A DNA stretch of 64,000 nucleotides from Halomonas sp. ML-15 (GTDB lineage Bacteria > Pseudomonadota > Gammaproteobacteria > Pseudomonadales > Halomonadaceae), in assembly GCF_014779595.1 (NCBI RefSeq), contig NZ_JACXZT010000009.1, positions 3,378 through 67,377 on the forward strand, in the 5' to 3' direction. Below are positions 1 through 64,000 of the stretch, piece by piece; position 1 is the first letter of the stretch, and each line of letters starts with the position of its first letter. The notes beneath the pieces were generated by a model that made no database searches, had not been told where the DNA came from, and saw only the letters and a program-made list of their open reading frames with translations. Both the position numbers and the translations under genes were made by a program.

Positions 1-43
1 GCCTAATGCTAAATATGAAGAAGGAAAAATTGATATACCATAA
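1..43 (+). CDS. 3' end of an upstream paralogous membrane-protein gene (…PNAKYEEGKIDIP*), same C-terminal type as ORF 1971-2705
   Basis: Frame 2 reads PNAKYEEGKIDIP-stop. Near-identical nt to 2662-2705. Confidence 0.5.
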   Translation, partial: PNAKYEEGKIDIP

Positions 44-226
44 ATCTCGGCTTTTTGTGAACCAATGGCATTATATTTTGAGGCGAAGGGGCTGATGTAA
101 AAAATAGTAATAAGGCCCCGTTCAAGCGCGTGATGAGCCTGCTGTAAATCCTGCATCAGACCTCGGCTAAGCCCACGAGAGCAGTGCGGAAGTGGTGATA
201 TAACCCGAACGTATCAGGGCTACTGG

Positions 227-631
227 GTGAAAATCGCCTTTCCCGCCTTGCTGGCGGGTGAAACCGTCAAGCTATCCGAAAATGCCCGAGGCGGGTTCTG
301 GGCACCTGCCAGCAGTTATGAACAAAGCCCCACTCAACAAGGTGAACGGGGGGCCGTGCTACCCGCTGACGCTGGCTATGACACTGACGATGTACGAGTA
401 TGGCAAACCTGGATTCCCGCCAGTGAGCAAGCCGAGCGCGAGCCGTTTGTACTGACAGTGAATTATGCAGAGACAATGCTCGCATCATCAGAAAGCAGTT
501 TGGGCTTTACCTTTTATAAGCCGAATGCCGCCCGAGGCAAGAAAGAGATCGAGCCTAATAGCGCAGAAGGGCAAGGCATCAGCCTGCCCGCCCGCTTTGA
601 AATCACGGTACCCATGAGTTTAGAAGAGTAA
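227..631 (+). CDS. Leader-module small ORF (134 aa), unknown function; intact only in this copy
   Basis: ORF with conserved core FPALLAGETVKLSENARGGFWAPASSYEQSPTQQGERG. Alternative overlapping frames exist, so coding status is uncertain. Confidence 0.35.
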   Translation: MKIAFPALLAGETVKLSENARGGFWAPASSYEQSPTQQGERGAVLPADAGYDTDDVRVWQTWIPASEQAEREPFVLTVNYAETMLASSESSLGFTFYKPNAARGKKEIEPNSAEGQGISLPARFEITVPMSLEE

Positions 632-641
632 GGATATTGAT

Positions 642-1367
642 ATGTGGTTTGTACAACCCAAACAGGACCATATCTCTCAGATACCATGGATACATGCGGA
701 TGAGACTGCCATTATGAGCTGGCAGATTAGGGCGCGTAATTATAATGTCTTTGTGGCCAATATTTTGTTTTGCGTGCTTTTTGTAGTGTGTTTGATTTCA
801 GCCTATTTGTCTTCCTTCGTAGGAGTGAGCTTGCTATCTAAAGCTTTTGTTGGAGGAGGGATGTTTGTTTTTTTAATATTGATTGCTATGAGCATGACCC
901 ACCAGACCTCCATTCTTGTCTACCGCTTTACAGATCAATATGCAGAGGAATGTACTTGGAAGCCACAGATGGAGGCTGTGAAACCATTTTTAAAATGGTC
1001 GGCTATTATCTCGATGCCAATTGTTCTGGTGCTGATTCTCATGGATCCGTCACTGCTCATTACCAGCCTGGGGCCGCTGGCAATGGGCATCGCGGCTTGG
1101 ATGATGGGGACATCAAAAGGTTATCAAGAACTGCATGGAATGCAACACCACGACTACGATTGGCGTAAAGCTGACAAAGTTTACCTTTATCCGGGAAGAG
1201 ATATCATTGGCTTGAATGTGCCTTGGTATCACCCTGAAATGGACGAGATGATACCGGAAGGTATCAAGGAGATTTATTGCAAAGAAGGTGAACGCGATAA
1301 GGTATTGAATTTTTTGACAAATAATCTCCCAGATATCGAGGTTGTAGAAGAAAAGTTTCATCTGTGA
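642..1367 (+). CDS. Multi-TM membrane protein, cassette family A paralog 1 (241 aa)
   Basis: Hydrophobic helices with GGG between TM1 and TM2. N-terminal 170 aa ~75% identical to 1971-2705. C-terminal ~70 aa unrelated. Confidence 0.7.
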   Translation: MWFVQPKQDHISQIPWIHADETAIMSWQIRARNYNVFVANILFCVLFVVCLISAYLSSFVGVSLLSKAFVGGGMFVFLILIAMSMTHQTSILVYRFTDQYAEECTWKPQMEAVKPFLKWSAIISMPIVLVLILMDPSLLITSLGPLAMGIAAWMMGTSKGYQELHGMQHHDYDWRKADKVYLYPGRDIIGLNVPWYHPEMDEMIPEGIKEIYCKEGERDKVLNFLTNNLPDIEVVEEKFHL

Positions 1368-1502
1368 CGGTGGGGTGTATACGTGATTAAGAGCGTGAGC
1401 TCGATTGTAAAGAGCAGAGCAGGGCTTCATGAATCATAAGGATAGCTATATCATCACAAGCGCCACTGATGTGGCGCTTGGCATGTGCCATGATGTTATT
1501 TT

Positions 1503-1960
1503 GTGACTGAATATATTATCGAGCAGTATAATAAAATAGAGCGCCAAGTCATTTGGTTACAAGTCGCCTTTCCCGCTTTGCTGGCGGGTGAAACCGTCAA
1601 GCTATCCGAAAATGCCCGAGGCGGGTTCTGGGCACCTGCCAGCAGTTATGAACAAAGCCCCACCCAACAAGGTGAACGGGGGCCGTGCTACCCGCTGACG
1701 CTGGCTATGACACTGACGATGTACGAGTATGGCAAGCCTGGATTCCCGCCAGTGAACAAGCTGAGCGCGAGCCGTTTGTACTGACAGTGAATTATGCAGA
1801 GACGCTGCTCGCATCATCAGAAAGCAGTTTGGGCTTTACCTTTTACAAGCCGAATGCCGCCCGAGGCAAAAAAGAGATCGAGCCCAATAGCGAAGAAGGC
1901 CAAGGCATCAGTCTGCCCGCTCGCTTTGAAATCACGGTACCGATGAGTTTAGAAGAGTAA
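1503..1960 (+). pseudogene. Leader-module copy 2, frameshifted at G-tract (G5 vs G6)
   Basis: ORFs 1503-1784 and 1685-1960 together equal 227-631 with a -1 frameshift at 1678-1682. Confidence 0.5.
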
Positions 1961-1970
1961 GGATATTGAT

Positions 1971-2705
1971 ATGTGGTTTGTACAACCCAAGCAGGACTAT
2001 ATTCCAGAGATTCCATGGTTGCATCCGGATGAGCCTGCCATCACAAGCTGGCAAATTAGGGCACGTAACTATGATACACGTGCAGCTAATGTTTTGTTCC
2101 TAGTTCTAGTGGTCGTTTATTTTTTCGGTGCCTATTTGTTTTCTTCTCTATTTGGAGAGTCATTGCTTTTTACTTTTTTGGTAGGAGGGGGGCTTTTTTT
2201 GTTAGCTAGCCTGATTGCCATGAGCATGACCCATCAGACATCTATCCTTGTTTACCGGTTTACGGAGAAAAATGCTGAAGTGTGCTCCTGGAAACCGCAA
2301 ATGGATTCGGTAAAACCATTTTTAAAATGGTCCGCCATTATTTTGATGCCAATTGTTCTGGTGCTGATTCTCATGGATCCCTCGTTGCTCATTACTAGCC
2401 TAGGGCCGCTGGCAATGGGCTTTGCGGCCTGGATGATGGGATCATCAAAAGGCTACCAGGAAATAGCCCGAGGAAGTCGACATGAAGAGATTGACTGGAC
2501 AAAAACGGAGCATATCAAGGTATGGCGAAAGCGAAGCATGATTGCTTTGACCTATCAGTGGAAGCCTTTCAAGCGTAATTCTAGCTACCGACCGAGAACA
2601 CATCTTCTCTACTGCCTTCCCGAAGAACTGGATGACCGCATTCAGTTCTTCAAGGAACACCTACCTGATGCTGAATATGAAGAAGGAAAAATTGATATAC
2701 CATAA
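1971..2705 (+). CDS. Multi-TM membrane protein, cassette family A paralog 2 (244 aa)
   Basis: Paralog of 642-1367. Its C-terminus matches the fragment at 1-43. Confidence 0.7.
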   Translation: MWFVQPKQDYIPEIPWLHPDEPAITSWQIRARNYDTRAANVLFLVLVVVYFFGAYLFSSLFGESLLFTFLVGGGLFLLASLIAMSMTHQTSILVYRFTEKNAEVCSWKPQMDSVKPFLKWSAIILMPIVLVLILMDPSLLITSLGPLAMGFAAWMMGSSKGYQEIARGSRHEEIDWTKTEHIKVWRKRSMIALTYQWKPFKRNSSYRPRTHLLYCLPEELDDRIQFFKEHLPDAEYEEGKIDIP

Positions 2706-2831
2706 AGCTTGACTTTTTGTGAACCATTATATTTTGAGGCGAAGGGGCTGATGTAAAAAAATAGTAATAAGGCCCCGTTCAAGCGCGTGATGACCCTGCT
2801 GTAAATCCTGCATCAGAGCTCGGTTAAGCCC

Positions 2832-3113
2832 ATGAGAGCATTGCGAAGGGGGATATCTCACGAACGAATCAGAGCTGCTGAGTACAAATCGCTTTTTCCC
2901 GCTTTGCTGGCAGGTGAAACCGTCAAGCTATCCGAAAATGCCCGAGGCGGGTTCTGGGCACCTGCCAGCAGTTATGAACAAAGCCCCACCCAACAAGGTG
3001 AGCGGGGGCCGTGCTACCCGCTGACGCTGGCTATGACACCCAACTCAGCCAATGGCGACTGGCATGAAATCGACGGTCGGGCCATCGTGGTCCCAGCCAC
3101 CAGTAACGACTGA
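2832..3113 (+). pseudogene. Leader-module copy 3, truncated and diverging after ERGPCYPLTLAMT; abuts the family B gene
   Basis: Conserved core present. G5 frame. Downstream sequence unrelated to copies 1 and 2. Confidence 0.35.
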
Positions 3114-3120
3114 GCATCTA

Positions 3121-4242
3121 ATGGCGAAACACACACACAGCGAATCGCTTCCCGAACCGACGCCGGGTCAACCTCACCGCGCCGGCGATATCGAGCGTAT
3201 CGGTACCAGCAAGGTGACCTATCTGGCGCCTTTGCCGCTGCCTACTGGCATGTCACCGGTGGATGTCAGTCAAGCCATCGGCGACCTGAACGATACCTGG
3301 CTCGACTATGGTGCCGGACCACCTAACGTTTTTGGTTACCAGTTGGCCTTATTGGGTCCCTTATCCATTGTTTTTTTCAGTCTTGTGCTGCTCCCCCTGC
3401 TACTAATTTCTAATATGGACTGGCAAGGGTATCGAATGTTGCTCGGCATAGCAGTTTTCGGAGGAGGGGGAATATCCATAATATCGTGGTGGACCATGCG
3501 GGACATGCACCGGGAGCGCTTGGGGGCTACCCCCATCCGCTTCCACCGCCAGCGCCGTGAGGTGTGCTTTATCGTCAAAGAGCGGCGCCTGGGCCATGAG
3601 GTCGAGGAGCCGGTCATCATTCCCTGGGAATCGCTGATGGCCTGGGCGGTGGAGGGGTATGGCGCGACCCAGTACGGCACCACGCGGCAGTATGGTCTGG
3701 GAATCGGCTATGCCCACCCCAAGACAGGCAAGTGGTTAAATACCGAGGGCCTGACGGCGGGCATGGCTCTCTCCCTCGGTGAGTGGGAAGTACTACGTGC
3801 TTATATGGAATATGAGCTGAATAGCCTCGATGAGGTGCAGGATCGTCTCGGTCTGCGGGCGCCTGGCGACCCGCCTCACCAGGGTGTGCATACCATTCGC
3901 AATGCCCGCCGTAAGCTCCACCAGAGCCTACGTGAACGTCCCTCGCTCTGGCGCTATCTCTACGCGATAGGGTGGTACTTTATCAACGCCATGACGTTGT
4001 GGACGCTGCCGGGTTATCTGGCGGAGCGGGAGCACCGGCTCATCCAGCAGCAGCGGCCGCAGCTCAAATTGCCCGAGGTGGAAGAGTGGTCGAAGCCCCT
4101 CCCCAAGGAGCAGTGGGCCAAGCCCAGCGAGGAGCTGGTCAGGCTCTCCGCAGAGGTACGGCGGATCCGAGAGTGCGACCCGCAGCGTCCTGTCGAAGAG
4201 GTGTTCGCTGAGGCGTATCGGAAGGAAGGGATCGAGGCCTGA
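3121..4242 (+). CDS. Membrane protein, cassette family B paralog 1 (~373 aa), unknown function
   Basis: N-terminus aligns with paralog 4279-5610 (LAPLPLP vs LSPLPLP). Shared RQRREV(C/A)F(I/V)V and EWSKPLPKxQWAKPS motifs. 2 TM helices with GGG linker. Confidence 0.7.
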   Translation: MAKHTHSESLPEPTPGQPHRAGDIERIGTSKVTYLAPLPLPTGMSPVDVSQAIGDLNDTWLDYGAGPPNVFGYQLALLGPLSIVFFSLVLLPLLLISNMDWQGYRMLLGIAVFGGGGISIISWWTMRDMHRERLGATPIRFHRQRREVCFIVKERRLGHEVEEPVIIPWESLMAWAVEGYGATQYGTTRQYGLGIGYAHPKTGKWLNTEGLTAGMALSLGEWEVLRAYMEYELNSLDEVQDRLGLRAPGDPPHQGVHTIRNARRKLHQSLRERPSLWRYLYAIGWYFINAMTLWTLPGYLAEREHRLIQQQRPQLKLPEVEEWSKPLPKEQWAKPSEELVRLSAEVRRIRECDPQRPVEEVFAEAYRKEGIEA

Positions 4243-4278
4243 TGGTGGTTGCACAGCTATAACGTGTAAGGACGCGCA

Positions 4279-5610
4279 ATGTTCAAGACCGCGCCCAAAA
4301 ATGCCCTGCCCCCGATGCGCGCCGGTGAGCGTGAAAGCCGCGCCGGGGGGGAGCAGTACTGCTTGAGCCCATTACCGCTACCCGTGGATAGCGAGCATGC
4401 AGTAGACGTGGGACATATTGATGTGCGCCATAAGGACGTCACAATGGATATCCGCCAGGGGGCCAGTCCCGAAAGCCTCATGACAGCAGGGCATATGTTA
4501 AGCATTGGGACGTGCGCTATTCTTGTGCTATTTCTTATTACATGGGGCGCTGTCGGCGGTTTCCCACCGGATTCACAGCTTATCTCGGTATGGGTGGGAG
4601 GGCTCTATTTCATTTTCCAGTTTGTCTTTATTCTAGGCATCGTCTGGATCAATACGCTGCTCAGGCGCCTCCCGCCTATTCGTCTTAACCGTCAGCGCCG
4701 CGAAGTGGCATTTGTGGTGGATCCACCTGGCCGCTTCTGGCTACCAGCGCCTCATAATCTCTGGTTAACGTCTACGGTGGGTATGGCTGCCGCAATACCT
4801 GGTGGTATGGTAATAATTGAAATTGGCGAATGGTTGCGCAGCGCCCGGGAGAGTTTTCCGCTGGGGCTGACACTACTCCATCTCGGCGCAATGGCTTTTT
4901 TCTTTGTTTATCCCCCGATCTACGATGCCTTCTGCCGCCTCTTCAAGCGCGAGCGCCGCACGGTGTTGGTGCCCTGGGAAGACGTGGTGGCGGTGTGTGG
5001 GTTTAACCCCAGCCTGGGGCCGGGCGCCATTACCGGCTTTGGCTGGAACTTTGCCCTGCTGCCACCCGATCCCGAGCGGCCGGGCTATACCCTGCCCGGG
5101 GCGGGGATTATGGTTGGCGTCGGCGGCCTGCCCGGCGCGCTGGCCCAGTGGGAGTACATCCGCCGCTTTATGGAAGAGGGCGCCGAGGCGATTACGCCCT
5201 CGGCCAAGGAGTGGGGCCTCGAGCGGTACGACGCCTATGTCGCTCGTGAAAAGGCGGCATGTGAGCGTACCAACGACAAGGCGCGCTGGCGGCGCTTTCG
5301 GCGCAAGCGCCTGTGGGAGCATGCCCGCTTCGCCCACTGGTACACCGAATATCGCATGAAGCACGTGCTGCCCAAGGCGGTTCCCAAGGACTGGCTGTCG
5401 GAGTGGTCCAAGCCGCTGCCCAAGGCACAGTGGGCTAAGCCCTCCGCCGCCGTCACCGAATTGAGCGAGCACCTGCGCGCCGCCTACCAGCGTGGCGAGA
5501 AATTTACCGACATGGGCGATATCGAGAAGCGCTTTGGGATCGCGCCCCCGGCGGCCAGCCAGAGGGCCTATCCGTCGTTTCCGTTTAGAGCTAAGGCTCA
5601 ACCCGCATGA
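4279..5610 (+). CDS. Membrane protein, cassette family B paralog 2 (443 aa)
   Basis: AAGGA RBS upstream. Paralog of 3121-4242. Proline/glycine-rich insert. Confidence 0.7.
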   Translation: MFKTAPKNALPPMRAGERESRAGGEQYCLSPLPLPVDSEHAVDVGHIDVRHKDVTMDIRQGASPESLMTAGHMLSIGTCAILVLFLITWGAVGGFPPDSQLISVWVGGLYFIFQFVFILGIVWINTLLRRLPPIRLNRQRREVAFVVDPPGRFWLPAPHNLWLTSTVGMAAAIPGGMVIIEIGEWLRSARESFPLGLTLLHLGAMAFFFVYPPIYDAFCRLFKRERRTVLVPWEDVVAVCGFNPSLGPGAITGFGWNFALLPPDPERPGYTLPGAGIMVGVGGLPGALAQWEYIRRFMEEGAEAITPSAKEWGLERYDAYVAREKAACERTNDKARWRRFRRKRLWEHARFAHWYTEYRMKHVLPKAVPKDWLSEWSKPLPKAQWAKPSAAVTELSEHLRAAYQRGEKFTDMGDIEKRFGIAPPAASQRAYPSFPFRAKAQPA

Positions 5611-5638
5611 GTAATAAGCTGGTAGATATAAGTGCGTC

Positions 5639-6097
5639 TTGATAATAGATAAGAAGGCTGAGGTCTGTTGGGCTCTGCCCTCATATAGAAGTAAAAACCA
5701 ATGGAATAGCAAGGATATATCAGTGAAGACATTCGATGTTTATGAACATTCTGTTCATGGTGCAAGGGCAGTCAAGCAGGGAATCAACTGGCCAGCCTTC
5801 TTCTTTTGTTGGATCTGGGCCATGGTGAAAAAGATGTGGGCTATTGGGTTTTTTCTGCTCGGCCTATTGGTGGTGTTCGTTGCCATTGAAGAGTTTTTCT
5901 TATACTACGCTAACATAGGGGGCGTATACCTCATGTGGGCAATGCAGCTGGCCGTGTTCCTATACGCTGGAGCGAAAGGGAATGACTGGCGTAGAGGTCA
6001 TCTTCGCAAGCGTGGCTTTCAGTACATTGGCAGCGTAGAAGCGGCGAACCAGGATGCTGCAGTAACCTCGGTAAAGCAAGCCGACTCGGCCTTATGA
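5639..6097 (+). CDS. DUF2628-like small membrane protein
   Basis: GINWPAFFFCWIWAMVKKMW motif, typical of the DUF2628 family. 2 TM helices. Confidence 0.55.
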   Translation: MIIDKKAEVCWALPSYRSKNQWNSKDISVKTFDVYEHSVHGARAVKQGINWPAFFFCWIWAMVKKMWAIGFFLLGLLVVFVAIEEFFLYYANIGGVYLMWAMQLAVFLYAGAKGNDWRRGHLRKRGFQYIGSVEAANQDAAVTSVKQADSAL

Positions 6098-6257
6098 AGC
6101 AGCAGTACATTAACCAACAGGTGATCAGCCCTGATCTCGGTAACGCCGATGATGATTACTTTGGGTGTGCCAAGATATATAGGATACTTGTCTAGGGCGG
6201 AAGAGCGTCGAGACAATCAATGTCAGGAACCATATATACAGTAAAGGGGTATAGAGT

Positions 6258-6644
6258 GTGAGCAGTGAAGAAGAGAAGGCTGTACTGAAAGAATTGGATT
6301 TCGAGTGTCCCTCATGTGGTTCTTGCTTCTGCGAAGAGTCGCAGTGGGTCGCCAATCTTATAGAATTCAAGACAGCCACTTGCCCAGACTGTAGCAGCGA
6401 GCTGGCGATGGGCGAAGAAGATGAAAGTCGACTGGTGGAATTTATGAAAAAGAAGGAAAGATTTGGAAAGGCGATGTTTGTATTTATGCTGCCCTATATG
6501 ATTGGGGGGCTTGCTGTGTCTCTCTACTTCGGTGGTCTCGGGTTTATGCTCTATATGCCCGTCGGAATTGCAGGCTTCGCACTCCTGAAAGTGCTATTCG
6601 ATAACCAGTCCGACATGACCGTTCGCTTTAATCTGAGTGAGTAA
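6258..6644 (+). CDS. Zinc-ribbon (CxxC…CxxC) protein with C-terminal 2-TM anchor
   Basis: CPSCGSC…CPDC motifs. Hydrophobic C-terminus. GTG start with AAGGGG RBS. Confidence 0.5.
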   Translation: MSSEEEKAVLKELDFECPSCGSCFCEESQWVANLIEFKTATCPDCSSELAMGEEDESRLVEFMKKKERFGKAMFVFMLPYMIGGLAVSLYFGGLGFMLYMPVGIAGFALLKVLFDNQSDMTVRFNLSE

Positions 6645-6772
6645 CGTAATTTCCGCCGACCTGGTAGACGGCGGTTTCAATGACCCAGTGTAAGGAATGG
6701 TATGACGCATATGTGGCCAGTAAGAGGGCGCCGAGCGAGCGCACCAAGAGTTCGGCAAGACAGGGAGTTCGC

Positions 6773-9028
6773 ATGATCTGCAGGAAAGGCCTCATTTTTT
6801 CAATTGTGGTGACCATGACGATGGTTATGGGCTGCTCATCCGAGCCTGAGTCGGTTGCGTTTGCTCCTGAAAAAGGCGACACACGGAGCTACCAACTCTT
6901 CAGTGAGGGCAGGCTAGGCTCCGGGTCATCCAATACCGGTCGTGATCAGGTTGTAGGGTTTGGCTCGGTATTGCGCTATGAGGTACTGGATATTGGCCGA
7001 TCTCTGAATCTGGCGATTACTCCCAGGTATCTAGAACAAAGCGTGGACGGGAGACGAGAGTTCTCCACGATGGATCCTTCGGATACCCAGAATCCAGTGA
7101 TGCGGGAGCTCATGTCCGCGGGCTTTGAAGTCGACATCGACAGTGATTCTGGAGAAGTGCGCCGTTTTACCAGCCGTAACGAGGACCTCTGGCAGACATT
7201 ACAGGAGGATGGTCTAGCGCCATTGCTCGAGATTTTCGAGGAGCAGATGACCACCGGTATGGCAATGCCTGAGATTCCGCTGACCGAAGGCGAAGTGGTG
7301 ACAGTGTCGGGCTCTCATGGCGCTGCTGACTTGCAGATTACAGTGCATTCGGTGACGGATACCGAGCTCGTGACAACACTCCAGACCGATCATGAAGAGG
7401 TCAAGTTGGCAGGCACCATGGTGCTGGAGCGTGAAACCGGATGGCTTCGTCGTCTTGCCGTGGTGAGCGAAGTGAGTCAGGAAGATCACGAAGGGCATGG
7501 CACGGTACGCCAGGCACTGGTCATGCTGCCGGAGGATGAGCCGTCCTGGTTGGGGGCATGGCTTATTAATATGGCGCCGAGTGATCCAGATGATTATGTC
7601 GCTATTCAGCCCGGCCCATCGCCGGAGGAGTTCGATGGCGATGCATTGGTAGATGGGGATACTGTACTGACTGCGCCTGTGGGTACATGGGTACCTTTTT
7701 CCAGTGAGATCGTTCTGGAGATTGACCATGATCTACCTAAAGGGGCGTTCTCTGGGTATCTAGATTTTGCTGATTTACGGATTGAAAGCGAAGAGGGTGA
7801 GGTACTGGATGTAGGGTTACAACAAACCATGCGTTACGCCTTCTATCACCCCGATCGCAAGCGGCATACCACGCAGGCTTGGTATGTTCCCCTTGGTTGG
7901 GGCGACGAACTGGCACCGCTGGAGCGCGCGAAGCGTCTTACTGCAACGGGAGTAGCATACCGCCCGGTGGCGGCAGAAGCGCTGGATTTGCCGCTGGACA
8001 GTGATCAAAAGACAGAGGTGACATCTGGGGACATCCGTGCCGAGGCAATACCCACGGATAGTCCGAGGGAGTTTTTATTGCGCTTTCATAGTACGCCGGA
8101 TCACTGGTTCGGTGATCGTATCTACGGCATAAAAGATGCGATTACGCGGAGGATTCCGGAAGAGGACGCTCCAGACTGGCTGACATCCCACGAGGCTTGG
8201 ATGTTACAAGCGGTGGCGATAGGACGTTCGACAGCCAGCGACCTGCGTGTCGAGTTTGAAGAGGGCAAGACCCCTGACAGCTTGACCCTGTTCGCGCTCA
8301 GCGAAAGCGAAGCCGTTCCCGTCGACGGTCCTGTCCGTTTTGTCACCGAAGAGGCCCGCTACTCCGATATCGATCTGCCGCCCCCCTTTGACGTCACCCT
8401 TTACCCAGACGGGGATGAACCGCCTCAGGTTGGATTGGCTGACCTGGAATTACCCGATGCGGAGAACAACCGCGCGCTGTTTAGGCTCCCGGCGTCCTTG
8501 GCAGCCATGTGTGAACCAGTGGTGGTCGAGGCCCCGAAGATCAATAACCAGCCACTGGTGTGGCAGCACGTTGATGAGGACGACGCTGGTAACCGGCAGC
8601 AACTGCCCACTGAACAGAAATGGCAGCTGATTACCGAGGATGGCGTGCGCAAGCACTTTTATGACATTGAAGTAGAAAGCGAGCTCCGCTGTCGGGGAGA
8701 AGGAGAGTGGCAGACGGTAGACCTGGCGCTGGGTGACAAACCTTGGCTCGTGCGCCTGGACGAGCTCCCAGACGCTGTTGATCAAGAGCAGAGCATGAGT
8801 CGCTTCCTCCAGCGTTACCGCTTTGTCAGTGAACAGGGCGATGCGCTGGCACCGATGCCGAGAGAGAGGTACAGCGATGTCTCTCTGGCCACAGCTTCAA
8901 TTGCCGATTACCTCAATGAAGGTGATCGGCTGCGTCTGGCGGGAAGTGTCCAGCGAGTGGAGCGTTTCGAGGGCGATGGTCAACCCGACACACGCCGCTG
9001 GTCGCTACGCTACGCGCCGCTGCCATAA
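6773..9028 (+). CDS. Large acidic lipoprotein (~751 aa), unknown function
   Basis: Start at ATG 6773 (GGGAG RBS) gives signal peptide with lipobox VMGC. Long acidic ORF with no recognisable catalytic motif. Confidence 0.7.
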   Translation: MICRKGLIFSIVVTMTMVMGCSSEPESVAFAPEKGDTRSYQLFSEGRLGSGSSNTGRDQVVGFGSVLRYEVLDIGRSLNLAITPRYLEQSVDGRREFSTMDPSDTQNPVMRELMSAGFEVDIDSDSGEVRRFTSRNEDLWQTLQEDGLAPLLEIFEEQMTTGMAMPEIPLTEGEVVTVSGSHGAADLQITVHSVTDTELVTTLQTDHEEVKLAGTMVLERETGWLRRLAVVSEVSQEDHEGHGTVRQALVMLPEDEPSWLGAWLINMAPSDPDDYVAIQPGPSPEEFDGDALVDGDTVLTAPVGTWVPFSSEIVLEIDHDLPKGAFSGYLDFADLRIESEEGEVLDVGLQQTMRYAFYHPDRKRHTTQAWYVPLGWGDELAPLERAKRLTATGVAYRPVAAEALDLPLDSDQKTEVTSGDIRAEAIPTDSPREFLLRFHSTPDHWFGDRIYGIKDAITRRIPEEDAPDWLTSHEAWMLQAVAIGRSTASDLRVEFEEGKTPDSLTLFALSESEAVPVDGPVRFVTEEARYSDIDLPPPFDVTLYPDGDEPPQVGLADLELPDAENNRALFRLPASLAAMCEPVVVEAPKINNQPLVWQHVDEDDAGNRQQLPTEQKWQLITEDGVRKHFYDIEVESELRCRGEGEWQTVDLALGDKPWLVRLDELPDAVDQEQSMSRFLQRYRFVSEQGDALAPMPRERYSDVSLATASIADYLNEGDRLRLAGSVQRVERFEGDGQPDTRRWSLRYAPLP

Positions 9029-9045
9029 ACAGGGAGGTATGTTTC

Positions 9046-10929
9046 ATGAAACGTTTTTGCTGTGTTCTGGTGTTCACCTTGGCATTTATCCCGTGGCTGG
9101 TGCTAGGCGAAGAGGGGGGCGATATTCAATGGATCGACGCCGACCTTATGGGGGTGGAAGAGGGCGACTCTACGGCCGCGTACTACTTTGAGCCACCGGT
9201 GGCCGATGGTGAACTCTGGTCGGTCATCCTTTACTACATTGACGAGAGCGACGGCGATGATCCCGTGGTCGCGTATGACGTCCAACTCGATAACCCGGAC
9301 TTTCACGATGCGTTCTTGGTGGGTGAATACAGCCGCTACTACCAGGATGGCAGCCTCCACAGAGTTGGCACGCTGGATGACAAGAGCCGACCACATGGGA
9401 CCTTTACCCATTATCACCGCGATGGCAGCTACGAGGTGTCGGAATATCGGCATGGGCAGCGTCATGGATACCGTCGCGACTACCACGCCAACGATCAACT
9501 GAAACACGAGCAGCACTTCGTTGATGGCGAGCCCGAGGACGGCGAGCGCGTTTACTACGATGAGAATGGTGAAGTGACAACGCGATACTGGCACGTGGAC
9601 GGCAAACTGCATGGTGCGTTGGAACGATTCGTTGGCGGTGTGCTGATGCTAGGGGAGGACTACGTTGATGGACAGCGGCACGGTTGGGCGCGTCGTTTTA
9701 CCGAGGAGGGTGAAAAGGTCAGCGAAGTGGAGTTTGTAGGCGGACAGAGACATGGTGTTGAACGTCGCTGGAGTGATGGCCAGCTTACTCTGGAGAGCCA
9801 CTATCGGCACGGCCAGCAACATGGCCAGCGCCAACGATGGGACGATGGCGTCCTCATCGTGAATAGCTCGTACGTGGAGGGGTCACGTCAGGGTGAAGCG
9901 CAGTTCTTCCGTAATGATGGTACCCGAAGCCGTTACGAATACCGGGATGAGGACGGGCAACTCATTGAGAGACGGGAATATGGCACTGACGACCAGATGA
10001 CCTCGCTGATGATCGTCGAAGAGGGGGAGTACGGCCCTATGACTCGCCAGGAAACCTATCGCGACGGTGCGCTGGTGAGACGCAGGGTGAATAGCGAGGA
10101 CCGTCGTTGGAGTCTGGACGAGCAGTTTCAGCCCCCTGGTGCGGAAGAGCCACGTTACCGACGGGAGACGGTTGACCGTGAGATGCACGGCCGCCAGGTG
10201 AGACCGCTCAACTGGCCAGAAGGTAGTACTGAGATCGGTGAATACGATCATGGTGTCCCGGTGGGGGAACACCGGCATACCGATGAGGATGGCAATCTGA
10301 TCGCCGGTGGGCGGTATGAAAACGGTCACAAAGTGGGTGAGTGGATCACGCTGAGCTACGAGAGCACTGTCCACGAGAACTATGACGATGAGGGGCGTTT
10401 GCACGGCGAGCGTCGGGAAGTCCACGAGGATGGCACGCAGCTGGTGCGGGAGCATTATCGACATGGGGAGCGGCATGGCGATTACATTCAGCGCCATGCG
10501 TGGAACGGGCACATCATAGGCGAAGGTGAGTACCGCGATGGTCAGCGGATCGGCACATGGCGGGTGTTCAACGATTCCCACCAGGCGACATTCGAAGGTG
10601 AGTATGTCGACGGTGAAAAGGACGGACTCTGGGTAGCCCACTTCGAGGATGGCTATGAGCGTGGGAGGGTTCGCTATGACGCCGGATTGCCAGTGGGTGA
10701 TCACTACATTTTCACCCACGATGGCGCCGTGGAGCTAGTCTCCCGTTACGAGGAGGGGCGGCTGCATGGTGAGCAACTGCGTTATTTCGAAGGTACGTTA
10801 AGTGAGGTCCGGCGCTATCGCAATGGAGAGCCCCACGGATTGAACGAGTTCTTCCTGCCTGACGGCGAGCGCTACATGGTGTCGGAATACCGTGACGGCG
10901 TTCTGCTGGAAAGGGAAGACGAGCTGTGA
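9046..10929 (+). CDS. Secreted MORN-variant (YwqK-like) repeat protein (627 aa)
   Basis: Signal peptide. More than 15 tandem ~23-aa repeats of the form Y..DG.L...G.Y..G.RHG. AGGGAGG RBS. Confidence 0.75.
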   Translation: MKRFCCVLVFTLAFIPWLVLGEEGGDIQWIDADLMGVEEGDSTAAYYFEPPVADGELWSVILYYIDESDGDDPVVAYDVQLDNPDFHDAFLVGEYSRYYQDGSLHRVGTLDDKSRPHGTFTHYHRDGSYEVSEYRHGQRHGYRRDYHANDQLKHEQHFVDGEPEDGERVYYDENGEVTTRYWHVDGKLHGALERFVGGVLMLGEDYVDGQRHGWARRFTEEGEKVSEVEFVGGQRHGVERRWSDGQLTLESHYRHGQQHGQRQRWDDGVLIVNSSYVEGSRQGEAQFFRNDGTRSRYEYRDEDGQLIERREYGTDDQMTSLMIVEEGEYGPMTRQETYRDGALVRRRVNSEDRRWSLDEQFQPPGAEEPRYRRETVDREMHGRQVRPLNWPEGSTEIGEYDHGVPVGEHRHTDEDGNLIAGGRYENGHKVGEWITLSYESTVHENYDDEGRLHGERREVHEDGTQLVREHYRHGERHGDYIQRHAWNGHIIGEGEYRDGQRIGTWRVFNDSHQATFEGEYVDGEKDGLWVAHFEDGYERGRVRYDAGLPVGDHYIFTHDGAVELVSRYEEGRLHGEQLRYFEGTLSEVRRYRNGEPHGLNEFFLPDGERYMVSEYRDGVLLEREDEL

Positions 10930-12038
10930 TGAGGTGCCAGTGGAAATCGATGAGGCTGCCGATCTCGGTGATGCTGATGATCCTGACGTTGATCGCGTGT
11001 GACTCAGCCAGGGATGTCGATGTGATTCAGGAGTACCGGGGAAACAGCCATCGTACCGGGCTGTTCGAGGGTAGTGGGCCAAGTGAAAAGCCCAGTCAGC
11101 TATGGCGCTTCCTCACATTGAGTGTGCTGACAGAAACTCCGGTGATCGGCGGTGACACCTTGTTCGTTGGAAGTACCGATCGCTCCGTCTATGCTCTCGA
11201 CGTAGACACTGGAAAGCGGCGTTGGCGTTACAGAACTCTGGGCAATGTTCGCGATGCGGTCGCTGTGGACGAGCAACGCGTTTATGCTGCTGGTGAGGAT
11301 AATACTTTCTACGCCATCGACCGCTATAGCGGCGAGCCACACTGGCAGTTTCCCCTGGACAAGACGCCCCACGGTGCTGCCGCGGTGCGCGAGGGCTTGG
11401 TCTACTTCGGCAGTTTCGATGATCGAGTGATTGCACTGGATACCGACACCGGTGAGCTAGTGTGGGAGTTTCAAGGCAGTCGATCGTTCGCCGCGGGCAT
11501 CACCGTGGTCGAGGACACCCTGTATGCCGCTAGCTTCGACGGACATCTCTACGCGTTTGATGCCGAAACTGGGGAGAAACGCTGGCGGGTTTCCGTGGGT
11601 CGAGGACATTGGCTGACCACCACGCCTGTCTACCGTGAGGGGCAGGTCTTCGTCGGTGGTTGGGCGCAGTACATGACGGCTGTCGGCGCCGAAACAGGAG
11701 AAATCAACTGGACCATCGACACCGAATCTCGGTTGGACCATCCTCCCAGCGTGGCACATGGCTTGGTCTACATCAGTGGAATGAACGCTCTGCAGGCCGT
11801 GGATGAGCAGACTGGGGAACTACGCTGGTCCTTCGATGAGCGCATATTCCGCTCCCCCGCGGTGACCGATAATCGCCTATACGCCGCTTGCGAGAACCAG
11901 GTCTGTACCCTGGATCCTATCAGTGGCGAACTGCTTTGGCGCTCCGATCCGTTGAGCGATACCGTCACTACAATCACCGTGCACGGAGATAGGCTTTTCG
12001 TGACCACCATTGATGGTTATATCTACGCCCTGCAGTGA
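10926..12038 (+). CDS. PQQ-like beta-propeller repeat lipoprotein (BamB-like fold)
   Basis: Lipobox LIAC. Repeats of (V)YAxxxDxxhYAhDxxTGExxWxF. Start overlaps the upstream stop (translational coupling). Confidence 0.75.
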   Translation: MMRCQWKSMRLPISVMLMILTLIACDSARDVDVIQEYRGNSHRTGLFEGSGPSEKPSQLWRFLTLSVLTETPVIGGDTLFVGSTDRSVYALDVDTGKRRWRYRTLGNVRDAVAVDEQRVYAAGEDNTFYAIDRYSGEPHWQFPLDKTPHGAAAVREGLVYFGSFDDRVIALDTDTGELVWEFQGSRSFAAGITVVEDTLYAASFDGHLYAFDAETGEKRWRVSVGRGHWLTTTPVYREGQVFVGGWAQYMTAVGAETGEINWTIDTESRLDHPPSVAHGLVYISGMNALQAVDEQTGELRWSFDERIFRSPAVTDNRLYAACENQVCTLDPISGELLWRSDPLSDTVTTITVHGDRLFVTTIDGYIYALQ

Positions 12039-12187
12039 GGGGGCGTGTCAGCCCGCGATCTAAACATGGGTGAGTGTCTGTCACCCATTGAGTACGAACG
12101 GCATTATTGCCAGAGCCCATCGGGTGTTCAGAATACCCGATGTGGCGCATAAGAAACTGTTGAGCAACCGATCGAGACAGGTGAAAA

Positions 12188-12760
12188 ATGATAAGGATCA
12201 TTAGATACTTCATTATTACTACGGTTATGCTGGCCAGCTTTTCGGCAGCTGTTGCCGAAAACAGAGATGAGAAGGAAGAAGTGATTGAACTGTTTTCAGA
12301 ATATCTGGAGGCATATTCAGAGTCGGACTTTCATAGAGCAGCAACCTTTGTCCATCCGCAACATTTGAGTGACTATGAACGATACACTCTCCCGGTGCTG
12401 ATTGAGGCGAAGAACCACCCCAGGGGTGCGCAGCACATGATTGTGGAGGTGTTTTTTGAGGGGGTGCCAGACGACAAGATCCATGAGCTAACCGGCAAGC
12501 AGATATCAGCACGCCTTGATCGCGCTATGGTGAGTTATCTCCCGATAATTATCGAGTCAGCGCGTATGGAAAACTTAACTATCAAGACGGTCGATTTCTT
12601 GGACGAGGGTCGTGCCAGGGTAAGCTATGATTACCTTAATAGTGATGGTGAGATAAATGAACTTGAGGATAACTTCGCAAAATATGAAGATGAGTGGAGA
12701 ATTTTGCTGCCCGAGCCACCTAAACAAGCTGCAGAGAGTTTGAAGAGCCTTTATTGGTAA
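12188..12760 (+). CDS. Small secreted protein (signal peptide), unknown
   Basis: N-terminal signal sequence MLASFSAAVA. Acidic. Confidence 0.55.
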   Translation: MIRIIRYFIITTVMLASFSAAVAENRDEKEEVIELFSEYLEAYSESDFHRAATFVHPQHLSDYERYTLPVLIEAKNHPRGAQHMIVEVFFEGVPDDKIHELTGKQISARLDRAMVSYLPIIIESARMENLTIKTVDFLDEGRARVSYDYLNSDGEINELEDNFAKYEDEWRILLPEPPKQAAESLKSLYW

Positions 12761-12819
12761 GGCGGCCGGTCTCGCGGAGTGGCCGCCATTAAGCGACTTG
12801 AAGCCCTACTTTTTTAGTA

Positions 12820-13455
12820 ATGGAGCAATACATGATCCCTTTTCGTTTTAATAGAGACTTTGATGTCGAGATGCTCGAGTCTCTATATCAGCATCTCCGC
12901 ACCCATGACAATGGAGTGGAACTTACTCTACGTGCTCCAGGCGGAAATAAAGTAGACGCTGCTGGCAAGGCAGTTTCCGGGGTGGTCAAGGATGCTGGAG
13001 GAAGAACATTGTTATCAATGCGCCCAAAAGAGGGGGTTGTTTACTTGAGGCGGGCTGGTGCTTTAAAGGCACCTCTGATTGATTTTCTTAAGGAGCGTGG
13101 ATTTGATCAAGATAAAATAAATGGTGAGCTTTCCGTGGTATGTATCGGTGTTTACATTGCGCTAGTGGCTGGTCTTGGGTTTTACTATTTTCTCAATGCC
13201 CAGATGCTGTATTTTTACCCTGTTCTATTGATGTGCGCAGGCGTGATGGTTGCTGGATTATTTCTCTTGTCGCACTCCAGCAAGCCGGGCCAAGAGGTTT
13301 GGGAATTACCCGGAATGATTATGCTTGTTCTAGGCGCTTTGTTTACCGCCCCAGCGTGTATCTTGGCGAAGCCAATGATCAAGACGCTTGGGCTAAAGAA
13401 GTTGCAGTATCATCTTGTACAGGACAATGTCAGCTTGTATGAGGTAGAAAGGTAG
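12820..13455 (+). CDS. Membrane protein, unknown (soluble N-domain plus 3-4 TM)
   Basis: Hydrophobic segments in the C-terminal half. Confidence 0.45.
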   Translation: MEQYMIPFRFNRDFDVEMLESLYQHLRTHDNGVELTLRAPGGNKVDAAGKAVSGVVKDAGGRTLLSMRPKEGVVYLRRAGALKAPLIDFLKERGFDQDKINGELSVVCIGVYIALVAGLGFYYFLNAQMLYFYPVLLMCAGVMVAGLFLLSHSSKPGQEVWELPGMIMLVLGALFTAPACILAKPMIKTLGLKKLQYHLVQDNVSLYEVER

Positions 13456-13495
13456 TTGATCCGTAAGTCAAGTAGGTGCTTGAATCCACTCAGCT

Positions 13496-14071
13496 ATGAT
13501 TGATCATGAGTTGTACAGGGGAAAATCTGTGAAATGTACCGCGTGCCAAGAAGGCAATCTGATCCCGAGCTTCCTGGATGACTTGTTTCGTTGTCATACG
13601 TGCGATAGTTGCGGCGGGAACTGGATCTTGATTGAAGACTATATTAGCTGGAAGGAACGGCATCCGGAGCATGTGTTCTCCGGTGAGAGCATCGATGCCG
13701 AGGATTCGCCGGGTGCCTTGATCTGTCCTATGAGCGGCGGGTTGATGCGAAAGTTCCGGATTGCCAAGGACAATGCCCATCGAGTGGATTATAGCGCCAG
13801 GGTCGGTGGAGTATGGCTACACAAGGGTGAATGGGAGATGCTGGTGGCCGAAGGCTTGGCGGGCAACCTTAATGCTATTCTGACGGACCAGTGGCAGCAC
13901 CGTATTCGCCAGGAGAAAGCCAGTGAGTCCCTCGAGAACTTGTATCGCAGTAAGTTCGGGGAAAGTGACTACCAGAGGGCTTGCGAAATCAGGGAGTGGC
14001 TGCATGATCATCCGCAGAAATCTGATATTCGAGCGTTTCTCATGGCCGATTCGCCGTTCTCGGTATCCTAG
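13496..14071 (+). CDS. Tandem TFIIB-type zinc-ribbon domain protein
   Basis: C..C…C..CGG.W and CPMSGG…GGVWL.KGE.E.L patterns characteristic of bacterial zf-TFIIB-like ribbons. Confidence 0.5.
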   Translation: MIDHELYRGKSVKCTACQEGNLIPSFLDDLFRCHTCDSCGGNWILIEDYISWKERHPEHVFSGESIDAEDSPGALICPMSGGLMRKFRIAKDNAHRVDYSARVGGVWLHKGEWEMLVAEGLAGNLNAILTDQWQHRIRQEKASESLENLYRSKFGESDYQRACEIREWLHDHPQKSDIRAFLMADSPFSVS

Positions 14072-14105
14072 GTAACTGCATATAAGTTGGCGAGCTCGGG
14101 GGATA

Positions 14106-14633
14106 TCACCAGGCGATGACCGCGATGAGCATGAGTATCCCGAAGGGAACTGCCACCCAAAGCATCAGAGCTAGCGGTATCAGCGTCGCACAGCGCCTTG
14201 CTCGTGGCCGTTTATCCCCCCAGCGAATGAAGCAAGCACATAGCGGACTGGCGATCAGAGAGGCCGTTACTATAAGATTGGTATCTTGGCCATCATGTAT
14301 TAAAGAGGCTGGAGGAAGCCCGTTTATAGGCCAAAAATCGAGACGCAGTATCATCAGGGCCAAGGCGGCTGCGAAGAGTCCCATGGCAATTTGCCAAGGG
14401 TAGCTGTGGCGTGCGAGATAATGCCGGAAAAGAGCATAGAATGCTCCCGTCATTACTGGGCCTAGGCCAGCAAAAAAATAGACCAAGGGGAAAAATGGAA
14501 TGGCAACAAGCAGTGGAGGAGCCAAAACGGAAATTGGCAAAATGAAGCACCATGGCCCTAATACCGCATAGACGAGAATAGACTCCCACGCCGGTGTAGG
14601 GGGAGTAAGGGAAGGCTCGGGTTCTGTTCGCAT
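14106..14633 (-). CDS. Multi-TM membrane protein, unknown; downstream of the PspA-like gene
   Basis: 4-5 hydrophobic helices. Confidence 0.45.
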   Translation of the reverse strand: MRTEPEPSLTPPTPAWESILVYAVLGPWCFILPISVLAPPLLVAIPFFPLVYFFAGLGPVMTGAFYALFRHYLARHSYPWQIAMGLFAAALALMILRLDFWPINGLPPASLIHDGQDTNLIVTASLIASPLCACFIRWGDKRPRARRCATLIPLALMLWVAVPFGILMLIAVIAW

Positions 14634-14756
14634 GAGGGCCGCGGCAGCCTGTATGGTGGGGTGTTGATGGGTCTATTTATCGCCGGACAGGCGTAGCGCC
14701 CTAACGGTGCCAGGGAAACATCTGGGGCCATCTACCCATGGCCCCAGACATCGGTG

Positions 14757-15461
14757 CTACGAGGCAGATTCGCTACGCGAAGCCTTCAAGCGAGCCATGA
14801 CACCTTCCACAGCGTCGCTTTCCTGATCGATGCCTGCTGCCTTCAGGCGCTCGTCGAGGTCGGCACCGGTCAGCTCCTTCTCCAGCTGCACGCTGGCATG
14901 TTGCTTATCCTCAAGACGTTGCTGGCGCTCGCGGATACGAGCGAGGGTGGTCTTGGCACTGGTCAGAGAGGACTGGTTGCTACCGATGTTGGTGTCGATC
15001 TGAGCGGTAGTGCGGAGTACCCGCTCGTTGGTCTTGACCACTTGGAGTTCGCGCTTGTATTCGGCCAGCTGTTTCTCCGACTTCTGCATGCGTTCACGCA
15101 TGCTGTCCACCTTGCCTTGCAGCTTGGTACGGGTGGCGGTTAGCTCGCTGCGTTGGCGCTCTGCTTCCACGATGCGTTCGGCGACTTCGCGAGCCAGGTC
15201 TTCCTTGCTGGCTGCCAGGGCCTTGCGGGCGTCATCTTCACGGCGGGCGATTTCATCTTCTGTATTCTTGATCTGGCGTGCAAGGGAGGTGTTCTCGGCC
15301 ATCAGGGCTGCAAGCTCCTGACGCGCCTGTTGAAGCTCGTTCTCGGCGTCACGTATTTCCTGTTCGAAGATGCGGTTCGCCTGGTTGTCCACGACCGACT
15401 CGCCCAGTTCGTTAACCCCTCCGCGCATGGCGGTAAGCATTTTCTTGAATACCGATTTCAT
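14757..15461 (-). CDS. PspA/IM30 (ESCRT-III-like) family protein, YjfJ-like
   Basis: N-terminal MKSVFKKMLTAMRGGVNELGE…NQANRIFEQEIRDAENELQQARQ. Coiled-coil throughout. Typical PspA/IM30 length. Confidence 0.85.
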   Translation of the reverse strand: MKSVFKKMLTAMRGGVNELGESVVDNQANRIFEQEIRDAENELQQARQELAALMAENTSLARQIKNTEDEIARREDDARKALAASKEDLAREVAERIVEAERQRSELTATRTKLQGKVDSMRERMQKSEKQLAEYKRELQVVKTNERVLRTTAQIDTNIGSNQSSLTSAKTTLARIRERQQRLEDKQHASVQLEKELTGADLDERLKAAGIDQESDAVEGVMARLKASRSESAS

Positions 15462-15476
15462 ACCGTAGCGCTCCTG

Positions 15477-15881
15477 TTACTTTAAGAAATCTTCAAATAT
15501 TTCAAGTAGATCAATGGCGTTGTCGGCAAGAGTGGTTAGCTCTTGGGCAATTTCTCGATAGGTTGCCGAAGTGGCCAAGGCCCCATGTACGACATAATGT
15601 TGCTCGATTTTGCCAAGAGCGCTGAGTGGCATGGGCACGCTGAGTCTCAGCATGTTGTCGAGAAGTGTCGGGAGACGCTCCGGGATGACTTCACCCTCAT
15701 CAAAAAGGTAAGTGAAGCATAGAATCTGTGCTTCGTCGGCGGTGAGGTAGACAGGCATCTCCTCTGCGCCCGAAACGGTAACCTGCAGCACGTCTTCTTT
15801 ACCTTCTATAGGCATGACGTGGAAGTGTCGACCTTCATGGGTCGTATCGCTGAGGTGTAATGTGAGGTCTTGCGTATCCAC
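15477..15881 (-). CDS. YjfI-like (DUF2170) cytoplasmic protein, partner of the PspA-family gene
   Basis: Size and position immediately upstream of the PspA-like gene mirror the E. coli yjfI-yjfJ arrangement. Sequence recalled as DUF2170-like with moderate certainty. Confidence 0.55.
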   Translation of the reverse strand: MDTQDLTLHLSDTTHEGRHFHVMPIEGKEDVLQVTVSGAEEMPVYLTADEAQILCFTYLFDEGEVIPERLPTLLDNMLRLSVPMPLSALGKIEQHYVVHGALATSATYREIAQELTTLADNAIDLLEIFEDFLK

Positions 15882-15909
15882 TGCGCTCTCCCTTTCTCGT
15901 GGAATCTGG

Positions 15910-15938
15910 TTGACAGCGTTTCTACAACTAATTAAGTT
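15910..15938 (+). promoter_or_regulatory. Candidate sigma70 promoter for the nfeD-flotillin operon in the divergent intergenic region
   Basis: TTGACA, 17 nt spacer, TAAGTT. Confidence 0.3.
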
Positions 15939-16047
15939 TATCCGGATGAAGAGGGGGTTGGCAACGCATTGGCTACTGAATGTCGTTGCAAGGGGAGGCT
16001 TTGCCAGGGATTCCTGAGGCAGCCATAGTTAAAGCCTGTCTCAAGGG

Positions 16048-16683
16048 ATGATGAGGCAAATGTCGATATTTCTATCTATTATCATATCTTTTCCTACCGT
16101 CGTTTTTACTGTTCTGCTCTGTGTTGCCGTTATCTATTGGCTCGTATCCCTATCGGGAATGGTCGATGGTGATGTACTGGATGGTGATGTTGGAGGCGAT
16201 GGGGCAGTAGACTTCGGTGGTTTGCTCGCCACGCTTGGGCTCCAAGGTGTGCCGTTACCCCTGATGGTGACGCTCCTGTCTTTAACGGGCTGGCTGTTGA
16301 GCTACTTCGCTGACCTGTGGCTGGGCGTTAGTACTGCATCTGGCTGGCTAAGTTGGTTGCTGGGCATCGTTCTCCTGCTTGCATCGCTGGTGGGCGCACT
16401 CTTTGCTACGGCCATTCTCATCCGCCCGCTACGGCCCCTGTTCGTGCGGGCATACCACAAGCCGCAAGAAAAGCAGCTCATTGGCACACTCTGCACGATT
16501 CGTTCGGGCTCGGTTGGTCTGGGCAGTGGAAGTGCCGATGTCCACGTCGATGGCTCGCACTTGATTCTACAGGTAAGAAGCGACTCGGCCTTGGCACGCG
16601 GGGACCAAGCCGTACTGATCGAATACTTGTTGGAAGAGCAGGCCTACTGGGTCGTACCTGAAAAAGAATTCCATACCGGCTAG
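16048..16683 (+). CDS. NfeD-like membrane protein (YqiJ family) with C-terminal OB-fold
   Basis: TM helix, acidic DGDVLDGDVGGDG stretch, further TMs, C-terminal beta-rich segment. Gene directly precedes the flotillin gene. Confidence 0.75.
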   Translation: MMRQMSIFLSIIISFPTVVFTVLLCVAVIYWLVSLSGMVDGDVLDGDVGGDGAVDFGGLLATLGLQGVPLPLMVTLLSLTGWLLSYFADLWLGVSTASGWLSWLLGIVLLLASLVGALFATAILIRPLRPLFVRAYHKPQEKQLIGTLCTIRSGSVGLGSGSADVHVDGSHLILQVRSDSALARGDQAVLIEYLLEEQAYWVVPEKEFHTG

Positions 16684-16706
16684 GCCGGTGTAAACACGCA
16701 GGCAAC

Positions 16707-18662
16707 ATGGAGACTAAAGCAATGGATTTGTCGTGGATCATGCCACTGATTGTGGCAATTGGTGTTATCACCATTACTGTTTTTGCCTTGCTGGCGTTAT
16801 TTCAGGCTTTTTATCGAAAAATCGATCAGGGCCAGGCGCTGATCGTCAATGATCTCTCAATGACACCGAAGGTGTACTTTACCGGTGCCATGGTGTTGCC
16901 GGTCATTCATCGCTCCGAGATCATGAAGATATCGGTCATTACTCTGGAGATGAATCGCACCGGTAAAGAAGGCTTGATCTGCCGCGACAACCTGCGTGCC
17001 GATATCAGCGTGGCCTTCTATCTCAGGGTCAATGCCACGGCAGACGATGTGCTGCGCGTTGCCAAGTCGGTTGGTGTGGGGCGCGCCTCCGACCGTGATG
17101 CGGTAAATGAGCTGTTCAATGCCAAGTTCAGCGAGGCGTTGAAGACCGTCGGCAAGAAGATGGACTTCATGCAGCTCTTCGATGAGCGCCAGCAGTTCCG
17201 TGATGCCATCGTCGAGACCATCGGTCAGGACTTGAATGGCTACATCCTCGAAGACGTGGCGATCGATTATCTCGAGCAGACGCCCAAGAGCTCTTTGGAC
17301 TCCAATAACATTCTGGATTCAGAGGGCATCAAGCGCATCACCGAAATCACGGCCCAGCACAACGTCGAGACCAATCGCCTGGAGCGTGACCAGGAGCTGG
17401 AAATCCAGCGCAAGAACGTGTCTGCCCGTGAAGCGGGGCTGGAGCTGGAGCGTACCCAGGCCGATGCCGAAGCCCGCCAGCGTCGGGAGATCGATAGCCT
17501 GCAGGCGCGCGAGAGCTCGGAAACCGAGCAGATTCGTCAGCAGGAGCGTGCCAAGAGCGAGGCGGCACGCATCAAGACTGACGAAGAGCTGGCGATTGCC
17601 GATGAGAACAAGCAGCGCCAGATCGAGATGGCGGCCAAGGCGCGTGAGCGTGCCGTGCAGATCGAAGAAGTGCGCATTCAACAGGCGCGCGAACTCGAGG
17701 ATGTGAACCGCGAGCGCGCCGTGGAAATCGAGCGCATCGGCATGGAGAAAGCGCTGGAGGGAGAGCGCAAGGAAATCGCCGACATCACCAGCCAGCGTAT
17801 TGCCGTTGAGCGCAGCGTGGCGGAAGAAGAAGAGAATATCAGCGATGTCCGTAACCGTGCCGAAGCCGAACGCCACAAGGTGACTCGTCTGACGGCTGCC
17901 CAGGCGGAAGCGGAAGAGCGCAAGCTGAAAGAGGTGAAGTCGGCCGAGGCGGCTTTCGAGCGCTCCAAGCTCGAAGCCGAGGAAACGGTGATTCGCTCCC
18001 AGGCCGAGCTGGATGCCGCAGAGAAGAAGGCGGCCGCGGAAGAGAAACAGGCGCGTGGGAACCAGGCACTCGCCGCCGCCGATGGCCTGGCGGAGGCGCA
18101 AGTGCTGGAAGCCCGTGCACATGCGCAGCGCAGCGAAGGCTTGGCGCAGGCCGAGGTCAAGACGGCGAATGCCAAGGCCGAGGAAGATACCGGCATGGCC
18201 GAGGTGCGTGTGCTCGAGCAGCGTCTCGAGGCAGAGGCGATGGGCGAAGAGAAGCTGGGCGCTGCCAAGGCGCAAGCCCGCGAAGCCATGGCGTGCGCCG
18301 AGGCGAACGGCCTCGTCGAGAAGCTCAGGGCCTACGACAACATGTCCGAGGAGGCTCGCCACTTCGAAGAGTTCCGTATGAACCTCGAGGTGCACGAGAA
18401 GGAAGTCATGGCTCAGATCGAAGCGCAGCGCATCGGCATGCTGGAGAACGGCAAGGTGATGGCGGCAGCGCTGCAGAATGCCAAGTTCGAGCTGATCGGT
18501 GGCGATGGCGATATCTTCGAGAAGTTCGCAACGGGGCTCGGTTATGGCAAGACCGTACAAGGGGTTCTCGACAAGTCACCGGCACTCCAGGCGGCCCTGA
18601 TGGGGATCGCAAACCGGGCAGTGGGCAGCCAACCAGCGGCCAAGTCTACCGAAACCGCTTAA
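16707..18662 (+). CDS. Flotillin / SPFH (band 7) family protein, YqiK-like, with long Ala/Glu-rich coiled-coil tail
   Basis: N-terminal TM. GAMVLPVIH motif matching YqiK. SPFH core. ~350 aa EA-rich coiled coil. Confidence 0.9.
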   Translation: METKAMDLSWIMPLIVAIGVITITVFALLALFQAFYRKIDQGQALIVNDLSMTPKVYFTGAMVLPVIHRSEIMKISVITLEMNRTGKEGLICRDNLRADISVAFYLRVNATADDVLRVAKSVGVGRASDRDAVNELFNAKFSEALKTVGKKMDFMQLFDERQQFRDAIVETIGQDLNGYILEDVAIDYLEQTPKSSLDSNNILDSEGIKRITEITAQHNVETNRLERDQELEIQRKNVSAREAGLELERTQADAEARQRREIDSLQARESSETEQIRQQERAKSEAARIKTDEELAIADENKQRQIEMAAKARERAVQIEEVRIQQARELEDVNRERAVEIERIGMEKALEGERKEIADITSQRIAVERSVAEEEENISDVRNRAEAERHKVTRLTAAQAEAEERKLKEVKSAEAAFERSKLEAEETVIRSQAELDAAEKKAAAEEKQARGNQALAAADGLAEAQVLEARAHAQRSEGLAQAEVKTANAKAEEDTGMAEVRVLEQRLEAEAMGEEKLGAAKAQAREAMACAEANGLVEKLRAYDNMSEEARHFEEFRMNLEVHEKEVMAQIEAQRIGMLENGKVMAAALQNAKFELIGGDGDIFEKFATGLGYGKTVQGVLDKSPALQAALMGIANRAVGSQPAAKSTETA

Positions 18663-18788
18663 GGCATGGGCGACACCGCGTAGGTGCGTGTCGCCGGGGC
18701 CAGCCTTGCCTGTGTCCCGACCTTTCGCTTCAGGGCCGCCATGTATTGCACATGCTGCGGCCCTTGCCATTGCCAGCCTACTTCCAGG

Positions 18789-21700
18789 ATGAAGACTATG
18801 TCGAAGGGACCAACTCAGGTCGAGAGCATCGTCAGGGAAAGCACTGCATTCGAGACCATTCAGCGGCGCTTGCGATCCCAGGGTGAAAACCTGCACGCCT
18901 CAGTCGATAAGCTGAACGAGGAGCGTGCCGGGGTTTTCGGTAGCAGCAGCATGGCCCTGCTGGGGCGTGCCCGGGTACGTACCGAGAACAATACCGTGGC
19001 ACGCGATATGGTGCGCATCGGTGACAGGATTCTGTTCGGTTTCAATGTGCAGCTGGGTCTGCGCAAGGCGCTCGAAGTCGGCGATATCTTCTCGCTTTAC
19101 TATCTGGAGGATACCGCCGATGGCTTCGAACTTCAGGAGGCTCCGCTAGAGGGTAGCTTCCTGACGGATGAGCGCTTCGTACAAGACTTCCGGGAGCTGC
19201 AGCAGTACTACAGCAATGCCGTGCTGGTGCAGCTGGCTGTGATGAACGGGATGCTGCTGGCGGCTTTCCAGATTGGCGAGAAACTGACCGACGTACGCGT
19301 GTTTCGCTGGGAGCTGTCGGCGGACGGCAGCGTCAGACGTTACATCGACAACCGGGGCGAGCGCGACCTTGTCCTGCCGGAGCGCTTTGCGTTTCCCTGG
19401 AAAGAGGCGGGTCGTGACCATCAGGAGCAGGGGCGCGCGCCGCACCTGAACATTCTCGACACGGTCTTCATCGACAACCTGCGCGGCAACATTACCTTCA
19501 AGATCGAGAACAACACCGGCAGCGGCGAAGGCATCTATGCCGACCCGGTGGAGTCGGACTCCCAGTCGCTGGACGATGCAGCCTTCGAATATGCCGACCT
19601 GGGCGCGATACTGCTGGTCAGGATCCTGCCCTTCAACGAAAGCCAGTGGCGCTATTATCTGTACAACCGCTCCGAGCAGGTGGTGCAGCGGATAGACGAG
19701 ATGGCCGGCTCGGTCGTCGCGCTGCCCGAAAACCACGGGATCATCTTTCCGTCGGGCTACTACCTCAACAGCGGTGAGCTCAGGACCTACGAGGTGCCCG
19801 ATGAGGACCTGCGCTTCAAGCGCATGGTGCGCTCGCCGAACGGCGAAGACGTTCTCTACATCTTCTATGCGCCCCACACGGGCCATGTGGTGCTCTATCG
19901 CTACAACCTGATCCGCAAGCAGACCGACACGCCGATGGTCGGTCATGGCTTCGCGTTGCTGGAGAATGGCCATCTGGCGATTTTCCACTCCGAGGACGAG
20001 CCGACCCTGGTGCACCCGATCCAGGTGTGGGACACGCCGTTCATGTCGGAGAACTTCCATGCCCAGGATGCCGTTCGCAACGACACCCCGCTGGGTCGAA
20101 TCGGTAACCCCGAGCTGGTGCGCGGGATTGCCGAGCTGAACAGCATCGTTCAACTGGCGGGGGAGCAGCAGGCTTCCGAGCGACATTACAATGCCATCAT
20201 CCGGCGGGTGGACCGCGCGCTCAATCAGTTCCACTGGCTGGGCGAGGCCACCTTCGAGGCGGTGCACGATCTGCTGGTGCAGCTCAAGCATACCGCTGAA
20301 CTGATGCTCGACGAGTATGAGAAGGTCCAGGCGATCCGGGGGCAGACGGCAGAGGCCCTGGATAGCATCGGTGGGCAGCAGGACACGCTGCTACGGGAAC
20401 TCAAGCCGAGCAGCTGGAAAACGCCGGATCAATTCGTATCGCATCTCAAGGCGCTGCGCGATCACCGCGGCCGCCTGCTGGCGCTGCGGGATCGTCGCTA
20501 TCTCGATGAGGAGCGTCTGCAGGAGCTGGAGCAGGCGTTGGACAAGGCCGAACGGACCCTGACCGGCCAGACCTTCGACTTTCTTGCGACGCCCGAAGCG
20601 CTGGACGGCTATCGGGCGACCCTGGCTGCATTGGCAGAGCGCGTGAAGGAGGCCGAAACGCGGGATCAACTGGGCAAATGCGTCGGCGAGTATCGCGAGC
20701 TGACCGCCGGCCTGGACATGATACAGGCCATGCTGTCGTCCATGTCCGGCGACGATGCCACCCAGCAGACCCGTATTACCGAGAACATCTCGAGCATTTA
20801 CGCCACCATCAACCAGCAGCGCTCCGAGGCGGAGATCCGCATGCGCGAGCAGGGCAGTGCCGAAGCACAGGCCCAGTTCGCCGCTCAGATCCGGCTGTTC
20901 GAGCAGAGCCTGGCCAATGGCGTGGGGGCCCTGCGTGAGCCCGACGACTGCGACCAGTTGATGACACGGATGCTGGATCAACTGCAGGAGCTGGAGGGGC
21001 AGTTCGGCGAGTTCGACGAATTCCTGAGCATGATCCTGGAGCAGCGCGAGAGTGCCCACGAGAGTATCGAGGCGCGCCGCCAGCAGCTGCAGGACGAGCG
21101 CCAGCGCCGCGTCAACACCCTCACCGATGCCACCAAGCGCATTCTGCAGAACGTGGAGCGGCGCACCGAGCGCTTCGAGACCCTCGAGGAGCTGCACAGC
21201 TTTTTTGCCTCGGATGCGATGGTGGCCAAGGTGCGCAGCATGGCAGACGAGCTGCGTGAGATGGGCGCCAACCTCGAAGCCGATGACCTGGCCGGGCGCT
21301 TGCGCTCGACCCAGGACGCCGCCCTGCGCAGTGTCCGTGATCGGGCCGATATCTATGAATCCGGTGGCAATGTCATCCGCCTGGGGCCGCGCCATCGTTT
21401 CAGTGTCAATCAGCAGCATCTGGACCTGACGCTGGTGCCGCGGGATGACAGTATCATGCTGCATCTCACCGGTACGCAGTTCTATGCGCCGCTGAAGGAT
21501 GAGCGCCTGGAGGCGCTACGCCCCTACTGGTCGATCACCCTGCCATCCGAGACCGACGAGGTCTATCGGGCCGAGTACCTGGCTTACCTGATCATGGAGG
21601 CGCTGGCGCGTCCCGGAGCCGAGCGGATCAACGTGGAGGACCAGGCGGAACTGGAGCGCTACATCAGCCGCTTTGCCTCGCCGCGCTACCGCGAAGGCTA

Positions 21701-23735
21701 CGAAAAGGGCATTCATGACCACGATGCCGCCCGAATCGTGCGGACTCTTTGGCCGGCACGCCAGAGCGCCGGACTGCTCGGCTATGGCCCCTTGCCGCGG
21801 GCCATCGCGATGCTCTACTGGGCGCAATGCCGCCAGGACGAAAGCGCGTCCCGCAACCTGCGCGCGCGCTGCCTGTCGGCCGGCATGCTGTGCCGCATCA
21901 TGGGCAATGAAGACCTGCTGCTGGCGCTGATCGAAGAGGTCGCTCCACTGCTGGATGCCTTCGTCAGCCAGTGTCGGCTTGATGGGTCGGCAAGCCAGCG
22001 CAGGAGTGCCGCGGAATACCTCGTGCGTCAGCTTGCCGAGGAGGGTGAGAGCTTCCCCGTTACCCAATACGCCGCCGAGCTGGTCGACAGCTTTACTGCC
22101 GCGATGAAGCAGCAGGGGCATTACCGCCATTTCGAGGAGTCGTTGGCAGTGGTGGCAGGCCAGCCTGGGCCACGCTGGACGATCACGTCGCACTGGCTGC
22201 AGGCTCACGCGGAAAACGCGGGCAAGGAGGCGCTGCTGCACTACCTCCCCGAAGCGATCGCCCTGTTGAATACGGCGGATCGTCTGGCCACGGCAACTCA
22301 CAACGTCGAGCTCTCGTTTCGTGTCGAAGGGTTGCTCGGCCAGCACCCGAGGCTGTCGCAGCAGTCCCTGGCACTGCAGCTGGACGACTTCCACGAGCGC
22401 CTGCGCCATCACCAGCAGGAAGTGATACGCGGCTGGTCGGAACTTCAGGAGCGTCGCCAGACCATTCTACGCGAGCAGCGTGAGCGGCTTCGTCTCGAGG
22501 AGTTCATGCCCAAGCCGTTGAACTCCTTCGTGCGCAACAAGCTGATCACCGAAAGCTATCTGCCGATCATCGGCGACAACCTGGCCAAGCAGATGGGCAC
22601 CGTTGGCGATGCGCGTCGAACCGACAACAGCGGCCTGCTGATGATGATCTCGCCGCCGGGCTACGGCAAGACCACCCTGATGGAGTACGTCGCCAATCGC
22701 CTGGGGTTGATCTTCATGAAGATCAACTGCCCGAGCCTCGGCCACGATGTCACCTCGCTGGACCCGGAAATGGCCGCCCACTCCACCGCAAGGGCCGAGC
22801 TGGTAAAGCTCAACCTCGCTCTGGAGATGGGCAACAACGTGATGCTGTATCTGGACGATATCCAGCACACCCACCCGGAGTTCCTGCAGAAGTTCATCTC
22901 CCTGTGTGACGGCAGCCGGCGCATCGACGGTGTATGGGAGGGGCGAAACAAGACCTACGACATGCGTGGCAAGCGGTTCTGCATTGCCATGGCGGGCAAC
23001 CCCTATACCGAGAGCGGGGAGGCCTTCAAGGTGCCGGACATGCTGGCCAACCGGGCCGACGTGTATAACCTCGGCGATGTGCTGAGCGGGATGGAAGGCG
23101 TTTTTGCCCTCTCCTATATCGAGAATGCCATCAGCGCCAATACCGTGCTGGCGCCGTTGGCCACCCGTGGGTTGGACGACTTCTACCGCTTCGCCGATCT
23201 GGCGGCGGGCCGTGAGGTACCGAGCACCGACTTCGAGCACGACTACAGCGCAGCCGAGCGGGAGGAGATCGTGGCGGTGTTGAAGCACATGTTCAAGGTG
23301 CGTGAGGTGGTGTTGAGCGTCAATCAGCAGTACATCGCCTCGAGTGCCCAGGCAGATGCCTACCGGACCGAGCCGAGCTTCCGCCTGCAGGGCAGTTACC
23401 GCAATATGAGCCGCCTCGCCGAGAAGATATCGCCGATCCTGTCCGACGAAGAGCTCGAAGCGATTCTCGATGACCACTACCTCGGTGAAGCTCAGCTACT
23501 GACCCAGGGGGCGGAAGAGAACCTGCTCAAGCTCAAGGAGCTTCGCGGCACCTTGAGCGCCGAGGAGGCGCAGCGCTGGGAGTCCATCAAGCGTGAGTTC
23601 CGTCGCCGTCAACTGACCGGTGGCGACGAGGAAACCGGTGCCCTGGTGGTGCGTCAGCTTAGTCTCATCGCCGAAGGCGTGGGTAACCTCGGCGCCTCGA
23701 TGCCGACCGGGGAGAGTTACCGCGAGCCGAGTTGA
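18789..23735 (+). CDS. Giant (~1645 aa) protein. N-terminal ~500 aa is an unknown beta-rich region, the middle ~700 aa is alpha-helical/coiled-coil, and the C-terminus is a MoxR/McrB-clade AAA+ ATPase
   Basis: Walker A ISPPGYGKTT. Walker B VMLYLDDIQ. Sensor-1-like CIAMAGNPYTE…DMLANRAD, the hhhhA(T/A)xNP pattern of helix-2-insert AAA+. Start at 18789 or 18798 (AGGA RBS). Confidence 0.8.
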   Translation: MKTMSKGPTQVESIVRESTAFETIQRRLRSQGENLHASVDKLNEERAGVFGSSSMALLGRARVRTENNTVARDMVRIGDRILFGFNVQLGLRKALEVGDIFSLYYLEDTADGFELQEAPLEGSFLTDERFVQDFRELQQYYSNAVLVQLAVMNGMLLAAFQIGEKLTDVRVFRWELSADGSVRRYIDNRGERDLVLPERFAFPWKEAGRDHQEQGRAPHLNILDTVFIDNLRGNITFKIENNTGSGEGIYADPVESDSQSLDDAAFEYADLGAILLVRILPFNESQWRYYLYNRSEQVVQRIDEMAGSVVALPENHGIIFPSGYYLNSGELRTYEVPDEDLRFKRMVRSPNGEDVLYIFYAPHTGHVVLYRYNLIRKQTDTPMVGHGFALLENGHLAIFHSEDEPTLVHPIQVWDTPFMSENFHAQDAVRNDTPLGRIGNPELVRGIAELNSIVQLAGEQQASERHYNAIIRRVDRALNQFHWLGEATFEAVHDLLVQLKHTAELMLDEYEKVQAIRGQTAEALDSIGGQQDTLLRELKPSSWKTPDQFVSHLKALRDHRGRLLALRDRRYLDEERLQELEQALDKAERTLTGQTFDFLATPEALDGYRATLAALAERVKEAETRDQLGKCVGEYRELTAGLDMIQAMLSSMSGDDATQQTRITENISSIYATINQQRSEAEIRMREQGSAEAQAQFAAQIRLFEQSLANGVGALREPDDCDQLMTRMLDQLQELEGQFGEFDEFLSMILEQRESAHESIEARRQQLQDERQRRVNTLTDATKRILQNVERRTERFETLEELHSFFASDAMVAKVRSMADELREMGANLEADDLAGRLRSTQDAALRSVRDRADIYESGGNVIRLGPRHRFSVNQQHLDLTLVPRDDSIMLHLTGTQFYAPLKDERLEALRPYWSITLPSETDEVYRAEYLAYLIMEALARPGAERINVEDQAELERYISRFASPRYREGYEKGIHDHDAARIVRTLWPARQSAGLLGYGPLPRAIAMLYWAQCRQDESASRNLRARCLSAGMLCRIMGNEDLLLALIEEVAPLLDAFVSQCRLDGSASQRRSAAEYLVRQLAEEGESFPVTQYAAELVDSFTAAMKQQGHYRHFEESLAVVAGQPGPRWTITSHWLQAHAENAGKEALLHYLPEAIALLNTADRLATATHNVELSFRVEGLLGQHPRLSQQSLALQLDDFHERLRHHQQEVIRGWSELQERRQTILREQRERLRLEEFMPKPLNSFVRNKLITESYLPIIGDNLAKQMGTVGDARRTDNSGLLMMISPPGYGKTTLMEYVANRLGLIFMKINCPSLGHDVTSLDPEMAAHSTARAELVKLNLALEMGNNVMLYLDDIQHTHPEFLQKFISLCDGSRRIDGVWEGRNKTYDMRGKRFCIAMAGNPYTESGEAFKVPDMLANRADVYNLGDVLSGMEGVFALSYIENAISANTVLAPLATRGLDDFYRFADLAAGREVPSTDFEHDYSAAEREEIVAVLKHMFKVREVVLSVNQQYIASSAQADAYRTEPSFRLQGSYRNMSRLAEKISPILSDEELEAILDDHYLGEAQLLTQGAEENLLKLKELRGTLSAEEAQRWESIKREFRRRQLTGGDEETGALVVRQLSLIAEGVGNLGASMPTGESYREPS

Positions 23736-23757
23736 GACATCTCTGCAGGATGAATAT

Positions 23758-23791
23758 GCACTTGGGCGGAAGAGGGCGAACGCCCAAGTGC
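23758..23791 (+). terminator. Stem-loop (11 bp stem) immediately after the giant gene; no U-tract
   Basis: gcacttgggcg…cgcccaagtgc. Confidence 0.3.
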
Positions 23792-23839
23792 GTAACCCGG
23801 CTTGGCAGCAGAGGTATGGTTTGATAACCCTTAAGGTGG

Positions 23840-24580
23840 GTGATGATGTTTGGAAAACTTGTTTTTGGGCCGTTCTTTTTGCTGTTTTCATCAAGCAAGA
23901 GTTTGTTTAAGAGTGTGTCGGTTCCGGCTGTCATCTACTTTCTTGTGAATATGGAAATGCAAGGTGTTCTAGATTTTTTCTGGGCGTCTGGGTGGCTGAT
24001 CGGAGGAGTTGCATATATTGTCTTGGAGTGCGTTCTTCTATTGCTGATGACGTTGCTTGGTGTCAATGCAACGCGTGTGGTTCTGCTAGGTGGGAGCTTG
24101 TCAGCGGTTGGCGTGAGATGGACTAAGAGGGAAAGTGCCTATTTTCTCTATACTCTTTTGTTCATGCTTCCTTTGTATCTTATGACACTGCCTGAGATCT
24201 TTTTGAACAAGGCTCCTCTTGAGGTGAGGTTTGCCTATAGCCTGTTGTATCTAGTTTTGATGATAGGGTGGGTTTGGGTTTTTTCCAGGCTGTTGTTGGT
24301 CTTTCCAAGTATTGCGGTCGATGGCCGCATGAGTCTCAAAGACTCATGGCGGCTAACGAGAAAGTATCAGTGGGTGTTTTTGCTCTCGATTCTGTGTGTA
24401 GGTGGAATGTTTGTTGTTATGGGGGGTATGTTGCAGCTTATTCCCTTTGGCCATATTGCTGTTCATGCATTTCATACTCTGTTGGCGTTGGTCGTCTCAT
24501 TGATGCTGGCGGCTTATTATGCCGAGGTCGTGGTAAAGGAAATTCGGCCGGAGCATGATCGTTTCGCGACGGAGGAGTAG
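23840..24580 (+). CDS. Multi-TM membrane protein, unknown (low-GC islet)
   Basis: 6+ hydrophobic helices. AT-rich codon usage. Confidence 0.55.
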   Translation: MMMFGKLVFGPFFLLFSSSKSLFKSVSVPAVIYFLVNMEMQGVLDFFWASGWLIGGVAYIVLECVLLLLMTLLGVNATRVVLLGGSLSAVGVRWTKRESAYFLYTLLFMLPLYLMTLPEIFLNKAPLEVRFAYSLLYLVLMIGWVWVFSRLLLVFPSIAVDGRMSLKDSWRLTRKYQWVFLLSILCVGGMFVVMGGMLQLIPFGHIAVHAFHTLLALVVSLMLAAYYAEVVVKEIRPEHDRFATEE

Positions 24581-24683
24581 ATGCCTGATAGCTCGTGATT
24601 TAACCTTCTCTGAGCTAAGAATCATAGTGCCTATGAGGTCATTGGATTTTTTGGTGAAATAAATTCAAGCAATTCCGGGGTGT

Positions 24684-25925
24684 TTGTTGGATATCAGAGT
24701 AATAGTCTTGCTTGTCTTGTTTTTTAATTTATTCTTGTTGTCTTCCGTGCTGAAGCGCTTTTTTGATGCGAGAAGAGTCAGGGAAAGCATGCTAGATGGC
24801 AGTTCATGCCGGCCGTTGACTGAAAAAGAAAAGACAATTGCGACTCTAGGGCTGACCTTTGCTGACCACAGTTATCAGGGGGGCGGTGCATATAGAATCA
24901 CAGGGCCTTTGAGTGAATATAAGATTAGGCATAGAGGGATCGTTACTGAGGTCAGGTATAAGGCTGGCGGTGTGGAAATTATTCCTGCATTTGATGCGTT
25001 AGATTTTATTAAGGAAAATAGCGTAATTGATTTGGTCGATGTGGGTAAGGGAAAGATGGGGGTGATCAAAGTCGATGATGTGTTTGATTTAGAGGAGGCC
25101 GTGGAAAGGAAAGAGCTTCAGTTTCCAGTGAGATTTCTAGAAGGCACGCTAGGGGTGTTGTATGGATCGTCAGGCGATAGAAAGGCAGAAAGTATAGAAG
25201 TTATCAGTGTGGCCGATTGTGAAGATAAGGGCGTTTATGACGACCGAGTCGATTCCGAAAAATTTTACTTCTCGTCACTTCATTTACTAGCAGTGTTTGG
25301 ATTTCTGCTGCTGACTGTCCTGGGGTTACAAATAAGCATTTTGTCTCTTTTGTTCTTGATTCCGGTTCCTTTCTTTCTGTTTTTTTCCTTTTCTTTTTTC
25401 AGCATGGGTTTTTGTAAGGGTGAAGGAGAAGGTTATAGGATATTTAAAGTTAAGGCTGTTATGCATCGTGGTGGCTTAGGGTATGTCGTTGATTTAGGTC
25501 CCTTGGAAATGGTTACGGTCCCTCTTCCTTGGCGCGAATTTTTAGTAAGTGATGCTCACCCAAAGGAGTACGAAATAGTAGTCTCGCCATATGGTGGGGC
25601 TAGCTTACATAGTGCGCAAGGTCTATCAGTCGAGACAATGCCTGAGCCAAGCAAAAATTGGATCCCCTTTGCGGGTCCGGCTTGTGTCTCAGCATTAGCG
25701 CTGATCGCTGGGTTTTTTATGCTTAACCCATCCGACTTTTTTGTTATGCTTTCTGCTGGTGAGCTTTTTCAGCCGCGAAGCATGGCTGTTGCTTTTTTCT
25801 TCTTTATCGCGGGGGTGGTTTTTTTAATTAGTGCGCCTCTCTATTTTTATCGTTATTACAGATATCGTGCTGAGTTTGACGAGTGTGTTGCTACGGTACG
25901 CTCTGCTAAGGAAAAAAGCGGGTAA
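24684..25925 (+). CDS. Membrane protein with large soluble domain between TM1 and later TMs, unknown
   Basis: N-terminal TM, ~200 aa hydrophilic domain, then 4-5 TMs. Confidence 0.55.
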   Translation: MLDIRVIVLLVLFFNLFLLSSVLKRFFDARRVRESMLDGSSCRPLTEKEKTIATLGLTFADHSYQGGGAYRITGPLSEYKIRHRGIVTEVRYKAGGVEIIPAFDALDFIKENSVIDLVDVGKGKMGVIKVDDVFDLEEAVERKELQFPVRFLEGTLGVLYGSSGDRKAESIEVISVADCEDKGVYDDRVDSEKFYFSSLHLLAVFGFLLLTVLGLQISILSLLFLIPVPFFLFFSFSFFSMGFCKGEGEGYRIFKVKAVMHRGGLGYVVDLGPLEMVTVPLPWREFLVSDAHPKEYEIVVSPYGGASLHSAQGLSVETMPEPSKNWIPFAGPACVSALALIAGFFMLNPSDFFVMLSAGELFQPRSMAVAFFFFIAGVVFLISAPLYFYRYYRYRAEFDECVATVRSAKEKSG

Positions 25926-26070
25926 CTTTTTATCAAAAAAATGGGCAAGTGTTAATGGAGTGATAGCAATGGGACATGGCAATACGATACTATCTGGGGC
26001 AGGTGTTGCGCTTAGTCACAGAGGCTGCCGTGAGTAAAGCAACTTAATTTAAGAAAAACGAGGTTATGTA

Positions 26071-26478
26071 ATGCTGTACATGTTGGGTTTCTTACTGGGT
26101 TTCTTACTGGGTTTCTTAGGCTTTCTTTTTTTTACACCGAAAATCATTAAGTCGGTCATTGCGCAGAAAGAAATCTACAGGGAATTCAATCAGAGCCAAT
26201 TACTCCCGTTTTTTTTGCTTTTGCTCCCGGCTGGTCCTCTGGCGCTAGGGATTTTTCCTTATATAATAGGTTGGGTGCCCGCGGCCGCTGTTGCTGCCGC
26301 ATGCTATCTGCCTGCTTTACTGCTATCTCGCCGGCATATTGCCGCCTTTGATCACTCTGGTACGAGTCGGACAGTTGGTGCGCTTGACTCAGCACATATG
26401 GCGTTCGGTGGTGCTTTGGCTGGGTTAATCTATGTGGGAGTATTCGTAACTTTATCAGCAACTATAGGTAGACTGTGA
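26071..26478 (+). CDS. Small membrane protein with GFLL tandem repeat
   Basis: 3-4 TM helices. Contains the 12-bp tandem repeat. Confidence 0.4.
   Translation: MLYMLGFLLGFLLGFLGFLFFTPKIIKSVIAQKEIYREFNQSQLLPFFLLLLPAGPLALGIFPYIIGWVPAAAVAAACYLPALLLSRRHIAAFDHSGTSRTVGALDSAHMAFGGALAGLIYVGVFVTLSATIGRL
26088..26123 (+). repeat. 12-bp tandem repeat (ggtttcttactg x ~2.7) encoding GFLLGFLLGFLG
   Basis: Direct reading of sequence. Confidence 0.6.
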
Positions 26479-26610
26479 GTATATTTACATTACGTCAAAC
26501 TGAACATGCGAAACATCCGTGAACTGGTTACGCCCTCAAGCGGTATGGCCGCTGAAACAATGCTTTATAAAAAGAATCCATAAAATAAAGAGCCTCCAGC
26601 CTCTTTTTCA

Positions 26611-27732
26611 TTACTCAGCAGGCTGACATATACTCTGCAAAATTTCCCAATCCTGTTGGGATAGCGATGGCTTGGTGGTTGGCAAAGCAGAATGATTACG
26701 GACGAGCTCAGCCCGGACAGTGCTCTCTGGGTGTGTATGAAGGTATGAAGGGAGCCAGTACTCTTCATCGTCCTGCTTCGCAAGCCGATCAAAGAAATTG
26801 GCAAAGGGTTCGCTGCTGATGCGGGCCGTATTGAGAAGTTCCAGAGCAAACTCATCGGCTTGAAGCTCTGCTGTATGTGTATAATTGGCACGCAGTAGAG
26901 CTTCTCCCAGTAAGGTAATGGTAGCGCCTCCGGTTATATCGCCTAGAATCATTGCCAAAATTCCAGCTGAACCTGCTGAGCGCAGGGCTAATCTGGTAGG
27001 ATCTCGTGCTTCGACATGTCCTATTTCATGGGCAATCACGCCAGCAATCTCGTCAGGCGATTCAGCAGATTCAATGAGCCCGCGCAGTAACACAATATGC
27101 CCCCTTGGGGCAGCAAAGGCATTGACCATGGGGTGGTCAATAACTTGTACATGAATATCGTATTCTGTTGGATGACTTTCCACCAGTCTAATTACCAGCC
27201 TATCGAGTACGGCCGTCTCTTTCACGCCACTACAGGCTTTGGCCCCTCCTAGCATGTTTTTCATCTGGGAAACAACAGCGCGACCGACAGCAGCTTCGCT
27301 GTCTCGAGGAATATAAGTAGCTAGGCGGTCTGCGAGTGCCGGTATAATGACAAAGAGTAGAGCGAGCACTGATACTGTGGCAGCACCCGCCAGAGTCACG
27401 AGTTGACGCTTTATGCCAGGCCTGCTTTCTCGTGCATCCAGTTTGGGTGCGGCTTTCTGCAACCAGAGAATGAGCGCTGCATCGGTTATGATCAGTCTGG
27501 CTGGGTCATGTGGCGTTTCATCCTCGCTCTGTGTGTATTGCGTCAGCATGAGCCCCTCGCCTTGGTAAGATCGCTTGCGTAGGGCGTCTAGCGGCCAGCT
27601 AATATACTGGCCAGCCTCAGTTTCAATATGCAAGGCATCCCGCCCGGCTGATAGCCGGACGAGATGCTTTCTGGATGTTTCACCGTCGAAGAAAAGCCCT
27701 TGGGTGCTCGCTTCGGAGGAAGCATGCTTCAC
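26611..27732 (-). CDS. M48-family zinc metallopeptidase with N-terminal domain and TM anchor
   Basis: HEIGH zinc-binding motif within AHEIGHVEARD. Downstream E. TM helix ~res 110-135. 4-nt overlap with the upstream DUF898 gene. Confidence 0.85.
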   Translation of the reverse strand: MKHASSEASTQGLFFDGETSRKHLVRLSAGRDALHIETEAGQYISWPLDALRKRSYQGEGLMLTQYTQSEDETPHDPARLIITDAALILWLQKAAPKLDARESRPGIKRQLVTLAGAATVSVLALLFVIIPALADRLATYIPRDSEAAVGRAVVSQMKNMLGGAKACSGVKETAVLDRLVIRLVESHPTEYDIHVQVIDHPMVNAFAAPRGHIVLLRGLIESAESPDEIAGVIAHEIGHVEARDPTRLALRSAGSAGILAMILGDITGGATITLLGEALLRANYTHTAELQADEFALELLNTARISSEPFANFFDRLAKQDDEEYWLPSYLHTHPESTVRAELVRNHSALPTTKPSLSQQDWEILQSICQPAE

Positions 27733-28919
27733 ACTGTTGCTCCAACGTCCAGAACATCAGCAAAGCCTTCTGCATCCGTGCCCAGATCGGGGGCTCGTTG
27801 ATTGATCGATTCCAATGAGTCGAGGTGCAGCACAGTCGTGTGCTGTACAATATGAGAAATGACAGGTTGTACCACCATGACAAGCATCAAAGCGCCAATT
27901 AATATAAACGCCGAGATGTAGGCTAGGGGGGGTAGCATTATACTAAGCATTCCTAATGTGGCAGTGCTAATGTCAGATTGCCATATCAAGGCACCTATAG
28001 GTCCTGCCAGTAGCAAAATGCAGAGTAAGGTGATAATGCTGGCACCAAGTGACCCAAGTATTACCATTGTGATGATAGATGAGGGGGTCAGGTTGTTGGA
28101 GAAATGAACCTCGTCGCCAAGAACTTTGGTATTTGTCAGGTATTGAAAAGATTTTACTTTGTAATACATTACGCCGAGTGACCACCAGATGGTCGCGATG
28201 ACGAAGACAATTGTACCCAAGGTAGGCTTTGATAGGGCCATGGCAAGGCCTGATAGTAATGCTAGGCCGAGGCCGATGAAAATGTGTCGCATGGCAGAGT
28301 AGAGTTGGGTCCAGGAGCCACTTTGATGGAATTTTACCTGCCCGTACCAAGTCCTATCCGTCTGGTATTTCTCCAACCAATACGTCTGGCGAGGTAACAG
28401 TAGTCCGAGGCTGATCAAGGTTAGCAGACCATGCCCGATCACTCGGACACTATATCCCCAAGCCCCCGGCTCCATGCCGAATCGTATGCCGCGGAACCGA
28501 GTGCGGGCCATTTTATAACGTCGTGCACGATATTGTGCGAAGAAGATGAGAGGGGCAAGAAATACGAGGTTGAGATAGAAAGAGGCTGTCATGATAATAA
28601 AGTCAACCTCACTGCTTACTCTACGAAACATGCTAAGGTTGAAGAAGAAAAGTAGTAGCTGCACTATGGACAGATAGACTGCCACCACAATAAGAGCGAT
28701 GAAAAAACCTTTTAGCTTTTCCAGCCCTGTACCCGTGTACTCAAACCGGTCGCCGTTAACACTAATGGATGACAAAAGAAAACGTCTTATTCTTGTTTTT
28801 GCCCAAAAGCGATATATTCCTATTGTAAGAACTGTCAACAGGCTTGTGACTAGTGAGATTTTAAGAAGCTTGCCCGTTTGGCCGTCATAACCAGCGGTGA
28901 TTTTTTCCGTAGAGCTCAT
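27729..28919 (-). CDS. DUF898 (YjgN-like) polytopic inner-membrane protein
   Basis: N-terminal LLTVLTIGIYRFWAKTRIRRF and internal repeat RFRGIRFGM…LLTLISLGLLLP, typical of the duplicated DUF898 architecture. Confidence 0.8.
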   Translation of the reverse strand: MSSTEKITAGYDGQTGKLLKISLVTSLLTVLTIGIYRFWAKTRIRRFLLSSISVNGDRFEYTGTGLEKLKGFFIALIVVAVYLSIVQLLLFFFNLSMFRRVSSEVDFIIMTASFYLNLVFLAPLIFFAQYRARRYKMARTRFRGIRFGMEPGAWGYSVRVIGHGLLTLISLGLLLPRQTYWLEKYQTDRTWYGQVKFHQSGSWTQLYSAMRHIFIGLGLALLSGLAMALSKPTLGTIVFVIATIWWSLGVMYYKVKSFQYLTNTKVLGDEVHFSNNLTPSSIITMVILGSLGASIITLLCILLLAGPIGALIWQSDISTATLGMLSIMLPPLAYISAFILIGALMLVMVVQPVISHIVQHTTVLHLDSLESINQRAPDLGTDAEGFADVLDVGATV

Positions 28920-29503
28920 GCCTTATTCCTTTTGGCGTATGTTGCGAGTCACAGTATGTTGGTATTTATCGCTCCTGCGCTTGCAGGGCTTTCTACTTAG
29001 AGTGCGCTGCCCCAAGGGCTCATGGCAGAAAATGCAAGGTAGAGGAAAGTCGCTTTATCGTGACGTTCGATACTGTCAGGATTTATAAAACAAGGCAGGT
29101 GATGTTACCACTGACAGGTGGGGGCAGCTATGGCAGATTTCTGATCATACTGTAAGCCATTTCTTACATTCGCGTATTTCCCCGGACCCATGTCGAGTTG
29201 TAATCAATGTCAAAAATGAGGTTGAGTTATGAGAATGGCGCCATCGATACTTGACAGGTGGCAGGTCAATACTGCACTTTAATTTATAGCGTATCTCCTG
29301 GGTTAATAGAATAACTGTAGTCCTTTGGATCACCTGATAGAAGCCGCCTTAGTGACACAGGCTCTGCGCTTCGCAGTGCAGGGGGTGAGTTTCTATAGTG
29401 GCGGTTTGCCACTACCTTCACCTGGGCTACTTCATTGGCACGATGCTGCTGCTTAGCGGAGTAGCGCTGCTCTTCTGGTATTTTTAACTAGAGAAAGCAT
29501 TTT

Positions 29504-29944
29504 ATGTTGATGGCTAAAATTGCCCTTGCTCTTGTAGGCGTTATTGTGGTCGGCCTGGCTTTGGAGGTTGCTAGGATGGAGTGGGGAGTTCCGATAACCA
29601 TGGTTGATTTGATATTTTTTCCGCTATTGGTGGTAACGTTTTTTAATGTGTTGAAAGGCCTTTTTAGAAAAATATATTCAAAATCACCCACTACGGAAGG
29701 GGAGATAAAAAAATTATCGATCAGTCTTTTATTTTTCTCAACTATAGCCATTCCGTTTGGTGCTTGGAGTGTTTGGCATGTGTGGTCAGGTACAATGGGG
29801 GTCTTCGACTATTTTCCCGGAGGGAGAGGGGCCGCTCATGGTTATACTCTCATCTCTCTGGGTTTTATGTTTTTAATAATGTGGGTGCGTGTTTTGTTTG
29901 TAATGGCTAGCAATCTGGTCGCCCATAAAAGGAATGACGATTAG
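29504..29944 (+). CDS. Small membrane protein (4 TM), unknown; last gene of the low-GC islet
   Basis: Hydrophobic helices. AT-rich. Confidence 0.45.
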   Translation: MLMAKIALALVGVIVVGLALEVARMEWGVPITMVDLIFFPLLVVTFFNVLKGLFRKIYSKSPTTEGEIKKLSISLLFFSTIAIPFGAWSVWHVWSGTMGVFDYFPGGRGAAHGYTLISLGFMFLIMWVRVLFVMASNLVAHKRNDD

Positions 29945-30068
29945 CTTCAAGGCGACGACTCCCCATTGCTTTTCGTATCCAAGTTGGCAAGTGAGCGCGT
30001 TCACATCAGAGCGCAAGAATGATTATGTCAGGCCTGTTTCTGCCATCGTGGCATGGCAGACAGATCGC

Positions 30069-31424
30069 TCAGGCACGGCCCACGGGCTCTCCTTCCGGCT
30101 GCGGATGGGCGCGCAACAGCCACGAGGCGGCGGCGACGCCGGCCAGGCCGAAGAGTGCGCCGGGCAGGGCGCCTAGCGCCAGGCTGACGATGATACCGCC
30201 CAGGAGTGCCGTGCCGCCGACGAGAATGGCGGGTGTGCCGGTGGCCGAGATAACGCCGCGCTTGCGGCCCATCTCGAAGGTCACCACCGCGACCATGACC
30301 GGGGTGGCGGACACGATGCATAGCAGGATCCACCACAGGCGGCCGAGCCAGAAGCCCGCCTCGCCCGGTATGCCGGCGTCGATGGGCAGGCCGAGGCGCT
30401 CGCCCAGCCAGGCCGCCGGCAGCTCGGCGAGCTTGTGCCAGAGATAGAGCGGCATGCCCAGGGCGCCCAGGATCGTCACTACCCTGTCGATGCGGCGGCG
30501 CTCCAGCAGGCGGCGTACGGGGCCTTCACAGGTCAGTACGACACCGATCTGGACCCACATCACCCCCACCAGGGCCAGGGTTGGCGGAAGCAGGTTGCTG
30601 GGCACGCCAAACTCGCCATCGACCATGGCCACGGGATAGCCCGAGGCTACCGCCACGGCCAGCCACAGCAGGCCGAGCAGCAGCAGGGCCAGGCCGGCGC
30701 CCAGGCCAGAGAAGCGGCCGCGCTTCCAGGCGATACCGAGCTGCTGCGGCAGCAGCCAGACGATGATGGCGTTGAGCCAGCCGATGCCGCCGCCGTTGTC
30801 GGTGACCAGCGTGCCGAGCTCCAGCAGCTCGACGGGCGCCGTGATGCCGGCACGCAGTAGATCGACCGCGGCGGCGATCAGCAGCAGCCCCGCCACGGCC
30901 TTGAGCCCCCAGCGATTATCGGCCCATACGCAGAGCGGCAGCAGCGCCTGTACCCCAAGCAGCATCATCAGGAACCAGAGGTGCACGGTCAGCGAGTGGT
31001 TCAGCGGGCCGAGCAGGCGGCCGCCGGTGTAGGTGGCGATCACCACGAAAGCCACCAGCACCGCCAGATAGGTGACGGTGGGGCGCGCCAGGCCCAGCGC
31101 CCGGCCAGCCCACCAGTGAAGCTGCCGGTGGCCCTGCTTCAGCCGCCGCTGGGCGCCGTCAGCACTCACTGCGGCGGAGACGAACACGAACAGCGGCACG
31201 ACCTGTAGCACCCAGGTGAGCACGCCGGCCCCCGTCCACACCATCAGCAGGTGGTCGGTGGTGGTCATCAGGCCGTTCTCGAGCCGCGGCAGGGTGGCGA
31301 TCCAGTGGCCGAATACCACCACCAGCAGGGCGCCGGCGCGAAGCGCGTCGGGATAGCGGTCGCGGCTCGTCTGGCTGTCCGTGTCGCTGGGCTGTGGTGT
31401 GTCGCTTGGCTGTGAAGAGTTCAA
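30069..31424 (-). CDS. Acyltransferase family 3 membrane protein
   Basis: N-terminal R..D.LRAGALLVVVFGHW motif of acyltransferase_3. ~10 TM helices. Confidence 0.75.
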   Translation of the reverse strand: MNSSQPSDTPQPSDTDSQTSRDRYPDALRAGALLVVVFGHWIATLPRLENGLMTTTDHLLMVWTGAGVLTWVLQVVPLFVFVSAAVSADGAQRRLKQGHRQLHWWAGRALGLARPTVTYLAVLVAFVVIATYTGGRLLGPLNHSLTVHLWFLMMLLGVQALLPLCVWADNRWGLKAVAGLLLIAAAVDLLRAGITAPVELLELGTLVTDNGGGIGWLNAIIVWLLPQQLGIAWKRGRFSGLGAGLALLLLGLLWLAVAVASGYPVAMVDGEFGVPSNLLPPTLALVGVMWVQIGVVLTCEGPVRRLLERRRIDRVVTILGALGMPLYLWHKLAELPAAWLGERLGLPIDAGIPGEAGFWLGRLWWILLCIVSATPVMVAVVTFEMGRKRGVISATGTPAILVGGTALLGGIIVSLALGALPGALFGLAGVAAASWLLRAHPQPEGEPVGRA

Positions 31425-31803
31425 TGCGTACCGCTCCTGGTCAGCCTGGTCAGCCTGGTCCGCTGCTGTTCGATGGCGTTTACAACGCTACGATGCCTGA
31501 CGGTCGATGGTTGTCGAACAGTGTTTTTTAATATCATCCATGAAACAGCGATACGCCGCAAGAGCGTGATGAGCGCCCCGCGTTGACCGAGATGGACAAC
31601 AGCCAGTACCCGCACTAACTGGTCGGCCCGTAGAGCCTGTGCCGCGTTTTTTGCTGCACGGCTCTTTAACGGAATATCCCGATGCGCGGCTGGACCTCCC
31701 CGGCTAGCTCGCCAGGTCGGGAACAGTTCCCGTACCGCCAGTACGCTGTTAGCGTACCGCAAGCGGCTTGTTGCCTCCCTTATCACGTCGAAGGAGTGAT
31801 CCG

Positions 31804-32433
31804 ATGATTACGCTCTATGGTTTTCCCAACTCCCGCTCGCAGCGGGTTGCCTGGACCCTGGAGGAGCTGGGGCTCGAGTACGAGTACCGCTCTGTCGACA
31901 TGATGGCCGGCGAGGGGCAGGGCGAGGAGCACCTGACACGTCACCCCGATGGCAAGGTGCCAGTGCTGGAAGACGGTGAACTGGTGCTGTTCGAGTCGCT
32001 GGCGATCTGTCGCTACCTGGCCGAGCACTACGGTGAGGCGAGCGGACTGCTGCCGGCCTCGCCGGTCGAACGGGCCCAGGTCGATCAGTGGCTGAGCTTC
32101 GTTATCAGCGAACTGGAGCAGCCGCTGTGGACCCAGGGCAAGCACAAGTTTGCCCTGCCCCGCGAGCGCCGCGTGCCGACGGTGCTGCCGACGGCAGCGT
32201 GGGAGTTCCAGCGTGCGATGGGGGCGCTACAGCGCCAGTTCGACGGCCAGGCGTGGCTGGTCGGCGGGCAGTTTACCCTCGCTGACCTGTTTGTCGGCCA
32301 TACCCTGAGCTGGGGCGTGCGGTTCAAGAATCGCCTGCCGCTGGCGCTTGAGGCGTATCGTGAGCGCTGCATATCGCGCCCGGCGCTGGCCAGAGCCGCG
32401 GAGCGCGAAAAGTCGGTGGCCGAGGCAAGCTGA
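31804..32433 (+). CDS. gst: Glutathione S-transferase
   Basis: MITLYGFPNSRSQRVAWTLEELGLEYE thioredoxin-like N-domain. AAGGAG RBS. Confidence 0.85.
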   Translation: MITLYGFPNSRSQRVAWTLEELGLEYEYRSVDMMAGEGQGEEHLTRHPDGKVPVLEDGELVLFESLAICRYLAEHYGEASGLLPASPVERAQVDQWLSFVISELEQPLWTQGKHKFALPRERRVPTVLPTAAWEFQRAMGALQRQFDGQAWLVGGQFTLADLFVGHTLSWGVRFKNRLPLALEAYRERCISRPALARAAEREKSVAEAS

Positions 32434-32459
32434 ATTTCGAGACGTTTCCTATTTACCTG

Positions 32460-33173
32460 TCAGGCCCCGTGGGGTAGCACCGCCGCATACACCGCGAAGT
32501 AGTGGCAGGTGCTGCCGCCGAGCACGAACAGGTGCCAGATGGCGTGATTGTAGGGTATTGCGTTGATGGCAAAGAAGACCACGCCCAGGGTATAGGTGAT
32601 GCCGCCGGCGGCGAGCAGGACGATGCCGCTGGTCGCCAGGCTGGTGGTCAGTTCGCCGCTGGCGAAGACCATCAGCCAGCCCATCAGCAGATAGTTGGCG
32701 ATGCGCATGACGGTGAAGCGCTGAGGCCAGATCAGCTTGCAGGCAATACCGAACAGCGCCAGGGACCAGACGATGGCAAACAGCGTCCAGCCGGTGGGGC
32801 CGCGCATGTTGACCAGCAGAAAAGGGGTATAGGTACCGGCGATCAGCAGGTAGATGGCGCAGTGGTCCAGATGCTGAAACAGTCGCTTCAGTCGAGGGTG
32901 CTTGATGCCGTGGTAGAGGGTCGAGGCGGTGTAGAGCAGCACCAGGCTGGCGCCGTAGAGGCTGATGCCGATGATCTTCCAGGGGTCGGTATGGGTGGCG
33001 AGACTGGCCAGTACGATCAAGACCGCGACCCCGGCGAGGCTTAGAATGGCGCCGATACCGTGACTGATGCTGTTGAGCAGTTCCTCGATGACGCTGTGGT
33101 GGTGCGGCATGACGTGGCTAGGCATGGGCGGTTCTCCGGCAGATAGGGCGCCCGATGCCGTCATGCGGCTCAA
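32460..33173 (-). CDS. Hemolysin III family channel protein
   Basis: [16 protein letters not shown] motif and 7 TM helices. Confidence 0.85.
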
Positions 33174-33805
33174 GGCTTGCGGTCGATATCCACATCGCTG
33201 GCCTGGGTGAAGTCACCGAGCGCCATCATATGGCCCAGTTTGCCAGCTTTGGTGGCCAGATACTGTTCGTTGTGGGGATTGAGGCCGGTGGTCAGCGGCT
33301 GGCGTTCACTGATAATCACGCCGTCGCGGGTCAGCGCCTCGACCTTGCGCGGGTTGTTGGTCATCAGCTTGAGAGAGGCCACGCCGAGGTGCTCCAGCAT
33401 CGGCACACAGAGGTCGTAGCGGCGCATGTCGGCGCCGAAGCCCAACTGTTCGTTGGCCTCCACGGTGTCGGCGCCCTGATCCTGCAGGTGGTAGGCGCGG
33501 ATCTTGTTGAGCAGGCCGATGCCGCGGCCCTCCTGGCGCAGGTAGAGCAGTACGCCACGGCCTTCGGTGGCGATGCGCTTGAGCGCCTCCTGCAGCTGAT
33601 AGCCGCAGTCGCAGCGCATCGAGAACAGCGCGTCGCCGGTCAGACACTCCGAGTGCACACGGCCCAGCACCGGGGCGCCATCGTCGATCTCACCAAGCGT
33701 CAAGGCAATATGATCCTTGCCGGTGGCGTCGTCTTCGAAGCCATGCATGGTGAAGGTCGCCCAGGGTGTGGGCAGCTGAGAGGCGGCGATGAAGCGAATC
33801 GACAC
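33170..33805 (-). CDS. ribA: GTP cyclohydrolase II
   Basis: [23 protein letters not shown] zinc/GTP motifs. Confidence 0.9.
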
Positions 33806-33987
33806 GGAGAACCTCGATGCGGTGACGGCGGCCTGGCCGGCGGGTGGGCGCCTATTCTATCAGCTTCGTCGGTGCTGCTCACAGGCGATGAATAATGCCT
33901 ATAGGTGGGGGGAAGCATGGCCTTAATCAAGCCGCGAGCGGCGGCATTGGGTACAATGCGGGTAAATTCTTCAGCATAGAGCCCTTC

Positions 33988-35055
33988 ATGGAACTGCAAA
34001 ACGATCGCTTCCTGCGCGCCCTGGCCCGCCAGCCGGTGGATCGCACCCCGGTATGGATGATGCGTCAGGCCGGCCGCTACCTCCCCGAGTATCGCGCCCT
34101 GCGCGCCCATGCCGGCAGCTTTATGGACCTGTGTCGCAACCAGGAGCTGGCCTGTGAAGTGACCCTGCAGCCGCTGGAGCGCTACCCGCTGGATGCCGCC
34201 ATTCTGTTCTCGGATATCCTCACCATCCCCGATGCCATGGGCCTGGGGCTCTACTTCGAGACCGGCGAGGGGCCGAAATTCCGCCACCCGGTGCGCACCG
34301 CAGAGGCGGTCGCCGCGCTCAAGGCGCCGGATGCCGAGCGCGACCTCGACTATGTGATGAACGCCGTGCGCACCATTCGCCATGAGCTCAACGGCCGGGT
34401 ACCGCTGATCGGCTTCTCCGGCAGCCCCTGGACCCTGGCCACCTATATGGTCGAGGGCGCCTCGAGCAAGGATTTCCGGCATGTGAAGTCGATGCTGTAT
34501 GGCAACCCGGATGCCATGCACCAGCTGCTCGACACTCTGGCCACGGCGGTCACCGACTACCTCAATGCGCAGATTCGTGCCGGCGCCCAGGCGGTGCAGA
34601 TCTTCGATACCTGGGGCGGGGTGCTGTCGACGCCGGCCTACTTGGAGTTCTCGCTGCGCTATATGGAGCAGATCGTCGCCGGGCTGATTCGCGAGCATGA
34701 CGGGCGCCGGGTGCCGGTGATCCTGTTCACCAAGAATGGCGGCCAGTGGCTGGAGCAGATCGCCAGCGCCGGCAGCGACGCGGTGGGCCTGGACTGGACC
34801 ACCGAGCTCTCCGATGCGCGTGCCCGGGTCGGTCACCGCGTCGCGCTGCAGGGCAACCTCGACCCCAACGTGCTGTTTGCCAAGCCGCCGGCGATCCGCG
34901 CCGAAGTGGCGCGGGTGCTGGACAGCTTTGGTCCCGGCGAGGGCCATATCTTCAACCTTGGGCACGGCATCAGTCAGTTTACCGACCCGGACCACGTCAC
35001 CGCCTTTATGGAAGCCCTGAATGAGCTAAGCCCGGCGTACCACCAGGGCAACTGA
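33988..35055 (+). CDS. hemE: Uroporphyrinogen decarboxylase
   Basis: [17 protein letters not shown] signature. Start chosen at MELQNDRF (in frame with ORF 33895). Confidence 0.92.
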
Positions 35056-35056
35056 G

Positions 35057-35434
35057 GTGAACGCGAGAGAGATTCTGCACCGCTGGCATGAGCGCCGCCG
35101 GCTATGGCTGGTGCTGGCGCTGCTGGCCGCACTGCTGATCGTGGTGGGTAGCCTGACCCCCGGCAGTGAGATGCCCCAGCGGCTGCCGTGGGACAAGTTC
35201 AACCACTTCGTCGGCTATGGGGGGCTGGCGACGCTGGTATCGCTGGCCGGGATGCGTGAGCTGCGAGCCTTTGCGCTGGTGGTCGCCTTCGGCATTGCCA
35301 TCGAATATGCCCAGATCCCGGTGCCCGGACGCAGTGGCGGCGATGGCTGGGACATCCTGGCCAATACCCTGGGGGCCGCCAGCGCCTTGCTGGTGCTGGC
35401 CCGGCTGCGCCAATGGCTGGTCGCCGCGTCGTAA
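35057..35434 (+). CDS. VanZ-like family membrane protein
   Basis: DKFNHFVGY motif and 3-4 TM helices. Confidence 0.7.
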   Translation: MNAREILHRWHERRRLWLVLALLAALLIVVGSLTPGSEMPQRLPWDKFNHFVGYGGLATLVSLAGMRELRAFALVVAFGIAIEYAQIPVPGRSGGDGWDILANTLGAASALLVLARLRQWLVAAS

Positions 35435-35461
35435 CATCAGCCTGACACGCTATCTAGCCTA

Positions 35462-35505
35462 GATCGCCTCCGGGAGCTCCGCTGCCGGGGGCGATCTCGT
35501 TTTGG
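35462..35505 (+). terminator. Rho-independent terminator after the hemE-vanZ unit
   Basis: gatcgcctccggg…ccgggggcgatc hairpin followed by tcgtttt. Confidence 0.5.
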
Positions 35506-35741
35506 TGCGTCAGCGCGGGTGAGCGTTGAGTAATGCACTACGCAGGTGCATGAAAAAACAGGCGATTATCTTTGAGAGTGCGAGATTGAGCGGAAGAACC
35601 CGCGTTCCGCCTGGCTTTTATGCGTTGAATAAATGTTATTTTCGGTTACTGCGCATGTTGGAACACTCTTTGCTATGTTCTTGGCACATGCTTGCGTCAC
35701 GCATGTCCCAATATATTGTTCATTAGGTGAGGGAATCCTCC

Positions 35742-36770
35742 ATGTCGTACAAGAATAACAAGCTGGTACTGTTGACCTCGGCCACAGTGCTGGCCGCAGG
35801 TGCAAGCGTGATGGCCTCGGCCTCGACGCTGGAAGATACCGTTGATCGTGGCGCCGTGCAGTGTGGCGTGAGCGATGGTCTGCCGGGCTTTTCGGCGCCG
35901 GATGATGACGGTAACTGGCAAGGCCTGGATGTCGACGTCTGTCGCGCCATCGCCGCTGCCGTATTTGGCGATGCCGAGGCGGTACGCTATGTGCCGTTGA
36001 ATGCCGTCGAGCGCTTCACCGCCCTGCAGTCGGGTGAAGTGGACGTGCTGTCGCGCAATACCACCTGGACCACCACCCGCGACACCACCCTGGGTATCAA
36101 CTTTACTGGCGTCACCTTCTACGACGGTCAGGGCTTCCTGGTGTCGTCTGACCTGGGTATCTCCAGCGCTGAGGAGCTCGACGGTGCGGCGGTGTGCGTG
36201 CAGTCCGGCACTACCACTGAGCTCAACCTGGCCGACTACTTCCGCGCCAACGGCATGGAGTTCGACCCGATCGTTTTCGATACCTCCGAGCAGACCGTCG
36301 GCGGCTTCGAAGCCGGTCGCTGCGACGTGCTGACCTCCGACACCTCTCAGTTGGCCGCCCTGCGTATCCAGCTCGATGATCCGGATGGCGCCATGGTGTT
36401 GCCGGAAATCATCTCCAAGGAGCCGCTGGGTCCAGCCGTGCGCCAGGGCGATGATCAGTGGTTCAACGTCGTCAAGTGGTCACTGTTTGCCATGCTCAAC
36501 GCCGAGGAGCTGGGCCTCAGCAGCGACAACGTCGACGAGATGCTGAGTTCGGAAGATCCGGATATTGCCCGCCTGCTGGGTGAAGACGGCAACTACGGCG
36601 AGGGCATGGGTCTCGAGGCCGACTGGGCTTACCACATCATCAGCCAGGTCGGTAACTACGCCGAAAGCTTCGAGCGCAACGTGGGGATGGACTCACCGCT
36701 GCAGATCGAGCGCGGCATCAACGCCCTGTGGACCGAAGGCGGCATCCAGTACGCGCCGCCGATCCGCTAA
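35742..36770 (+). CDS. aapJ: General L-amino-acid ABC transporter substrate-binding protein
   Basis: Signal peptide. AapJ/BztA-like family 3 SBP motifs. Confidence 0.85.
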   Translation: MSYKNNKLVLLTSATVLAAGASVMASASTLEDTVDRGAVQCGVSDGLPGFSAPDDDGNWQGLDVDVCRAIAAAVFGDAEAVRYVPLNAVERFTALQSGEVDVLSRNTTWTTTRDTTLGINFTGVTFYDGQGFLVSSDLGISSAEELDGAAVCVQSGTTTELNLADYFRANGMEFDPIVFDTSEQTVGGFEAGRCDVLTSDTSQLAALRIQLDDPDGAMVLPEIISKEPLGPAVRQGDDQWFNVVKWSLFAMLNAEELGLSSDNVDEMLSSEDPDIARLLGEDGNYGEGMGLEADWAYHIISQVGNYAESFERNVGMDSPLQIERGINALWTEGGIQYAPPIR

Positions 36771-36888
36771 GCGATCCGCCTGATGCGCCGGCACGACCGG
36801 CGCGTTGACGCCACGTCTGGCGGGGGGTGTCACCGCCCGCCAGACGATGGTTCGCATTATCCAGCCCCTCCAGGCGGAGACGATTCTC

Positions 36889-38079
36889 ATGTCTGCTCGA
36901 CCCAAGGCCTCCCAGATAGGCCCCAAGCCCCCGTTCTGGCGCGATCCTGCCAAACGGGCGCTGATCTTTCAGGTGTTGCTGGTGGCGGCGGTCATCGCCT
37001 CGCTGCTCTACATTATCGGCAACACCCAGGACAACCTGGCCGCACGCGGTATTACCACCGGCTTCGGTTTCCTCAATAACACCGCCGGTTTTGGCATTGT
37101 CCAGAGTCTGGTTGATTACTCCTCCCAGAGTACCTATGGCCGCACCTTCCTGGTGGGCCTGCTCAACACCCTGCTGGTGGGTGGTCTCGGGGTGTTGGCG
37201 GCCACCATCATCGGTTTCATCGTCGGTATTGCGCGGCTGTCGCCCAACTGGCTGATTGCGCGCCTGGCCAACGCCTATATCGAGATCTTCCGCAATATCC
37301 CGCTGCTGCTGCAGATCTTCTTCTGGTACTTCGCGGTACTGCGCGCCATGCCCAGCGCCCGCGATAGCCTGGCGTTCGGCGAGGTGGTCTTCCTCAACGT
37401 CCGCGGGCTATATCTACCCGAGCCGCTGTTCGAGTCGGGCTTCGGGCTGATTCCACTGGCGTTTGGGGTGGCCATTGCCGCCAGCATCGCCCTGGTGATC
37501 TGGAACAAGCGTCGCCACGAGGCCACCGGCAAGCGCCTGCCGGCGGGCTGGATCTCGCTGGGGCTGATCCTGGGCTTGCCGCTGCTGGTGCTGGTCGCGA
37601 CCGGGGTGCCGGTCACCTGGGACGTGCCCGAGCTGCGCGGCTTCAACTTCCGCGGCGGCATCACGGTGATCCCCGAGTTTCTGGCGCTGTGGCTGGCGCT
37701 GTCGATCTATACGGCGTCCTATATCGCCGAGATCGTCCGCTCCGGCATCCAGGCCATCTCCCATGGCCAGACCGAGGCGGCCCAGGCGCTGAGCCTGCCC
37801 CAGGGAATGGTGCTGCGGCTGGTGATCATCCCCCAGGCGATGCGGGTCATCATCCCGCCGCTGACCAGCCAGTATCTCAACCTGATCAAGAACTCCTCGC
37901 TGGCCACGGCCATCGGCTATCCGGATCTGGTCTCGGTGTTTGCCGGCACCACGCTGAACCAGACCGGTCAGGCCATCGAGGTGATTGCCATGACCATGGC
38001 GGTCTACCTGAGCATCAGCCTGTCGGTATCGCTGTTCATGAACTGGTACAACGCCCGCATGGCGTTGGTCGAACGATAG
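36889..38079 (+). CDS. aapQ: Amino-acid ABC transporter permease
   Basis: Large permease with EAA-type loop. Operon context. Confidence 0.85.
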   Translation: MSARPKASQIGPKPPFWRDPAKRALIFQVLLVAAVIASLLYIIGNTQDNLAARGITTGFGFLNNTAGFGIVQSLVDYSSQSTYGRTFLVGLLNTLLVGGLGVLAATIIGFIVGIARLSPNWLIARLANAYIEIFRNIPLLLQIFFWYFAVLRAMPSARDSLAFGEVVFLNVRGLYLPEPLFESGFGLIPLAFGVAIAASIALVIWNKRRHEATGKRLPAGWISLGLILGLPLLVLVATGVPVTWDVPELRGFNFRGGITVIPEFLALWLALSIYTASYIAEIVRSGIQAISHGQTEAAQALSLPQGMVLRLVIIPQAMRVIIPPLTSQYLNLIKNSSLATAIGYPDLVSVFAGTTLNQTGQAIEVIAMTMAVYLSISLSVSLFMNWYNARMALVER

Positions 38080-38088
38080 GGGCGGGCC

Positions 38089-39189
38089 ATGATTCACCAT
38101 CACAAGATGATCGAGGCGCGACCGGCGCCCTCCAACACCATCGGCCCCCTGGCCTGGCTGCGTGCCAATCTGTTCAGCGGGCCGATCAACAGCTTTTTCT
38201 CGCTGCTTGGGCTCTATCTGCTCTACCTGCTTCTGGCTCCCACCATCCAGTGGGGACTGATCAACGCCGACTGGGTGGGGACCAGCCGCGACGACTGCTC
38301 CCGCGAGGGCGCCTGCTGGGTGTTTATCAATGCCCGTTTCACGCAGTTCATCTACGGTCTCTATCCGCGTAGCGAGCTGTGGCGGGTCGACCTGACCTTT
38401 GCCACCTTCGCCGGGCTGATCGGCTGGCTGATGATTCCGCGGCTGCCGTTCAAGCGCTGGGTGGCGCTGGTCACCCTGATCGGCTTCCCGGTATTCGCCT
38501 ACTTGCTGCTCTACGGCGGCCACTTCGGCCTGCCGGTGGTGCAGACCCACCGCTGGGGCGGCCTGATGCTGACCCTGGTGCTGGCCGTGGTAGGCATGGT
38601 CGGTGCGCTGCCGATCGGTATTCTGCTGGCCCTGGGCAGGCGTTCGCAGATGCCCATCGTCAAGAGCTTCTGCGTGGTGTTCATCGAGTTCTGGCGCGGC
38701 GTGCCGCTGATCACGGTGCTGTTCATGGCCTCGGTGATGCTGCCGCTGTTCATGCCTACCGGGGTCAGCGTCGACCGTCTGATCCGCGCCTTTATCGGTA
38801 TCACCCTGTTCCAGAGCGCCTATATGGCCGAGGTGGTGCGCGGTGGCCTGCAGGCCATTCCGCGCGGGCAGGAGGAGGCGGCGGCGGCCCTGGGCATGGG
38901 CTACTGGAAGCGCATGGGCCTGATCGTGCTGCCCCAGGCCTTGAAGATGATGATCCCCGGGATCGTCAACACCTTCATCTCGCTGTTCAAGGACACCACC
39001 CTGGTGATGATCATCGGCCTGTTCGACCTGCTTGGCATCGTCCAGGCGGCGCTGTCGGACTCACGCTGGCTGGGCTTCGCGCTGGAGGGCTATATCTTCG
39101 CGGCGTTCATGTTCTGGATCTTCTGTTTCAGCATGTCGCGCTACAGCCAGTATCTCGAGAGAAAATTACACACCGGCCATAAGCGCTAA
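38089..39189 (+). CDS. aapM: Amino-acid ABC transporter permease
   Basis: Permease. EAAxALG-like loop ([10 protein letters not shown]). Confidence 0.85.
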
Positions 39190-39200
39190 GGACAAATACA

Positions 39201-39968
39201 ATGAATGAACAGGCAACCCAGGCCGGCGCCGGCGACCTGATGGTCGAGATGCGCGGCGTCAACAAGTGGTACGGCGACTTCCATGTGCTGCGCGATATCG
39301 ACCTGGAGGTACGGCGCGGCGAGCGGATCGTCATCTGCGGCCCGTCGGGCTCGGGCAAGTCGACGCTGATTCGCTGTATCAACCATCTCGAAGAGCATCA
39401 GCAGGGCGAGATCGTGGTCGGCGGCATGCCGCTGACTCAGGACATCAAGCGCATCGAGCAGATTCGCCGCAGCGTCGGCATGGTGTTCCAGCACTTCAAT
39501 CTCTTCCCGCACCTCACGGTGCTGGAAAACTGCTGTCTGGCACCGATGTGGGTGCAGAAGAAACCACGCCAGGAGGCCGAGGCGCGGGCCATGCAGTACC
39601 TCGAGCGGGTGCAGATTGCCGAGCAGGCGCTGAAGTACCCCGGCCAGCTCTCCGGCGGCCAGCAGCAGCGGGTGGCGATCGCCCGCTCGCTGTGCATGCA
39701 CCCCGAGGTGATGCTGTTCGATGAGCCGACCTCGGCACTCGACCCGGAGATGATCAAGGAGGTGCTCGACGTCATGGTCGAGCTGGCCAAGGAGGGCATG
39801 ACCATGCTCTGCGTTACCCATGAGATGGGCTTCGCCAAGACCGTGGCTGACCGGGTGATCTTCATGGATCAGGGGCAGATCATCGAGGAGAACGCGCCGG
39901 AACCGTTCTTCAATGACCCGCAGTCCGAGCGCACTCAGCTATTCCTTAGCCAGATTCTGGGCCACTGA
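39201..39968 (+). CDS. aapP: Amino-acid ABC transporter ATP-binding protein
   Basis: GPSGSGKST Walker [14 protein letters not shown] signature. Walker [11 protein letters not shown]. Confidence 0.9.
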
Positions 39969-41430
39969 GGTCGAGCGGCAGTGCCCAATAGCACGCCACG
40001 CGATTGCGGCCGGCATGCTTGGCCGCATACAGCGCCTGGTCGGCCTGGGCGGTGGCCAGTGCCTGGGTGTGCCGCAGGTCGCTATGCGGGGTGAGCTTGG
40101 CGATGCCCAGGCTCACCGTCATCGACACGCTGCCGTGCTGGCCCACCGCGCTCTCGAGCTGAAAGGGGGACGCGTCGATACGCTGTCTCAGACGCTCCCC
40201 CAGCCGAAACACATCGTCGTCGCACATACCGCTTACCACCAGCGCAAACTCCTCGCCACCGAGTCGTGCCAGTCCATCCTCTGGGCGTAGTTCGCGGGCC
40301 AGGCGCTGGGTCAACAGGCGCAACAGAGCGTCGCCGGCAGGGTGACCGCAGCGATCATTGACCTGCTTGAAGTAGTCGATATCGACCAGTATCAGGTGGT
40401 GCCCCTCCTGGCGCGCTAGCGCCGCTCCAAGGTGCCGTCCCAGCCCGCGGCGATTCAGTACTCCGGTCAGATCGTCGTACTCGGCGGCGGTCTGCGCCTG
40501 CTCCTCGCCGAGCTTGCGCTGGCTGATATCAATGGCCAGGCCGGCCAGCCCGCGCCAGCCACCACTGTCATCGGGGATCGCTTCGATGACTATCTCATGC
40601 CAGCAGAGCGCGCCGTCGGCGGTATACAGGCGGACGTCCAGCCGCCAGCTGTGCTGGTTGGTGTGCTTGCCGGTGCGCAACAGCTGCCAAAACCGCTGCC
40701 GGTCGCCGGCGTCAATGCTGCGCAGCAGCCGGCGCAGCGAGAGGCGCGCATAGCGTTCGGGGTAGCCAAGGGTGCGCAGCAGGCTGCGCGAGCACCAGGT
40801 CGAACGGCGCCGTAGTTCGACCTCCCAGATACCGCAGTCGGTGACGCGCTGCAGCAGCTCGATCTGGCGGCGTCGGCTAGTCAATCGATGGCGGTAGATG
40901 GCGGAGGCGATCAGCTCGGCGGCGACGGTCAGGGCGTTGAGGCCGGCGCCTTCCCAGCGCAGCGAGCGCTCGCAGTCGTCGATGCCCAGGGTGCCCCACC
41001 ACTGGCCGTCGACCATGATCGGCACGGTTACCATCGAGGCGATGCCCTGCCCCTGAAGGTTGCTGCGCAGGGTGCCGGCCGGCATGTCGTCGATGACGAA
41101 GCGCTGCGACTCGCCGCGCTGTCTTTCGCGGACCAGCTGCCGGTAGACAGGGTCATCAAAGTCCGAGGTGAAGAAGCGGAAGTGCTTGTGGGTTAGCTGA
41201 CGGTAGTGCGGGGCCGCGGCCCATTCGAAGACGTAGTCTTGCACCACGCCATGGTCGTTGATCTCGAGGAGCTGGAAGATCCACACCCGGCTGGCGCCGG
41301 AGGCCAGGCCGAGTGCCTCGAGGAGCTGGTCGACGCCGTCCGACCAGAAATGGGCGTCGATCAGAGCCCGGCTGCCGCGCGCCAGCGCAGCGAGCAGACG
41401 GGTGTCATCCGGGGTGGCAGGTGCCGGCAT
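39946..41430 (-). CDS. GAF-PAS-GGDEF diguanylate cyclase
   Basis: GGEEF active-site motif. RxxD-like I-site region. N-terminal GAF-like and PAS-like regions. Confidence 0.85.
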
Positions 41431-41481
41431 GGCGGGCAGCTCGTGAATCGGGTGATAGCGCTATCATAACAGAGCCGCGGC

Positions 41482-42072
41482 TCAGTCGAGCGGCGTGATG
41501 CTGGCCGGCGTCAACGCCGGGCGGTCGCGGTGCGCGCCGAGGGGCTGGCCAGCAAGGGCCGTGAGCAGGATCTGCAACGGATCGCCGTGGCTGACCAGCA
41601 GGATCGTCGCGTCGCGGTGCGACTCCTCGAGTTCCATGATCACCGCCTGGAGGCGTTCGGCGACGCTGGCGACGCTCTCCACGCCGTAGTCGTTATGCGT
41701 TGGGTCCTGAGCGTCCAGCGCCCAGACGGCGGGGTAGTGGCTGTCTGCCTGGCGCTCCAGGCTGCCGAAGTGGCGCTCACGCAGCCGCACCTCGGGTCTC
41801 ATGTCGAGGCCAAAATGGCCGGCGACCCAGGCGGCCGTCTCGCTGGTGCGGAGGAAGTCGGAATGGACGATGAGGGTCGGTGCCGGCCAGTCCCATTCGG
41901 CGACCTTCTGCTCGAGCTGTGACTGGCCGAGGGGTGAGAGCCCGAAGCCGTTGAGCCCGTTGTCGGGATGGCTAATGATCAGCCCTTGCTGATTGGCCTG
42001 GCTGTGACCGTGGCGCATCAGCAGGTAGCGGTTTCGCCAGGCCGCCGGAGGGCGCGGTAAAGTGTTTGACAT
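41482..42072 (-). CDS. Histidine phosphatase (phosphoglycerate-mutase-like) family protein
   Basis: LMRHGHSQAN catalytic RHG motif. Confidence 0.8.
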   Translation of the reverse strand: MSNTLPRPPAAWRNRYLLMRHGHSQANQQGLIISHPDNGLNGFGLSPLGQSQLEQKVAEWDWPAPTLIVHSDFLRTSETAAWVAGHFGLDMRPEVRLRERHFGSLERQADSHYPAVWALDAQDPTHNDYGVESVASVAERLQAVIMELEESHRDATILLVSHGDPLQILLTALAGQPLGAHRDRPALTPASITPLD

Positions 42073-42210
42073 GCGATTGTCATAAAACCTAGATTGGAAG
42101 TTGTGTTTTCGAAAACAATCATTTTATACGGCTAATGTCGAATTTCGAAAAGCAGTACGCGGTTCTCACTCAGACATTCATAATAAAAAAACAACACAAT
42201 GAGGCACGCC

Positions 42211-43245
42211 ATGAAACATACTACGGCTATATCTGATGTATCCGCTGCTCAAGCGGCCCCCTTCAAGAAACGCCCGCTGGCCTCGCTGGCGCTGATTTCG
42301 CTGCTGCCGTTGGCGATGCTGGCATCGGCCAGCGCCCAGGCCGACTGTCCCCGCGGCGACCTGGACAGCATCTACTGCGATGAAGATGGTGACATGGTCG
42401 CCGATCGTCCAGCGGATGAGTCCGAGTGGGCCAATCCCGATACGCTGATATTCGCCTATACCCCGGTGGAAGATCCAGCTATCTACTCCGATATCTGGCA
42501 GCCGTTCATCGATCACCTGGAAGAGGTGACCGAGCGCGATGTGCGGTTCTTTGCGGTGCAGTCCAACTCGGCCCAAGTCGAGGCGATGCGCAGCGGTCGG
42601 CTGCATATTGCCGGGTTCTCCACCGGGCCGACGCCCTTTGCGGTCAATCTCGCAGGAGCCGTGCCCTTCGCGCTGATGGGCTCCGACGACGGCCAGTTCG
42701 GCTACACCCTGCAGGTCTACACCCACGTAGACTCGGGTATCGACGAGATGGAGGACCTCAAGGGCAAGCGCGTCGCGCACACCTCGCCGACCTCCAACTC
42801 CGGCAACCAGGCGCCGCGGGCGCTGTTCCCGGATCTCGGCGTGGTGCCCGACGAGGACTACGAGGTGGTGTACTCCGGCAGCCACGACCAGTCGATGCTC
42901 GGCGTAGTGGCGCAGGACTATGACGCCGCCCCGGTGGCCTCGGAGGTGGTGGAGCGCATGGCCGCGCGGGGTCTGTATGACCCGGATGAGGTCAAGATCA
43001 TCTTCGAAACCGATCCCTTCCCCACCACCTCCTACAACTACGCCCACAACCTGCATCCCGACCTGGTCGAGAAGATCGAAGAGGCCTTCTTCAGCTTCGA
43101 CTTCGCCGGTACTGCCCTGGGTGAGGAGTTCGAGGGCGTCGACAAGTTCGTGCCCATCAACTACCAGGACAACTGGGAGATGATCCGCACCATCCAGGCG
43201 GCCAACGACGTACGTTATACCCGCGAAGACCTGGACCAGGAGTAA
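42211..43245 (+). CDS. phnD: Phosphonate ABC transporter substrate-binding protein
   Basis: Signal peptide. PhnD-like motifs. Operon with phnC/phnE. Confidence 0.85.
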   Translation: MKHTTAISDVSAAQAAPFKKRPLASLALISLLPLAMLASASAQADCPRGDLDSIYCDEDGDMVADRPADESEWANPDTLIFAYTPVEDPAIYSDIWQPFIDHLEEVTERDVRFFAVQSNSAQVEAMRSGRLHIAGFSTGPTPFAVNLAGAVPFALMGSDDGQFGYTLQVYTHVDSGIDEMEDLKGKRVAHTSPTSNSGNQAPRALFPDLGVVPDEDYEVVYSGSHDQSMLGVVAQDYDAAPVASEVVERMAARGLYDPDEVKIIFETDPFPTTSYNYAHNLHPDLVEKIEEAFFSFDFAGTALGEEFEGVDKFVPINYQDNWEMIRTIQAANDVRYTREDLDQE

Positions 43246-43303
43246 GACGCGCGCCCCGGCCGCTGGCGGCTGGGGCGGTGTGCTCGTCTAGACGAGGTGA
43301 CGG

Positions 43304-44107
43304 ATGCTGGAAATTTCCAATCTGGTCAAGCGATACGGCCACGATGAAGCGGTACTCAAGGGCCTCGACCTGGTGGTGGAGGGCAATAGCGTAGTGGCCA
43401 TCGTCGGCGCCTCGGGGGCCGGCAAGAGCACCATGCTGCGCTGTATCAATCGCCTGGTCGAGCCCACCTCGGGGTCGATCAAGCTCAACGGCAATGAGCT
43501 GGTCAACCTGCGCGGTGGCGCCCTGCGCCGGGCGCGGCGCAAGATCGGCATGGTCTTTCAGGGCTTCAACCTGATCGACCGACTGACGGTAATGGAGAAC
43601 GTGCTGGCCGGCCGGCTGGGTTACGTCAGCCTCTACCAGGCCATCTCGCGGCGCTATCCCCAGGCCGATATCGAGCGCGCCTTCAGCCTGATGGAGCGCG
43701 TGGGTATCGCCCATTACGCCAACAAGCGCGCCGACGAGCTCTCCGGCGGTGAGCGTCAGCGGGTCGGGGTGGTGCGGGCGCTGATGCAGGAGCCGGAGGT
43801 GCTTCTGGCCGACGAGCCCACCGCCTCGCTGGATCCTCGCACCTCCGAGCAGATCATGGTGCTGCTGCAGAGCCTGGCAAGCGAGCTGTCGCTGCCGGTG
43901 CTGATCAATATTCACAACGTGGCCCAGGCCAAGACCTATACCGAGCGTATCGTGGGCCTACGCCACGGCAAGATGATCTTCGACGGTGTCCCCGCCGATT
44001 TCACCAAAGAGGCGCTGGATGCCATCTACGGTGGTATCGAGGCGCCCGAGGATGGCAGCAGTGAGGCGCCACCAGCCGCCGCGGGGGTGAGTCATGACCA
44101 GGCCTGA
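43304..44107 (+). CDS. phnC: Phosphonate ABC transporter ATP-binding protein
   Basis: GASGAGKST Walker A. LSGGERQRVGVVRAL signature. Confidence 0.9.
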   Translation: MLEISNLVKRYGHDEAVLKGLDLVVEGNSVVAIVGASGAGKSTMLRCINRLVEPTSGSIKLNGNELVNLRGGALRRARRKIGMVFQGFNLIDRLTVMENVLAGRLGYVSLYQAISRRYPQADIERAFSLMERVGIAHYANKRADELSGGERQRVGVVRALMQEPEVLLADEPTASLDPRTSEQIMVLLQSLASELSLPVLINIHNVAQAKTYTERIVGLRHGKMIFDGVPADFTKEALDAIYGGIEAPEDGSSEAPPAAAGVSHDQA

Positions 44108-44909
44108 CGCCAGCGCTACCGCGCCGGCCAGGACCTGGCGCAAGCCACCCTTTATCGCCAATCCCTGGCTACGCTACGGCCTGTGGCTGGTGGTGGTGGT
44201 CTATCTGGTCTGGGCCTTCGGCAGCCTGCCGTTCAACTGGGAGCGGATCAGTGAGGGCCTGCCGCGGGCGGCGCGGATTTTCGGCGGTGGCTTTCCACCA
44301 AGCTTCGAGCGCGGCGGCCTGCTGCTGACCGGCTTCAAGGAGAGCTTCCAGATCGCCATCCTGGCCACCCTGCTCGGGGTGGCGCTGTCGATTCCGTTTG
44401 CGGTAATGGCGGCTCGCAACGTCGCGCCGCTGCCTGTCTACCTGTTTGGCCGCGCGGTGATCATCGTGTCGCGCAGCTTTCACCCGGTGATCGTTGCCAT
44501 CCTGTTCGTCGCTGCGGTGGGCTTCGGCCCGCTTGCCGGCATCCTCACGCTGACGCTCTATTCGATCGGCTTCGTCGGCAAGCTGCTTGCCGAAGAGATC
44601 GAGGAGATCGACTGGGGCCAGGTAGAGGCGATGCGTGCCACCGGTGCCGGCTATATGGCGACGCTGTTCTATGCGGTCTTCCCGCAGATCCTGCCGCGCC
44701 AGGTGGGGCTCTCGATGTACCAGCTCGACAGCAATCTGCGCGCCTCGGCGGTGGTCGGCATCGTCGGTGCCGGGGGCATCGGCGGCACCCTGATGAACGC
44801 CTTCGGGCGCTACGACTACGACTTCGCGTTCGCCATCCTGCTGATCATCATCGCGGTGATCCTGGTCAGCGAGGGCATCAGCGGCTGGGTGAGGAAGAAG
44901 ATATGGTAG
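44094..44909 (+). CDS. phnE: Phosphonate ABC transporter permease
   Basis: PhnE-type permease. Overlaps phnC stop. Confidence 0.85.
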   Translation: MTRPDASATAPARTWRKPPFIANPWLRYGLWLVVVVYLVWAFGSLPFNWERISEGLPRAARIFGGGFPPSFERGGLLLTGFKESFQIAILATLLGVALSIPFAVMAARNVAPLPVYLFGRAVIIVSRSFHPVIVAILFVAAVGFGPLAGILTLTLYSIGFVGKLLAEEIEEIDWGQVEAMRATGAGYMATLFYAVFPQILPRQVGLSMYQLDSNLRASAVVGIVGAGGIGGTLMNAFGRYDYDFAFAILLIIIAVILVSEGISGWVRKKIW

Positions 44910-45712
44910 ATCACGCCACACTGCTGGCCGACCGCGTCTGGCAACGCTACGACCGCAAGGAGCGCCTGATCCGCTACGCCGTGCTGCTGGTAACGATGAT
45001 GGTGGTCTATTGGGCGGTGCGCGATATCGACATCTTCTGGCCCTGGGTGTGGGACGCCCCTAACCAGATCTCGAGTCTCGGGGCACGCATGTGGCCGCCG
45101 GATCCGAGCCGGCTGGCAGCGATCGTCAATGCCATGATCGAGACCGTGCATATCGCCACCCTGGCGACCCTGCTGACCATTTTCGTGGCCCTGCCGGTGT
45201 CGTACATTGCCGCGCAGAACACCACCCCCAACCGCTTTTGCCTGTGGCTGGGGCGCTTCATCCTGGTCTCCAGCCGCTCGGTCAACACCATCATCTGGGC
45301 GCTGCTGTTCGTGGCCATCTTCGGCCCCGGGGTGCTGGCCGGGATCCTGGCGATCATGTTTCGCTCGATCGGCTTTATCGGCAAGCTGATGGGGGAGGCG
45401 ATCGAGGAGATCGACCGCCGACCGGTAGAGGCCATGGAGGCCACCGGCGCCTCCAAGGCCAAGGTGATCGCTTACGCCATCGTGCCCCAGGTGATGCCGG
45501 CGTTCTTCGCCATCGTGATCCTGCGCTGGGACATCAATATTCGCGAGTCGACGGTGCTTGGGCTGGTGGGGGCCGGCGGCATCGGGGTGATCCTGCAGGG
45601 CTCCATCGACACCTTTGCCTGGCCCACGGTAGCCACCATCCTGATTGCCATCGTGATCCTGGTACTGATCGGCGAGGCGATCACCAGTCTGCTGCGCCGC
45701 AAGGTGCTGTGA
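44903..45712 (+). CDS. phnE: Phosphonate ABC transporter permease (second copy)
   Basis: Paralog of the preceding permease. Overlapping start. Confidence 0.85.
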   Translation: MVDHATLLADRVWQRYDRKERLIRYAVLLVTMMVVYWAVRDIDIFWPWVWDAPNQISSLGARMWPPDPSRLAAIVNAMIETVHIATLATLLTIFVALPVSYIAAQNTTPNRFCLWLGRFILVSSRSVNTIIWALLFVAIFGPGVLAGILAIMFRSIGFIGKLMGEAIEEIDRRPVEAMEATGASKAKVIAYAIVPQVMPAFFAIVILRWDINIRESTVLGLVGAGGIGVILQGSIDTFAWPTVATILIAIVILVLIGEAITSLLRRKVL

Positions 45713-45737
45713 CGCAGCAGCTCATCGCAGGCATGGC

Positions 45738-46226
45738 CTACAGGTGTGGCTCCTGACGTGCCGACGGCTCGGGGGGTGCGCTGTTGGCAGCCAGGTCGAG
45801 GGTCGGCTCGTCGACGCCTCGGCGGCGCGCCCGGGTGACTCGCGCGCTACCGACGACGCCATCCTCTACCTGCACCTCGCGGGCCTGACTGGTCCAGGCA
45901 TCCTGGCTGTCATGAACGGCCGGGCGGCGCTCGAAGGAACGCGTGACCACGGCGCTGGGGGCGAAGCCGCCCCGTGCCTGGCCGAGATGATGTGGCAATA
46001 GCCACAGCTCGGCCATCAGGCGCACCGCGACCATTGCCAGCAGCAGTGCACCGCCGCCCAGGCTCAGGGCCGGCCAGGCATCGGCCCAGCTGGCGCCGCT
46101 CAGCCATGGAGTTTGCGGCGCCAGCCATAGTGCCGCACCGACCACCAGGCCGACTTGCAGCAGCAGATGGCACGAGAGCAGGGTCGCGCGTGCCAGCGGC
46201 GCACGGGGAAACAGGAACTGACGCAT
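45738..46226 (-). CDS. Questionable ORF (possible 2-TM protein)
   Basis: Only an ORF in a high-GC background. No motif. Confidence 0.25.
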   Translation of the reverse strand: MRQFLFPRAPLARATLLSCHLLLQVGLVVGAALWLAPQTPWLSGASWADAWPALSLGGGALLLAMVAVRLMAELWLLPHHLGQARGGFAPSAVVTRSFERRPAVHDSQDAWTSQAREVQVEDGVVGSARVTRARRRGVDEPTLDLAANSAPPEPSARQEPHL

Positions 46227-46430
46227 GGGAAAACCTCCTGGTTAGCGGGCGCATGGATGCGCGCGGGTTGCGCCGACCTCCGTGCCGGCGCTCAGATGCT
46301 ACCCCAGTTAGTGGGCGGCGTCAGTTCTTTGCGGGGCGGTTGACCCACTGCCATGGGCTTGCCACTCTCAATGCAGGGGGTGGCGATTGGCCGCTGCCTC
46401 CTTCCCTAGGGCTACCGCCAAGGAGACACG

Positions 46431-46859
46431 ATGACGACCTATATCGTAGTGGCAGATGCAGCCAGGGCACGCTTATTCACTCGCGATGCGCTGACACTGC
46501 AAGAGCAGGAAAGTCTGGTACACGCCGAAGGTCGCCTCCATGAGGGGGATCTGGTGACCGACAACGGCGCTGATGTGCACGAGTCGACCTCGACGACGTC
46601 ACGCTCCTCGGGGGGCGAGAATACGGCGTCACAGCACCAGGCTGAAATCTTTGCCAAGCAGGTGGCCGGACGGCTTTACCAGGCGCGTGTCGATAATAGC
46701 CTGGAGAAGCTGATCCTGGTCGCTCCGCCCAAGTTTCTCGGCCTGTTGCGCGACAAGCTCGACGGCCCCACCGCCAAACGGGTCATCCACTCGCTGTCCA
46801 AGGATCTTTCCAAGGCGTCGCTGGGCGACATTCAGCATGCCGTCAGCGACATGCGCTGA
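46431..46859 (+). CDS. Host-attachment-protein-like (Hap) family protein
   Basis: MTTYIVVADAARARLF N-terminus typical of the family. Confidence 0.65.
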   Translation: MTTYIVVADAARARLFTRDALTLQEQESLVHAEGRLHEGDLVTDNGADVHESTSTTSRSSGGENTASQHQAEIFAKQVAGRLYQARVDNSLEKLILVAPPKFLGLLRDKLDGPTAKRVIHSLSKDLSKASLGDIQHAVSDMR

Positions 46860-46976
46860 TAGAGATATCTTCTTAGTCTAAAGTATGGGGCGCGTCTGCC
46901 GATAACGTGATTTCCACGTCGGCGCATGGTTGCCATGCGTCGGTGAGTCTTGACTCACGATCAGCGAGAGCGCCCC

Positions 46977-48863
46977 ATGTTATCTTCCCTGCGAGCCCGC
47001 CTTTTGATTGCCACGCTGCTGGTGATCGTCCTGGCCCTGACGGCCAACGGTGTGGCCAGTTACCTTACCGTCAAATCGCATAACGACGAGCAAGTTGCTC
47101 GAAACCTCGATGCTGTGGCCAGCAGTAATGCCCGTGCCATCGATGAGTGGTTGTCGGCGCGCATTACCATGCTGCAGGCCGTGGAGTCTGGCGCCCAGAG
47201 CGATTCGCCCATGGATGCCCTGGTACAGCTGGAAGCCTCGGGTGGCTTTCTGGCGACCTATATTGCCGATGAGCGCAGTGGGCATATGGTGTCATCTGAT
47301 GGTTGGGAACCGCCCGCCGACTATGATCCGCGTGAACGCCCCTGGTATCGCGAGGCCAAAGCGGCCGGCGATACGGTCATCACTGAGCCCTATATCGATG
47401 CGGGTACCGACCAACTGGTGGTGACCATTGCACAACCCTTCTACCGCTCTGGCACTCTCTCCGCGGTGGTGGGGGGCAACATCGTCATCGACGATGTGGT
47501 CGAGAGCGTGGCCGCTATTGCTCCCACCCCCTCTAGCTTCGCCTTCCTCGCTAGTGCCGACGGCACCGTGGTAGCGCATTCCGATGCGGAGCAGATTCTC
47601 GCGCCTAGCACCGACTTGGCCGCGGAGCTCGATGCCGGTTATCTGCAGACACTGCTTGAGCGCGATGCACCAAGGCGTTTGATGATGAACGATCGCCCAC
47701 GTCTTTTGCAGGCCCACCCGGTGTCGTCAGGGAGTGATTGGCAGCTGGTCATCGCCCTCGATGAACATGAGGCCACCGCCGGTCTGCGCGGGGTGCTGAC
47801 CAGCTCCCTGATCACGCTGGTCCTGGTGGGGTTGGCCGCGACTCTGGCGCTGGGGGCGCTGCTCAAGGTCATGCTGCGTCGCCTGCAGGGGGCCCGCGAT
47901 GCGATGGATAATATCGCCTCCGGCGAGGGCGATCTGACCCAGCGCCTGCCCGAAGAGGGGCGTGACGAGGTGGCGCAAATCGCGGCGGCATTCAACCGTT
48001 TCGTGGCCAAGATGGAGGCGGTGCTGATCGATGTGCGCGGCAGCAGCGAGGCGGTCAACAGCGCCGCCAGCGAGATCACCCTGGGTGGCCAGGACCTGTC
48101 GCGGCGCACCGAGAGCGCGGCCTCGAGCCTGCAGCAGACCTCCGCCTCGATGGAAGAGATCACCAGCACCGTGGAGCACACCGCGGCGTCGGCCCGTGAG
48201 GCCAACCAACTGTCGCAGTCGGCCTCCGAGGTCGCCGGCCGGGGCGGCGAGGTGGTGTCCCAGGTGGTGACGACCATGGACGAGATCACCGAAGCGTCGC
48301 GCAAGATCGGCGCGATCGTCAGCGTCATGGATGGCATCGCCTTCCAGACTAACCTGCTGGCGCTGAACGCCTCGGTGGAGGCGGCGCGGGCCGGTGAGCA
48401 GGGCCGTGGTTTTGCGGTGGTAGCGGCGGAGGTTCGCCAGCTGGCGAGCCGCAGCGCTGACGCCGCCCGCGAGATCAAGACCCTGATCGAGAGTTCGGGC
48501 GCCAAGGTCGACAGCGGCACCCAGCTGGTGCGCACTGCAGGCGAGACCATGGACGACATCGTGACCAGTATCGCGCGGGTTACCGACGTGCTGGGCGAGA
48601 TCACGGCGGCCACGGGGGAGCAGAGCGAGGGCATCGGCCAGGTCAATATTGCGGTGGCCGAGCTCGACCGGACGATCCAGGAGAATGCCGCCATGGTCGA
48701 GGAGTCGACCAGTGCCGCCGAGCAGCTCAAGGCACAGGCCGACCACCTCAGTCAGGCGATTGGCGTGTTCACGCTGTCCGCCTCCAAGACAGCGGTGCCG
48801 GCCGCTCACGCGTTGGCCACAGATGGCGCCAAGGTGACGCGGGAGCTCTCCCATGCAGGCTAG
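46977..48863 (+). CDS. Methyl-accepting chemotaxis protein with double-Cache periplasmic sensor and HAMP
   Basis: TM1, ~270-aa periplasmic domain, TM2, HAMP, conserved MCP signalling domain. Confidence 0.9.
47940..48775 (+). repeat. ~840 bp near-identical MCP signalling-domain repeat, copy 1
   Basis: ~90% aa identity, and long nt-identical stretches, with 50065-50900. Confidence 0.8.
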
Positions 48864-50946
48864 GTCGATTCGTCAGTTCGTGGTCATCCTGGCCGGCGCC
48901 TGCCTGTTGGTCGTGGTGGTGGCACTGGTCAGCTATGCGCTGTACGCCTCATCGCGAACCCAGGCGACCGTCGAGAGCCATACCCGGGAGCTGCTCGAAG
49001 GGGCCGTCGACGAGCGTCTCGCGGCGCTGGCGGATGCCGAAGCGGAGCGCATTCAGCGCCAGCTCGAGCATGCAATGAACCTGGCCACGCAGTTGGCCAA
49101 TACCAATGCGCTGATGGGGCAGCGTGACGATCAGGGGCGTCGGGCGCTAGCGATCAGTCGGCGCGAGCTCTCCAATCTGGTGCGTCAGACGGTGGCCGAC
49201 AATCCCGCGCTGCTTGATGCCTTCATCGGCTGGGAGCCCGATGCCTTCGGCCACGATGCCCTCTATGCCGGTATCGAGCGCGATGGCTACGACGGCAGCG
49301 GACGTTTCATGCCTTGGTGGTATCGCACCGAGTCGGGTGACATCGATGTGTTGCCGCTGGGCGATACCATGGAGAGTGAGGCCTCACAGCCGAATGGGGC
49401 GCGTGAGGGGGAATACTATCTGTGCCCGCGTGAGACCCAGGCACCCTGCATCATCGACCCGGCGCCTTATGACTATGCTGGTGAAACCCTGCTGGTCACC
49501 TCTTTCAACGCGCCGGTGCTGGTCGATGGCGAGTTTCGCGGTGTGGCGGGGGTCGACTTGGCGCTGGATTTCATTCAGGAGCTGCTGGTGGAGGCCAATG
49601 CCGGTCTCTATGACGGTGTCGGTGAGATGATCTTGATCGCCGGAGGTGGTGGCCTGGCCGGACATACCAGCGACGTCGAAGGGCTGGGGGCTGGTGCCGA
49701 TCGAGCGCTGGGAGAGGCCGCGTTGGCCAGCGTCCAACGCGCCCGAAGCGACGCCGATACCGTCAGCGTGGTGGAAGATGGGATGTTCGAGCGTTACCAG
49801 CCCTTCACCATCGGTGGGACCGAGACACCCTGGGTACTGATGGTAAGGCTCCCCGAGGAGGCGGTATTGGCCGAGCTCGAGGCGCTACAGGACACGCTCG
49901 GTGAACAGCGACGTGCCGATGCGCTGGGCATGAGCCTGGTAGGCGTGGTGCTGGCTGCACTGGGCCTGCTGGCGCTGTGGCTGGTGGGCACCAGCATCTC
50001 CCGCCCGCTCAAGCACCTGGCAGAGCGCATGCGCGAGATCGCCTCGGGGGACGGTGATCTCACTCAGCGGCTGCCGGTGAAGGGCCGTGACGAGAGTGCG
50101 GCGTTGGCGACCCAGTTCAACGCCTTCGCTGACAAGATTCATGATGTGCTGGTCGACGTGCGCGGCAGCAGCGCGGCGGTCAATAGCGCCGCCAGCGAGA
50201 TCGCCCACGGCGGCCAGGATCTGTCACGGCGCACCGAGAATGCCGCCTCGAGCCTGCAGCAGACCTCGGCCTCGATGGAGGAGATCACCAGCACCGTGGA
50301 GCACTCCGCGGCCTCAGCCCGGGAGGCAAATCAGCTGTCGCAGTCGGCCTCCGATATCGCCGGCCGTGGCGGTGAGGTGGTCGCCCAGGTGGTGACGACC
50401 ATGGACGAGATCACCGACTCGTCACGCAAGATCGGTGAGATCGTCAATGTCATGGACAGCATCGCCTTCCAGACCAACCTGCTGGCGTTGAACGCCTCGG
50501 TGGAGGCGGCGCGGGCCGGTGAGCAGGGGCGTGGCTTCGCGGTGGTAGCAGCGGAGGTGCGCCAGCTTGCCAGCCGCAGCGCCGACGCCGCCCGCGAGAT
50601 CAAGACCCTGATCGAGGCGTCCAGTCAGCGGGTCGATGCCGGCACCCAACTGGTGCGTACCGCCGGCGAGACCATGCAGGAGATCGTCACCAGCATTGCG
50701 CGGGTCACCGACGTGCTGGGCGAAATCACCGCGGCGGCGGGGGAGCAGAGCGAGGGTATCGGTCAGGTCAACATTGCGGTAGCCGAGCTCGACCGCATGA
50801 TTCAGGAGAACGCTGCGATGGTCGAGGAGTCGACGGTCGGCGCCGAGCAGCTCAAGGAGCAGGCCGAGCGGCTCGACACGGTAATCGGCGGCTTTACGCT
50901 TGCCGAGCACGACGCGGCCAAGCCACTGCTCGAGCGCCCGCGGTGA
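48853..50946 (+). CDS. Methyl-accepting chemotaxis protein, paralog with divergent Cache-type sensor
   Basis: Same architecture. Start overlaps the upstream stop by 11 nt. Confidence 0.9.
50065..50900 (+). repeat. MCP signalling-domain repeat, copy 2
   Basis: See 47940-48775. Confidence 0.8.
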
Positions 50947-50959
50947 GCCGGGCACTGCC

Positions 50960-51886
50960 CTAGGGAATATAGGGCAGGTCGATCTCGTCGCTGCGGGCAA
51001 TGCCGGCGGTCATCTGCCGGCACAGCTTGAGAAACTCGCGCATGCCGGTGGTCAGGTACTTGTGACGGTGCCAGATAAAGGTGAACTGGCGCTTCAGGTC
51101 GAGCTCCGGCGTGGCGAGCGGCACCAGGCTGCCGCGCCGGAAGGCGTCGCGCAGCGCCAGTCGCGAGACGCAGCCAATCCCCAGCCCCGACTCCACGGCA
51201 CGCTTGATGCCCTCGGTATGCTCCAGCTCGAGCAGCGTATTGAAGCGCCCGCGGCGGTGGCGTGCGGCGTGCTCCAGGGTGAGTCGCGTGCCCGAGCCCG
51301 GCTCGCGCATGATCCAGTTCTCGCGCAGCAGCCGATCCATCTCCAGGGTGCCGGCCTCGGCCAAGTGGTGGCGCGGCGAGCAGAACACCACCAGCTCATC
51401 CTCTACCCAAGGCTGCATCACCACGTCTTCGTGCTGGCAGTCGCCCTCGATCAGGCCCAGGTCCAGCTCATGCTGGACGATGTGATCGATGATGGCGCTG
51501 GTGTTGCGCACCTGGAGTCGCACGCGGCTGTCTGGATGGCGCTGCATGAAGTCGCTGATCAGCAGCGTAGCCAGGTAGTTGCCGATGGTCAGGGTGGCGC
51601 CGACATCCAGCGAGCCGATACCGCGCTGGCCGCGCAGCAGCTCCTCGATCTCTTCGCCGCGGTCGAGCAGGGCGACCGCCTTGGGCAGAATCTGGAAGCC
51701 CAGCGCGTTGAGCTTGAGGCGCTTGCCGATGCGGTCGAGCAGCTGGCAGTCGAACTGCCGCTCCAGCTCGGCCAGGGCGGTGCTGGTCGCCGACTGTGAG
51801 AGAGCCAGGGCGTTGGCCGCACGCGAAACGCTTTCGTGCTGGGCGACCGCAACGAAGACTTCCAGCTGGCGCAGGGTGTAGCGCAT
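50960..51886 (-). CDS. LysR-family transcriptional regulator
   Basis: N-terminal HTH LRQLEVFVAVAQHESVSRAANALALSQSATS. Confidence 0.9.
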   Translation of the reverse strand: MRYTLRQLEVFVAVAQHESVSRAANALALSQSATSTALAELERQFDCQLLDRIGKRLKLNALGFQILPKAVALLDRGEEIEELLRGQRGIGSLDVGATLTIGNYLATLLISDFMQRHPDSRVRLQVRNTSAIIDHIVQHELDLGLIEGDCQHEDVVMQPWVEDELVVFCSPRHHLAEAGTLEMDRLLRENWIMREPGSGTRLTLEHAARHRRGRFNTLLELEHTEGIKRAVESGLGIGCVSRLALRDAFRRGSLVPLATPELDLKRQFTFIWHRHKYLTTGMREFLKLCRQMTAGIARSDEIDLPYIP

Positions 51887-52045
51887 GTCAGGCTCCCAGC
51901 TCAGTTTATATCTATATTATAGATAAGCTTTATTCATACTACCCATTTAACAGATATGGTTGTGACGCATAAACTGTGCGGCATAACCAATACGGCGCCT
52001 TATGCGCCAATGGAATACCTAGTTATCCTCACCCGGGAGCCGGTC

Positions 52046-52822
52046 ATGAGCAAGTTTGCGCTGGAAGACGTGCTGAGCGTTCACCACTGGAACGACACCC
52101 TGTTCAGTTTTCGCACCACCCGCGAGCGCAGCCTGCGCTTCAAGAACGGCCAGTTCGTGATGATCGGCCTCGAAGTGAACGGCAAGCCGCTGATGCGCGC
52201 CTACTCCATCGCCAGCCCCAACTACGAGGACCACCTTGAGTTCTTCAGCATCAAGGTGCCTGATGGCCCGCTGACCTCGCGTCTGCAGCACCTCAAGGTC
52301 GGGGATCAGATCATGGTCAGCCGCAAGCCAACCGGTACGCTGGTCACCGATGACCTGCTGCCTGGCCGTAATCTCTACCTGCTCTCCACCGGCACCGGCC
52401 TGGCCCCGTTCATGAGCCTGATTCAGGACCCGGAGGCCTACGAGCGCTTCGAGAAGATCGTGCTGATCCACGGCGTACGCACCGTCAGCGAGCTGGCATA
52501 CGCCGATTTCATCACCAAGGAGCTGCCGGCCCACGAGTATCTCGGTGAAGAGATCGCCGAGAAGCTGGTCTACTATCCGACGGTGACCCGTGAAGACTTC
52601 CACACCACCGGGCGTCTCACCGACCATATCCGCACGGGCAAATTGTTCGACGACACCGGCCTGGCGCCACTCGACCCCAAGCAGGATCGCGCCATGATCT
52701 GCGGCAGCCCGGCGATGCTCGACGAGACCAGCGCGCTACTCGACGACCTGGGCTTCAATATCTCGCCGCGTATGGGCGAGCCGGGTGACTATGTGATCGA
52801 ACGGGCGTTTGTCGAGAAATAA
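52046..52822 (+). CDS. fpr: Ferredoxin-NADP+ reductase
   Basis: RAYSIAS FAD-binding motif. GTGLAP NADP motif. Confidence 0.9.
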   Translation: MSKFALEDVLSVHHWNDTLFSFRTTRERSLRFKNGQFVMIGLEVNGKPLMRAYSIASPNYEDHLEFFSIKVPDGPLTSRLQHLKVGDQIMVSRKPTGTLVTDDLLPGRNLYLLSTGTGLAPFMSLIQDPEAYERFEKIVLIHGVRTVSELAYADFITKELPAHEYLGEEIAEKLVYYPTVTREDFHTTGRLTDHIRTGKLFDDTGLAPLDPKQDRAMICGSPAMLDETSALLDDLGFNISPRMGEPGDYVIERAFVEK

Positions 52823-52867
52823 GCGGGAAGTTTGAAGAGCATCGCTTCGCGCCTGGAAGTGGTAAGC

Positions 52868-52910
52868 AAAGGGCCCCGCCGTTTATTCATAACGGCGGGG
52901 CCCTTTAATT
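52868..52910. terminator. Bidirectional rho-independent terminator between fpr (+) and the P-II gene (-)
   Basis: Perfect 14-bp stem agggccccgccgtt / aacggcggggccct. A/T flanks. Confidence 0.6.
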
Positions 52911-52928
52911 ATGCTCTGCTTCGAGCTG

Positions 52929-53321
<393 letters not shown>

Positions 53322-53354
53322 CTAAGACAAGCATACACCGCTCGGCCAGATATG

Positions 53355-53378
53355 AAAAAAGGCCCCCCGAAGGGGGCC
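53355..53378 (-). terminator. Terminator after amtB (minus strand)
   Basis: ggccccc-gaag-gggggcc hairpin with A6 on the plus strand (U-tract on minus). Confidence 0.5.
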
Positions 53379-53412
53379 AGGGGAGCACGCCAGCTCACTC
53401 GGTGTAACGCCG

Positions 53413-54660
53413 TTACTTCTTGGCGTTGAATTCGGGATAGGCCTCGAGACCGCATTCTGCGATGTCGACACCTTCGTACTCTTCTTCTTCGCTGACCCGG
53501 ATGCCCATGATCGCCTTGAGCACTAGCCATACCGCCAGGCTGGCACCGAAGACCCAGGCAAAGATGCCCAAGATGCCGATGATCTGAGCACCGAAGGTGG
53601 CGTCTGCGTTGGACAGCGGAACCACCAGGACGCCCCAGATACCGACCACACCGTGCACCGAGATGGCACCGACAGGATCATCGAGCTTGAGCTTGTCGAG
53701 GCTGACGATCGCGGCTACCACAATGGCACCACCCACGGCACCGATCAGCGTGGCGCCTAGCGCGGTGGGTGCCAGCGGTTCAGCGGTAATTGCCACCAGG
53801 CCGGCCAGTGCGCCGTTCAGGGCCATGGTCAGGTCCGCCTTGCGGAACCACAGCTTGGCGAGAACCAGTGCGGCGATCACGCCACCGGCTGCTGCAGCGT
53901 TGGTGTTAACGAACACTTGCGCCACGTTGTTGGCCGAGATGCCGTCGGATATCTTCAGCTCGGAGCCGCCGTTGAAGCCGAACCAGCCCATCCACAGGAT
54001 GAAGGTACCCAGGGTCGCCAGCGGCAGGTTGGCACCGGGAATGGCGTAGATAGCACCGTCCTTGCCGTACTTGCCCTTACGCGGGCCGAGCACCAGCACA
54101 CCGGCCAGAGCAGCGGAAGCACCCGCCATGTGTACGATGCCGGAACCGGCATAGTCGGAGTAGCCCAGCGCGTCGAGCCAGCCTTCACCCCAGGTCCAGT
54201 AACCGGAGATTGGATAGATGACGCCGGTCATGACCACAGCAAATGCCAGGAAGGCCCACAGCTTCATGCGCTCGGCCACGGCGCCCGAGACGATCGACAT
54301 GGCGGTGGCCACGAACACGACCTGGAAGAAGAAGTCGGAGCGCATCGAGTAGTAGGGTGCGTCCTCATCACCGGAAGTGATCGCATCGAGAGTGTTCTCA
54401 CCACCGATCAGGAAGCCCAGGTTCGGCAGGAAACCGCCGCCGGCACTGGAGTACATGATGTAGTAGCCGACCAGCAGATACATGGTGCAGGCAACGGCGA
54501 ACAGCGCGATATTCTTGGTCAGAATCTCGGCGGTGTTCTTGGAGCGTACCATCCCGGCCTCGAGCATCGAGAAGCCGGCGGCCATCCACATGACCAATAC
54601 GCCACAGATAAGGAAATAGAAGGTGTCGAGCGCGTAAGTCAGCTCTGCTAATTCTGTCAT
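53413..54660 (-). CDS. amtB: Ammonium transporter
   Basis: 11 TM. Amt family signatures. Confidence 0.92.
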   Translation of the reverse strand: MTELAELTYALDTFYFLICGVLVMWMAAGFSMLEAGMVRSKNTAEILTKNIALFAVACTMYLLVGYYIMYSSAGGGFLPNLGFLIGGENTLDAITSGDEDAPYYSMRSDFFFQVVFVATAMSIVSGAVAERMKLWAFLAFAVVMTGVIYPISGYWTWGEGWLDALGYSDYAGSGIVHMAGASAALAGVLVLGPRKGKYGKDGAIYAIPGANLPLATLGTFILWMGWFGFNGGSELKISDGISANNVAQVFVNTNAAAAGGVIAALVLAKLWFRKADLTMALNGALAGLVAITAEPLAPTALGATLIGAVGGAIVVAAIVSLDKLKLDDPVGAISVHGVVGIWGVLVVPLSNADATFGAQIIGILGIFAWVFGASLAVWLVLKAIMGIRVSEEEEYEGVDIAECGLEAYPEFNAKK

Positions 54661-54766
54661 TGGGTGTTCTCCTGAGCCCTTGTCGTGCTGCGGGCCGCGT
54701 CAGTGTCCGCGTTGAGCGTCGTTTTTTCTTGGTGCCTGCGTACTTGGGCGAAGCGCTAAGCCTCAC

Positions 54767-55159
<393 letters not shown>

Positions 55160-55168
55160 TTAGGACAT

Positions 55169-55184
55169 TGCGTGAAGCGTGCCA
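55169..55184 (-). promoter_or_regulatory. Candidate sigma54 (-24/-12) promoter for glnK-amtB
   Basis: Minus strand reads TGGCAC-gcttc-ACGCA (GG…GC spacing correct). Confidence 0.35.
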
Positions 55185-55394
55185 GGCTTTAATTATTGCT
55201 TATAAAACAGCGCAATAGGATCGAGCATGCACCATGTTGCAAAGCACGGGAGGGGGACTTTGTCATCTATTGCACCATTGCGGTGCCGTTGTAAAAGCTG
55301 CCTGCTCCACAATGAGGCAGTGGTCGGGCATGCGTGCCGAGCGCAGCTTGCGTATGCTGAAGGGGCATGTGCACAGGACAATGAGGAGAGTCGC

Positions 55395-55730
55395 GTGAGT
55401 CATCAAGATCCATTTAGCCGCCTGGCCCGGGAGCTGGGCGAGAGGTTGCAGGGCGCTTCCCAAGCGCCGGAGGAGATCCAGAAAGGCGTTCAGCAGGTGA
55501 TGCGCGGTGCCTGCGAGCGTCTCGAACTGGTATCCCGTGAAGATTTCGATATTCTCATGGATGTGCTGCAGCGCACCCGCAGCCGCGTCGAGGCCTTGGA
55601 AGCGCGGGTCGCCACGCTGGAAGCGACGCTGAACGAGGACGCCGCGACGAGCGATACCGACAGCACAAGCAGCGCTGGCGGAGACGTGCCGCCCGCCGAG
55701 GATGCCGGCGGTGGTGAGGCGTCGAGCTGA
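55395..55730 (+). CDS. ubiK: Ubiquinone biosynthesis accessory factor UbiK (YqiC/BMFP family)
   Basis: LELVSREDFDILMDVLQRTRSRVEALEARVATLE coiled-coil signature. GTG start with GAGGAG RBS. Confidence 0.8.
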   Translation: MSHQDPFSRLARELGERLQGASQAPEEIQKGVQQVMRGACERLELVSREDFDILMDVLQRTRSRVEALEARVATLEATLNEDAATSDTDSTSSAGGDVPPAEDAGGGEASS

Positions 55731-55761
55731 CGCTATGTGATTTCACCGGCGAGGGACCGCC

Positions 55762-57273
55762 ATGACACTAGCCATCATCAATACCCGGGCCAGCCTGGGG
55801 CTGGACGCACCGGAGGTGCTGGTCGAAGTGCATCTGGCCAACGGCCTGCCAGGCCTGACCCTGGTCGGGCTGGCCGAGGCGGCGGTCAAGGAGAGCCGTG
55901 AGCGGGTGCGCAGCGCGCTGATCAACGCAGGCCTCGAGTTCCCCACCACCCGCCGTATTACCCTCAATCTGGCACCTGCCGACCTGCCCAAGGAGGGCGG
56001 ACGTTTCGATCTGCCGATTGCCTTGGGCATCCTGGTCGCCTCGGGGCAGGTGCCGGGCGAGGCGCTGGAAACCATCGAGTGCCTGGGCGAGCTGGCGCTG
56101 GACGGCAAGCTGCGCCCGGTCACCGGGGTGCTGCCGGTGGCATTGGCCGCGCGCCGCGCCGGGCGTGCGCTGATCGTGCCCCGCGCCAATGCCGACGAGG
56201 CGGCTCTGGCCAGCGGTCTCGAGGTGCTGCCGGTGGAGCATCTGCTGGAAGTGGTGGCGCATCTGCTCGGCCAGCGGCACATCGCCGCGCATCACGCCGA
56301 GCCACCACCGCTCGAGGCGGTCGCCAGCGGCATAGACTTGGCCGAGGTGCGCGGCCAGCATCAGGCGCGCCGCGCGCTGGAGATCGCCGCTGCGGGCGGC
56401 CACAACCTCTTGCTAGCGGGGCCGCCAGGCACCGGCAAGACCATGCTGGCCAGCCGCCTGCCGGGCATTCTGCCGCCACTGGAGGAGGATGAGGCGCTGG
56501 AAGTGGCGGCGATTCGCTCGGTCATCGGACTGCCGCTCACCGACCAGTGGGGTCGGCGGCCGTTTCGCACCCCGCACCACACCGCCAGCGCCGTGGCCCT
56601 GGTGGGTGGCGGCTCCAAGCCGCGCCCCGGTGAAATCTCGCTGGCCCATCACGGCGTGCTGTTTCTCGATGAATTACCGGAGTTCGCGCGCAGCGTACTC
56701 GAGGTGATGCGCGAGCCGATGGAGTCGGGCACGATCTCGCTGTCGCGTGCCAACCATCAGCGCCGCTACCCGGCGCGGTTCCAACTCGTCGCGGCCATGA
56801 ACCCCTGCCCTTGTGGACACCTCGGCGATCCGCGCAACCGCTGCCACTGCAGCGCGGCGCAGATTCAGCGCTATCAGCAGCGGCTGTCCGGCCCGCTGCT
56901 GGATCGCATCGACCTGCAGGTGGAAGTGCCGGCGCTGCCGCCGGAGCAGTTGACCTCTCAGCAGCCCGGAGAGAGTTCCGCTACGGTGCGTGAGCGGGTG
57001 CTGGCGGCCCGCGCCCGGCAAGCCAGGCGCGGTGCGCTCAATGCGTATCTGCCAGGGCGAGAGCTGGAGGCCGCCTGTGCGCTGGACACGGCCACCCGCG
57101 CCTGGCTGGCCGGGGTGCTGGAGCGGCTCAATCTCTCGGCACGGGCCTACCATCGGGTGCTGCGCGTGGCGCTGACCCTCGCCGACCTGACCGGCGATGC
57201 CCGCCCCGAGCGCCGCCAGCTGATGGAGGCGATCGGCTACCGTCAGCTCGACCGACTGCTCAAGGGCGGCTAA
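55762..57273 (+). CDS. comM: YifB/ComM Mg-chelatase-like AAA+ ATPase
   Basis: N-terminal Lon-protease-like domain. Walker A GPPGTGKTMLASRLP. C-terminal Mg-chelatase helices. Confidence 0.92.
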   Translation: MTLAIINTRASLGLDAPEVLVEVHLANGLPGLTLVGLAEAAVKESRERVRSALINAGLEFPTTRRITLNLAPADLPKEGGRFDLPIALGILVASGQVPGEALETIECLGELALDGKLRPVTGVLPVALAARRAGRALIVPRANADEAALASGLEVLPVEHLLEVVAHLLGQRHIAAHHAEPPPLEAVASGIDLAEVRGQHQARRALEIAAAGGHNLLLAGPPGTGKTMLASRLPGILPPLEEDEALEVAAIRSVIGLPLTDQWGRRPFRTPHHTASAVALVGGGSKPRPGEISLAHHGVLFLDELPEFARSVLEVMREPMESGTISLSRANHQRRYPARFQLVAAMNPCPCGHLGDPRNRCHCSAAQIQRYQQRLSGPLLDRIDLQVEVPALPPEQLTSQQPGESSATVRERVLAARARQARRGALNAYLPGRELEAACALDTATRAWLAGVLERLNLSARAYHRVLRVALTLADLTGDARPERRQLMEAIGYRQLDRLLKGG

Positions 57274-57300
57274 GCCGGGCCCCGACCCCCTTGCTACAGC

Positions 57301-57792
57301 CTACAGCGCAGTGGCGTCGAAGGCCCCATACAGTGTCTCCTCCCACTGTGGCTCGCTGTCGCCCAGGCGGCGCAGGCGCATATGCAGCGCATAGGGCAGC
57401 AGGTCGCGGTCGGAGAGCGTCAGCCGCGGGCCGTCGGCGCTGAGCCGCGTCTCCAGCATCCACTGATTGTCCCGCGGGTCGCTGTCCTCCATCTCCGTTG
57501 CCCAGTCGATGACCTGGGGGCCATCGCTGGGGGCCAGCAGTGCCCGGCTAAGGCTCTCGGTGAAACGCGACTGGCTGATGCCCAGGCTCTCGTCGACGTC
57601 GGGTTCGGCCAGTAGCAGCACCACATCGGGGGTATTTCGCGTCCACACCGGCTCACTCAGCAGGCTGGCCGTGGCATTTTCGCCCAGGCCGAACAGCGCC
57701 TGGCGCAGCAGCGTTGGTGCATCGGGGGTACTGGCGCAGCCGCTGAGCAGCAGGCCGAGCAGCGCGACACGCAGTAACGGCAGTTGCTTCAT
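57301..57792 (-). CDS. Lipoprotein, unknown (possibly LpoB-like)
   Basis: Lipobox LLLSGCAS. Confidence 0.55.
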   Translation of the reverse strand: MKQLPLLRVALLGLLLSGCASTPDAPTLLRQALFGLGENATASLLSEPVWTRNTPDVVLLLAEPDVDESLGISQSRFTESLSRALLAPSDGPQVIDWATEMEDSDPRDNQWMLETRLSADGPRLTLSDRDLLPYALHMRLRRLGDSEPQWEETLYGAFDATAL

Positions 57793-58769
57793 GTGTCCCG
57801 CCGCTCAGCGTCGTCGGCTGTCAACTCATCGAGGAACCCCCCCAGTTCATCGAACAGCGTCTGGCGAATGGGTTCGGCTTCGTTGACCAGATGATGACGC
57901 GCCTCGGGGTGACGATGGACCCGGGCACACGGAAACTTGCGGGTCATCACTTCGAGGTTCCAGGCCCAGTCGACGGTCAGGTCCTGCTCGCCCTGCAGGA
58001 TCAGTACCGGCAGCTGACTTTCTGGAAGGGCGATCAGCTGCGGCATCCAGCGGCGCATGGCGCTGACCCAGCTCAGTGTCAGGTAGTCGGGTTGCAGGGG
58101 GTCGGCCTCGCGCAGGAAGGCGGTGAATTCGCTGTCCGAGGAGTTGGGTCGGTACTTGCGCGGCAGGGTGGTGATAAAGGGGCTGGCCAGCCGGTGCAGC
58201 CAGCTCGACTGCGGCCAGCCCAAGGGCCGTACCAGCGGCGCCAGCAGCGCCAGCCCGCACCATTCGCTGGCGTCGCCGTGGCGCAGCGCATCGGTGGCGA
58301 GTATTGCTGCGCCGGTACTCTGGCCGATTCCCACCCAGGGCTTGGGGATCAGCCCTTGGAAGTCGAGCTGCGTCCGCAGCGCGGCAAGGCACTCGCCGTA
58401 GTCGTCGAAATCGTCGATGGTGGCACGCTCACCGCTCGACAGGCCGTGCCCAGGCAGATCCCATAGCACCACCCGCCAGCCCTCGCTAAGCAGTCGCTCG
58501 AGCAGATGGCGGTAGAGGCCCAGGTGGTCGAAGTAGCCGTGCACCACGAAGGCCGTGCCGCGGGGCGCCTTGGGTGTCCAGACCTGGGTCCAGAGGCGAA
58601 AGCCGCGCGCGTCGAGATAGCCCACGTGGAGGCCTACCTGCTCTGCCAGCAGCGGGGCAAGCTGATAGTGTGCGAGGTACTGGTCGAGGTGTGGCGTCCA
58701 TGGCGTACTGCCGGGCACGCGGGCCGGCGCGATGGGCCCGAGGGCCTGCAGCGGTGCGAAATCGGTCAT
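57789..58769 (-). CDS. Alpha/beta hydrolase (lysophospholipase-like)
   Basis: HGYFDHLG oxyanion region. GQSTG nucleophile elbow. Confidence 0.85.
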   Translation of the reverse strand: MTDFAPLQALGPIAPARVPGSTPWTPHLDQYLAHYQLAPLLAEQVGLHVGYLDARGFRLWTQVWTPKAPRGTAFVVHGYFDHLGLYRHLLERLLSEGWRVVLWDLPGHGLSSGERATIDDFDDYGECLAALRTQLDFQGLIPKPWVGIGQSTGAAILATDALRHGDASEWCGLALLAPLVRPLGWPQSSWLHRLASPFITTLPRKYRPNSSDSEFTAFLREADPLQPDYLTLSWVSAMRRWMPQLIALPESQLPVLILQGEQDLTVDWAWNLEVMTRKFPCARVHRHPEARHHLVNEAEPIRQTLFDELGGFLDELTADDAERRDT

Positions 58770-58986
58770 CGAACCCTCCCTAGTACGCTCATGCTAGCGT
58801 CAGCAGGCTTGGCAAGCCATATTGCGACAGCGGCATTTCATCATTTGGTCGAGGCCTGGCAGACCCCGGTGACATTTTCAGGTAGCATGTGGAAGTCATT
58901 TCCATAAAAAAATGTTACTTTCAGGAACACCCCAAACGACCCACGGCCGGTATCTGATACCGGTCACAGCGCATCAGGAGACTCTC

Positions 58987-61161
58987 ATGACTGATCGTGT
59001 CACCCGCCATCGTCTTCAGGTGGCCTCCGAGCTAGACCGTTTCATCAACGACCAGGCCCTGCCTGGCTCCGGCGTCGATGCAGAGACCTTCTGGTCCGGT
59101 GTCGATGCGCTGTTCCATGATTTGACCCCGAAGAATCGCGAATTGCTCGCAGAGCGTGAGCGCCTGCAGGGCGAGCTCGATGCCTGGCACCGTGAAAACC
59201 CCGGTCCGGTCAGCGATATGCCCGCCTATCGCGACTTTCTCAAGCGTGTTGGCTACCTTGCCGACGCCCCGGCCAAGGTAACCGCGACTACCGTTAACGT
59301 CGATGCCGAGGTCGCCACCCAGGCCGGCCCGCAGCTAGTGGTGCCGGCGAGCAATGCCCGCTATGCCTTGAACGCCGCCAATGCCCGCTGGGGCAGCCTC
59401 TACGACGCCCTGTATGGCACCGACGCCATCAGCGAGGCAGATGGCGCCGAAAAGGGCACCAGCTACAACCCCAAGCGCGGTGACAAGGTCATCGCCTATG
59501 CGCGCGGCGTGCTCGACCGCGCCGCGCCGCTGGCCACCGGTTCGCACCGCGATGCCGTCAACTACGCGCTGCGCGACGGCCACCTGATAGTGACCCTCGA
59601 CGGCGGCCGCGAGACCGGCCTCAAGGATCCTGGCAAGCTGGTCGGTTTCCAGGGTGACGCGGCCAAGCCCGATGCCATCCTGCTCGCCAACCACGGCCTG
59701 CACCTGGAAATCCAGTTCGACACCAGCCATCCGATCGGCAAGACCGATCCGGCCGGGGTCAAGGACCTGCTGGTCGAGGCGGCTCTGACCACCATCATGG
59801 ACTGTGAGGACTCGGTGGCGGCAGTCGATGCCGAGGACAAGGTCGGCGTCTATCGTAACTTGCTGGGGCTGATGAAGGGCGACCTGGAAGAGCAGCTCGA
59901 CAAGGGCGGCAAGACCATCACCCGCCGCCTCAACCCGGACCGCCAGTACCTGACCCCCGATGGCGGTAGCCTGGCCCTGCCCGGTCGCGCGCTGATGTTC
60001 GTGCGCAACGTCGGGCATCTGATGACCAACCCGGCGGTGCTCGATGGCGACGGTAACGAGCTGCCGGAGGGCATCCTCGATGCCGCGGTGACCGGCCTGC
60101 TGGCCCTGCACGACCTCAACAAGGGCGGCGATGAGCCGCGCAACTCGCGTGCCGGCTCGGTGTATATCGTCAAGCCCAAGATGCACGGCCCCAAGGAGGT
60201 CGCCTTCGCCAACGAGCTGTTCGGTCGCGTCGAAGACATCCTCGGCATGGCCCGCGATACCCTCAAGATGGGCATCATGGACGAGGAGCGGCGTACCACC
60301 GTCAACCTCAAGGCCTGCATCAACGAGGCGGCGTCGCGGGTGGTGTTCATCAATACCGGTTTCCTCGACCGCACCGGCGACGAGATGCACACCGCTATGG
60401 AAGCCGGTCCCATGATTCGCAAGGGCGACATGAAGGGCGCCAAGTGGATCGGCGCCTACGAGCGTAACAACGTGCTGGTCGGTCTGGCCTGTGGTCTGCG
60501 CGGGCGCGCCCAGATCGGTAAGGGCATGTGGGCCATGCCCGACCTGATGGCTGCCATGCTAGAACAGAAGATCGGCCATCCCAAGGCGGGTGCCAACACC
60601 GCCTGGGTGCCGTCGCCCACTGCGGCTGCCCTGCACGCTCTGCACTACCACCAGGTGGATGTGGGCGCCGTGCAGCGCGAACTGGAAGGCCAGGGGGATG
60701 TCGATCTGCTCGACGACCTGCTGACGGTGCCGGTAGCCGAGAACGCCAACTGGTCCGACGAGGAGATCCAGCAGGAGCTCGACAACAACTGTCAGGGCAT
60801 CCTCGGCTACGTGGTGCGCTGGGTCGAGCACGGCGTGGGCTGTTCCAAGGTGCCGGACATTCACAATGTCGGCCTGATGGAAGACCGCGCCACGCTGCGC
60901 ATCTCCAGCCAGCACCTGGCAAATTGGCTGCGCCACGGGGTAGTCGACGCCGAGCGCGTGCAGAAGACCCTGGAGCGCATGGCCAAGGTGGTCGACGAGC
61001 AGAATGCCGGCGATCCCAGCTACACCGCCATGAGCGCCGACTTCTCCGCCTCCACTGCCTTCAAGGCCGCCTGTGACCTGATCTTCAAGGGGCGCGAGCA
61101 GCCGGCAGGCTACACCGAACCGCTTCTCCACGAGTGGCGCCAGGTGCACAAGGCCAAGTAA
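58987..61161 (+). CDS. glcB: Malate synthase G
   Basis: ~724 aa. AGGAGA RBS. Confidence 0.93.
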
Positions 61162-61180
61162 TCCCGGCCGAGTGTGATGA

Positions 61181-61217
61181 CGGGCCCCGGTGCATTAGCA
61201 CCGGGGCCCGTTGCGTT
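61181..61217 (+). terminator. Rho-independent terminator after glcB
   Basis: cgggccccggtgc-atta-gcaccggggcccg followed by ttgcgtt. Confidence 0.5.
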
Positions 61218-61312
61218 ATGTGGCGAGTAAGCCGCAGGGATATCGCCGTGCAGCGAACCTTGCGCTATCTTGGGCGCAGCGACACTCGCCGCCGAGCCGC
61301 CAGGAGGGCGCC

Positions 61313-61726
61313 ATGACCGTAATGACCGCAGCCGCCATCGAGGAATTTCTCGACGAGGTGTTTCCCCATCGCGAGGGCACCATCGAGGGTGTCGACGAGA
61401 TGCGCGCCACCATGAGCCTGGCCATCGAGGACGAACACCTGCGCCCCGGGGCCTGTGTCTCCGGGCCGAGCATGATGGGGTTGGCCGATGTCTGCCTCTA
61501 CGTGGCGATCCTGGCGCAGATCGGCCCCGAGCCGATGGCGGTGACCAGTAATATGAACTGCCACTTTCTGCGCCGCGCCCGCGGCGACCGCGACCTGATC
61601 GCCAACGCGCGCATCGTCAAGCTCGGCCGCCGCCTGGCAGTGGGCGAGGTGCAGCTGTTTTCCGCTGGCGACGAGGAGCCGGTGGCGCTCGTCACGGCGA
61701 CCTATGTCCTGCCCGACGCCGACTGA
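61313..61726 (+). CDS. PaaI/YbgC-type hotdog-fold thioesterase
   Basis: Hotdog-fold pattern GGxxAALAD-like (GLADVCLY). ~137 aa. Confidence 0.75.
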   Translation: MTVMTAAAIEEFLDEVFPHREGTIEGVDEMRATMSLAIEDEHLRPGACVSGPSMMGLADVCLYVAILAQIGPEPMAVTSNMNCHFLRRARGDRDLIANARIVKLGRRLAVGEVQLFSAGDEEPVALVTATYVLPDAD

Positions 61727-62094
61727 GCACGCAGTGCGGTGGCCGCCAGGGCGATCCAGCCGGCGATAAAGGCGACGCCGCCCAGCGGGGTGATCATCCC
61801 CAGCCGACCGATGCCACTCAGCGCCAGGGCGTAGAGCGATCCCGAGAACAGCACCATGCCTAGCGCCCAGAGTCCCAGCGTCAGCTGCTGGCCGCGCAGG
61901 GGCTGGCCGGCCCGCCAGGCCAGGACGCCGAGCATCGCCAGGGTATGCCACATCTGATAGCGCACGCCGGTCTCGAAGGCCGCCAGCAGGCGCGCCGGCA
62001 GCTGGCCCTGCAGGCCGTGGGCGGCGAAGGCACCGAGCGTCACGGCAAGGCCGCCACTGAGCGCTATCGCCAGCCACCAGGGGGTGTCTCGCAT
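61702..62094 (-). CDS. DUF423 (YgdD-like) membrane protein
   Basis: 4 TM. GAFAAHGL motif. Confidence 0.75.
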   Translation of the reverse strand: MRDTPWWLAIALSGGLAVTLGAFAAHGLQGQLPARLLAAFETGVRYQMWHTLAMLGVLAWRAGQPLRGQQLTLGLWALGMVLFSGSLYALALSGIGRLGMITPLGGVAFIAGWIALAATALRAQSASGRT

Positions 62095-62195
62095 GGGGAA
62101 ATCTCCTTGTCGAAGGCGCTCATACCGTACCCTGGCATCGATTAACAGGCTACAATAGCGACCCCCGAACCGCTGAGATTCGCTGGAGGACCGCC

Positions 62196-62396
62196 ATGCA
62201 GATCCTGCTCAACGGCGAAGCCAGAACCCTCGAGGCCGAGGCCACCATCAGCGACCTGATCGCCTCCCTCGACCTGACCGGCAGACGCATTGCCGTCGAG
62301 GTCAATGAAGAGATCGTGCCGCGCAGCCAGCATGCCCAGCAGGGGCTGGCCGACGGCGATCGCGTTGAAATCGTCCACGCCATCGGCGGGGGCTAG
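62196..62396 (+). CDS. thiS: Sulfur carrier protein ThiS
   Basis: 66 aa ending in GG. Confidence 0.9.
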
Positions 62397-62406
62397 AGGA
62401 GCCACC

Positions 62407-63204
62407 ATGACAGACCGTTTTCAGGACCAGCCGCTGCAAGTGGCAGGGCATCGCTTCGCCTCGCGGCTGCTGGTCGGCACCGGCAAGTACCGCGATTTCG
62501 ATGAGACCGCGGCCGCCATTGAGGCCTCAGGCGCCGAGGTGGTGACCTTCGCCGTGCGCCGCACCAATCTGGGGCAGGAAGCCGGCGCGCCCAATCTGCT
62601 CGACGTGGTACCGCCTGAGCGCTTTACTCTGCTGCCTAACACGGCGGGCTGCTATACCGCCAAGGATGCGGTGCGCACCTGCAAGCTGGCCCGCGAGCTG
62701 CTCGACGGCCACAAGCTGGTCAAGCTCGAGGTGCTGGGCGATGACGCGACCCTTTATCCCAACGTGGTGGAGACACTCAAGGCCGCCGAGGAGCTGATCA
62801 AGGACGGCTTCGATGTCATGGTCTACACCAGCGACGATCCTATCGTCGCCAAGGAGCTCGAACGCCTGGGCTGCTGCGCGGTAATGCCGCTGGGCTCGCT
62901 GATCGGCTCCGGTCACGGTATCCAGAACCCGCATAATGTGCGGCTCATCATCGAGCAGGCCGAGGTGCCGGTGCTGGTGGATGCCGGCATTGGCACCGCC
63001 TCCGACGCCGCCATGGCCATGGAGCTGGGCTGCGACGGGGTGCTGATGAACTCGGCGATTGCTCATGCGCGCCAGCCGGTGCTGATGGCGGCGGCCATGA
63101 AGCAGGCCGTCGAGGCCGGACGTGCCGCCTTCCTGGCCGGGCGCATGCCGCGTCGCCAGAGCGCCGAACCCTCCTCGCCCTTCGCCGGCCGTATCAACGG
63201 CTGA
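62407..63204 (+). CDS. thiG: Thiazole synthase
   Basis: ThiG motifs [19 protein letters not shown]. Confidence 0.93.
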
Positions 63205-63231
63205 CACCCCCCGACGAGACCCACGTGACGC

Positions 63232-63981
63232 ATGAGTGATACCACCCACGATCGATCCGACGACGCCGTTCAAGCGCAAGAGCCCACCGAGGCCCCGCTG
63301 CATCGGCGCGGCATCAAGAGCTATGTGCTGCGTGCCGGGCGCATGACCGTTGCCCAGACCCGCGGCCTGGAGGAGGTCTGGCCGCGGCTGGGGCTGACCC
63401 TGGCCGATGGCCGACAGGATCTCGATGTGCTGTTTGGGCGCCGTGCGCCGCGGGTGGTGGAGATCGGCTTTGGTATGGGCGCCTCGCTGATCGAGCAGGC
63501 CGCCACGCATCCCGACAGCGACTTTATCGGTATCGAGGTGCACGCTCCCGGGGTGGGCAAGCTGCTCGACGAGGCCGACAAGCGTGGCCTGACCAACCTG
63601 CGGGTCTACCGCGAGGATGCCCTGCGGGTGCTCGAGGAGTGCCTGCCGGAGGCCAGCCTCGACGCGCTGCAGCTGTTCTTCCCCGACCCCTGGCCGAAGA
63701 AGAAGCATCACAAGCGGCGTATCGTCCAGCCGGCCTTCGTCGAGCTGGTGCGCACCCGCCTCAAGCTGGGGGGCACCTTTCACCTGGCCACCGACTGGGC
63801 GGCCTACGCCGAGTGGATGGCCGAGGTGATGGACGCTGCGCCGGGCTATCGCAACACCGCAGCGGCTGAGACGGCACCCTATGTGCCGCGCCCCGACTTC
63901 CGGCCGCTGACCAAGTTCGAGGCCCGCGGCGAGCGCCTGGGCCACGGCGTTTGGGACCTGATCTACGCCCGCGACGCTTAG
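63232..63981 (+). CDS. trmB: tRNA (guanine46-N7)-methyltransferase
   Basis: [11 protein letters not shown] motif. [14 protein letters not shown] signature. Confidence 0.92.
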
Positions 63982-64000
63982 GCGGCCCCTCGTATTGTCA

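Follow-up and report, generated by a model that had tools for sequence, protein, structure and literature searches.

The window analysed here is a 64,000-nucleotide stretch of DNA from Halomonas sp. ML-15. In the open reading frame (ORF) listing of the window, the + strand is open without interruption from 18684 to 23735. This ORF holds a giant AAA+ gene, which forms a triad with a YqiJ-like gene and a flotillin gene. The genes of the locus are as follows:

13496..14071, + strand: TFIIB-type zinc-ribbon protein (PF13453, E 5e-9), a recurrent accessory gene
14757..15461, - strand: PspA/IM30, YjfJ-type (PF04012, E 7.4e-40), divergent from the triad
15477..15881, - strand: YjfI/DUF2170, a CesT/Tir-like chaperone (PF09938, E 1.4e-30), paired with pspA
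16048..16683, + strand: YqiJ/NfeD-like multi-pass membrane protein with a C-terminal soluble beta domain, 211 aa, first gene of the triad
16707..18662, + strand: YqiK-type flotillin (SPFH), 651 aa (gene caller start 16722, 646 aa), directly upstream of the giant gene
18798..23735, + strand: giant AAA+ gene, 1645 aa, with a 100% identical database protein

The identical database entry is the 1645-aa 'DNA repair ATPase' of Halomonas sp. ML-15, which starts at ATG 18798. The initial annotation had used ATG 18789, which gives 1648 aa. ATG 18798 is the likelier start, because an AGGA lies 9 nt 5' of it. All residue numbers given here refer to the 1648-aa frame counted from ATG 18789.

One database search returned more than 2,100 homologues and another more than 6,300. 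Across at least 98% of the length, homologues share 43–100% identity, and full-length identity between Proteobacteria and Actinobacteria is 43–50%. Because of the number of homologues and their identity across phyla, the ORF is not a product of chance; it is a genuine gene, and its predicted product is a 1,645-residue ATPase. The protein matches the Pfam DUF3686-DUF7902-AAA family (NCBI 'DNA repair ATPase') over its full length and with both DUF profiles, and is a typical member of this catalogued, uncharacterised family.

Domain organization of the giant protein

AlphaFold2 models covered residues 1–530 (pLDDT 91.5) and residues 851–1648 (pLDDT 89.4). Together with motifs, profiles and conservation, they divide the protein into the following parts, all on the + strand:

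18954..20033, residues 56–415: all-beta propeller-like domain of about seven four-stranded blades, inside DUF3686 (AlphaFold2)
20049..21368, residues 421–860: helical region (AlphaFold2 for 421–529; 603–687 is DUF7902)
21369..22508, residues 861–1240: pre-AAA region (AlphaFold2)
22539..23078, residues 1251–1430: AAA+ alpha/beta core (AlphaFold2, motifs, conservation)
22650–22676, residues 1288–1296: Walker A SPPGYGKTT, the only P-loop in the protein
22842–22859, residues 1352–1357: Walker B MLYLDD, single copy, DD and not DE
22920–22961, strands 1378–1383 and 1386–1391: pre-sensor-1 beta-hairpin RIDGVWEGRNKTYD (AlphaFold2)
22986–23060, residues 1400–1424: AMAGNP...ANRAD, with sensor 1 N1404 and candidate arginine finger R1422
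23079..23696, residues 1431–1636: lid and C-terminal helical region (secondary structure, conservation)

In Pfam, residues 35–482 match PF12458 (DUF3686, E 5.7e-174) and residues 603–687 (nt 20595–20849) match PF25472 (DUF7902, E 3.7e-19). Propeller matches for residues 56–415 are weak, and helical-bundle matches were also found with the N-terminal model. In that model, helix 10–50 and residues 421–529 make up a four-helix-bundle-like unit. Residues 531–860 are helix-rich by composition (~54% A/E/L/R/Q, 1.2% Pro) and may form a true coiled coil, a point on which a Fourier test of heptad periodicity was ambiguous. The pre-AAA region is modelled as a small five-stranded beta domain (861–905) and a well-packed helical domain of ~310 residues (927–1240, pLDDT >95), with a long helix, 1198–1234, connecting to the AAA+ core. 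By model and composition, the ~1,240 residues N-terminal to the AAA+ module are an ordered, non-enzymatic scaffold.

The initial annotation had described this scaffold as uncharacterised, its first ~500 aa as beta-rich with no motif that could be placed, and its later part as a helical or coiled-coil stretch of low complexity. The region is indeed uncharacterised and is beta-rich at 56–415, but it is already catalogued as DUF3686 (E 6e-174) and DUF7902. Likewise, residues 421–529 and 927–1240 are helical, but 927–1240 is a packed domain of ~310 residues and not a low-complexity sequence.

The protein contains one AAA+ module, residues 1250–1640. With one P-loop and one Walker B, it is the single C-terminal module that had been proposed; the P-loop, placed before at about residue 1320, is SPPGYGKTT at 1288–1296, or ~1326 counted from the mechanical GTG. 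The Walker B and AMAGNP...ANRAD segments noted earlier were located at 1352–1357 and 1400–1424. The core of the module is alpha-beta-alpha, its strands in the order 5-1-4-3-2, and a helical lid is added to it; sensor 1 follows beta4 and an arginine finger precedes beta5. K1294, D1356-D1357, N1404 and R1422 are invariant in 88/88 sequences from Proteobacteria and Actinobacteria, as are both Walker motifs. The hairpin RIDGVWEGRNKTYD is placed by AlphaFold2 between helix 1363–1373 and strand 1397–1402. Farther downstream, a long extra helix of 33 residues (1488–1520) precedes an invariant LQGSYRNM (nt 23385–23408), which is a candidate sensor 2 because it has the G-[ST]-x-R pattern, as in RuvB and MoxR. 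This helix may thus far be only a candidate for the additional helix that comes before sensor 2 in the MoxR/AAA_5 (pre-sensor-2-insert) clade. Sequence and model agree on an ATPase module that is intact, strongly conserved and C-terminal, and its activity is predicted. A Walker B of DD may point to slow hydrolysis or to a switch-like function. By model and conservation, the pore-loop-1 position has no aromatic residue.

The assignment of the module to the helix-2-insert class did not hold up in the AlphaFold2 model, the source of evidence on this point. The defining beta-hairpin was not seen between beta2 (1308–1313) and alpha2 (1332–1347); instead, this interval is an ordered 18-residue loop without strands, of which 4 residues are helical and the other 14 are an ordered loop at pLDDT >90.

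Placement among AAA+ proteins

Pfam AAA_5 matches residues 1284–1407 above its cut-off of 22 bits, scoring 25.6 (E 1.4e-5), and Pfam AAA scores similarly. The NP-x-E-x-G...(A/M)L-x-N-R pattern is presumably akin to the sensor-1 and arginine-finger signature of MoxR/AAA_5. The best Foldseek matches are RuvB (1.2e-5) and Clp D2 modules, ahead of MoxR, and hhalign gives 94% for E. coli RuvB (Walker A to Walker B) versus 3.8% for E. coli RavA. Sequence and profile searches of the PDB with the giant protein matched the Walker A region only, the profile matches being NVL, Rix7 and RuvB. From motifs and model, we place the module in the pre-sensor-1-hairpin superclade, probably nearest to AAA_5 and outside MoxR. 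In structure, MoxR, dynein and midasin may be its closest counterparts. Its finer clade is unsettled, because Foldseek and hhalign favour RuvB and Clp-D2 and RavA aligns poorly.

Like the giant protein, RuvB and the D2 modules of ClpA, ClpB and ClpC (HCLR group) have the pre-sensor-1 hairpin but lack a helix-2 hairpin; membership of RuvB proper was rejected. Membership of MoxR proper is likewise improbable and was rejected. MoxR family proteins (CbbQ, NorQ, RavA; AAA_5/AAA_3) have 250–500 aa and a VWA/MIDAS partner, whereas the giant protein has ~1,240 extra residues, no helix-2 hairpin and a Walker B of DD. No VWA/MIDAS gene was found among the conserved neighbours of 80 loci or the scanned ORFs of the window. 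The earlier view that the architecture is unlike that of RavA or McrB is borne out. Dynein and midasin (Rea1/Mdn1) carry six AAA+ modules per chain, whereas the giant protein carries one, so any ring would need several chains; it also has no stalk, microtubule-binding domain or MIDAS domain, and no similarity to the dynein linker was detected in its helical region.

Among 1.84 billion cluster representatives, just 898 match the AAA+ module, which by this measure of sequence similarity is isolated in sequence space. Features by which AAA+ clades are normally told apart are mixed in the module, a point of importance for how AAA+ proteins are classified.

Linkage to flotillin genes

The 651-aa and 211-aa neighbours gave nothing in Pfam (including Band_7 for the flotillin gene product), NCBIfam or PADLOC; comparison with E. 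coli YqiK and YqiJ gave their identity. The flotillin matches YqiK by BLASTP (8e-39, 27% identity over 508 aa) and by hhalign (99.9%). PDB sequence searches returned nothing for the flotillin-like family. BLASTP of the YqiJ-like protein (207 aa from the gene caller start at 16060) against E. coli YqiJ was negative, and its family profile aligns with YqiJ by hhalign at 84.8% (E 6.5e-6); DUF1449 is the annotation of its counterpart in Hymenobacter. The idea that the flotillin has a special C-terminal extension for docking was considered and rejected: there is no BLASTP match to the YqiK tail, and the consensus …IDIVGGDG… looks like an ordinary flotillin C-terminus.

The triad is conserved as a unit. 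Among 80 related loci, the flotillin gene lies directly upstream of the giant gene on the same strand in 76/76 loci with upstream sequence (76/80 overall), and the YqiJ-like gene lies directly upstream, again on the same strand, in 72/72 loci that extend far enough (72/80 overall). All missing cases are truncated contigs. The order YqiJ-like, flotillin, giant, in one direction, spans six phyla, and the triad is present also in Bacteroidota, Deinococcota and plasmid pQBR103. The intergenic gaps in the window, 23 bp between the YqiJ-like and flotillin genes and 126–135 bp between the flotillin and giant genes, compare with medians of 38 bp and 136 bp. Pairwise distances, taken without a species-tree control, correlate with r = 0.91 for giant and flotillin and r = 0.83 for giant and YqiJ-like protein. 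Two promoter-like sites lie in the 166-bp divergent intergenic region, in a promoter and terminator scan that overall performed no better than on shuffled sequence. A role as a mobile-element gene was rejected, the giant gene being present in 13/72,556 plasmid records and in no phage record.

PLD, TelA, PspA, YjfI and zinc-ribbon genes recur near the triad. Specifically, PspA homologues adjoin it in 38–41/80 loci, mostly upstream on the same strand, and YjfI homologues are found in 28–42/80 loci. Five Burkholderiales loci have a zinc-ribbon homologue between the flotillin and giant genes, and two other loci have one downstream.

E. coli yqiJ-yqiK and B. subtilis yuaF-floT are homologous to the first two genes of the triad, in the same order. 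These operons stop after the flotillin gene (sibD/ibsD come next in E. coli), whereas here the giant ATPase gene is always added. Many flotillin operons, including E. coli yqiJK, have no giant gene, and the giant protein is therefore dispensable for basic flotillin function.

A PspA-flotillin-YqiJ-AAA+ operon was described by Ravi et al. 2024 in one paragraph of comparative genomics (PMC11237479), which read it as a membrane-dynamics system and assigned YjfI to CesT/Tir, without structure, clade assignment or experiment. The locus studied here is that system, with all five components present in the window; it differs in that the PspA-YjfI pair is divergent and there is no PLD gene. We found no experiments on the giant ATPase operon in the literature, and nothing on DUF3686/PF12458, on 'DNA repair ATPase' with flotillin or on YqiK/YqiJ with an ATPase. 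The linkage to the YqiJ-like and flotillin genes is a decisive clue that was absent from the initial annotation.

Possible functions of the ATPase

As far as sequence and neighbourhood can tell, the likeliest role of the giant protein is remodelling in membrane stress, coupled to flotillin, and not DNA repair. Its link to flotillin, the YqiJ-like protein and PspA is genomic. In more specific terms, to which we give an even chance, it would be a cytoplasmic AAA+ mechano-enzyme that works with the YqiK-type flotillin and the YqiJ/NfeD-like partner at the inner membrane, in an envelope or membrane-stress module often accompanied by PspA and YjfI. HflK/C-FtsH and prohibitin-m-AAA protease are functional pairings of an SPFH membrane assembly and an AAA+ ATPase, of the kind that we infer for the giant protein. 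FtsH is a membrane-anchored, classic-clade AAA+ protease, whereas the giant protein belongs to another AAA+ clade and has a partner of the flotillin/YqiK type; no protease domain was detected in it with Pfam. Regulation of FtsH by HflKC is cited in PMC13086221.

Like other AAA+ proteins, the giant protein would form a ring, which is presumably hexameric. Arms made of the helical regions may project from this ring, and the propeller-bundle heads would be binding modules, docked to the flotillin/NfeD assembly on its cytoplasmic side or to clients that are kept at that place. As nucleotide drives the ring to move against the arms, flotillin/NfeD assemblies would be pulled on, and under membrane stress they may in this way be assembled, opened, taken apart or moved elsewhere. 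Such action would be closer to the gripping and pulling of midasin, dynein and MoxR than to polypeptide threading, because the pore-loop-1 position lacks an aromatic residue and Walker B is DD and not DE. We propose tentatively, as a possibility that may well prove wrong, that the protein is the first dedicated ATP-driven remodeller of bacterial flotillin assemblies, a single-module dynein/midasin-like 'arm' ATPase whose ring opens or dismantles flotillin/NfeD cages under membrane stress. If this is true, flotillin microdomains are actively cycled and are not passive scaffolds. Multiple SPFH deletions in P. aeruginosa gave no pronounced phenotypes (PMC13086221). A large, strongly conserved ATPase that is tied to a single class of flotillin operon across six or more phyla would offer an enzymatic handle on flotillin assembly and disassembly, making Walker mutants, trap mutants and ATP-dependent assays possible.

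The ATPase might instead act on client membrane proteins gathered by a flotillin platform, as a non-proteolytic counterpart of FtsH in the HflK/C cage that extracts, holds or assembles them under stress. The present data fit clients and flotillin alike as the target, but the operon has no conserved protease or client-type gene and there is no aromatic pore loop for threading, and we regard this reading as unlikely. It is also rather improbable that the protein is a Vps4-like remodeller of polymers of PspA (bacterial ESCRT-III), with flotillin serving as a membrane landmark only. Consistent with this idea, about half of the loci, and the window too, have PspA and its chaperone YjfI beside the triad, and an analogy of PspA-linked AAA+ proteins with ESCRT-III/Vps4 is made in PMC11237479.

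Two readings lead away from membrane remodelling. That the protein is a conflict or anti-phage NTPase of McrB-like or STAND-like kind, sensing infection at the membrane, is very improbable, and this identity was rejected: PADLOC gave no significant match (the giant protein matches only IetA, E 0.0016, and LmuB, E 0.009), and phage records are absent and plasmid records few. The PADLOC matches of PspA to LmuB and JetC are of the coiled-coil type, the PD-(D/E)XK genes are transposase insertions and no effector gene is conserved; full-length identity of 43–50% across phyla with a fixed gene order also argues against such a role. An SMC/SbcC-like DNA repair ATPase, as the database label says, is scarcely credible and is contradicted by the architecture. 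In its favour are the source-given names and the weak, coiled-coil-type LmuB match, the sole SMC-like signal, and the doubt already cast on the label is upheld. The P-loop is at residue 1291/1648 in an AAA+ fold, with Walker B 60 residues later and no ABC head split by a coiled coil, which would have its Walker A at the N-terminus and its signature motif and Walker B at the C-terminus. No nuclease or DNA-binding domain was found in the giant protein, and it has no SbcD/Mre11-like partner or nuclease neighbour; its conserved neighbours are all membrane-stress genes. The annotation 'DNA repair ATPase', carried by thousands of database entries with no support from domains or neighbours, is corrected accordingly.

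A giant AAA+ protein encoded beside a flotillin/YqiJ-like pair

The giant AAA+ protein is encoded by a single uninterrupted ORF (18684-23735, + strand) of the window. The initial annotation used the ATG at 18789 (1648 aa; this frame is used for residue numbers), while the public protein, 'DNA repair ATPase [Halomonas sp. ML-15]', is 100% identical and begins at the ATG at 18798 (1645 aa). The latter is more likely the true start, because an AGGA lies 9 nt 5' of it. Two separate searches returned >2,100 and >6,300 homologous proteins, and scanning a single genome for each species found at least 567 loci. Sequence comparison indicates that the ORF is not due to chance, and its product typifies a large, uncharacterised family for which a name and a brief description exist.

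We compared the neighbouring proteins of the window against 80 loci with 43-72% identity to the giant protein across essentially its full length, from Gamma-, Beta- and Zetaproteobacteria, Myxococcota, Actinomycetota and one Clostridia MAG.

Genes of the triad and its surroundings (window positions)
13496-14071, +: TFIIB-type zinc-ribbon protein, 191 aa
14757-15881, divergent from the triad: PspA/IM30 and YjfI/DUF2170 pair
16048-16683, +: YqiJ-like membrane protein, 211 aa; homologue in 72 of 80 loci
16707-18662, +: YqiK-type flotillin, 651 aa; homologue in 76 of 80 loci

Wherever found in these loci, the 651-aa and 211-aa genes immediately precede the giant gene and share its strand, and the loci without one of them are all contigs that stop short of that position. 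Independent all-against-all ORF clustering reproduces the upstream linkage and shows no gene downstream that is conserved throughout the 80 loci. The giant gene is thus an obligate genomic partner of the flotillin/NfeD-like pair, key context that was overlooked in the initial annotation. Median gaps are 38 bp (yqiJ-like/flotillin) and 136 bp (flotillin/giant). Pairwise distances of the triad proteins are highly correlated (r = 0.91 and 0.83, 71 loci, shared species ancestry not separated out), indicating that the triad is inherited together as one unit. Annotated records also place it in Bacteroidota, Deinococcota and the P. fluorescens megaplasmid pQBR103.

BLASTP (8e-39, 27% over 508 residues, SPFH domain included) and hhalign (99.9%) both match the 651-aa protein to YqiK of E. 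coli, an inner membrane protein of the flotillin family. Its family is invisible to the Pfam Band_7 model and to PDB profile search, so SPFH surveys relying on domain models could overlook it. Profile comparison links the 211-aa family to E. coli YqiJ (DUF1449) at 84.8% and E 6.5e-6; BLASTP shows no match, and the Hymenobacter equivalent carries a DUF1449 annotation. The flotillin-giant junction accepts insertions: two PD-(D/E)XK transposase genes in a Zetaproteobacteria MAG (L023, 8012-9912) and an NYN-domain gene in Lampropedia (L024, 7626-9164).

Architecture of the giant protein

Features of the giant protein (residues)
35-482: DUF3686 (Pfam, E 6e-174)
603-687: DUF7902 (Pfam)
861-905: small five-stranded beta domain (AlphaFold2 model)
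after 905 to ~1190: tightly packed helical domain (AlphaFold2 model, pLDDT >95)
1198-1234: long helix running into the sole AAA+ module (AlphaFold2 model)
1288-1296: Walker A, SPPGYGKTT (sequence)
1352-1357: Walker B, MLYLDD (sequence)
1400-1424: AMAGNP...ANRAD (sequence)

The motifs quoted in the initial annotation are all present, and a pattern scan detects one P-loop and no second, in agreement with a single AAA+ module. Specifically, K1294 (Walker A), D1356-D1357 (Walker B, DD instead of the usual DE), N1404 and R1422 are invariant in both phyla of an 88-sequence alignment, which indicates an intact ATPase that is strongly constrained. N1404, just after beta4, occupies the sensor-1 position, and R1422, right before beta5, the arginine-finger position. 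A 33-residue helix sits ahead of an invariant LQGSYRNM, which matches the G-[ST]-x-R pattern and may be sensor 2.

AlphaFold2 models were made of two segments (1-530 and 851-1648), each from the 88-sequence alignment. In the second (pLDDT 89.4), a beta-hairpin at 1378-1391 between alpha3 and beta4 forms the pre-sensor-1 hairpin. The helix-2 insert proposed earlier is not found in the model, where the beta2-alpha2 connection, an ordered 18-residue loop lacking aromatic residues, has no hairpin.

Clade signals for the module disagree. RuvB and Clp-D2 take the top Foldseek ranks; hhalign gives 94% for E. coli RuvB (Walker A to Walker B) versus 3.8% for RavA; PDB profile search matched the Walker A region alone; and overlapping AAA and AAA_5 Pfam matches (~1284-1407) both exceed curated cut-offs. 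An exhaustive phmmer search of 1.84 billion proteins with residues 1230-1648 returned 898 cluster representatives. Every one of the best 150 is a protein of 1600-1900 aa carrying the module at ~1200-1650, or a fragment of such a protein. On this mixed evidence, we conclude that the module probably forms a separate, sequence-isolated lineage inside the pre-sensor-1-hairpin superclade, with the AAA_5 (MoxR/dynein/midasin) group as nearest structural neighbour. The MoxR/dynein affinity suggested initially is retained, and the module probably lies outside MoxR, RuvB and McrB.

The protein carries ~1,240 residues of ordered scaffold ahead of the module. In the 1-530 model (pLDDT 91.5), residues 56-415 are all-beta, with ~28 strands in roughly seven groups of four, and lie between helix 10-50 and helices 421-529, which pack on each other; the head is therefore predicted to be a divergent propeller-like domain set within a helical bundle, in agreement with the 'beta-propeller repeats' recorded by Ravi et al. 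(PMC11237479). Residues 531-860 are rich in A/E/L/R/Q and proline-poor, with weak heptad periodicity. The N-terminus, initially called uncharacterised, is thus already catalogued in Pfam and partly foldable. Our literature search found no structural or experimental work on the family. Full-text search likewise returned nothing on DUF3686/PF12458, 'DNA repair ATPase' with flotillin, or YqiK/YqiJ with ATPase, and a survey of SPFH proteins in P. aeruginosa from 2026 (PMC13086221) mentions no ATPase. Overall, the initial observation is confirmed and its interpretation partly supported.

Accessory genes and a proposed mode of action

The recurrent accessory genes of the triad all point to membrane stress. 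PspA/IM30 and YjfI/DUF2170 genes adjoin it in about half of the 80 loci. In five Burkholderiales loci (L049, L053, L061, L064, L065), a zinc-ribbon homologue separates the flotillin gene from the giant gene, and in two others (L011, L069) it lies downstream; the protein looks like a recurrent accessory component. PLD-family genes follow the giant gene in 14 loci (e.g., Pseudomonas L007, 15146-15835) and TelA (toxic anion resistance) genes in 14 others (e.g., Luteimonas L027, 16032-17135); both are lineage-specific downstream partners. Ravi et al. (2024) cover the operon in one paragraph, its parts including a CesT/Tir-PspA pair, a YqiJ/YuaF-type membrane protein and sometimes PLD, and record that shorter versions without PspA are the more widespread (PMC11237479). 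On pQBR103 (L087, P. fluorescens SBW25, 87112-106365), the triad directly follows a DUF2491-DUF350-DUF1190-glutathionylspermidine-synthase cluster, an arrangement that unites two PspA-associated operon types of that study; a PLD-family gene lies ~9 kb downstream.

The triad system is akin to known AAA+ remodellers and SPFH-AAA+ pairings. Its nearest functional precedent is HflK/C-FtsH, an SPFH cage with an AAA+ machine, and the nearest architectural analogy for the giant protein is dynein or midasin. We infer that the protein would form a ring, as AAA+ proteins do, from which helical arms tipped with propeller-bundle heads stick out. The heads may bind the flotillin/YqiJ assembly at its cytoplasmic side, or bind its clients. 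Nucleotide-driven motion would then exert a pull that opens, takes apart or moves these assemblies during membrane stress, with PspA recruited where the lineage encodes it alongside the triad. Three features favour gripping and pulling over threading: an aromatic pore loop is missing, Walker B is DD, and the fold resembles that of MoxR, dynein and midasin.

Alternatively, the protein could act on clients and not on flotillin itself, which we consider unlikely. A Vps4-like role on PspA, the frequent neighbour, is somewhat less probable still. Membership of a conflict system is very improbable: PADLOC detected no defence system, the ATPase module is in no phage record, and it occurs in 13 of 72,556 plasmid records, mostly megaplasmids or mislabelled chromosomes. 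A role in DNA repair, suggested by the database name, has almost nothing to recommend it and is contradicted by architecture and gene context, so the doubt cast on that label was justified. Pulling on flotillin/YqiJ assemblies remains our preferred reading. Discarding the DNA repair label corrects a widespread misannotation, and the protein offers a possible route into bacterial flotillin function.

Composition and other genes of the window

The window is a mosaic in base composition: the giant gene (60-65% GC) resembles the right half (30001-64000, about 65%), and low-GC flanks lie at 12-14 kb (48%) and 24-30 kb (43-52%). The 64-kb window contains no tRNA genes. Directly 3' of the giant gene, two ORFs of 246 and 413 aa (23840-25925, +) lie in a low-GC, strongly skewed block (24-26 kb; GC skew +0.25, AT skew -0.25); neither is matched by Pfam, NCBIfam or PADLOC, and the 80 loci contain no homologue of either. 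At 9046-12038 (+), a 627-aa MORN-repeat protein gene is followed by one for a 370-aa PQQ/BamB-like beta-propeller protein, which starts with GTG at 10926 and shares 4 bases with the first; this pairing does not recur beside the triad at other loci. On the minus strand, at 26611-28919, the genes for an M48 peptidase and a DUF898 membrane protein overlap each other.

Follow-up and report, generated by a model that had tools for sequence, protein, structure and literature searches.

Between 23.74 and 29.95 kb of the 64,000-nucleotide stretch of Halomonas sp. ML-15 DNA studied here (the window), six genes for membrane proteins lie in DNA of low GC, next to an operon with a giant AAA+ gene. An earlier note took this stretch for a single islet and raised the possibility that its products are substrates or accessory components of a flotillin/AAA+ system encoded by that operon. 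The question is therefore whether the six genes form one unit, and whether they have anything to do with their neighbor.

Composition of the stretch and its AAA+ neighbor

The abrupt change in composition holds. In 500-nt windows, GC drops from 0.62 at 23250–23749 to 0.46 at 23750–24249, stays between 0.41 and 0.54 until 29999, and reaches 0.69 at 30000. The six genes have a GC3 of 0.42–0.53, compared to 0.78–0.89 in core genes, and on a CAI-like codon index referenced to the 26 core genes of the window, ORFs A to D, M48, and DUF898 score z = −8.5 to −10.3 (the giant gene, −0.8). Core-like codon usage, named beforehand as the finding that would speak against an islet, is thus absent, with z ≤ −8.5 in all six genes. 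The dinucleotide signature distance is likewise raised across 24–30 kb (139–167, compared to 28–74 in the core), and the extreme codon and dinucleotide deviation is common to 0–6 kb and 24–30 kb of the window. These data support the view that the segment is compositionally foreign. As the earlier note had stated, marks of mobility are lacking: we found no tRNA, no significant direct repeat flanking the low-GC region, and no Pfam match to an integrase or transposase within 1–31 kb. A plus-strand stem-loop (inverted repeat I6, 23755–23794; 14-nt arms, 12-nt loop) begins 20 nt past the stop of the giant gene, with no T-run 3′ of the stem.

The proposed link to the AAA+ operon, on the other hand, fails. 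The neighboring module, PspA/DUF3686-AAA, is widely conserved and core-like in composition. Co-occurrence with SPFH/AAA+ genes, a check suggested by the earlier note, was examined both ways: none of the AAA+ operon loci from 80 species carries DUF898, M48, or any of ORFs A to D within 10 kb, and none of 80 DUF898 loci carries a homologue of any AAA+ operon protein within 6 kb. Because co-occurrence is zero from either side, no link is detectable, and we regard the proximity of the pair to the operon as accidental. As for the flotillin label, the 651-aa protein concerned has neither an SPFH/Band_7 match in Pfam nor a sequence match in the PDB. A single, recently acquired islet between the giant gene and the core, supplying substrates or accessories to this system, would fit the abruptness of the GC change just past the giant gene’s stop, the membrane nature of every product, and the presence in the module of PspA/IM30, a membrane-stress protein. 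However, H. salipaludis has the right junction along with ORFs B and D but no AAA+ module at that site, and the DUF898–M48 pair is divergently oriented, with its own upstream region of 585 nt. Together with the missing SPFH match, these observations leave this reading almost no credit, and the co-occurrence tests by themselves largely refute it.

A composite array end shared with H. salipaludis

Comparison by blastn and tblastn revealed four collinear matches between the window and an H. salipaludis locus (L087): window 4268–5610 aligns to 4819–6159 (blastn), 24494–25958 to 6541–8007 (94% nucleotide identity, blastn), and 29324–30261 to 8112–9018, the fourth match being a GST. At the same site, adjoining the same GST, H. 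salipaludis has the 3′ end of ORF A together with ORF B (93% amino acid identity) and ORF D (63%), and the junction between ORF D and the acyltransferase gene is also common to both. Since these parts are shared, the stretch is not one islet; of the earlier claim, the foreign composition stands and the single inserted unit does not. The alignments show the 6.2-kb low-GC stretch to be composite: its outer parts align as the distal end of an old, hypervariable low-GC gene array, and window 1–5610 as the proximal end (start) of the same array. The left boundary accordingly divides two accessory segments, the AAA+ module with its core-like GC and the low-GC array, whose continuation lies at 1–5610. 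The H. salipaludis array comes after a VasX_N (MIX_II) type VI effector. In the locus of F. qiaohouensis, neither ORF B nor ORF D is present.

Two blocks interrupt the array in ML-15. An 18.9-kb segment (5611–24493), absent by blastn from between the corresponding parts of the H. salipaludis array, holds DUF2628, MORN, a BamB-like propeller, the PspA-DUF2170/651-aa/DUF3686-AAA module (Pfam), and most of ORF A. The comparison with close genomes that had been recommended for placing the junctions of the islet left only 25958–29323 as ML-15-specific, a 3.37-kb block with ORF C, M48, DUF898, and the DUF898 upstream region. Directly compared, its breakpoints are sharp and lack a target-site duplication, and H. 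salipaludis has ∼105 nt of unrelated sequence instead. With one close comparator, either block may be an insertion in ML-15 or a deletion in H. salipaludis. For the 3.37-kb block, ancestral presence followed by loss from H. salipaludis is in keeping with that single informative comparator, with the absence of insertion marks (target-site duplication, mobility gene), and with a GC (0.48) close to that of the array (0.42–0.46). We nevertheless consider loss somewhat unlikely, given that the 120 top DUF898 relatives listed include no other named protein from Halomonadaceae and that the unrelated sequence in H. salipaludis leaves no clean junction.

Membrane proteins of the array

The left end of the window suggests what the array may be for. 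An orphan plus-strand fragment (227–631) is 37 to 45% identical to the last ∼135 amino acids of the H. salipaludis VasX_N effector, and further copies of this C terminus lie at 1557–1957 (frameshifted) and 2886–3040 (partial), with 87 to 97% identity among internal copies. Each fragment is followed by a small membrane protein. Two of these, w642 (642–1367) and w1971 (1971–2705), both on the plus strand, are paralogous immunity-type proteins (60% mutual identity; three to four transmembrane [TM] segments by hydropathy; GC3 of 0.46–0.47; codon z of −8.3 and −9.0) that are 40 to 53% identical to the two genes immediately 3′ of VasX_N in L087; a third gene of this type stops at about position 40. 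Next come the paralogous plus-strand array genes w3052 and w4279 (3052–5610), with weak DUF6708 matches and 83 to 92% identity to genes of L087 and a second relative locus, L088, where this gene type stands in three tandem copies; both loci have VasX_N effectors upstream. No full-length VasX effector or T6SS core gene was seen in the ML-15 window, which begins inside the array. Immunity proteins against VasX/BTH_I2691 toxins are small, hydrophobic inner-membrane proteins whose genes sit just downstream of the toxin gene (PMC13133200). By analogy, we infer that the small polytopic proteins of the array are VasX-family immunity proteins, with w642, w1971, and possibly ORF A and ORF D acting as cognate or orphan immunity proteins against membrane-depolarizing toxins of this family. 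The array resembles the T6SS loci of VasX/TsiV2, Tke5/Tki5, and BTH_I2691 (MIX_II), with their orphan cassettes, in (i) the VasX_N effector heading it in relatives; (ii) the recurring fragments of effector C termini, with a small hydrophobic membrane protein after each (PMC13133200, PMC3857813); and (iii) its low GC and fast turnover between species. This likeness is one of gene layout, without sequence similarity to proven immunity proteins such as TsiV2 and Tki5. Unlike in those loci, ORFs A to D lie far from an effector, large unrelated blocks break up the ML-15 array, and no full-length effector was seen in ML-15.

All four ORFs, A to D, encode multi-TM proteins by hydropathy and are mutually unrelated by sequence comparison, as had been noted for the three between 23840 and 26478. 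ORF A (23840–24580, plus strand; 244–246 aa, about 5–6 TM segments by hydropathy) gave no match to Pfam, NCBIfam, PADLOC, or PHROG; in H. salipaludis, the final ∼87 nt of it persist upstream of the counterpart of ORF B. ORF C (26071–26478, plus strand) is a 135-aa, 4-TM ORFan with no homologue in any fetched locus, and it carries the in-frame 12-bp tandem repeat described earlier (26084–26118; 2.9 perfect copies encoding GFLL repeats). No relatives of either ORF A or ORF C were found in the loci and libraries searched. ORF D (29504–29944, plus strand; 146 aa, 4 TM segments), the last gene of the low-GC array, is intact, collinear with, and 63% identical to L087 8347–8715, beside an acyltransferase remnant there. 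ORF D also gives a weak PycTM match (8.5e-4). At the right edge of the array, the Acyl_transf_3 gene (30069–31424, minus strand; Pfam E value, 6.4e-20) is core-like in composition (codon z of +0.2) and intact in ML-15; decayed remnants of it are present in L087 and in another locus, L089.

ORF B (24684–25925, plus strand; 413 aa) consists of a TM segment, a 166-aa domain, a TM hairpin, an 81-aa domain, and a TM pair. It has only two relatives among 1.84 billion representatives, and it differs from its H. salipaludis homologue (L087 6730–7971; 93% amino acid and 94% nucleotide identity) by 28 synonymous and 24 nonsynonymous codon changes. These data bear on the possibility that ORFs A to D are nonfunctional relics decaying within a variable region rich in junk and that DUF898–M48 alone is functional. 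Such decay would account for their having no or almost no homologues, for the truncated ORF A of H. salipaludis, and for the nearby acyltransferase decaying in relatives; yet two species have an intact ORF B, with a rough dN/dS of ∼0.3, its start-codon position is kept as TTG, GTG, and ATG in three homologues, ORF D is intact and collinear, and hydropathy is cleanly multi-TM in all four. We therefore judge wholesale decay improbable.

One ORF B relative, P0243, matches Pfam IgaA (1.2e-13). ORF B itself has no direct Pfam or profile match to IgaA, and the hhalign probability of 95.9% with P0243 in the profile falls to 0.5% without it, so that the link is only transitive, via P0243. Tentatively, ORF B may be a truncated IgaA-like protein, a mini-IgaA resembling the N terminus of IgaA. 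It shares with IgaA (YrfF), the inner-membrane regulator of the Rcs phosphorelay, the order of TM segments, two domains of cytoplasmic size (about 19 and 9 kDa, compared to 21 and 11 kDa in IgaA; PMC5978795), and an RxLTxxE motif at the matching position, whereas the 295-residue periplasmic sensor domain of IgaA is missing. Given the basic residues after TM1 and the IgaA-matching architecture (PMC5978795), the large soluble domain, previously described as extracytoplasmic and ∼200 aa long, is more likely cytoplasmic. As far as we know, Rcs is restricted to enterobacteria, and an IgaA-like protein in Halomonas would therefore have a different partner.

The DUF898–M48 pair

Inside the array lies a foreign two-gene operon. 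Its first gene (27729–28919, minus strand) encodes a 396-aa polytopic membrane protein of the DUF898 (YjgN) family (Pfam E value, 1.8e-48), and its second (26611–27732, minus strand) a 373-aa protein with an N-terminal DUF7092 (residues 10–55; 7.8e-07), a single TM segment, and an M48 zinc metallopeptidase domain (1.2e-24) with H235-E-x-x-H239, E289, an HP plug (H334-P335), and R340. The reported 4-nt overlap of DUF898 with the HEIGH peptidase gene is visible in the sequence (GTGA; a GGAG precedes the GTG by 7 nt). It requires the long GTG start of the M48 gene, where the automatic call picked a shorter, 312-aa form; the long start is supported because DUF7092 spans residues 10–55 and homologous partners measure 375–376 aa. 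In the divergent intergenic region (28920–29503), of which 28920–29323 belongs to the ML-15-specific block and 29324–29503, upstream of ORF D, also occurs in H. salipaludis, we found no Rfam family and no promoter signal above chance.

Elsewhere, DUF898 and a DUF7092-M48 gene after it form a fixed operon: M48 lies directly downstream and codirectional in 58 of 58 metagenomic loci, mostly of Rhodobacterales, and in loci L083 to L086 and L090, with gaps of −22 to +18 nt among paired loci. Our literature search returned no functional papers on the pair and no experimental data on any DUF898 protein, in line with the earlier description of a recurrent yet uncharacterized pairing. Among the matches listed, the nearest DUF898 homologue is 56% identical, and the named homologues in the listed top matches are almost all from Rhodobacterales, with no other Halomonas.

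Structure prediction and the positive-inside rule suggest how the two proteins may be arranged. The AF2 monomer model of DUF898 (pLDDT, 89.9) consists of helical hairpins, which places its β-hairpins and invariant Arg/Lys residues on one face; the C-terminal acidic tail is near-invariant (alignments A1 and A2), and no fold relative was found in the PDB. The model places nearly all nonmembrane parts of DUF898 on the cytoplasmic face. For the M48 protein, whose single-sequence model (pLDDT, 41) was unusable, basic residues lie on the N-terminal side of the TM helix, and the 58 partner sequences conserve all zinc ligands, the HP plug, the Arg, and two cysteines. The topology predicted for the two proteins from the positive-inside rule, this conserved Cys pair, and the monomer model puts the M48 domain in the periplasm, opposite nearly all nonmembrane parts of DUF898, so that processing of DUF898 by M48, a test proposed by the earlier note, looks unlikely.

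The catalytic domain is of the same type as the E. coli periplasmic HP-plug metalloproteases BepA, LoiP, and YcaL. The nearest solved structures, 3c37 and BepA, are periplasmic M48s; together with LoiP they provide the best PDB and NCBIfam matches. The plug residues of BepA are the basis for our HP-plug assignment (PMC7950410), and the BepA-type HExxH, Glu ligand, plug His-Pro, and Arg six residues later are all conserved in ML-15 M48 (PMC7950410), and displacement of the plug is probably needed to release the enzyme from latency (bioRxiv 10.64898/2026.07.01.735768). Yet it scores far under the NCBIfam equivalog cutoffs (66 compared to 570 bits and 62 compared to 365), it lacks a TPR domain and a lipobox, and its N-in TM anchor, cytoplasmic DUF7092, and constant position after DUF898 are found in none of the three. 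E. coli YjgN, in turn, shares the Pfam family and N-terminal repeat motif of ML-15 DUF898, but with 25% identity over 146 residues only, a different C-terminal tail, and a solitary gene between yjgM and valS, without a protease partner.

The position of the pair invites a defensive interpretation, in which it was captured for non-cognate protection and the tethered, periplasm-facing M48 cleaves incoming membrane-inserting T6SS toxins. The pair does lie inside a VasX-effector-associated array, with a catalytic domain predicted to face the periplasm from its anchor in the inner membrane, which VasX-type toxins target (PMC13133200). However, Rhodobacterales pairs sit among housekeeping genes (parC … tuf, ribosomal genes) without T6SS genes, PADLOC gives no match, and the array position could merely reflect a permissive insertion site, all of which makes a protective role very unlikely. 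We favor a different mechanism. DUF898 would be a polytopic inner-membrane scaffold whose five β-hairpins, both termini, and acidic tail face the cytoplasm, probably not itself a substrate of M48. Its partner, held by one N-in helix, would expose DUF7092 to the cytoplasm and a latent BepA/LoiP-type HP-plug domain to the periplasm. With translational coupling fixing their stoichiometry, DUF898 could position or gate the protease by way of DUF7092 and helix contacts, and the two would work as a single protease, tethered to the membrane, for quality control or processing in the envelope. We consider it probable that the locus as a whole is to be read in this way, as a composite array end carrying candidate immunity proteins and this protease pair, with the AAA+ operon nearby by accident. 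For ML-15, this amounts to ordinary island mosaicism together with an uncharacterized, tightly conserved membrane-protease pair.

Comparative structure of the low-GC stretch

The low-GC stretch carrying four plus-strand membrane-protein genes (ORFs A to D, at 23840-24580, 24684-25925, 26071-26478 and 29504-29944) and a minus-strand DUF898-M48 pair is probably the outcome of commonplace mosaic turnover in an array associated with a T6SS effector, with the DUF898-M48 operon either inserted in that array or retained in it, and no relation of the region to the adjacent AAA+ module is demonstrable. The sharp GC drop described in an earlier note was reproduced, with steps at both ends (0.62 to 0.46 across 23.5-24.0 kb and 0.43 to 0.69 across 29.75-30.25 kb). 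That note had named core-like codon usage as grounds for abandoning the islet; instead, GC3 of the islet genes is 0.42-0.53 compared to 0.78-0.89 for core genes, and a CAI-like index referenced to 26 core genes of the window put the six islet genes at z = -8.5 to -10.3, compared to -0.8 for the giant AAA+ gene (DUF3686/DUF7902/AAA) on the left and +0.2 for the acyltransferase gene on the right. By dinucleotide signature, 24-30 kb and 0-6 kb are equally deviant.

This atypical composition fits a classical integrase-mediated island, but the integrase or recombinase, tRNA target and flanking direct repeats of such an element were not found: searches recovered no tRNA, no flanking or terminal repeats at the islet borders or at those of the 3.37-kb block described below, and, across the left 31 kb, not one Pfam domain of an integrase or transposase. 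The earlier note had likewise seen no integrase, tRNA or direct repeats. Such an island should also be absent as a unit from relatives at the same site, and this fails, since H. salipaludis has ORF B and ORF D as well as the right junction. A plasmid origin was rejected after the complete islet, compared by blastn with 72,556 plasmids, returned zero matches; plasmids practically lack the pair, tblastn of the M48 protein giving two weak matches (31-33% identity). A phage origin and a defence origin were likewise set aside, PHROGs yielding generic M48 matches only and PADLOC only marginal ones (ORF D to PycTM; the giant protein to IetA and LmuB). An Rfam search of 23.4-30.3 kb gave no match at E <= 1, and a promoter and terminator scan gave no excess over shuffled expectation. 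A stem-loop with 14-nt arms at 23755-23794, 20 nt 3' of the giant gene stop and with no T-run behind it, could serve the AAA+ operon in termination or RNA stability.

The closest available species, identified via orthologues of the right-flank GST (85%), are H. salipaludis and Franzmannia qiaohouensis. To the left of GST, both have an array that opens with a type VI effector of the VasX_N (MIX_II) kind, 1111-1158 aa long, and continues as a run of Pfam-less genes; the window itself shows only C-terminal fragments of the effector. Comparison of the islet with the H. salipaludis locus by tblastn and blastn matched ORF B to a gene at the end of this run (93% amino acid and 94% nucleotide identity) and ORF D to the next gene (63% identity). 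Of ORF A, the final ~87 nt persist upstream of the ORF B homologue, and homology runs on past the right "boundary" as far as a decayed acyltransferase remnant, from the 3' part of that gene. At the same site, H. salipaludis (8848-9017 of its locus) and Billgrantia montanilacus (9335-9944) hold decayed Acyl_transf_3 fragments only; the ML-15 gene (30069-31424) is intact, with a GC of 0.70 and core-like codon usage. A gene with TerB and DnaJ domains (DjlA-like) lies between array and GST in H. salipaludis (9163-9921) and F. qiaohouensis (9167-9925) and is missing at that site in ML-15.

The proximal part of the H. salipaludis run is matched by the first 5.6 kb of the window, where the last ~135 aa of the effector recur in three copies, at 227-628, at 1557-1957 (frameshifted) and at 2886-3040 (partial), each followed by a membrane-protein gene. 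The window genes starting at 642 and 1971 are paralogues, 60% identical and with 3-4 TM segments, and a third copy ends near position 40. The layout of 1-3040 is that of orphan toxin-C-terminus/immunity cassettes. For pore-forming effectors of the VasX/BTH_I2691 type, the immunity proteins are described as small and hydrophobic, residing in the inner membrane, with genes immediately 3' of the toxin gene (PMC13133200). The paralogues from 642 and 1971 might neutralise a cognate toxin, and so, judged by position and hydrophobicity only, might ORFs A to D. Farther along, the genes starting at 3052 and 4279 (within 3052-5610) are distant paralogues (25-30%) with weak DUF6708 matches; F. qiaohouensis carries three tandem sets of them (2900-8990 of its locus, 50-92% identity), and in the gene calls some of this type look frameshifted or split.

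Two blocks are present in ML-15 beyond what H. salipaludis has. One, of 18.9 kb (5611-24493), holds most of ORF A, the giant DUF3686-AAA gene and genes for a DUF2628 protein, a MORN-repeat protein, a BamB-like propeller, PspA-DUF2170 and a 651-aa protein. The other, of 3.37 kb (25958-29323), holds ORF C and the M48 and DUF898 genes; it has sharp breakpoints, its place in H. salipaludis is taken by ~105 nt of unrelated sequence, and the breakpoint comparison revealed no target-site duplication. Within the islet as first proposed, 25958-29323 is the only part absent from H. salipaludis; ORF B and ORF D are present there, and so is the right junction. Given the matches to the H. salipaludis array and the two extra ML-15 blocks, the GC steps do not bound one insert: the step at 23.74 kb is the border between two accessory segments of different origin, and that at 29.95 kb is a junction common to ML-15 and H. 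salipaludis. Within the 18.9-kb block, the stretch 5639-14633 has genes for the DUF2628 protein, a domainless 782-aa protein, the MORN-repeat protein (627 aa) and the propeller (PQQ beta-propeller, 370 aa), and several low-GC membrane ORFs (12188-13455 and 14106-14633), all of them atypical in codon usage (z -4 to -9).

The adjacent AAA+ module

The proximity of the islet to the AAA+ module had led to the suggestion that its proteins are substrates or accessory components of a flotillin/AAA+ system. The module order (PspA-DUF2170, a four-TM protein encoded from position 16048, the N-anchored 651-aa protein and the giant gene) spans 14757-23735. Using the giant protein C-terminus as query and one genome per species, we collected 80 loci, of which ~65 are long enough to show gene order. 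The four-TM protein, the 651-aa protein and the giant gene follow one another in most of these, in gammaproteobacterial species including Marinobacter, Cellvibrio, Halomonas/Vreelandella and Hahella, and PspA, often with DUF2170, lies upstream in about 50 of the ~65. The seven closest Halomonas/Vreelandella loci have no PspA-DUF2170 within the flank. A Zn-ribbon protein is often encoded downstream of the module in other species and upstream of it in the window (13496-14071).

None of the 80 module loci has DUF898, M48 or any of ORFs A to D within 10 kb, and conversely the 6-kb surroundings of DUF898, in 80 metagenomic loci, hold no homologue of any other protein from the window. The 651-aa protein, the supposed flotillin, has no SPFH/Band_7 Pfam match and no PDB sequence match. 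On the strength of this double lack of co-occurrence and of the missing SPFH match, a functional association of the islet with the AAA+ operon is not supported, nor is a role of its proteins as substrates or accessories. Recasting an apparently AAA+-linked islet as array turnover removes a misleading functional association.

The membrane proteins of ORFs A to D

ORFs A (~5-6 TM), C (4 TM) and D (4 TM) encode small polytopic, familyless proteins, with no match in Pfam, NCBIfam, PADLOC or PHROGs that assigns a family and no similarity to each other; the earlier note had likewise called the three multi-TM proteins of 23840-26478 unrelated. The 12-bp in-frame tandem repeat also described there was found in ORF C (26084-26118, 2.9 perfect copies). 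The marginal PADLOC match of ORF D to PycTM, the Pycsar transmembrane effector (E 8.5e-4, 17.7 bits), is probably hydrophobic-composition noise.

ORF B comes close to being an ORFan, as only two relatives turned up among 1.84 billion representatives. It is under constraint: the codons that differ from H. salipaludis comprise 28 synonymous and 24 non-synonymous ones, and the start position is kept as TTG, GTG and ATG in three homologues. It has no match to Pfam IgaA (PF07095); its distant relative P0243 matches that family at E 1.2e-13, and by hhalign a profile with P0243 included aligns collinearly with E. coli IgaA (95.9%), a match that disappears once P0243 is left out (0.5%). The layout of ORF B (TM, 166 aa, TM hairpin, 81 aa, TM pair) is that of IgaA minus the latter's 295-residue periplasmic domain (PMC5978795): where IgaA has this large domain between TM IV and TM V, ORF B has ~4 residues between its last two hydrophobic segments. 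Because of this correspondence, the large domain of ORF B, at 166 aa, is probably cytoplasmic and not the ~200-aa extracytoplasmic domain first proposed. A possible "mini-IgaA" in ORF B is a minor curiosity that bears on IgaA-like membrane modules outside enterobacteria.

The DUF898-M48 pair and its possible mode of action

The lead worth keeping is the operon running from DUF898 into DUF7092-M48, for its strict pairing, translational coupling, full BepA-type latency apparatus, unsolved fold and near-invariant tail. The DUF898 gene (PF05987, YjgN family; 27729-28919, minus strand) matches its Pfam family at E 1.8e-48 (165.8 bits compared to a cut-off of 28, over residues 11-298), and the M48 gene (26611-27732, minus strand) has Pfam matches to DUF7092 and Peptidase_M48. 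The claimed 4-nt overlap can be read directly at the junction GGAG-N7-GTGA, in which the M48 GTG start overlaps the DUF898 TGA stop. Automatic gene calling chose a downstream ATG and a 312-aa M48 protein; the long GTG-start form is, by sequence comparison, the right one, since DUF7092 occupies residues 10-55 and the homologous partners are 375-376 aa long and abut or overlap DUF898.

Pairing was assessed in the 58 metagenomic DUF898 loci whose sequence extends 1150 nt or more past the gene, and all 58 have a co-directional M48 homologue, its start lying between -22 and +18 nt relative to the end of DUF898. A literature search found no functional study of DUF898, DUF7092 or YjgN, and the pairing is thus, as had been claimed, both recurrent and functionally uncharacterised. 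Identity to the nearest homologue of DUF898 is 56%; of the top 120 matches listed, those with names are almost all from Rhodobacterales (43-49% identity), with no other Halomonas. In Roseovarius-type contigs the pair sits between parC and a P450 gene, beside tuf and ribosomal genes. The contig of the nearest homologue has a GC of 0.70 compared to 0.49 here, so the donor cannot be named by GC. YjgN of E. coli, distantly related (25% over 146 aa), differs from these proteins in having no protease partner.

The M48 partner, a predicted protease, has the family motifs: the zinc site (H235-E236-x-x-H239 and E289 in an E..AD motif) and an HP plug (H334-P335, with R340 six residues on) are kept in the 58 partner sequences, the BepA plug being defined as H246-P247...R252 (PMC7950410). 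C167 and C369, conserved in at least 95% of these partners, suggest a structural disulfide in a periplasmic domain. Among structures, the M48 domain comes closest to those of soluble periplasmic members (PDB 3c37, BepA), and its nearest NCBIfam models are BepA and LoiP, both matched well under their cut-offs; for the BepA equivalog NF052400 the score is 66.2 bits against a cut-off of 570, over the protease domain only. Unlike BepA, which has a C-terminal TPR, the ML-15 protein ends at residue 373 with no TPR match, and unlike HtpX (<=28 bits, cut-offs 245-422), which has four TM helices and a cytoplasmic active site, the protein has one clear TM helix. Hydropathy places this strong helix at 109-141 with a basic flank in front, which is why it would position DUF7092 in the cytoplasm and the protease domain in the periplasm.

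DUF898 is polytopic by hydropathy, with an internally repeated hairpin/helix unit. Its AF2 model, a confident one (pLDDT 89.9, pTM 0.85), has no solved relative and contains only helical hairpins (two short, three long), alternating with five beta-hairpins; a single-sequence model of M48 (pLDDT 41) was discarded. Because only helical hairpins lie between the beta-hairpins, the latter, both termini and the invariant Arg/Lys residues would all be on one face, taken as cytoplasmic, and the periplasmic loops would measure only 3-11 residues. The C-terminal tail QRA.D.GADAEGFADALDVG (residues 374-396, window 27729-27800) lies outside the Pfam match and is near-invariant across 83 homologues that are otherwise 42-56% identical; in E. 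coli YjgN, the single unpaired comparator, it is loosely similar (GF..hydrophobic).

In this model, almost nothing of DUF898 is exposed to the periplasm, for which reason it is unlikely to be a substrate of M48. Rather, the two proteins may form a translationally coupled complex in which DUF898 would act as a scaffold or gate, touching DUF7092 and the anchor helix of a latent periplasmic M48 protease that may serve envelope quality control or processing. By analogy, BepA is unlocked only by docking at the place where it acts (bioRxiv 10.64898/2026.07.01.735768). A far bolder reading, which we regard as very improbable, takes the pair as an obligate "inside-out"-licensed transmembrane protease retained in the T6SS array as protease-based non-cognate immunity: the cytoplasmic beta-domain and acidic tail of DUF898 would dock DUF7092 and so govern release of the HP plug, and M48 would degrade incoming membrane-inserting VasX-type toxins. 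The scaffold or gate complex is the reading we prefer. The pair offers a tractable entry point to the function of the YjgN family and to the control of M48 proteases of the HP-plug type by a partner in the membrane.
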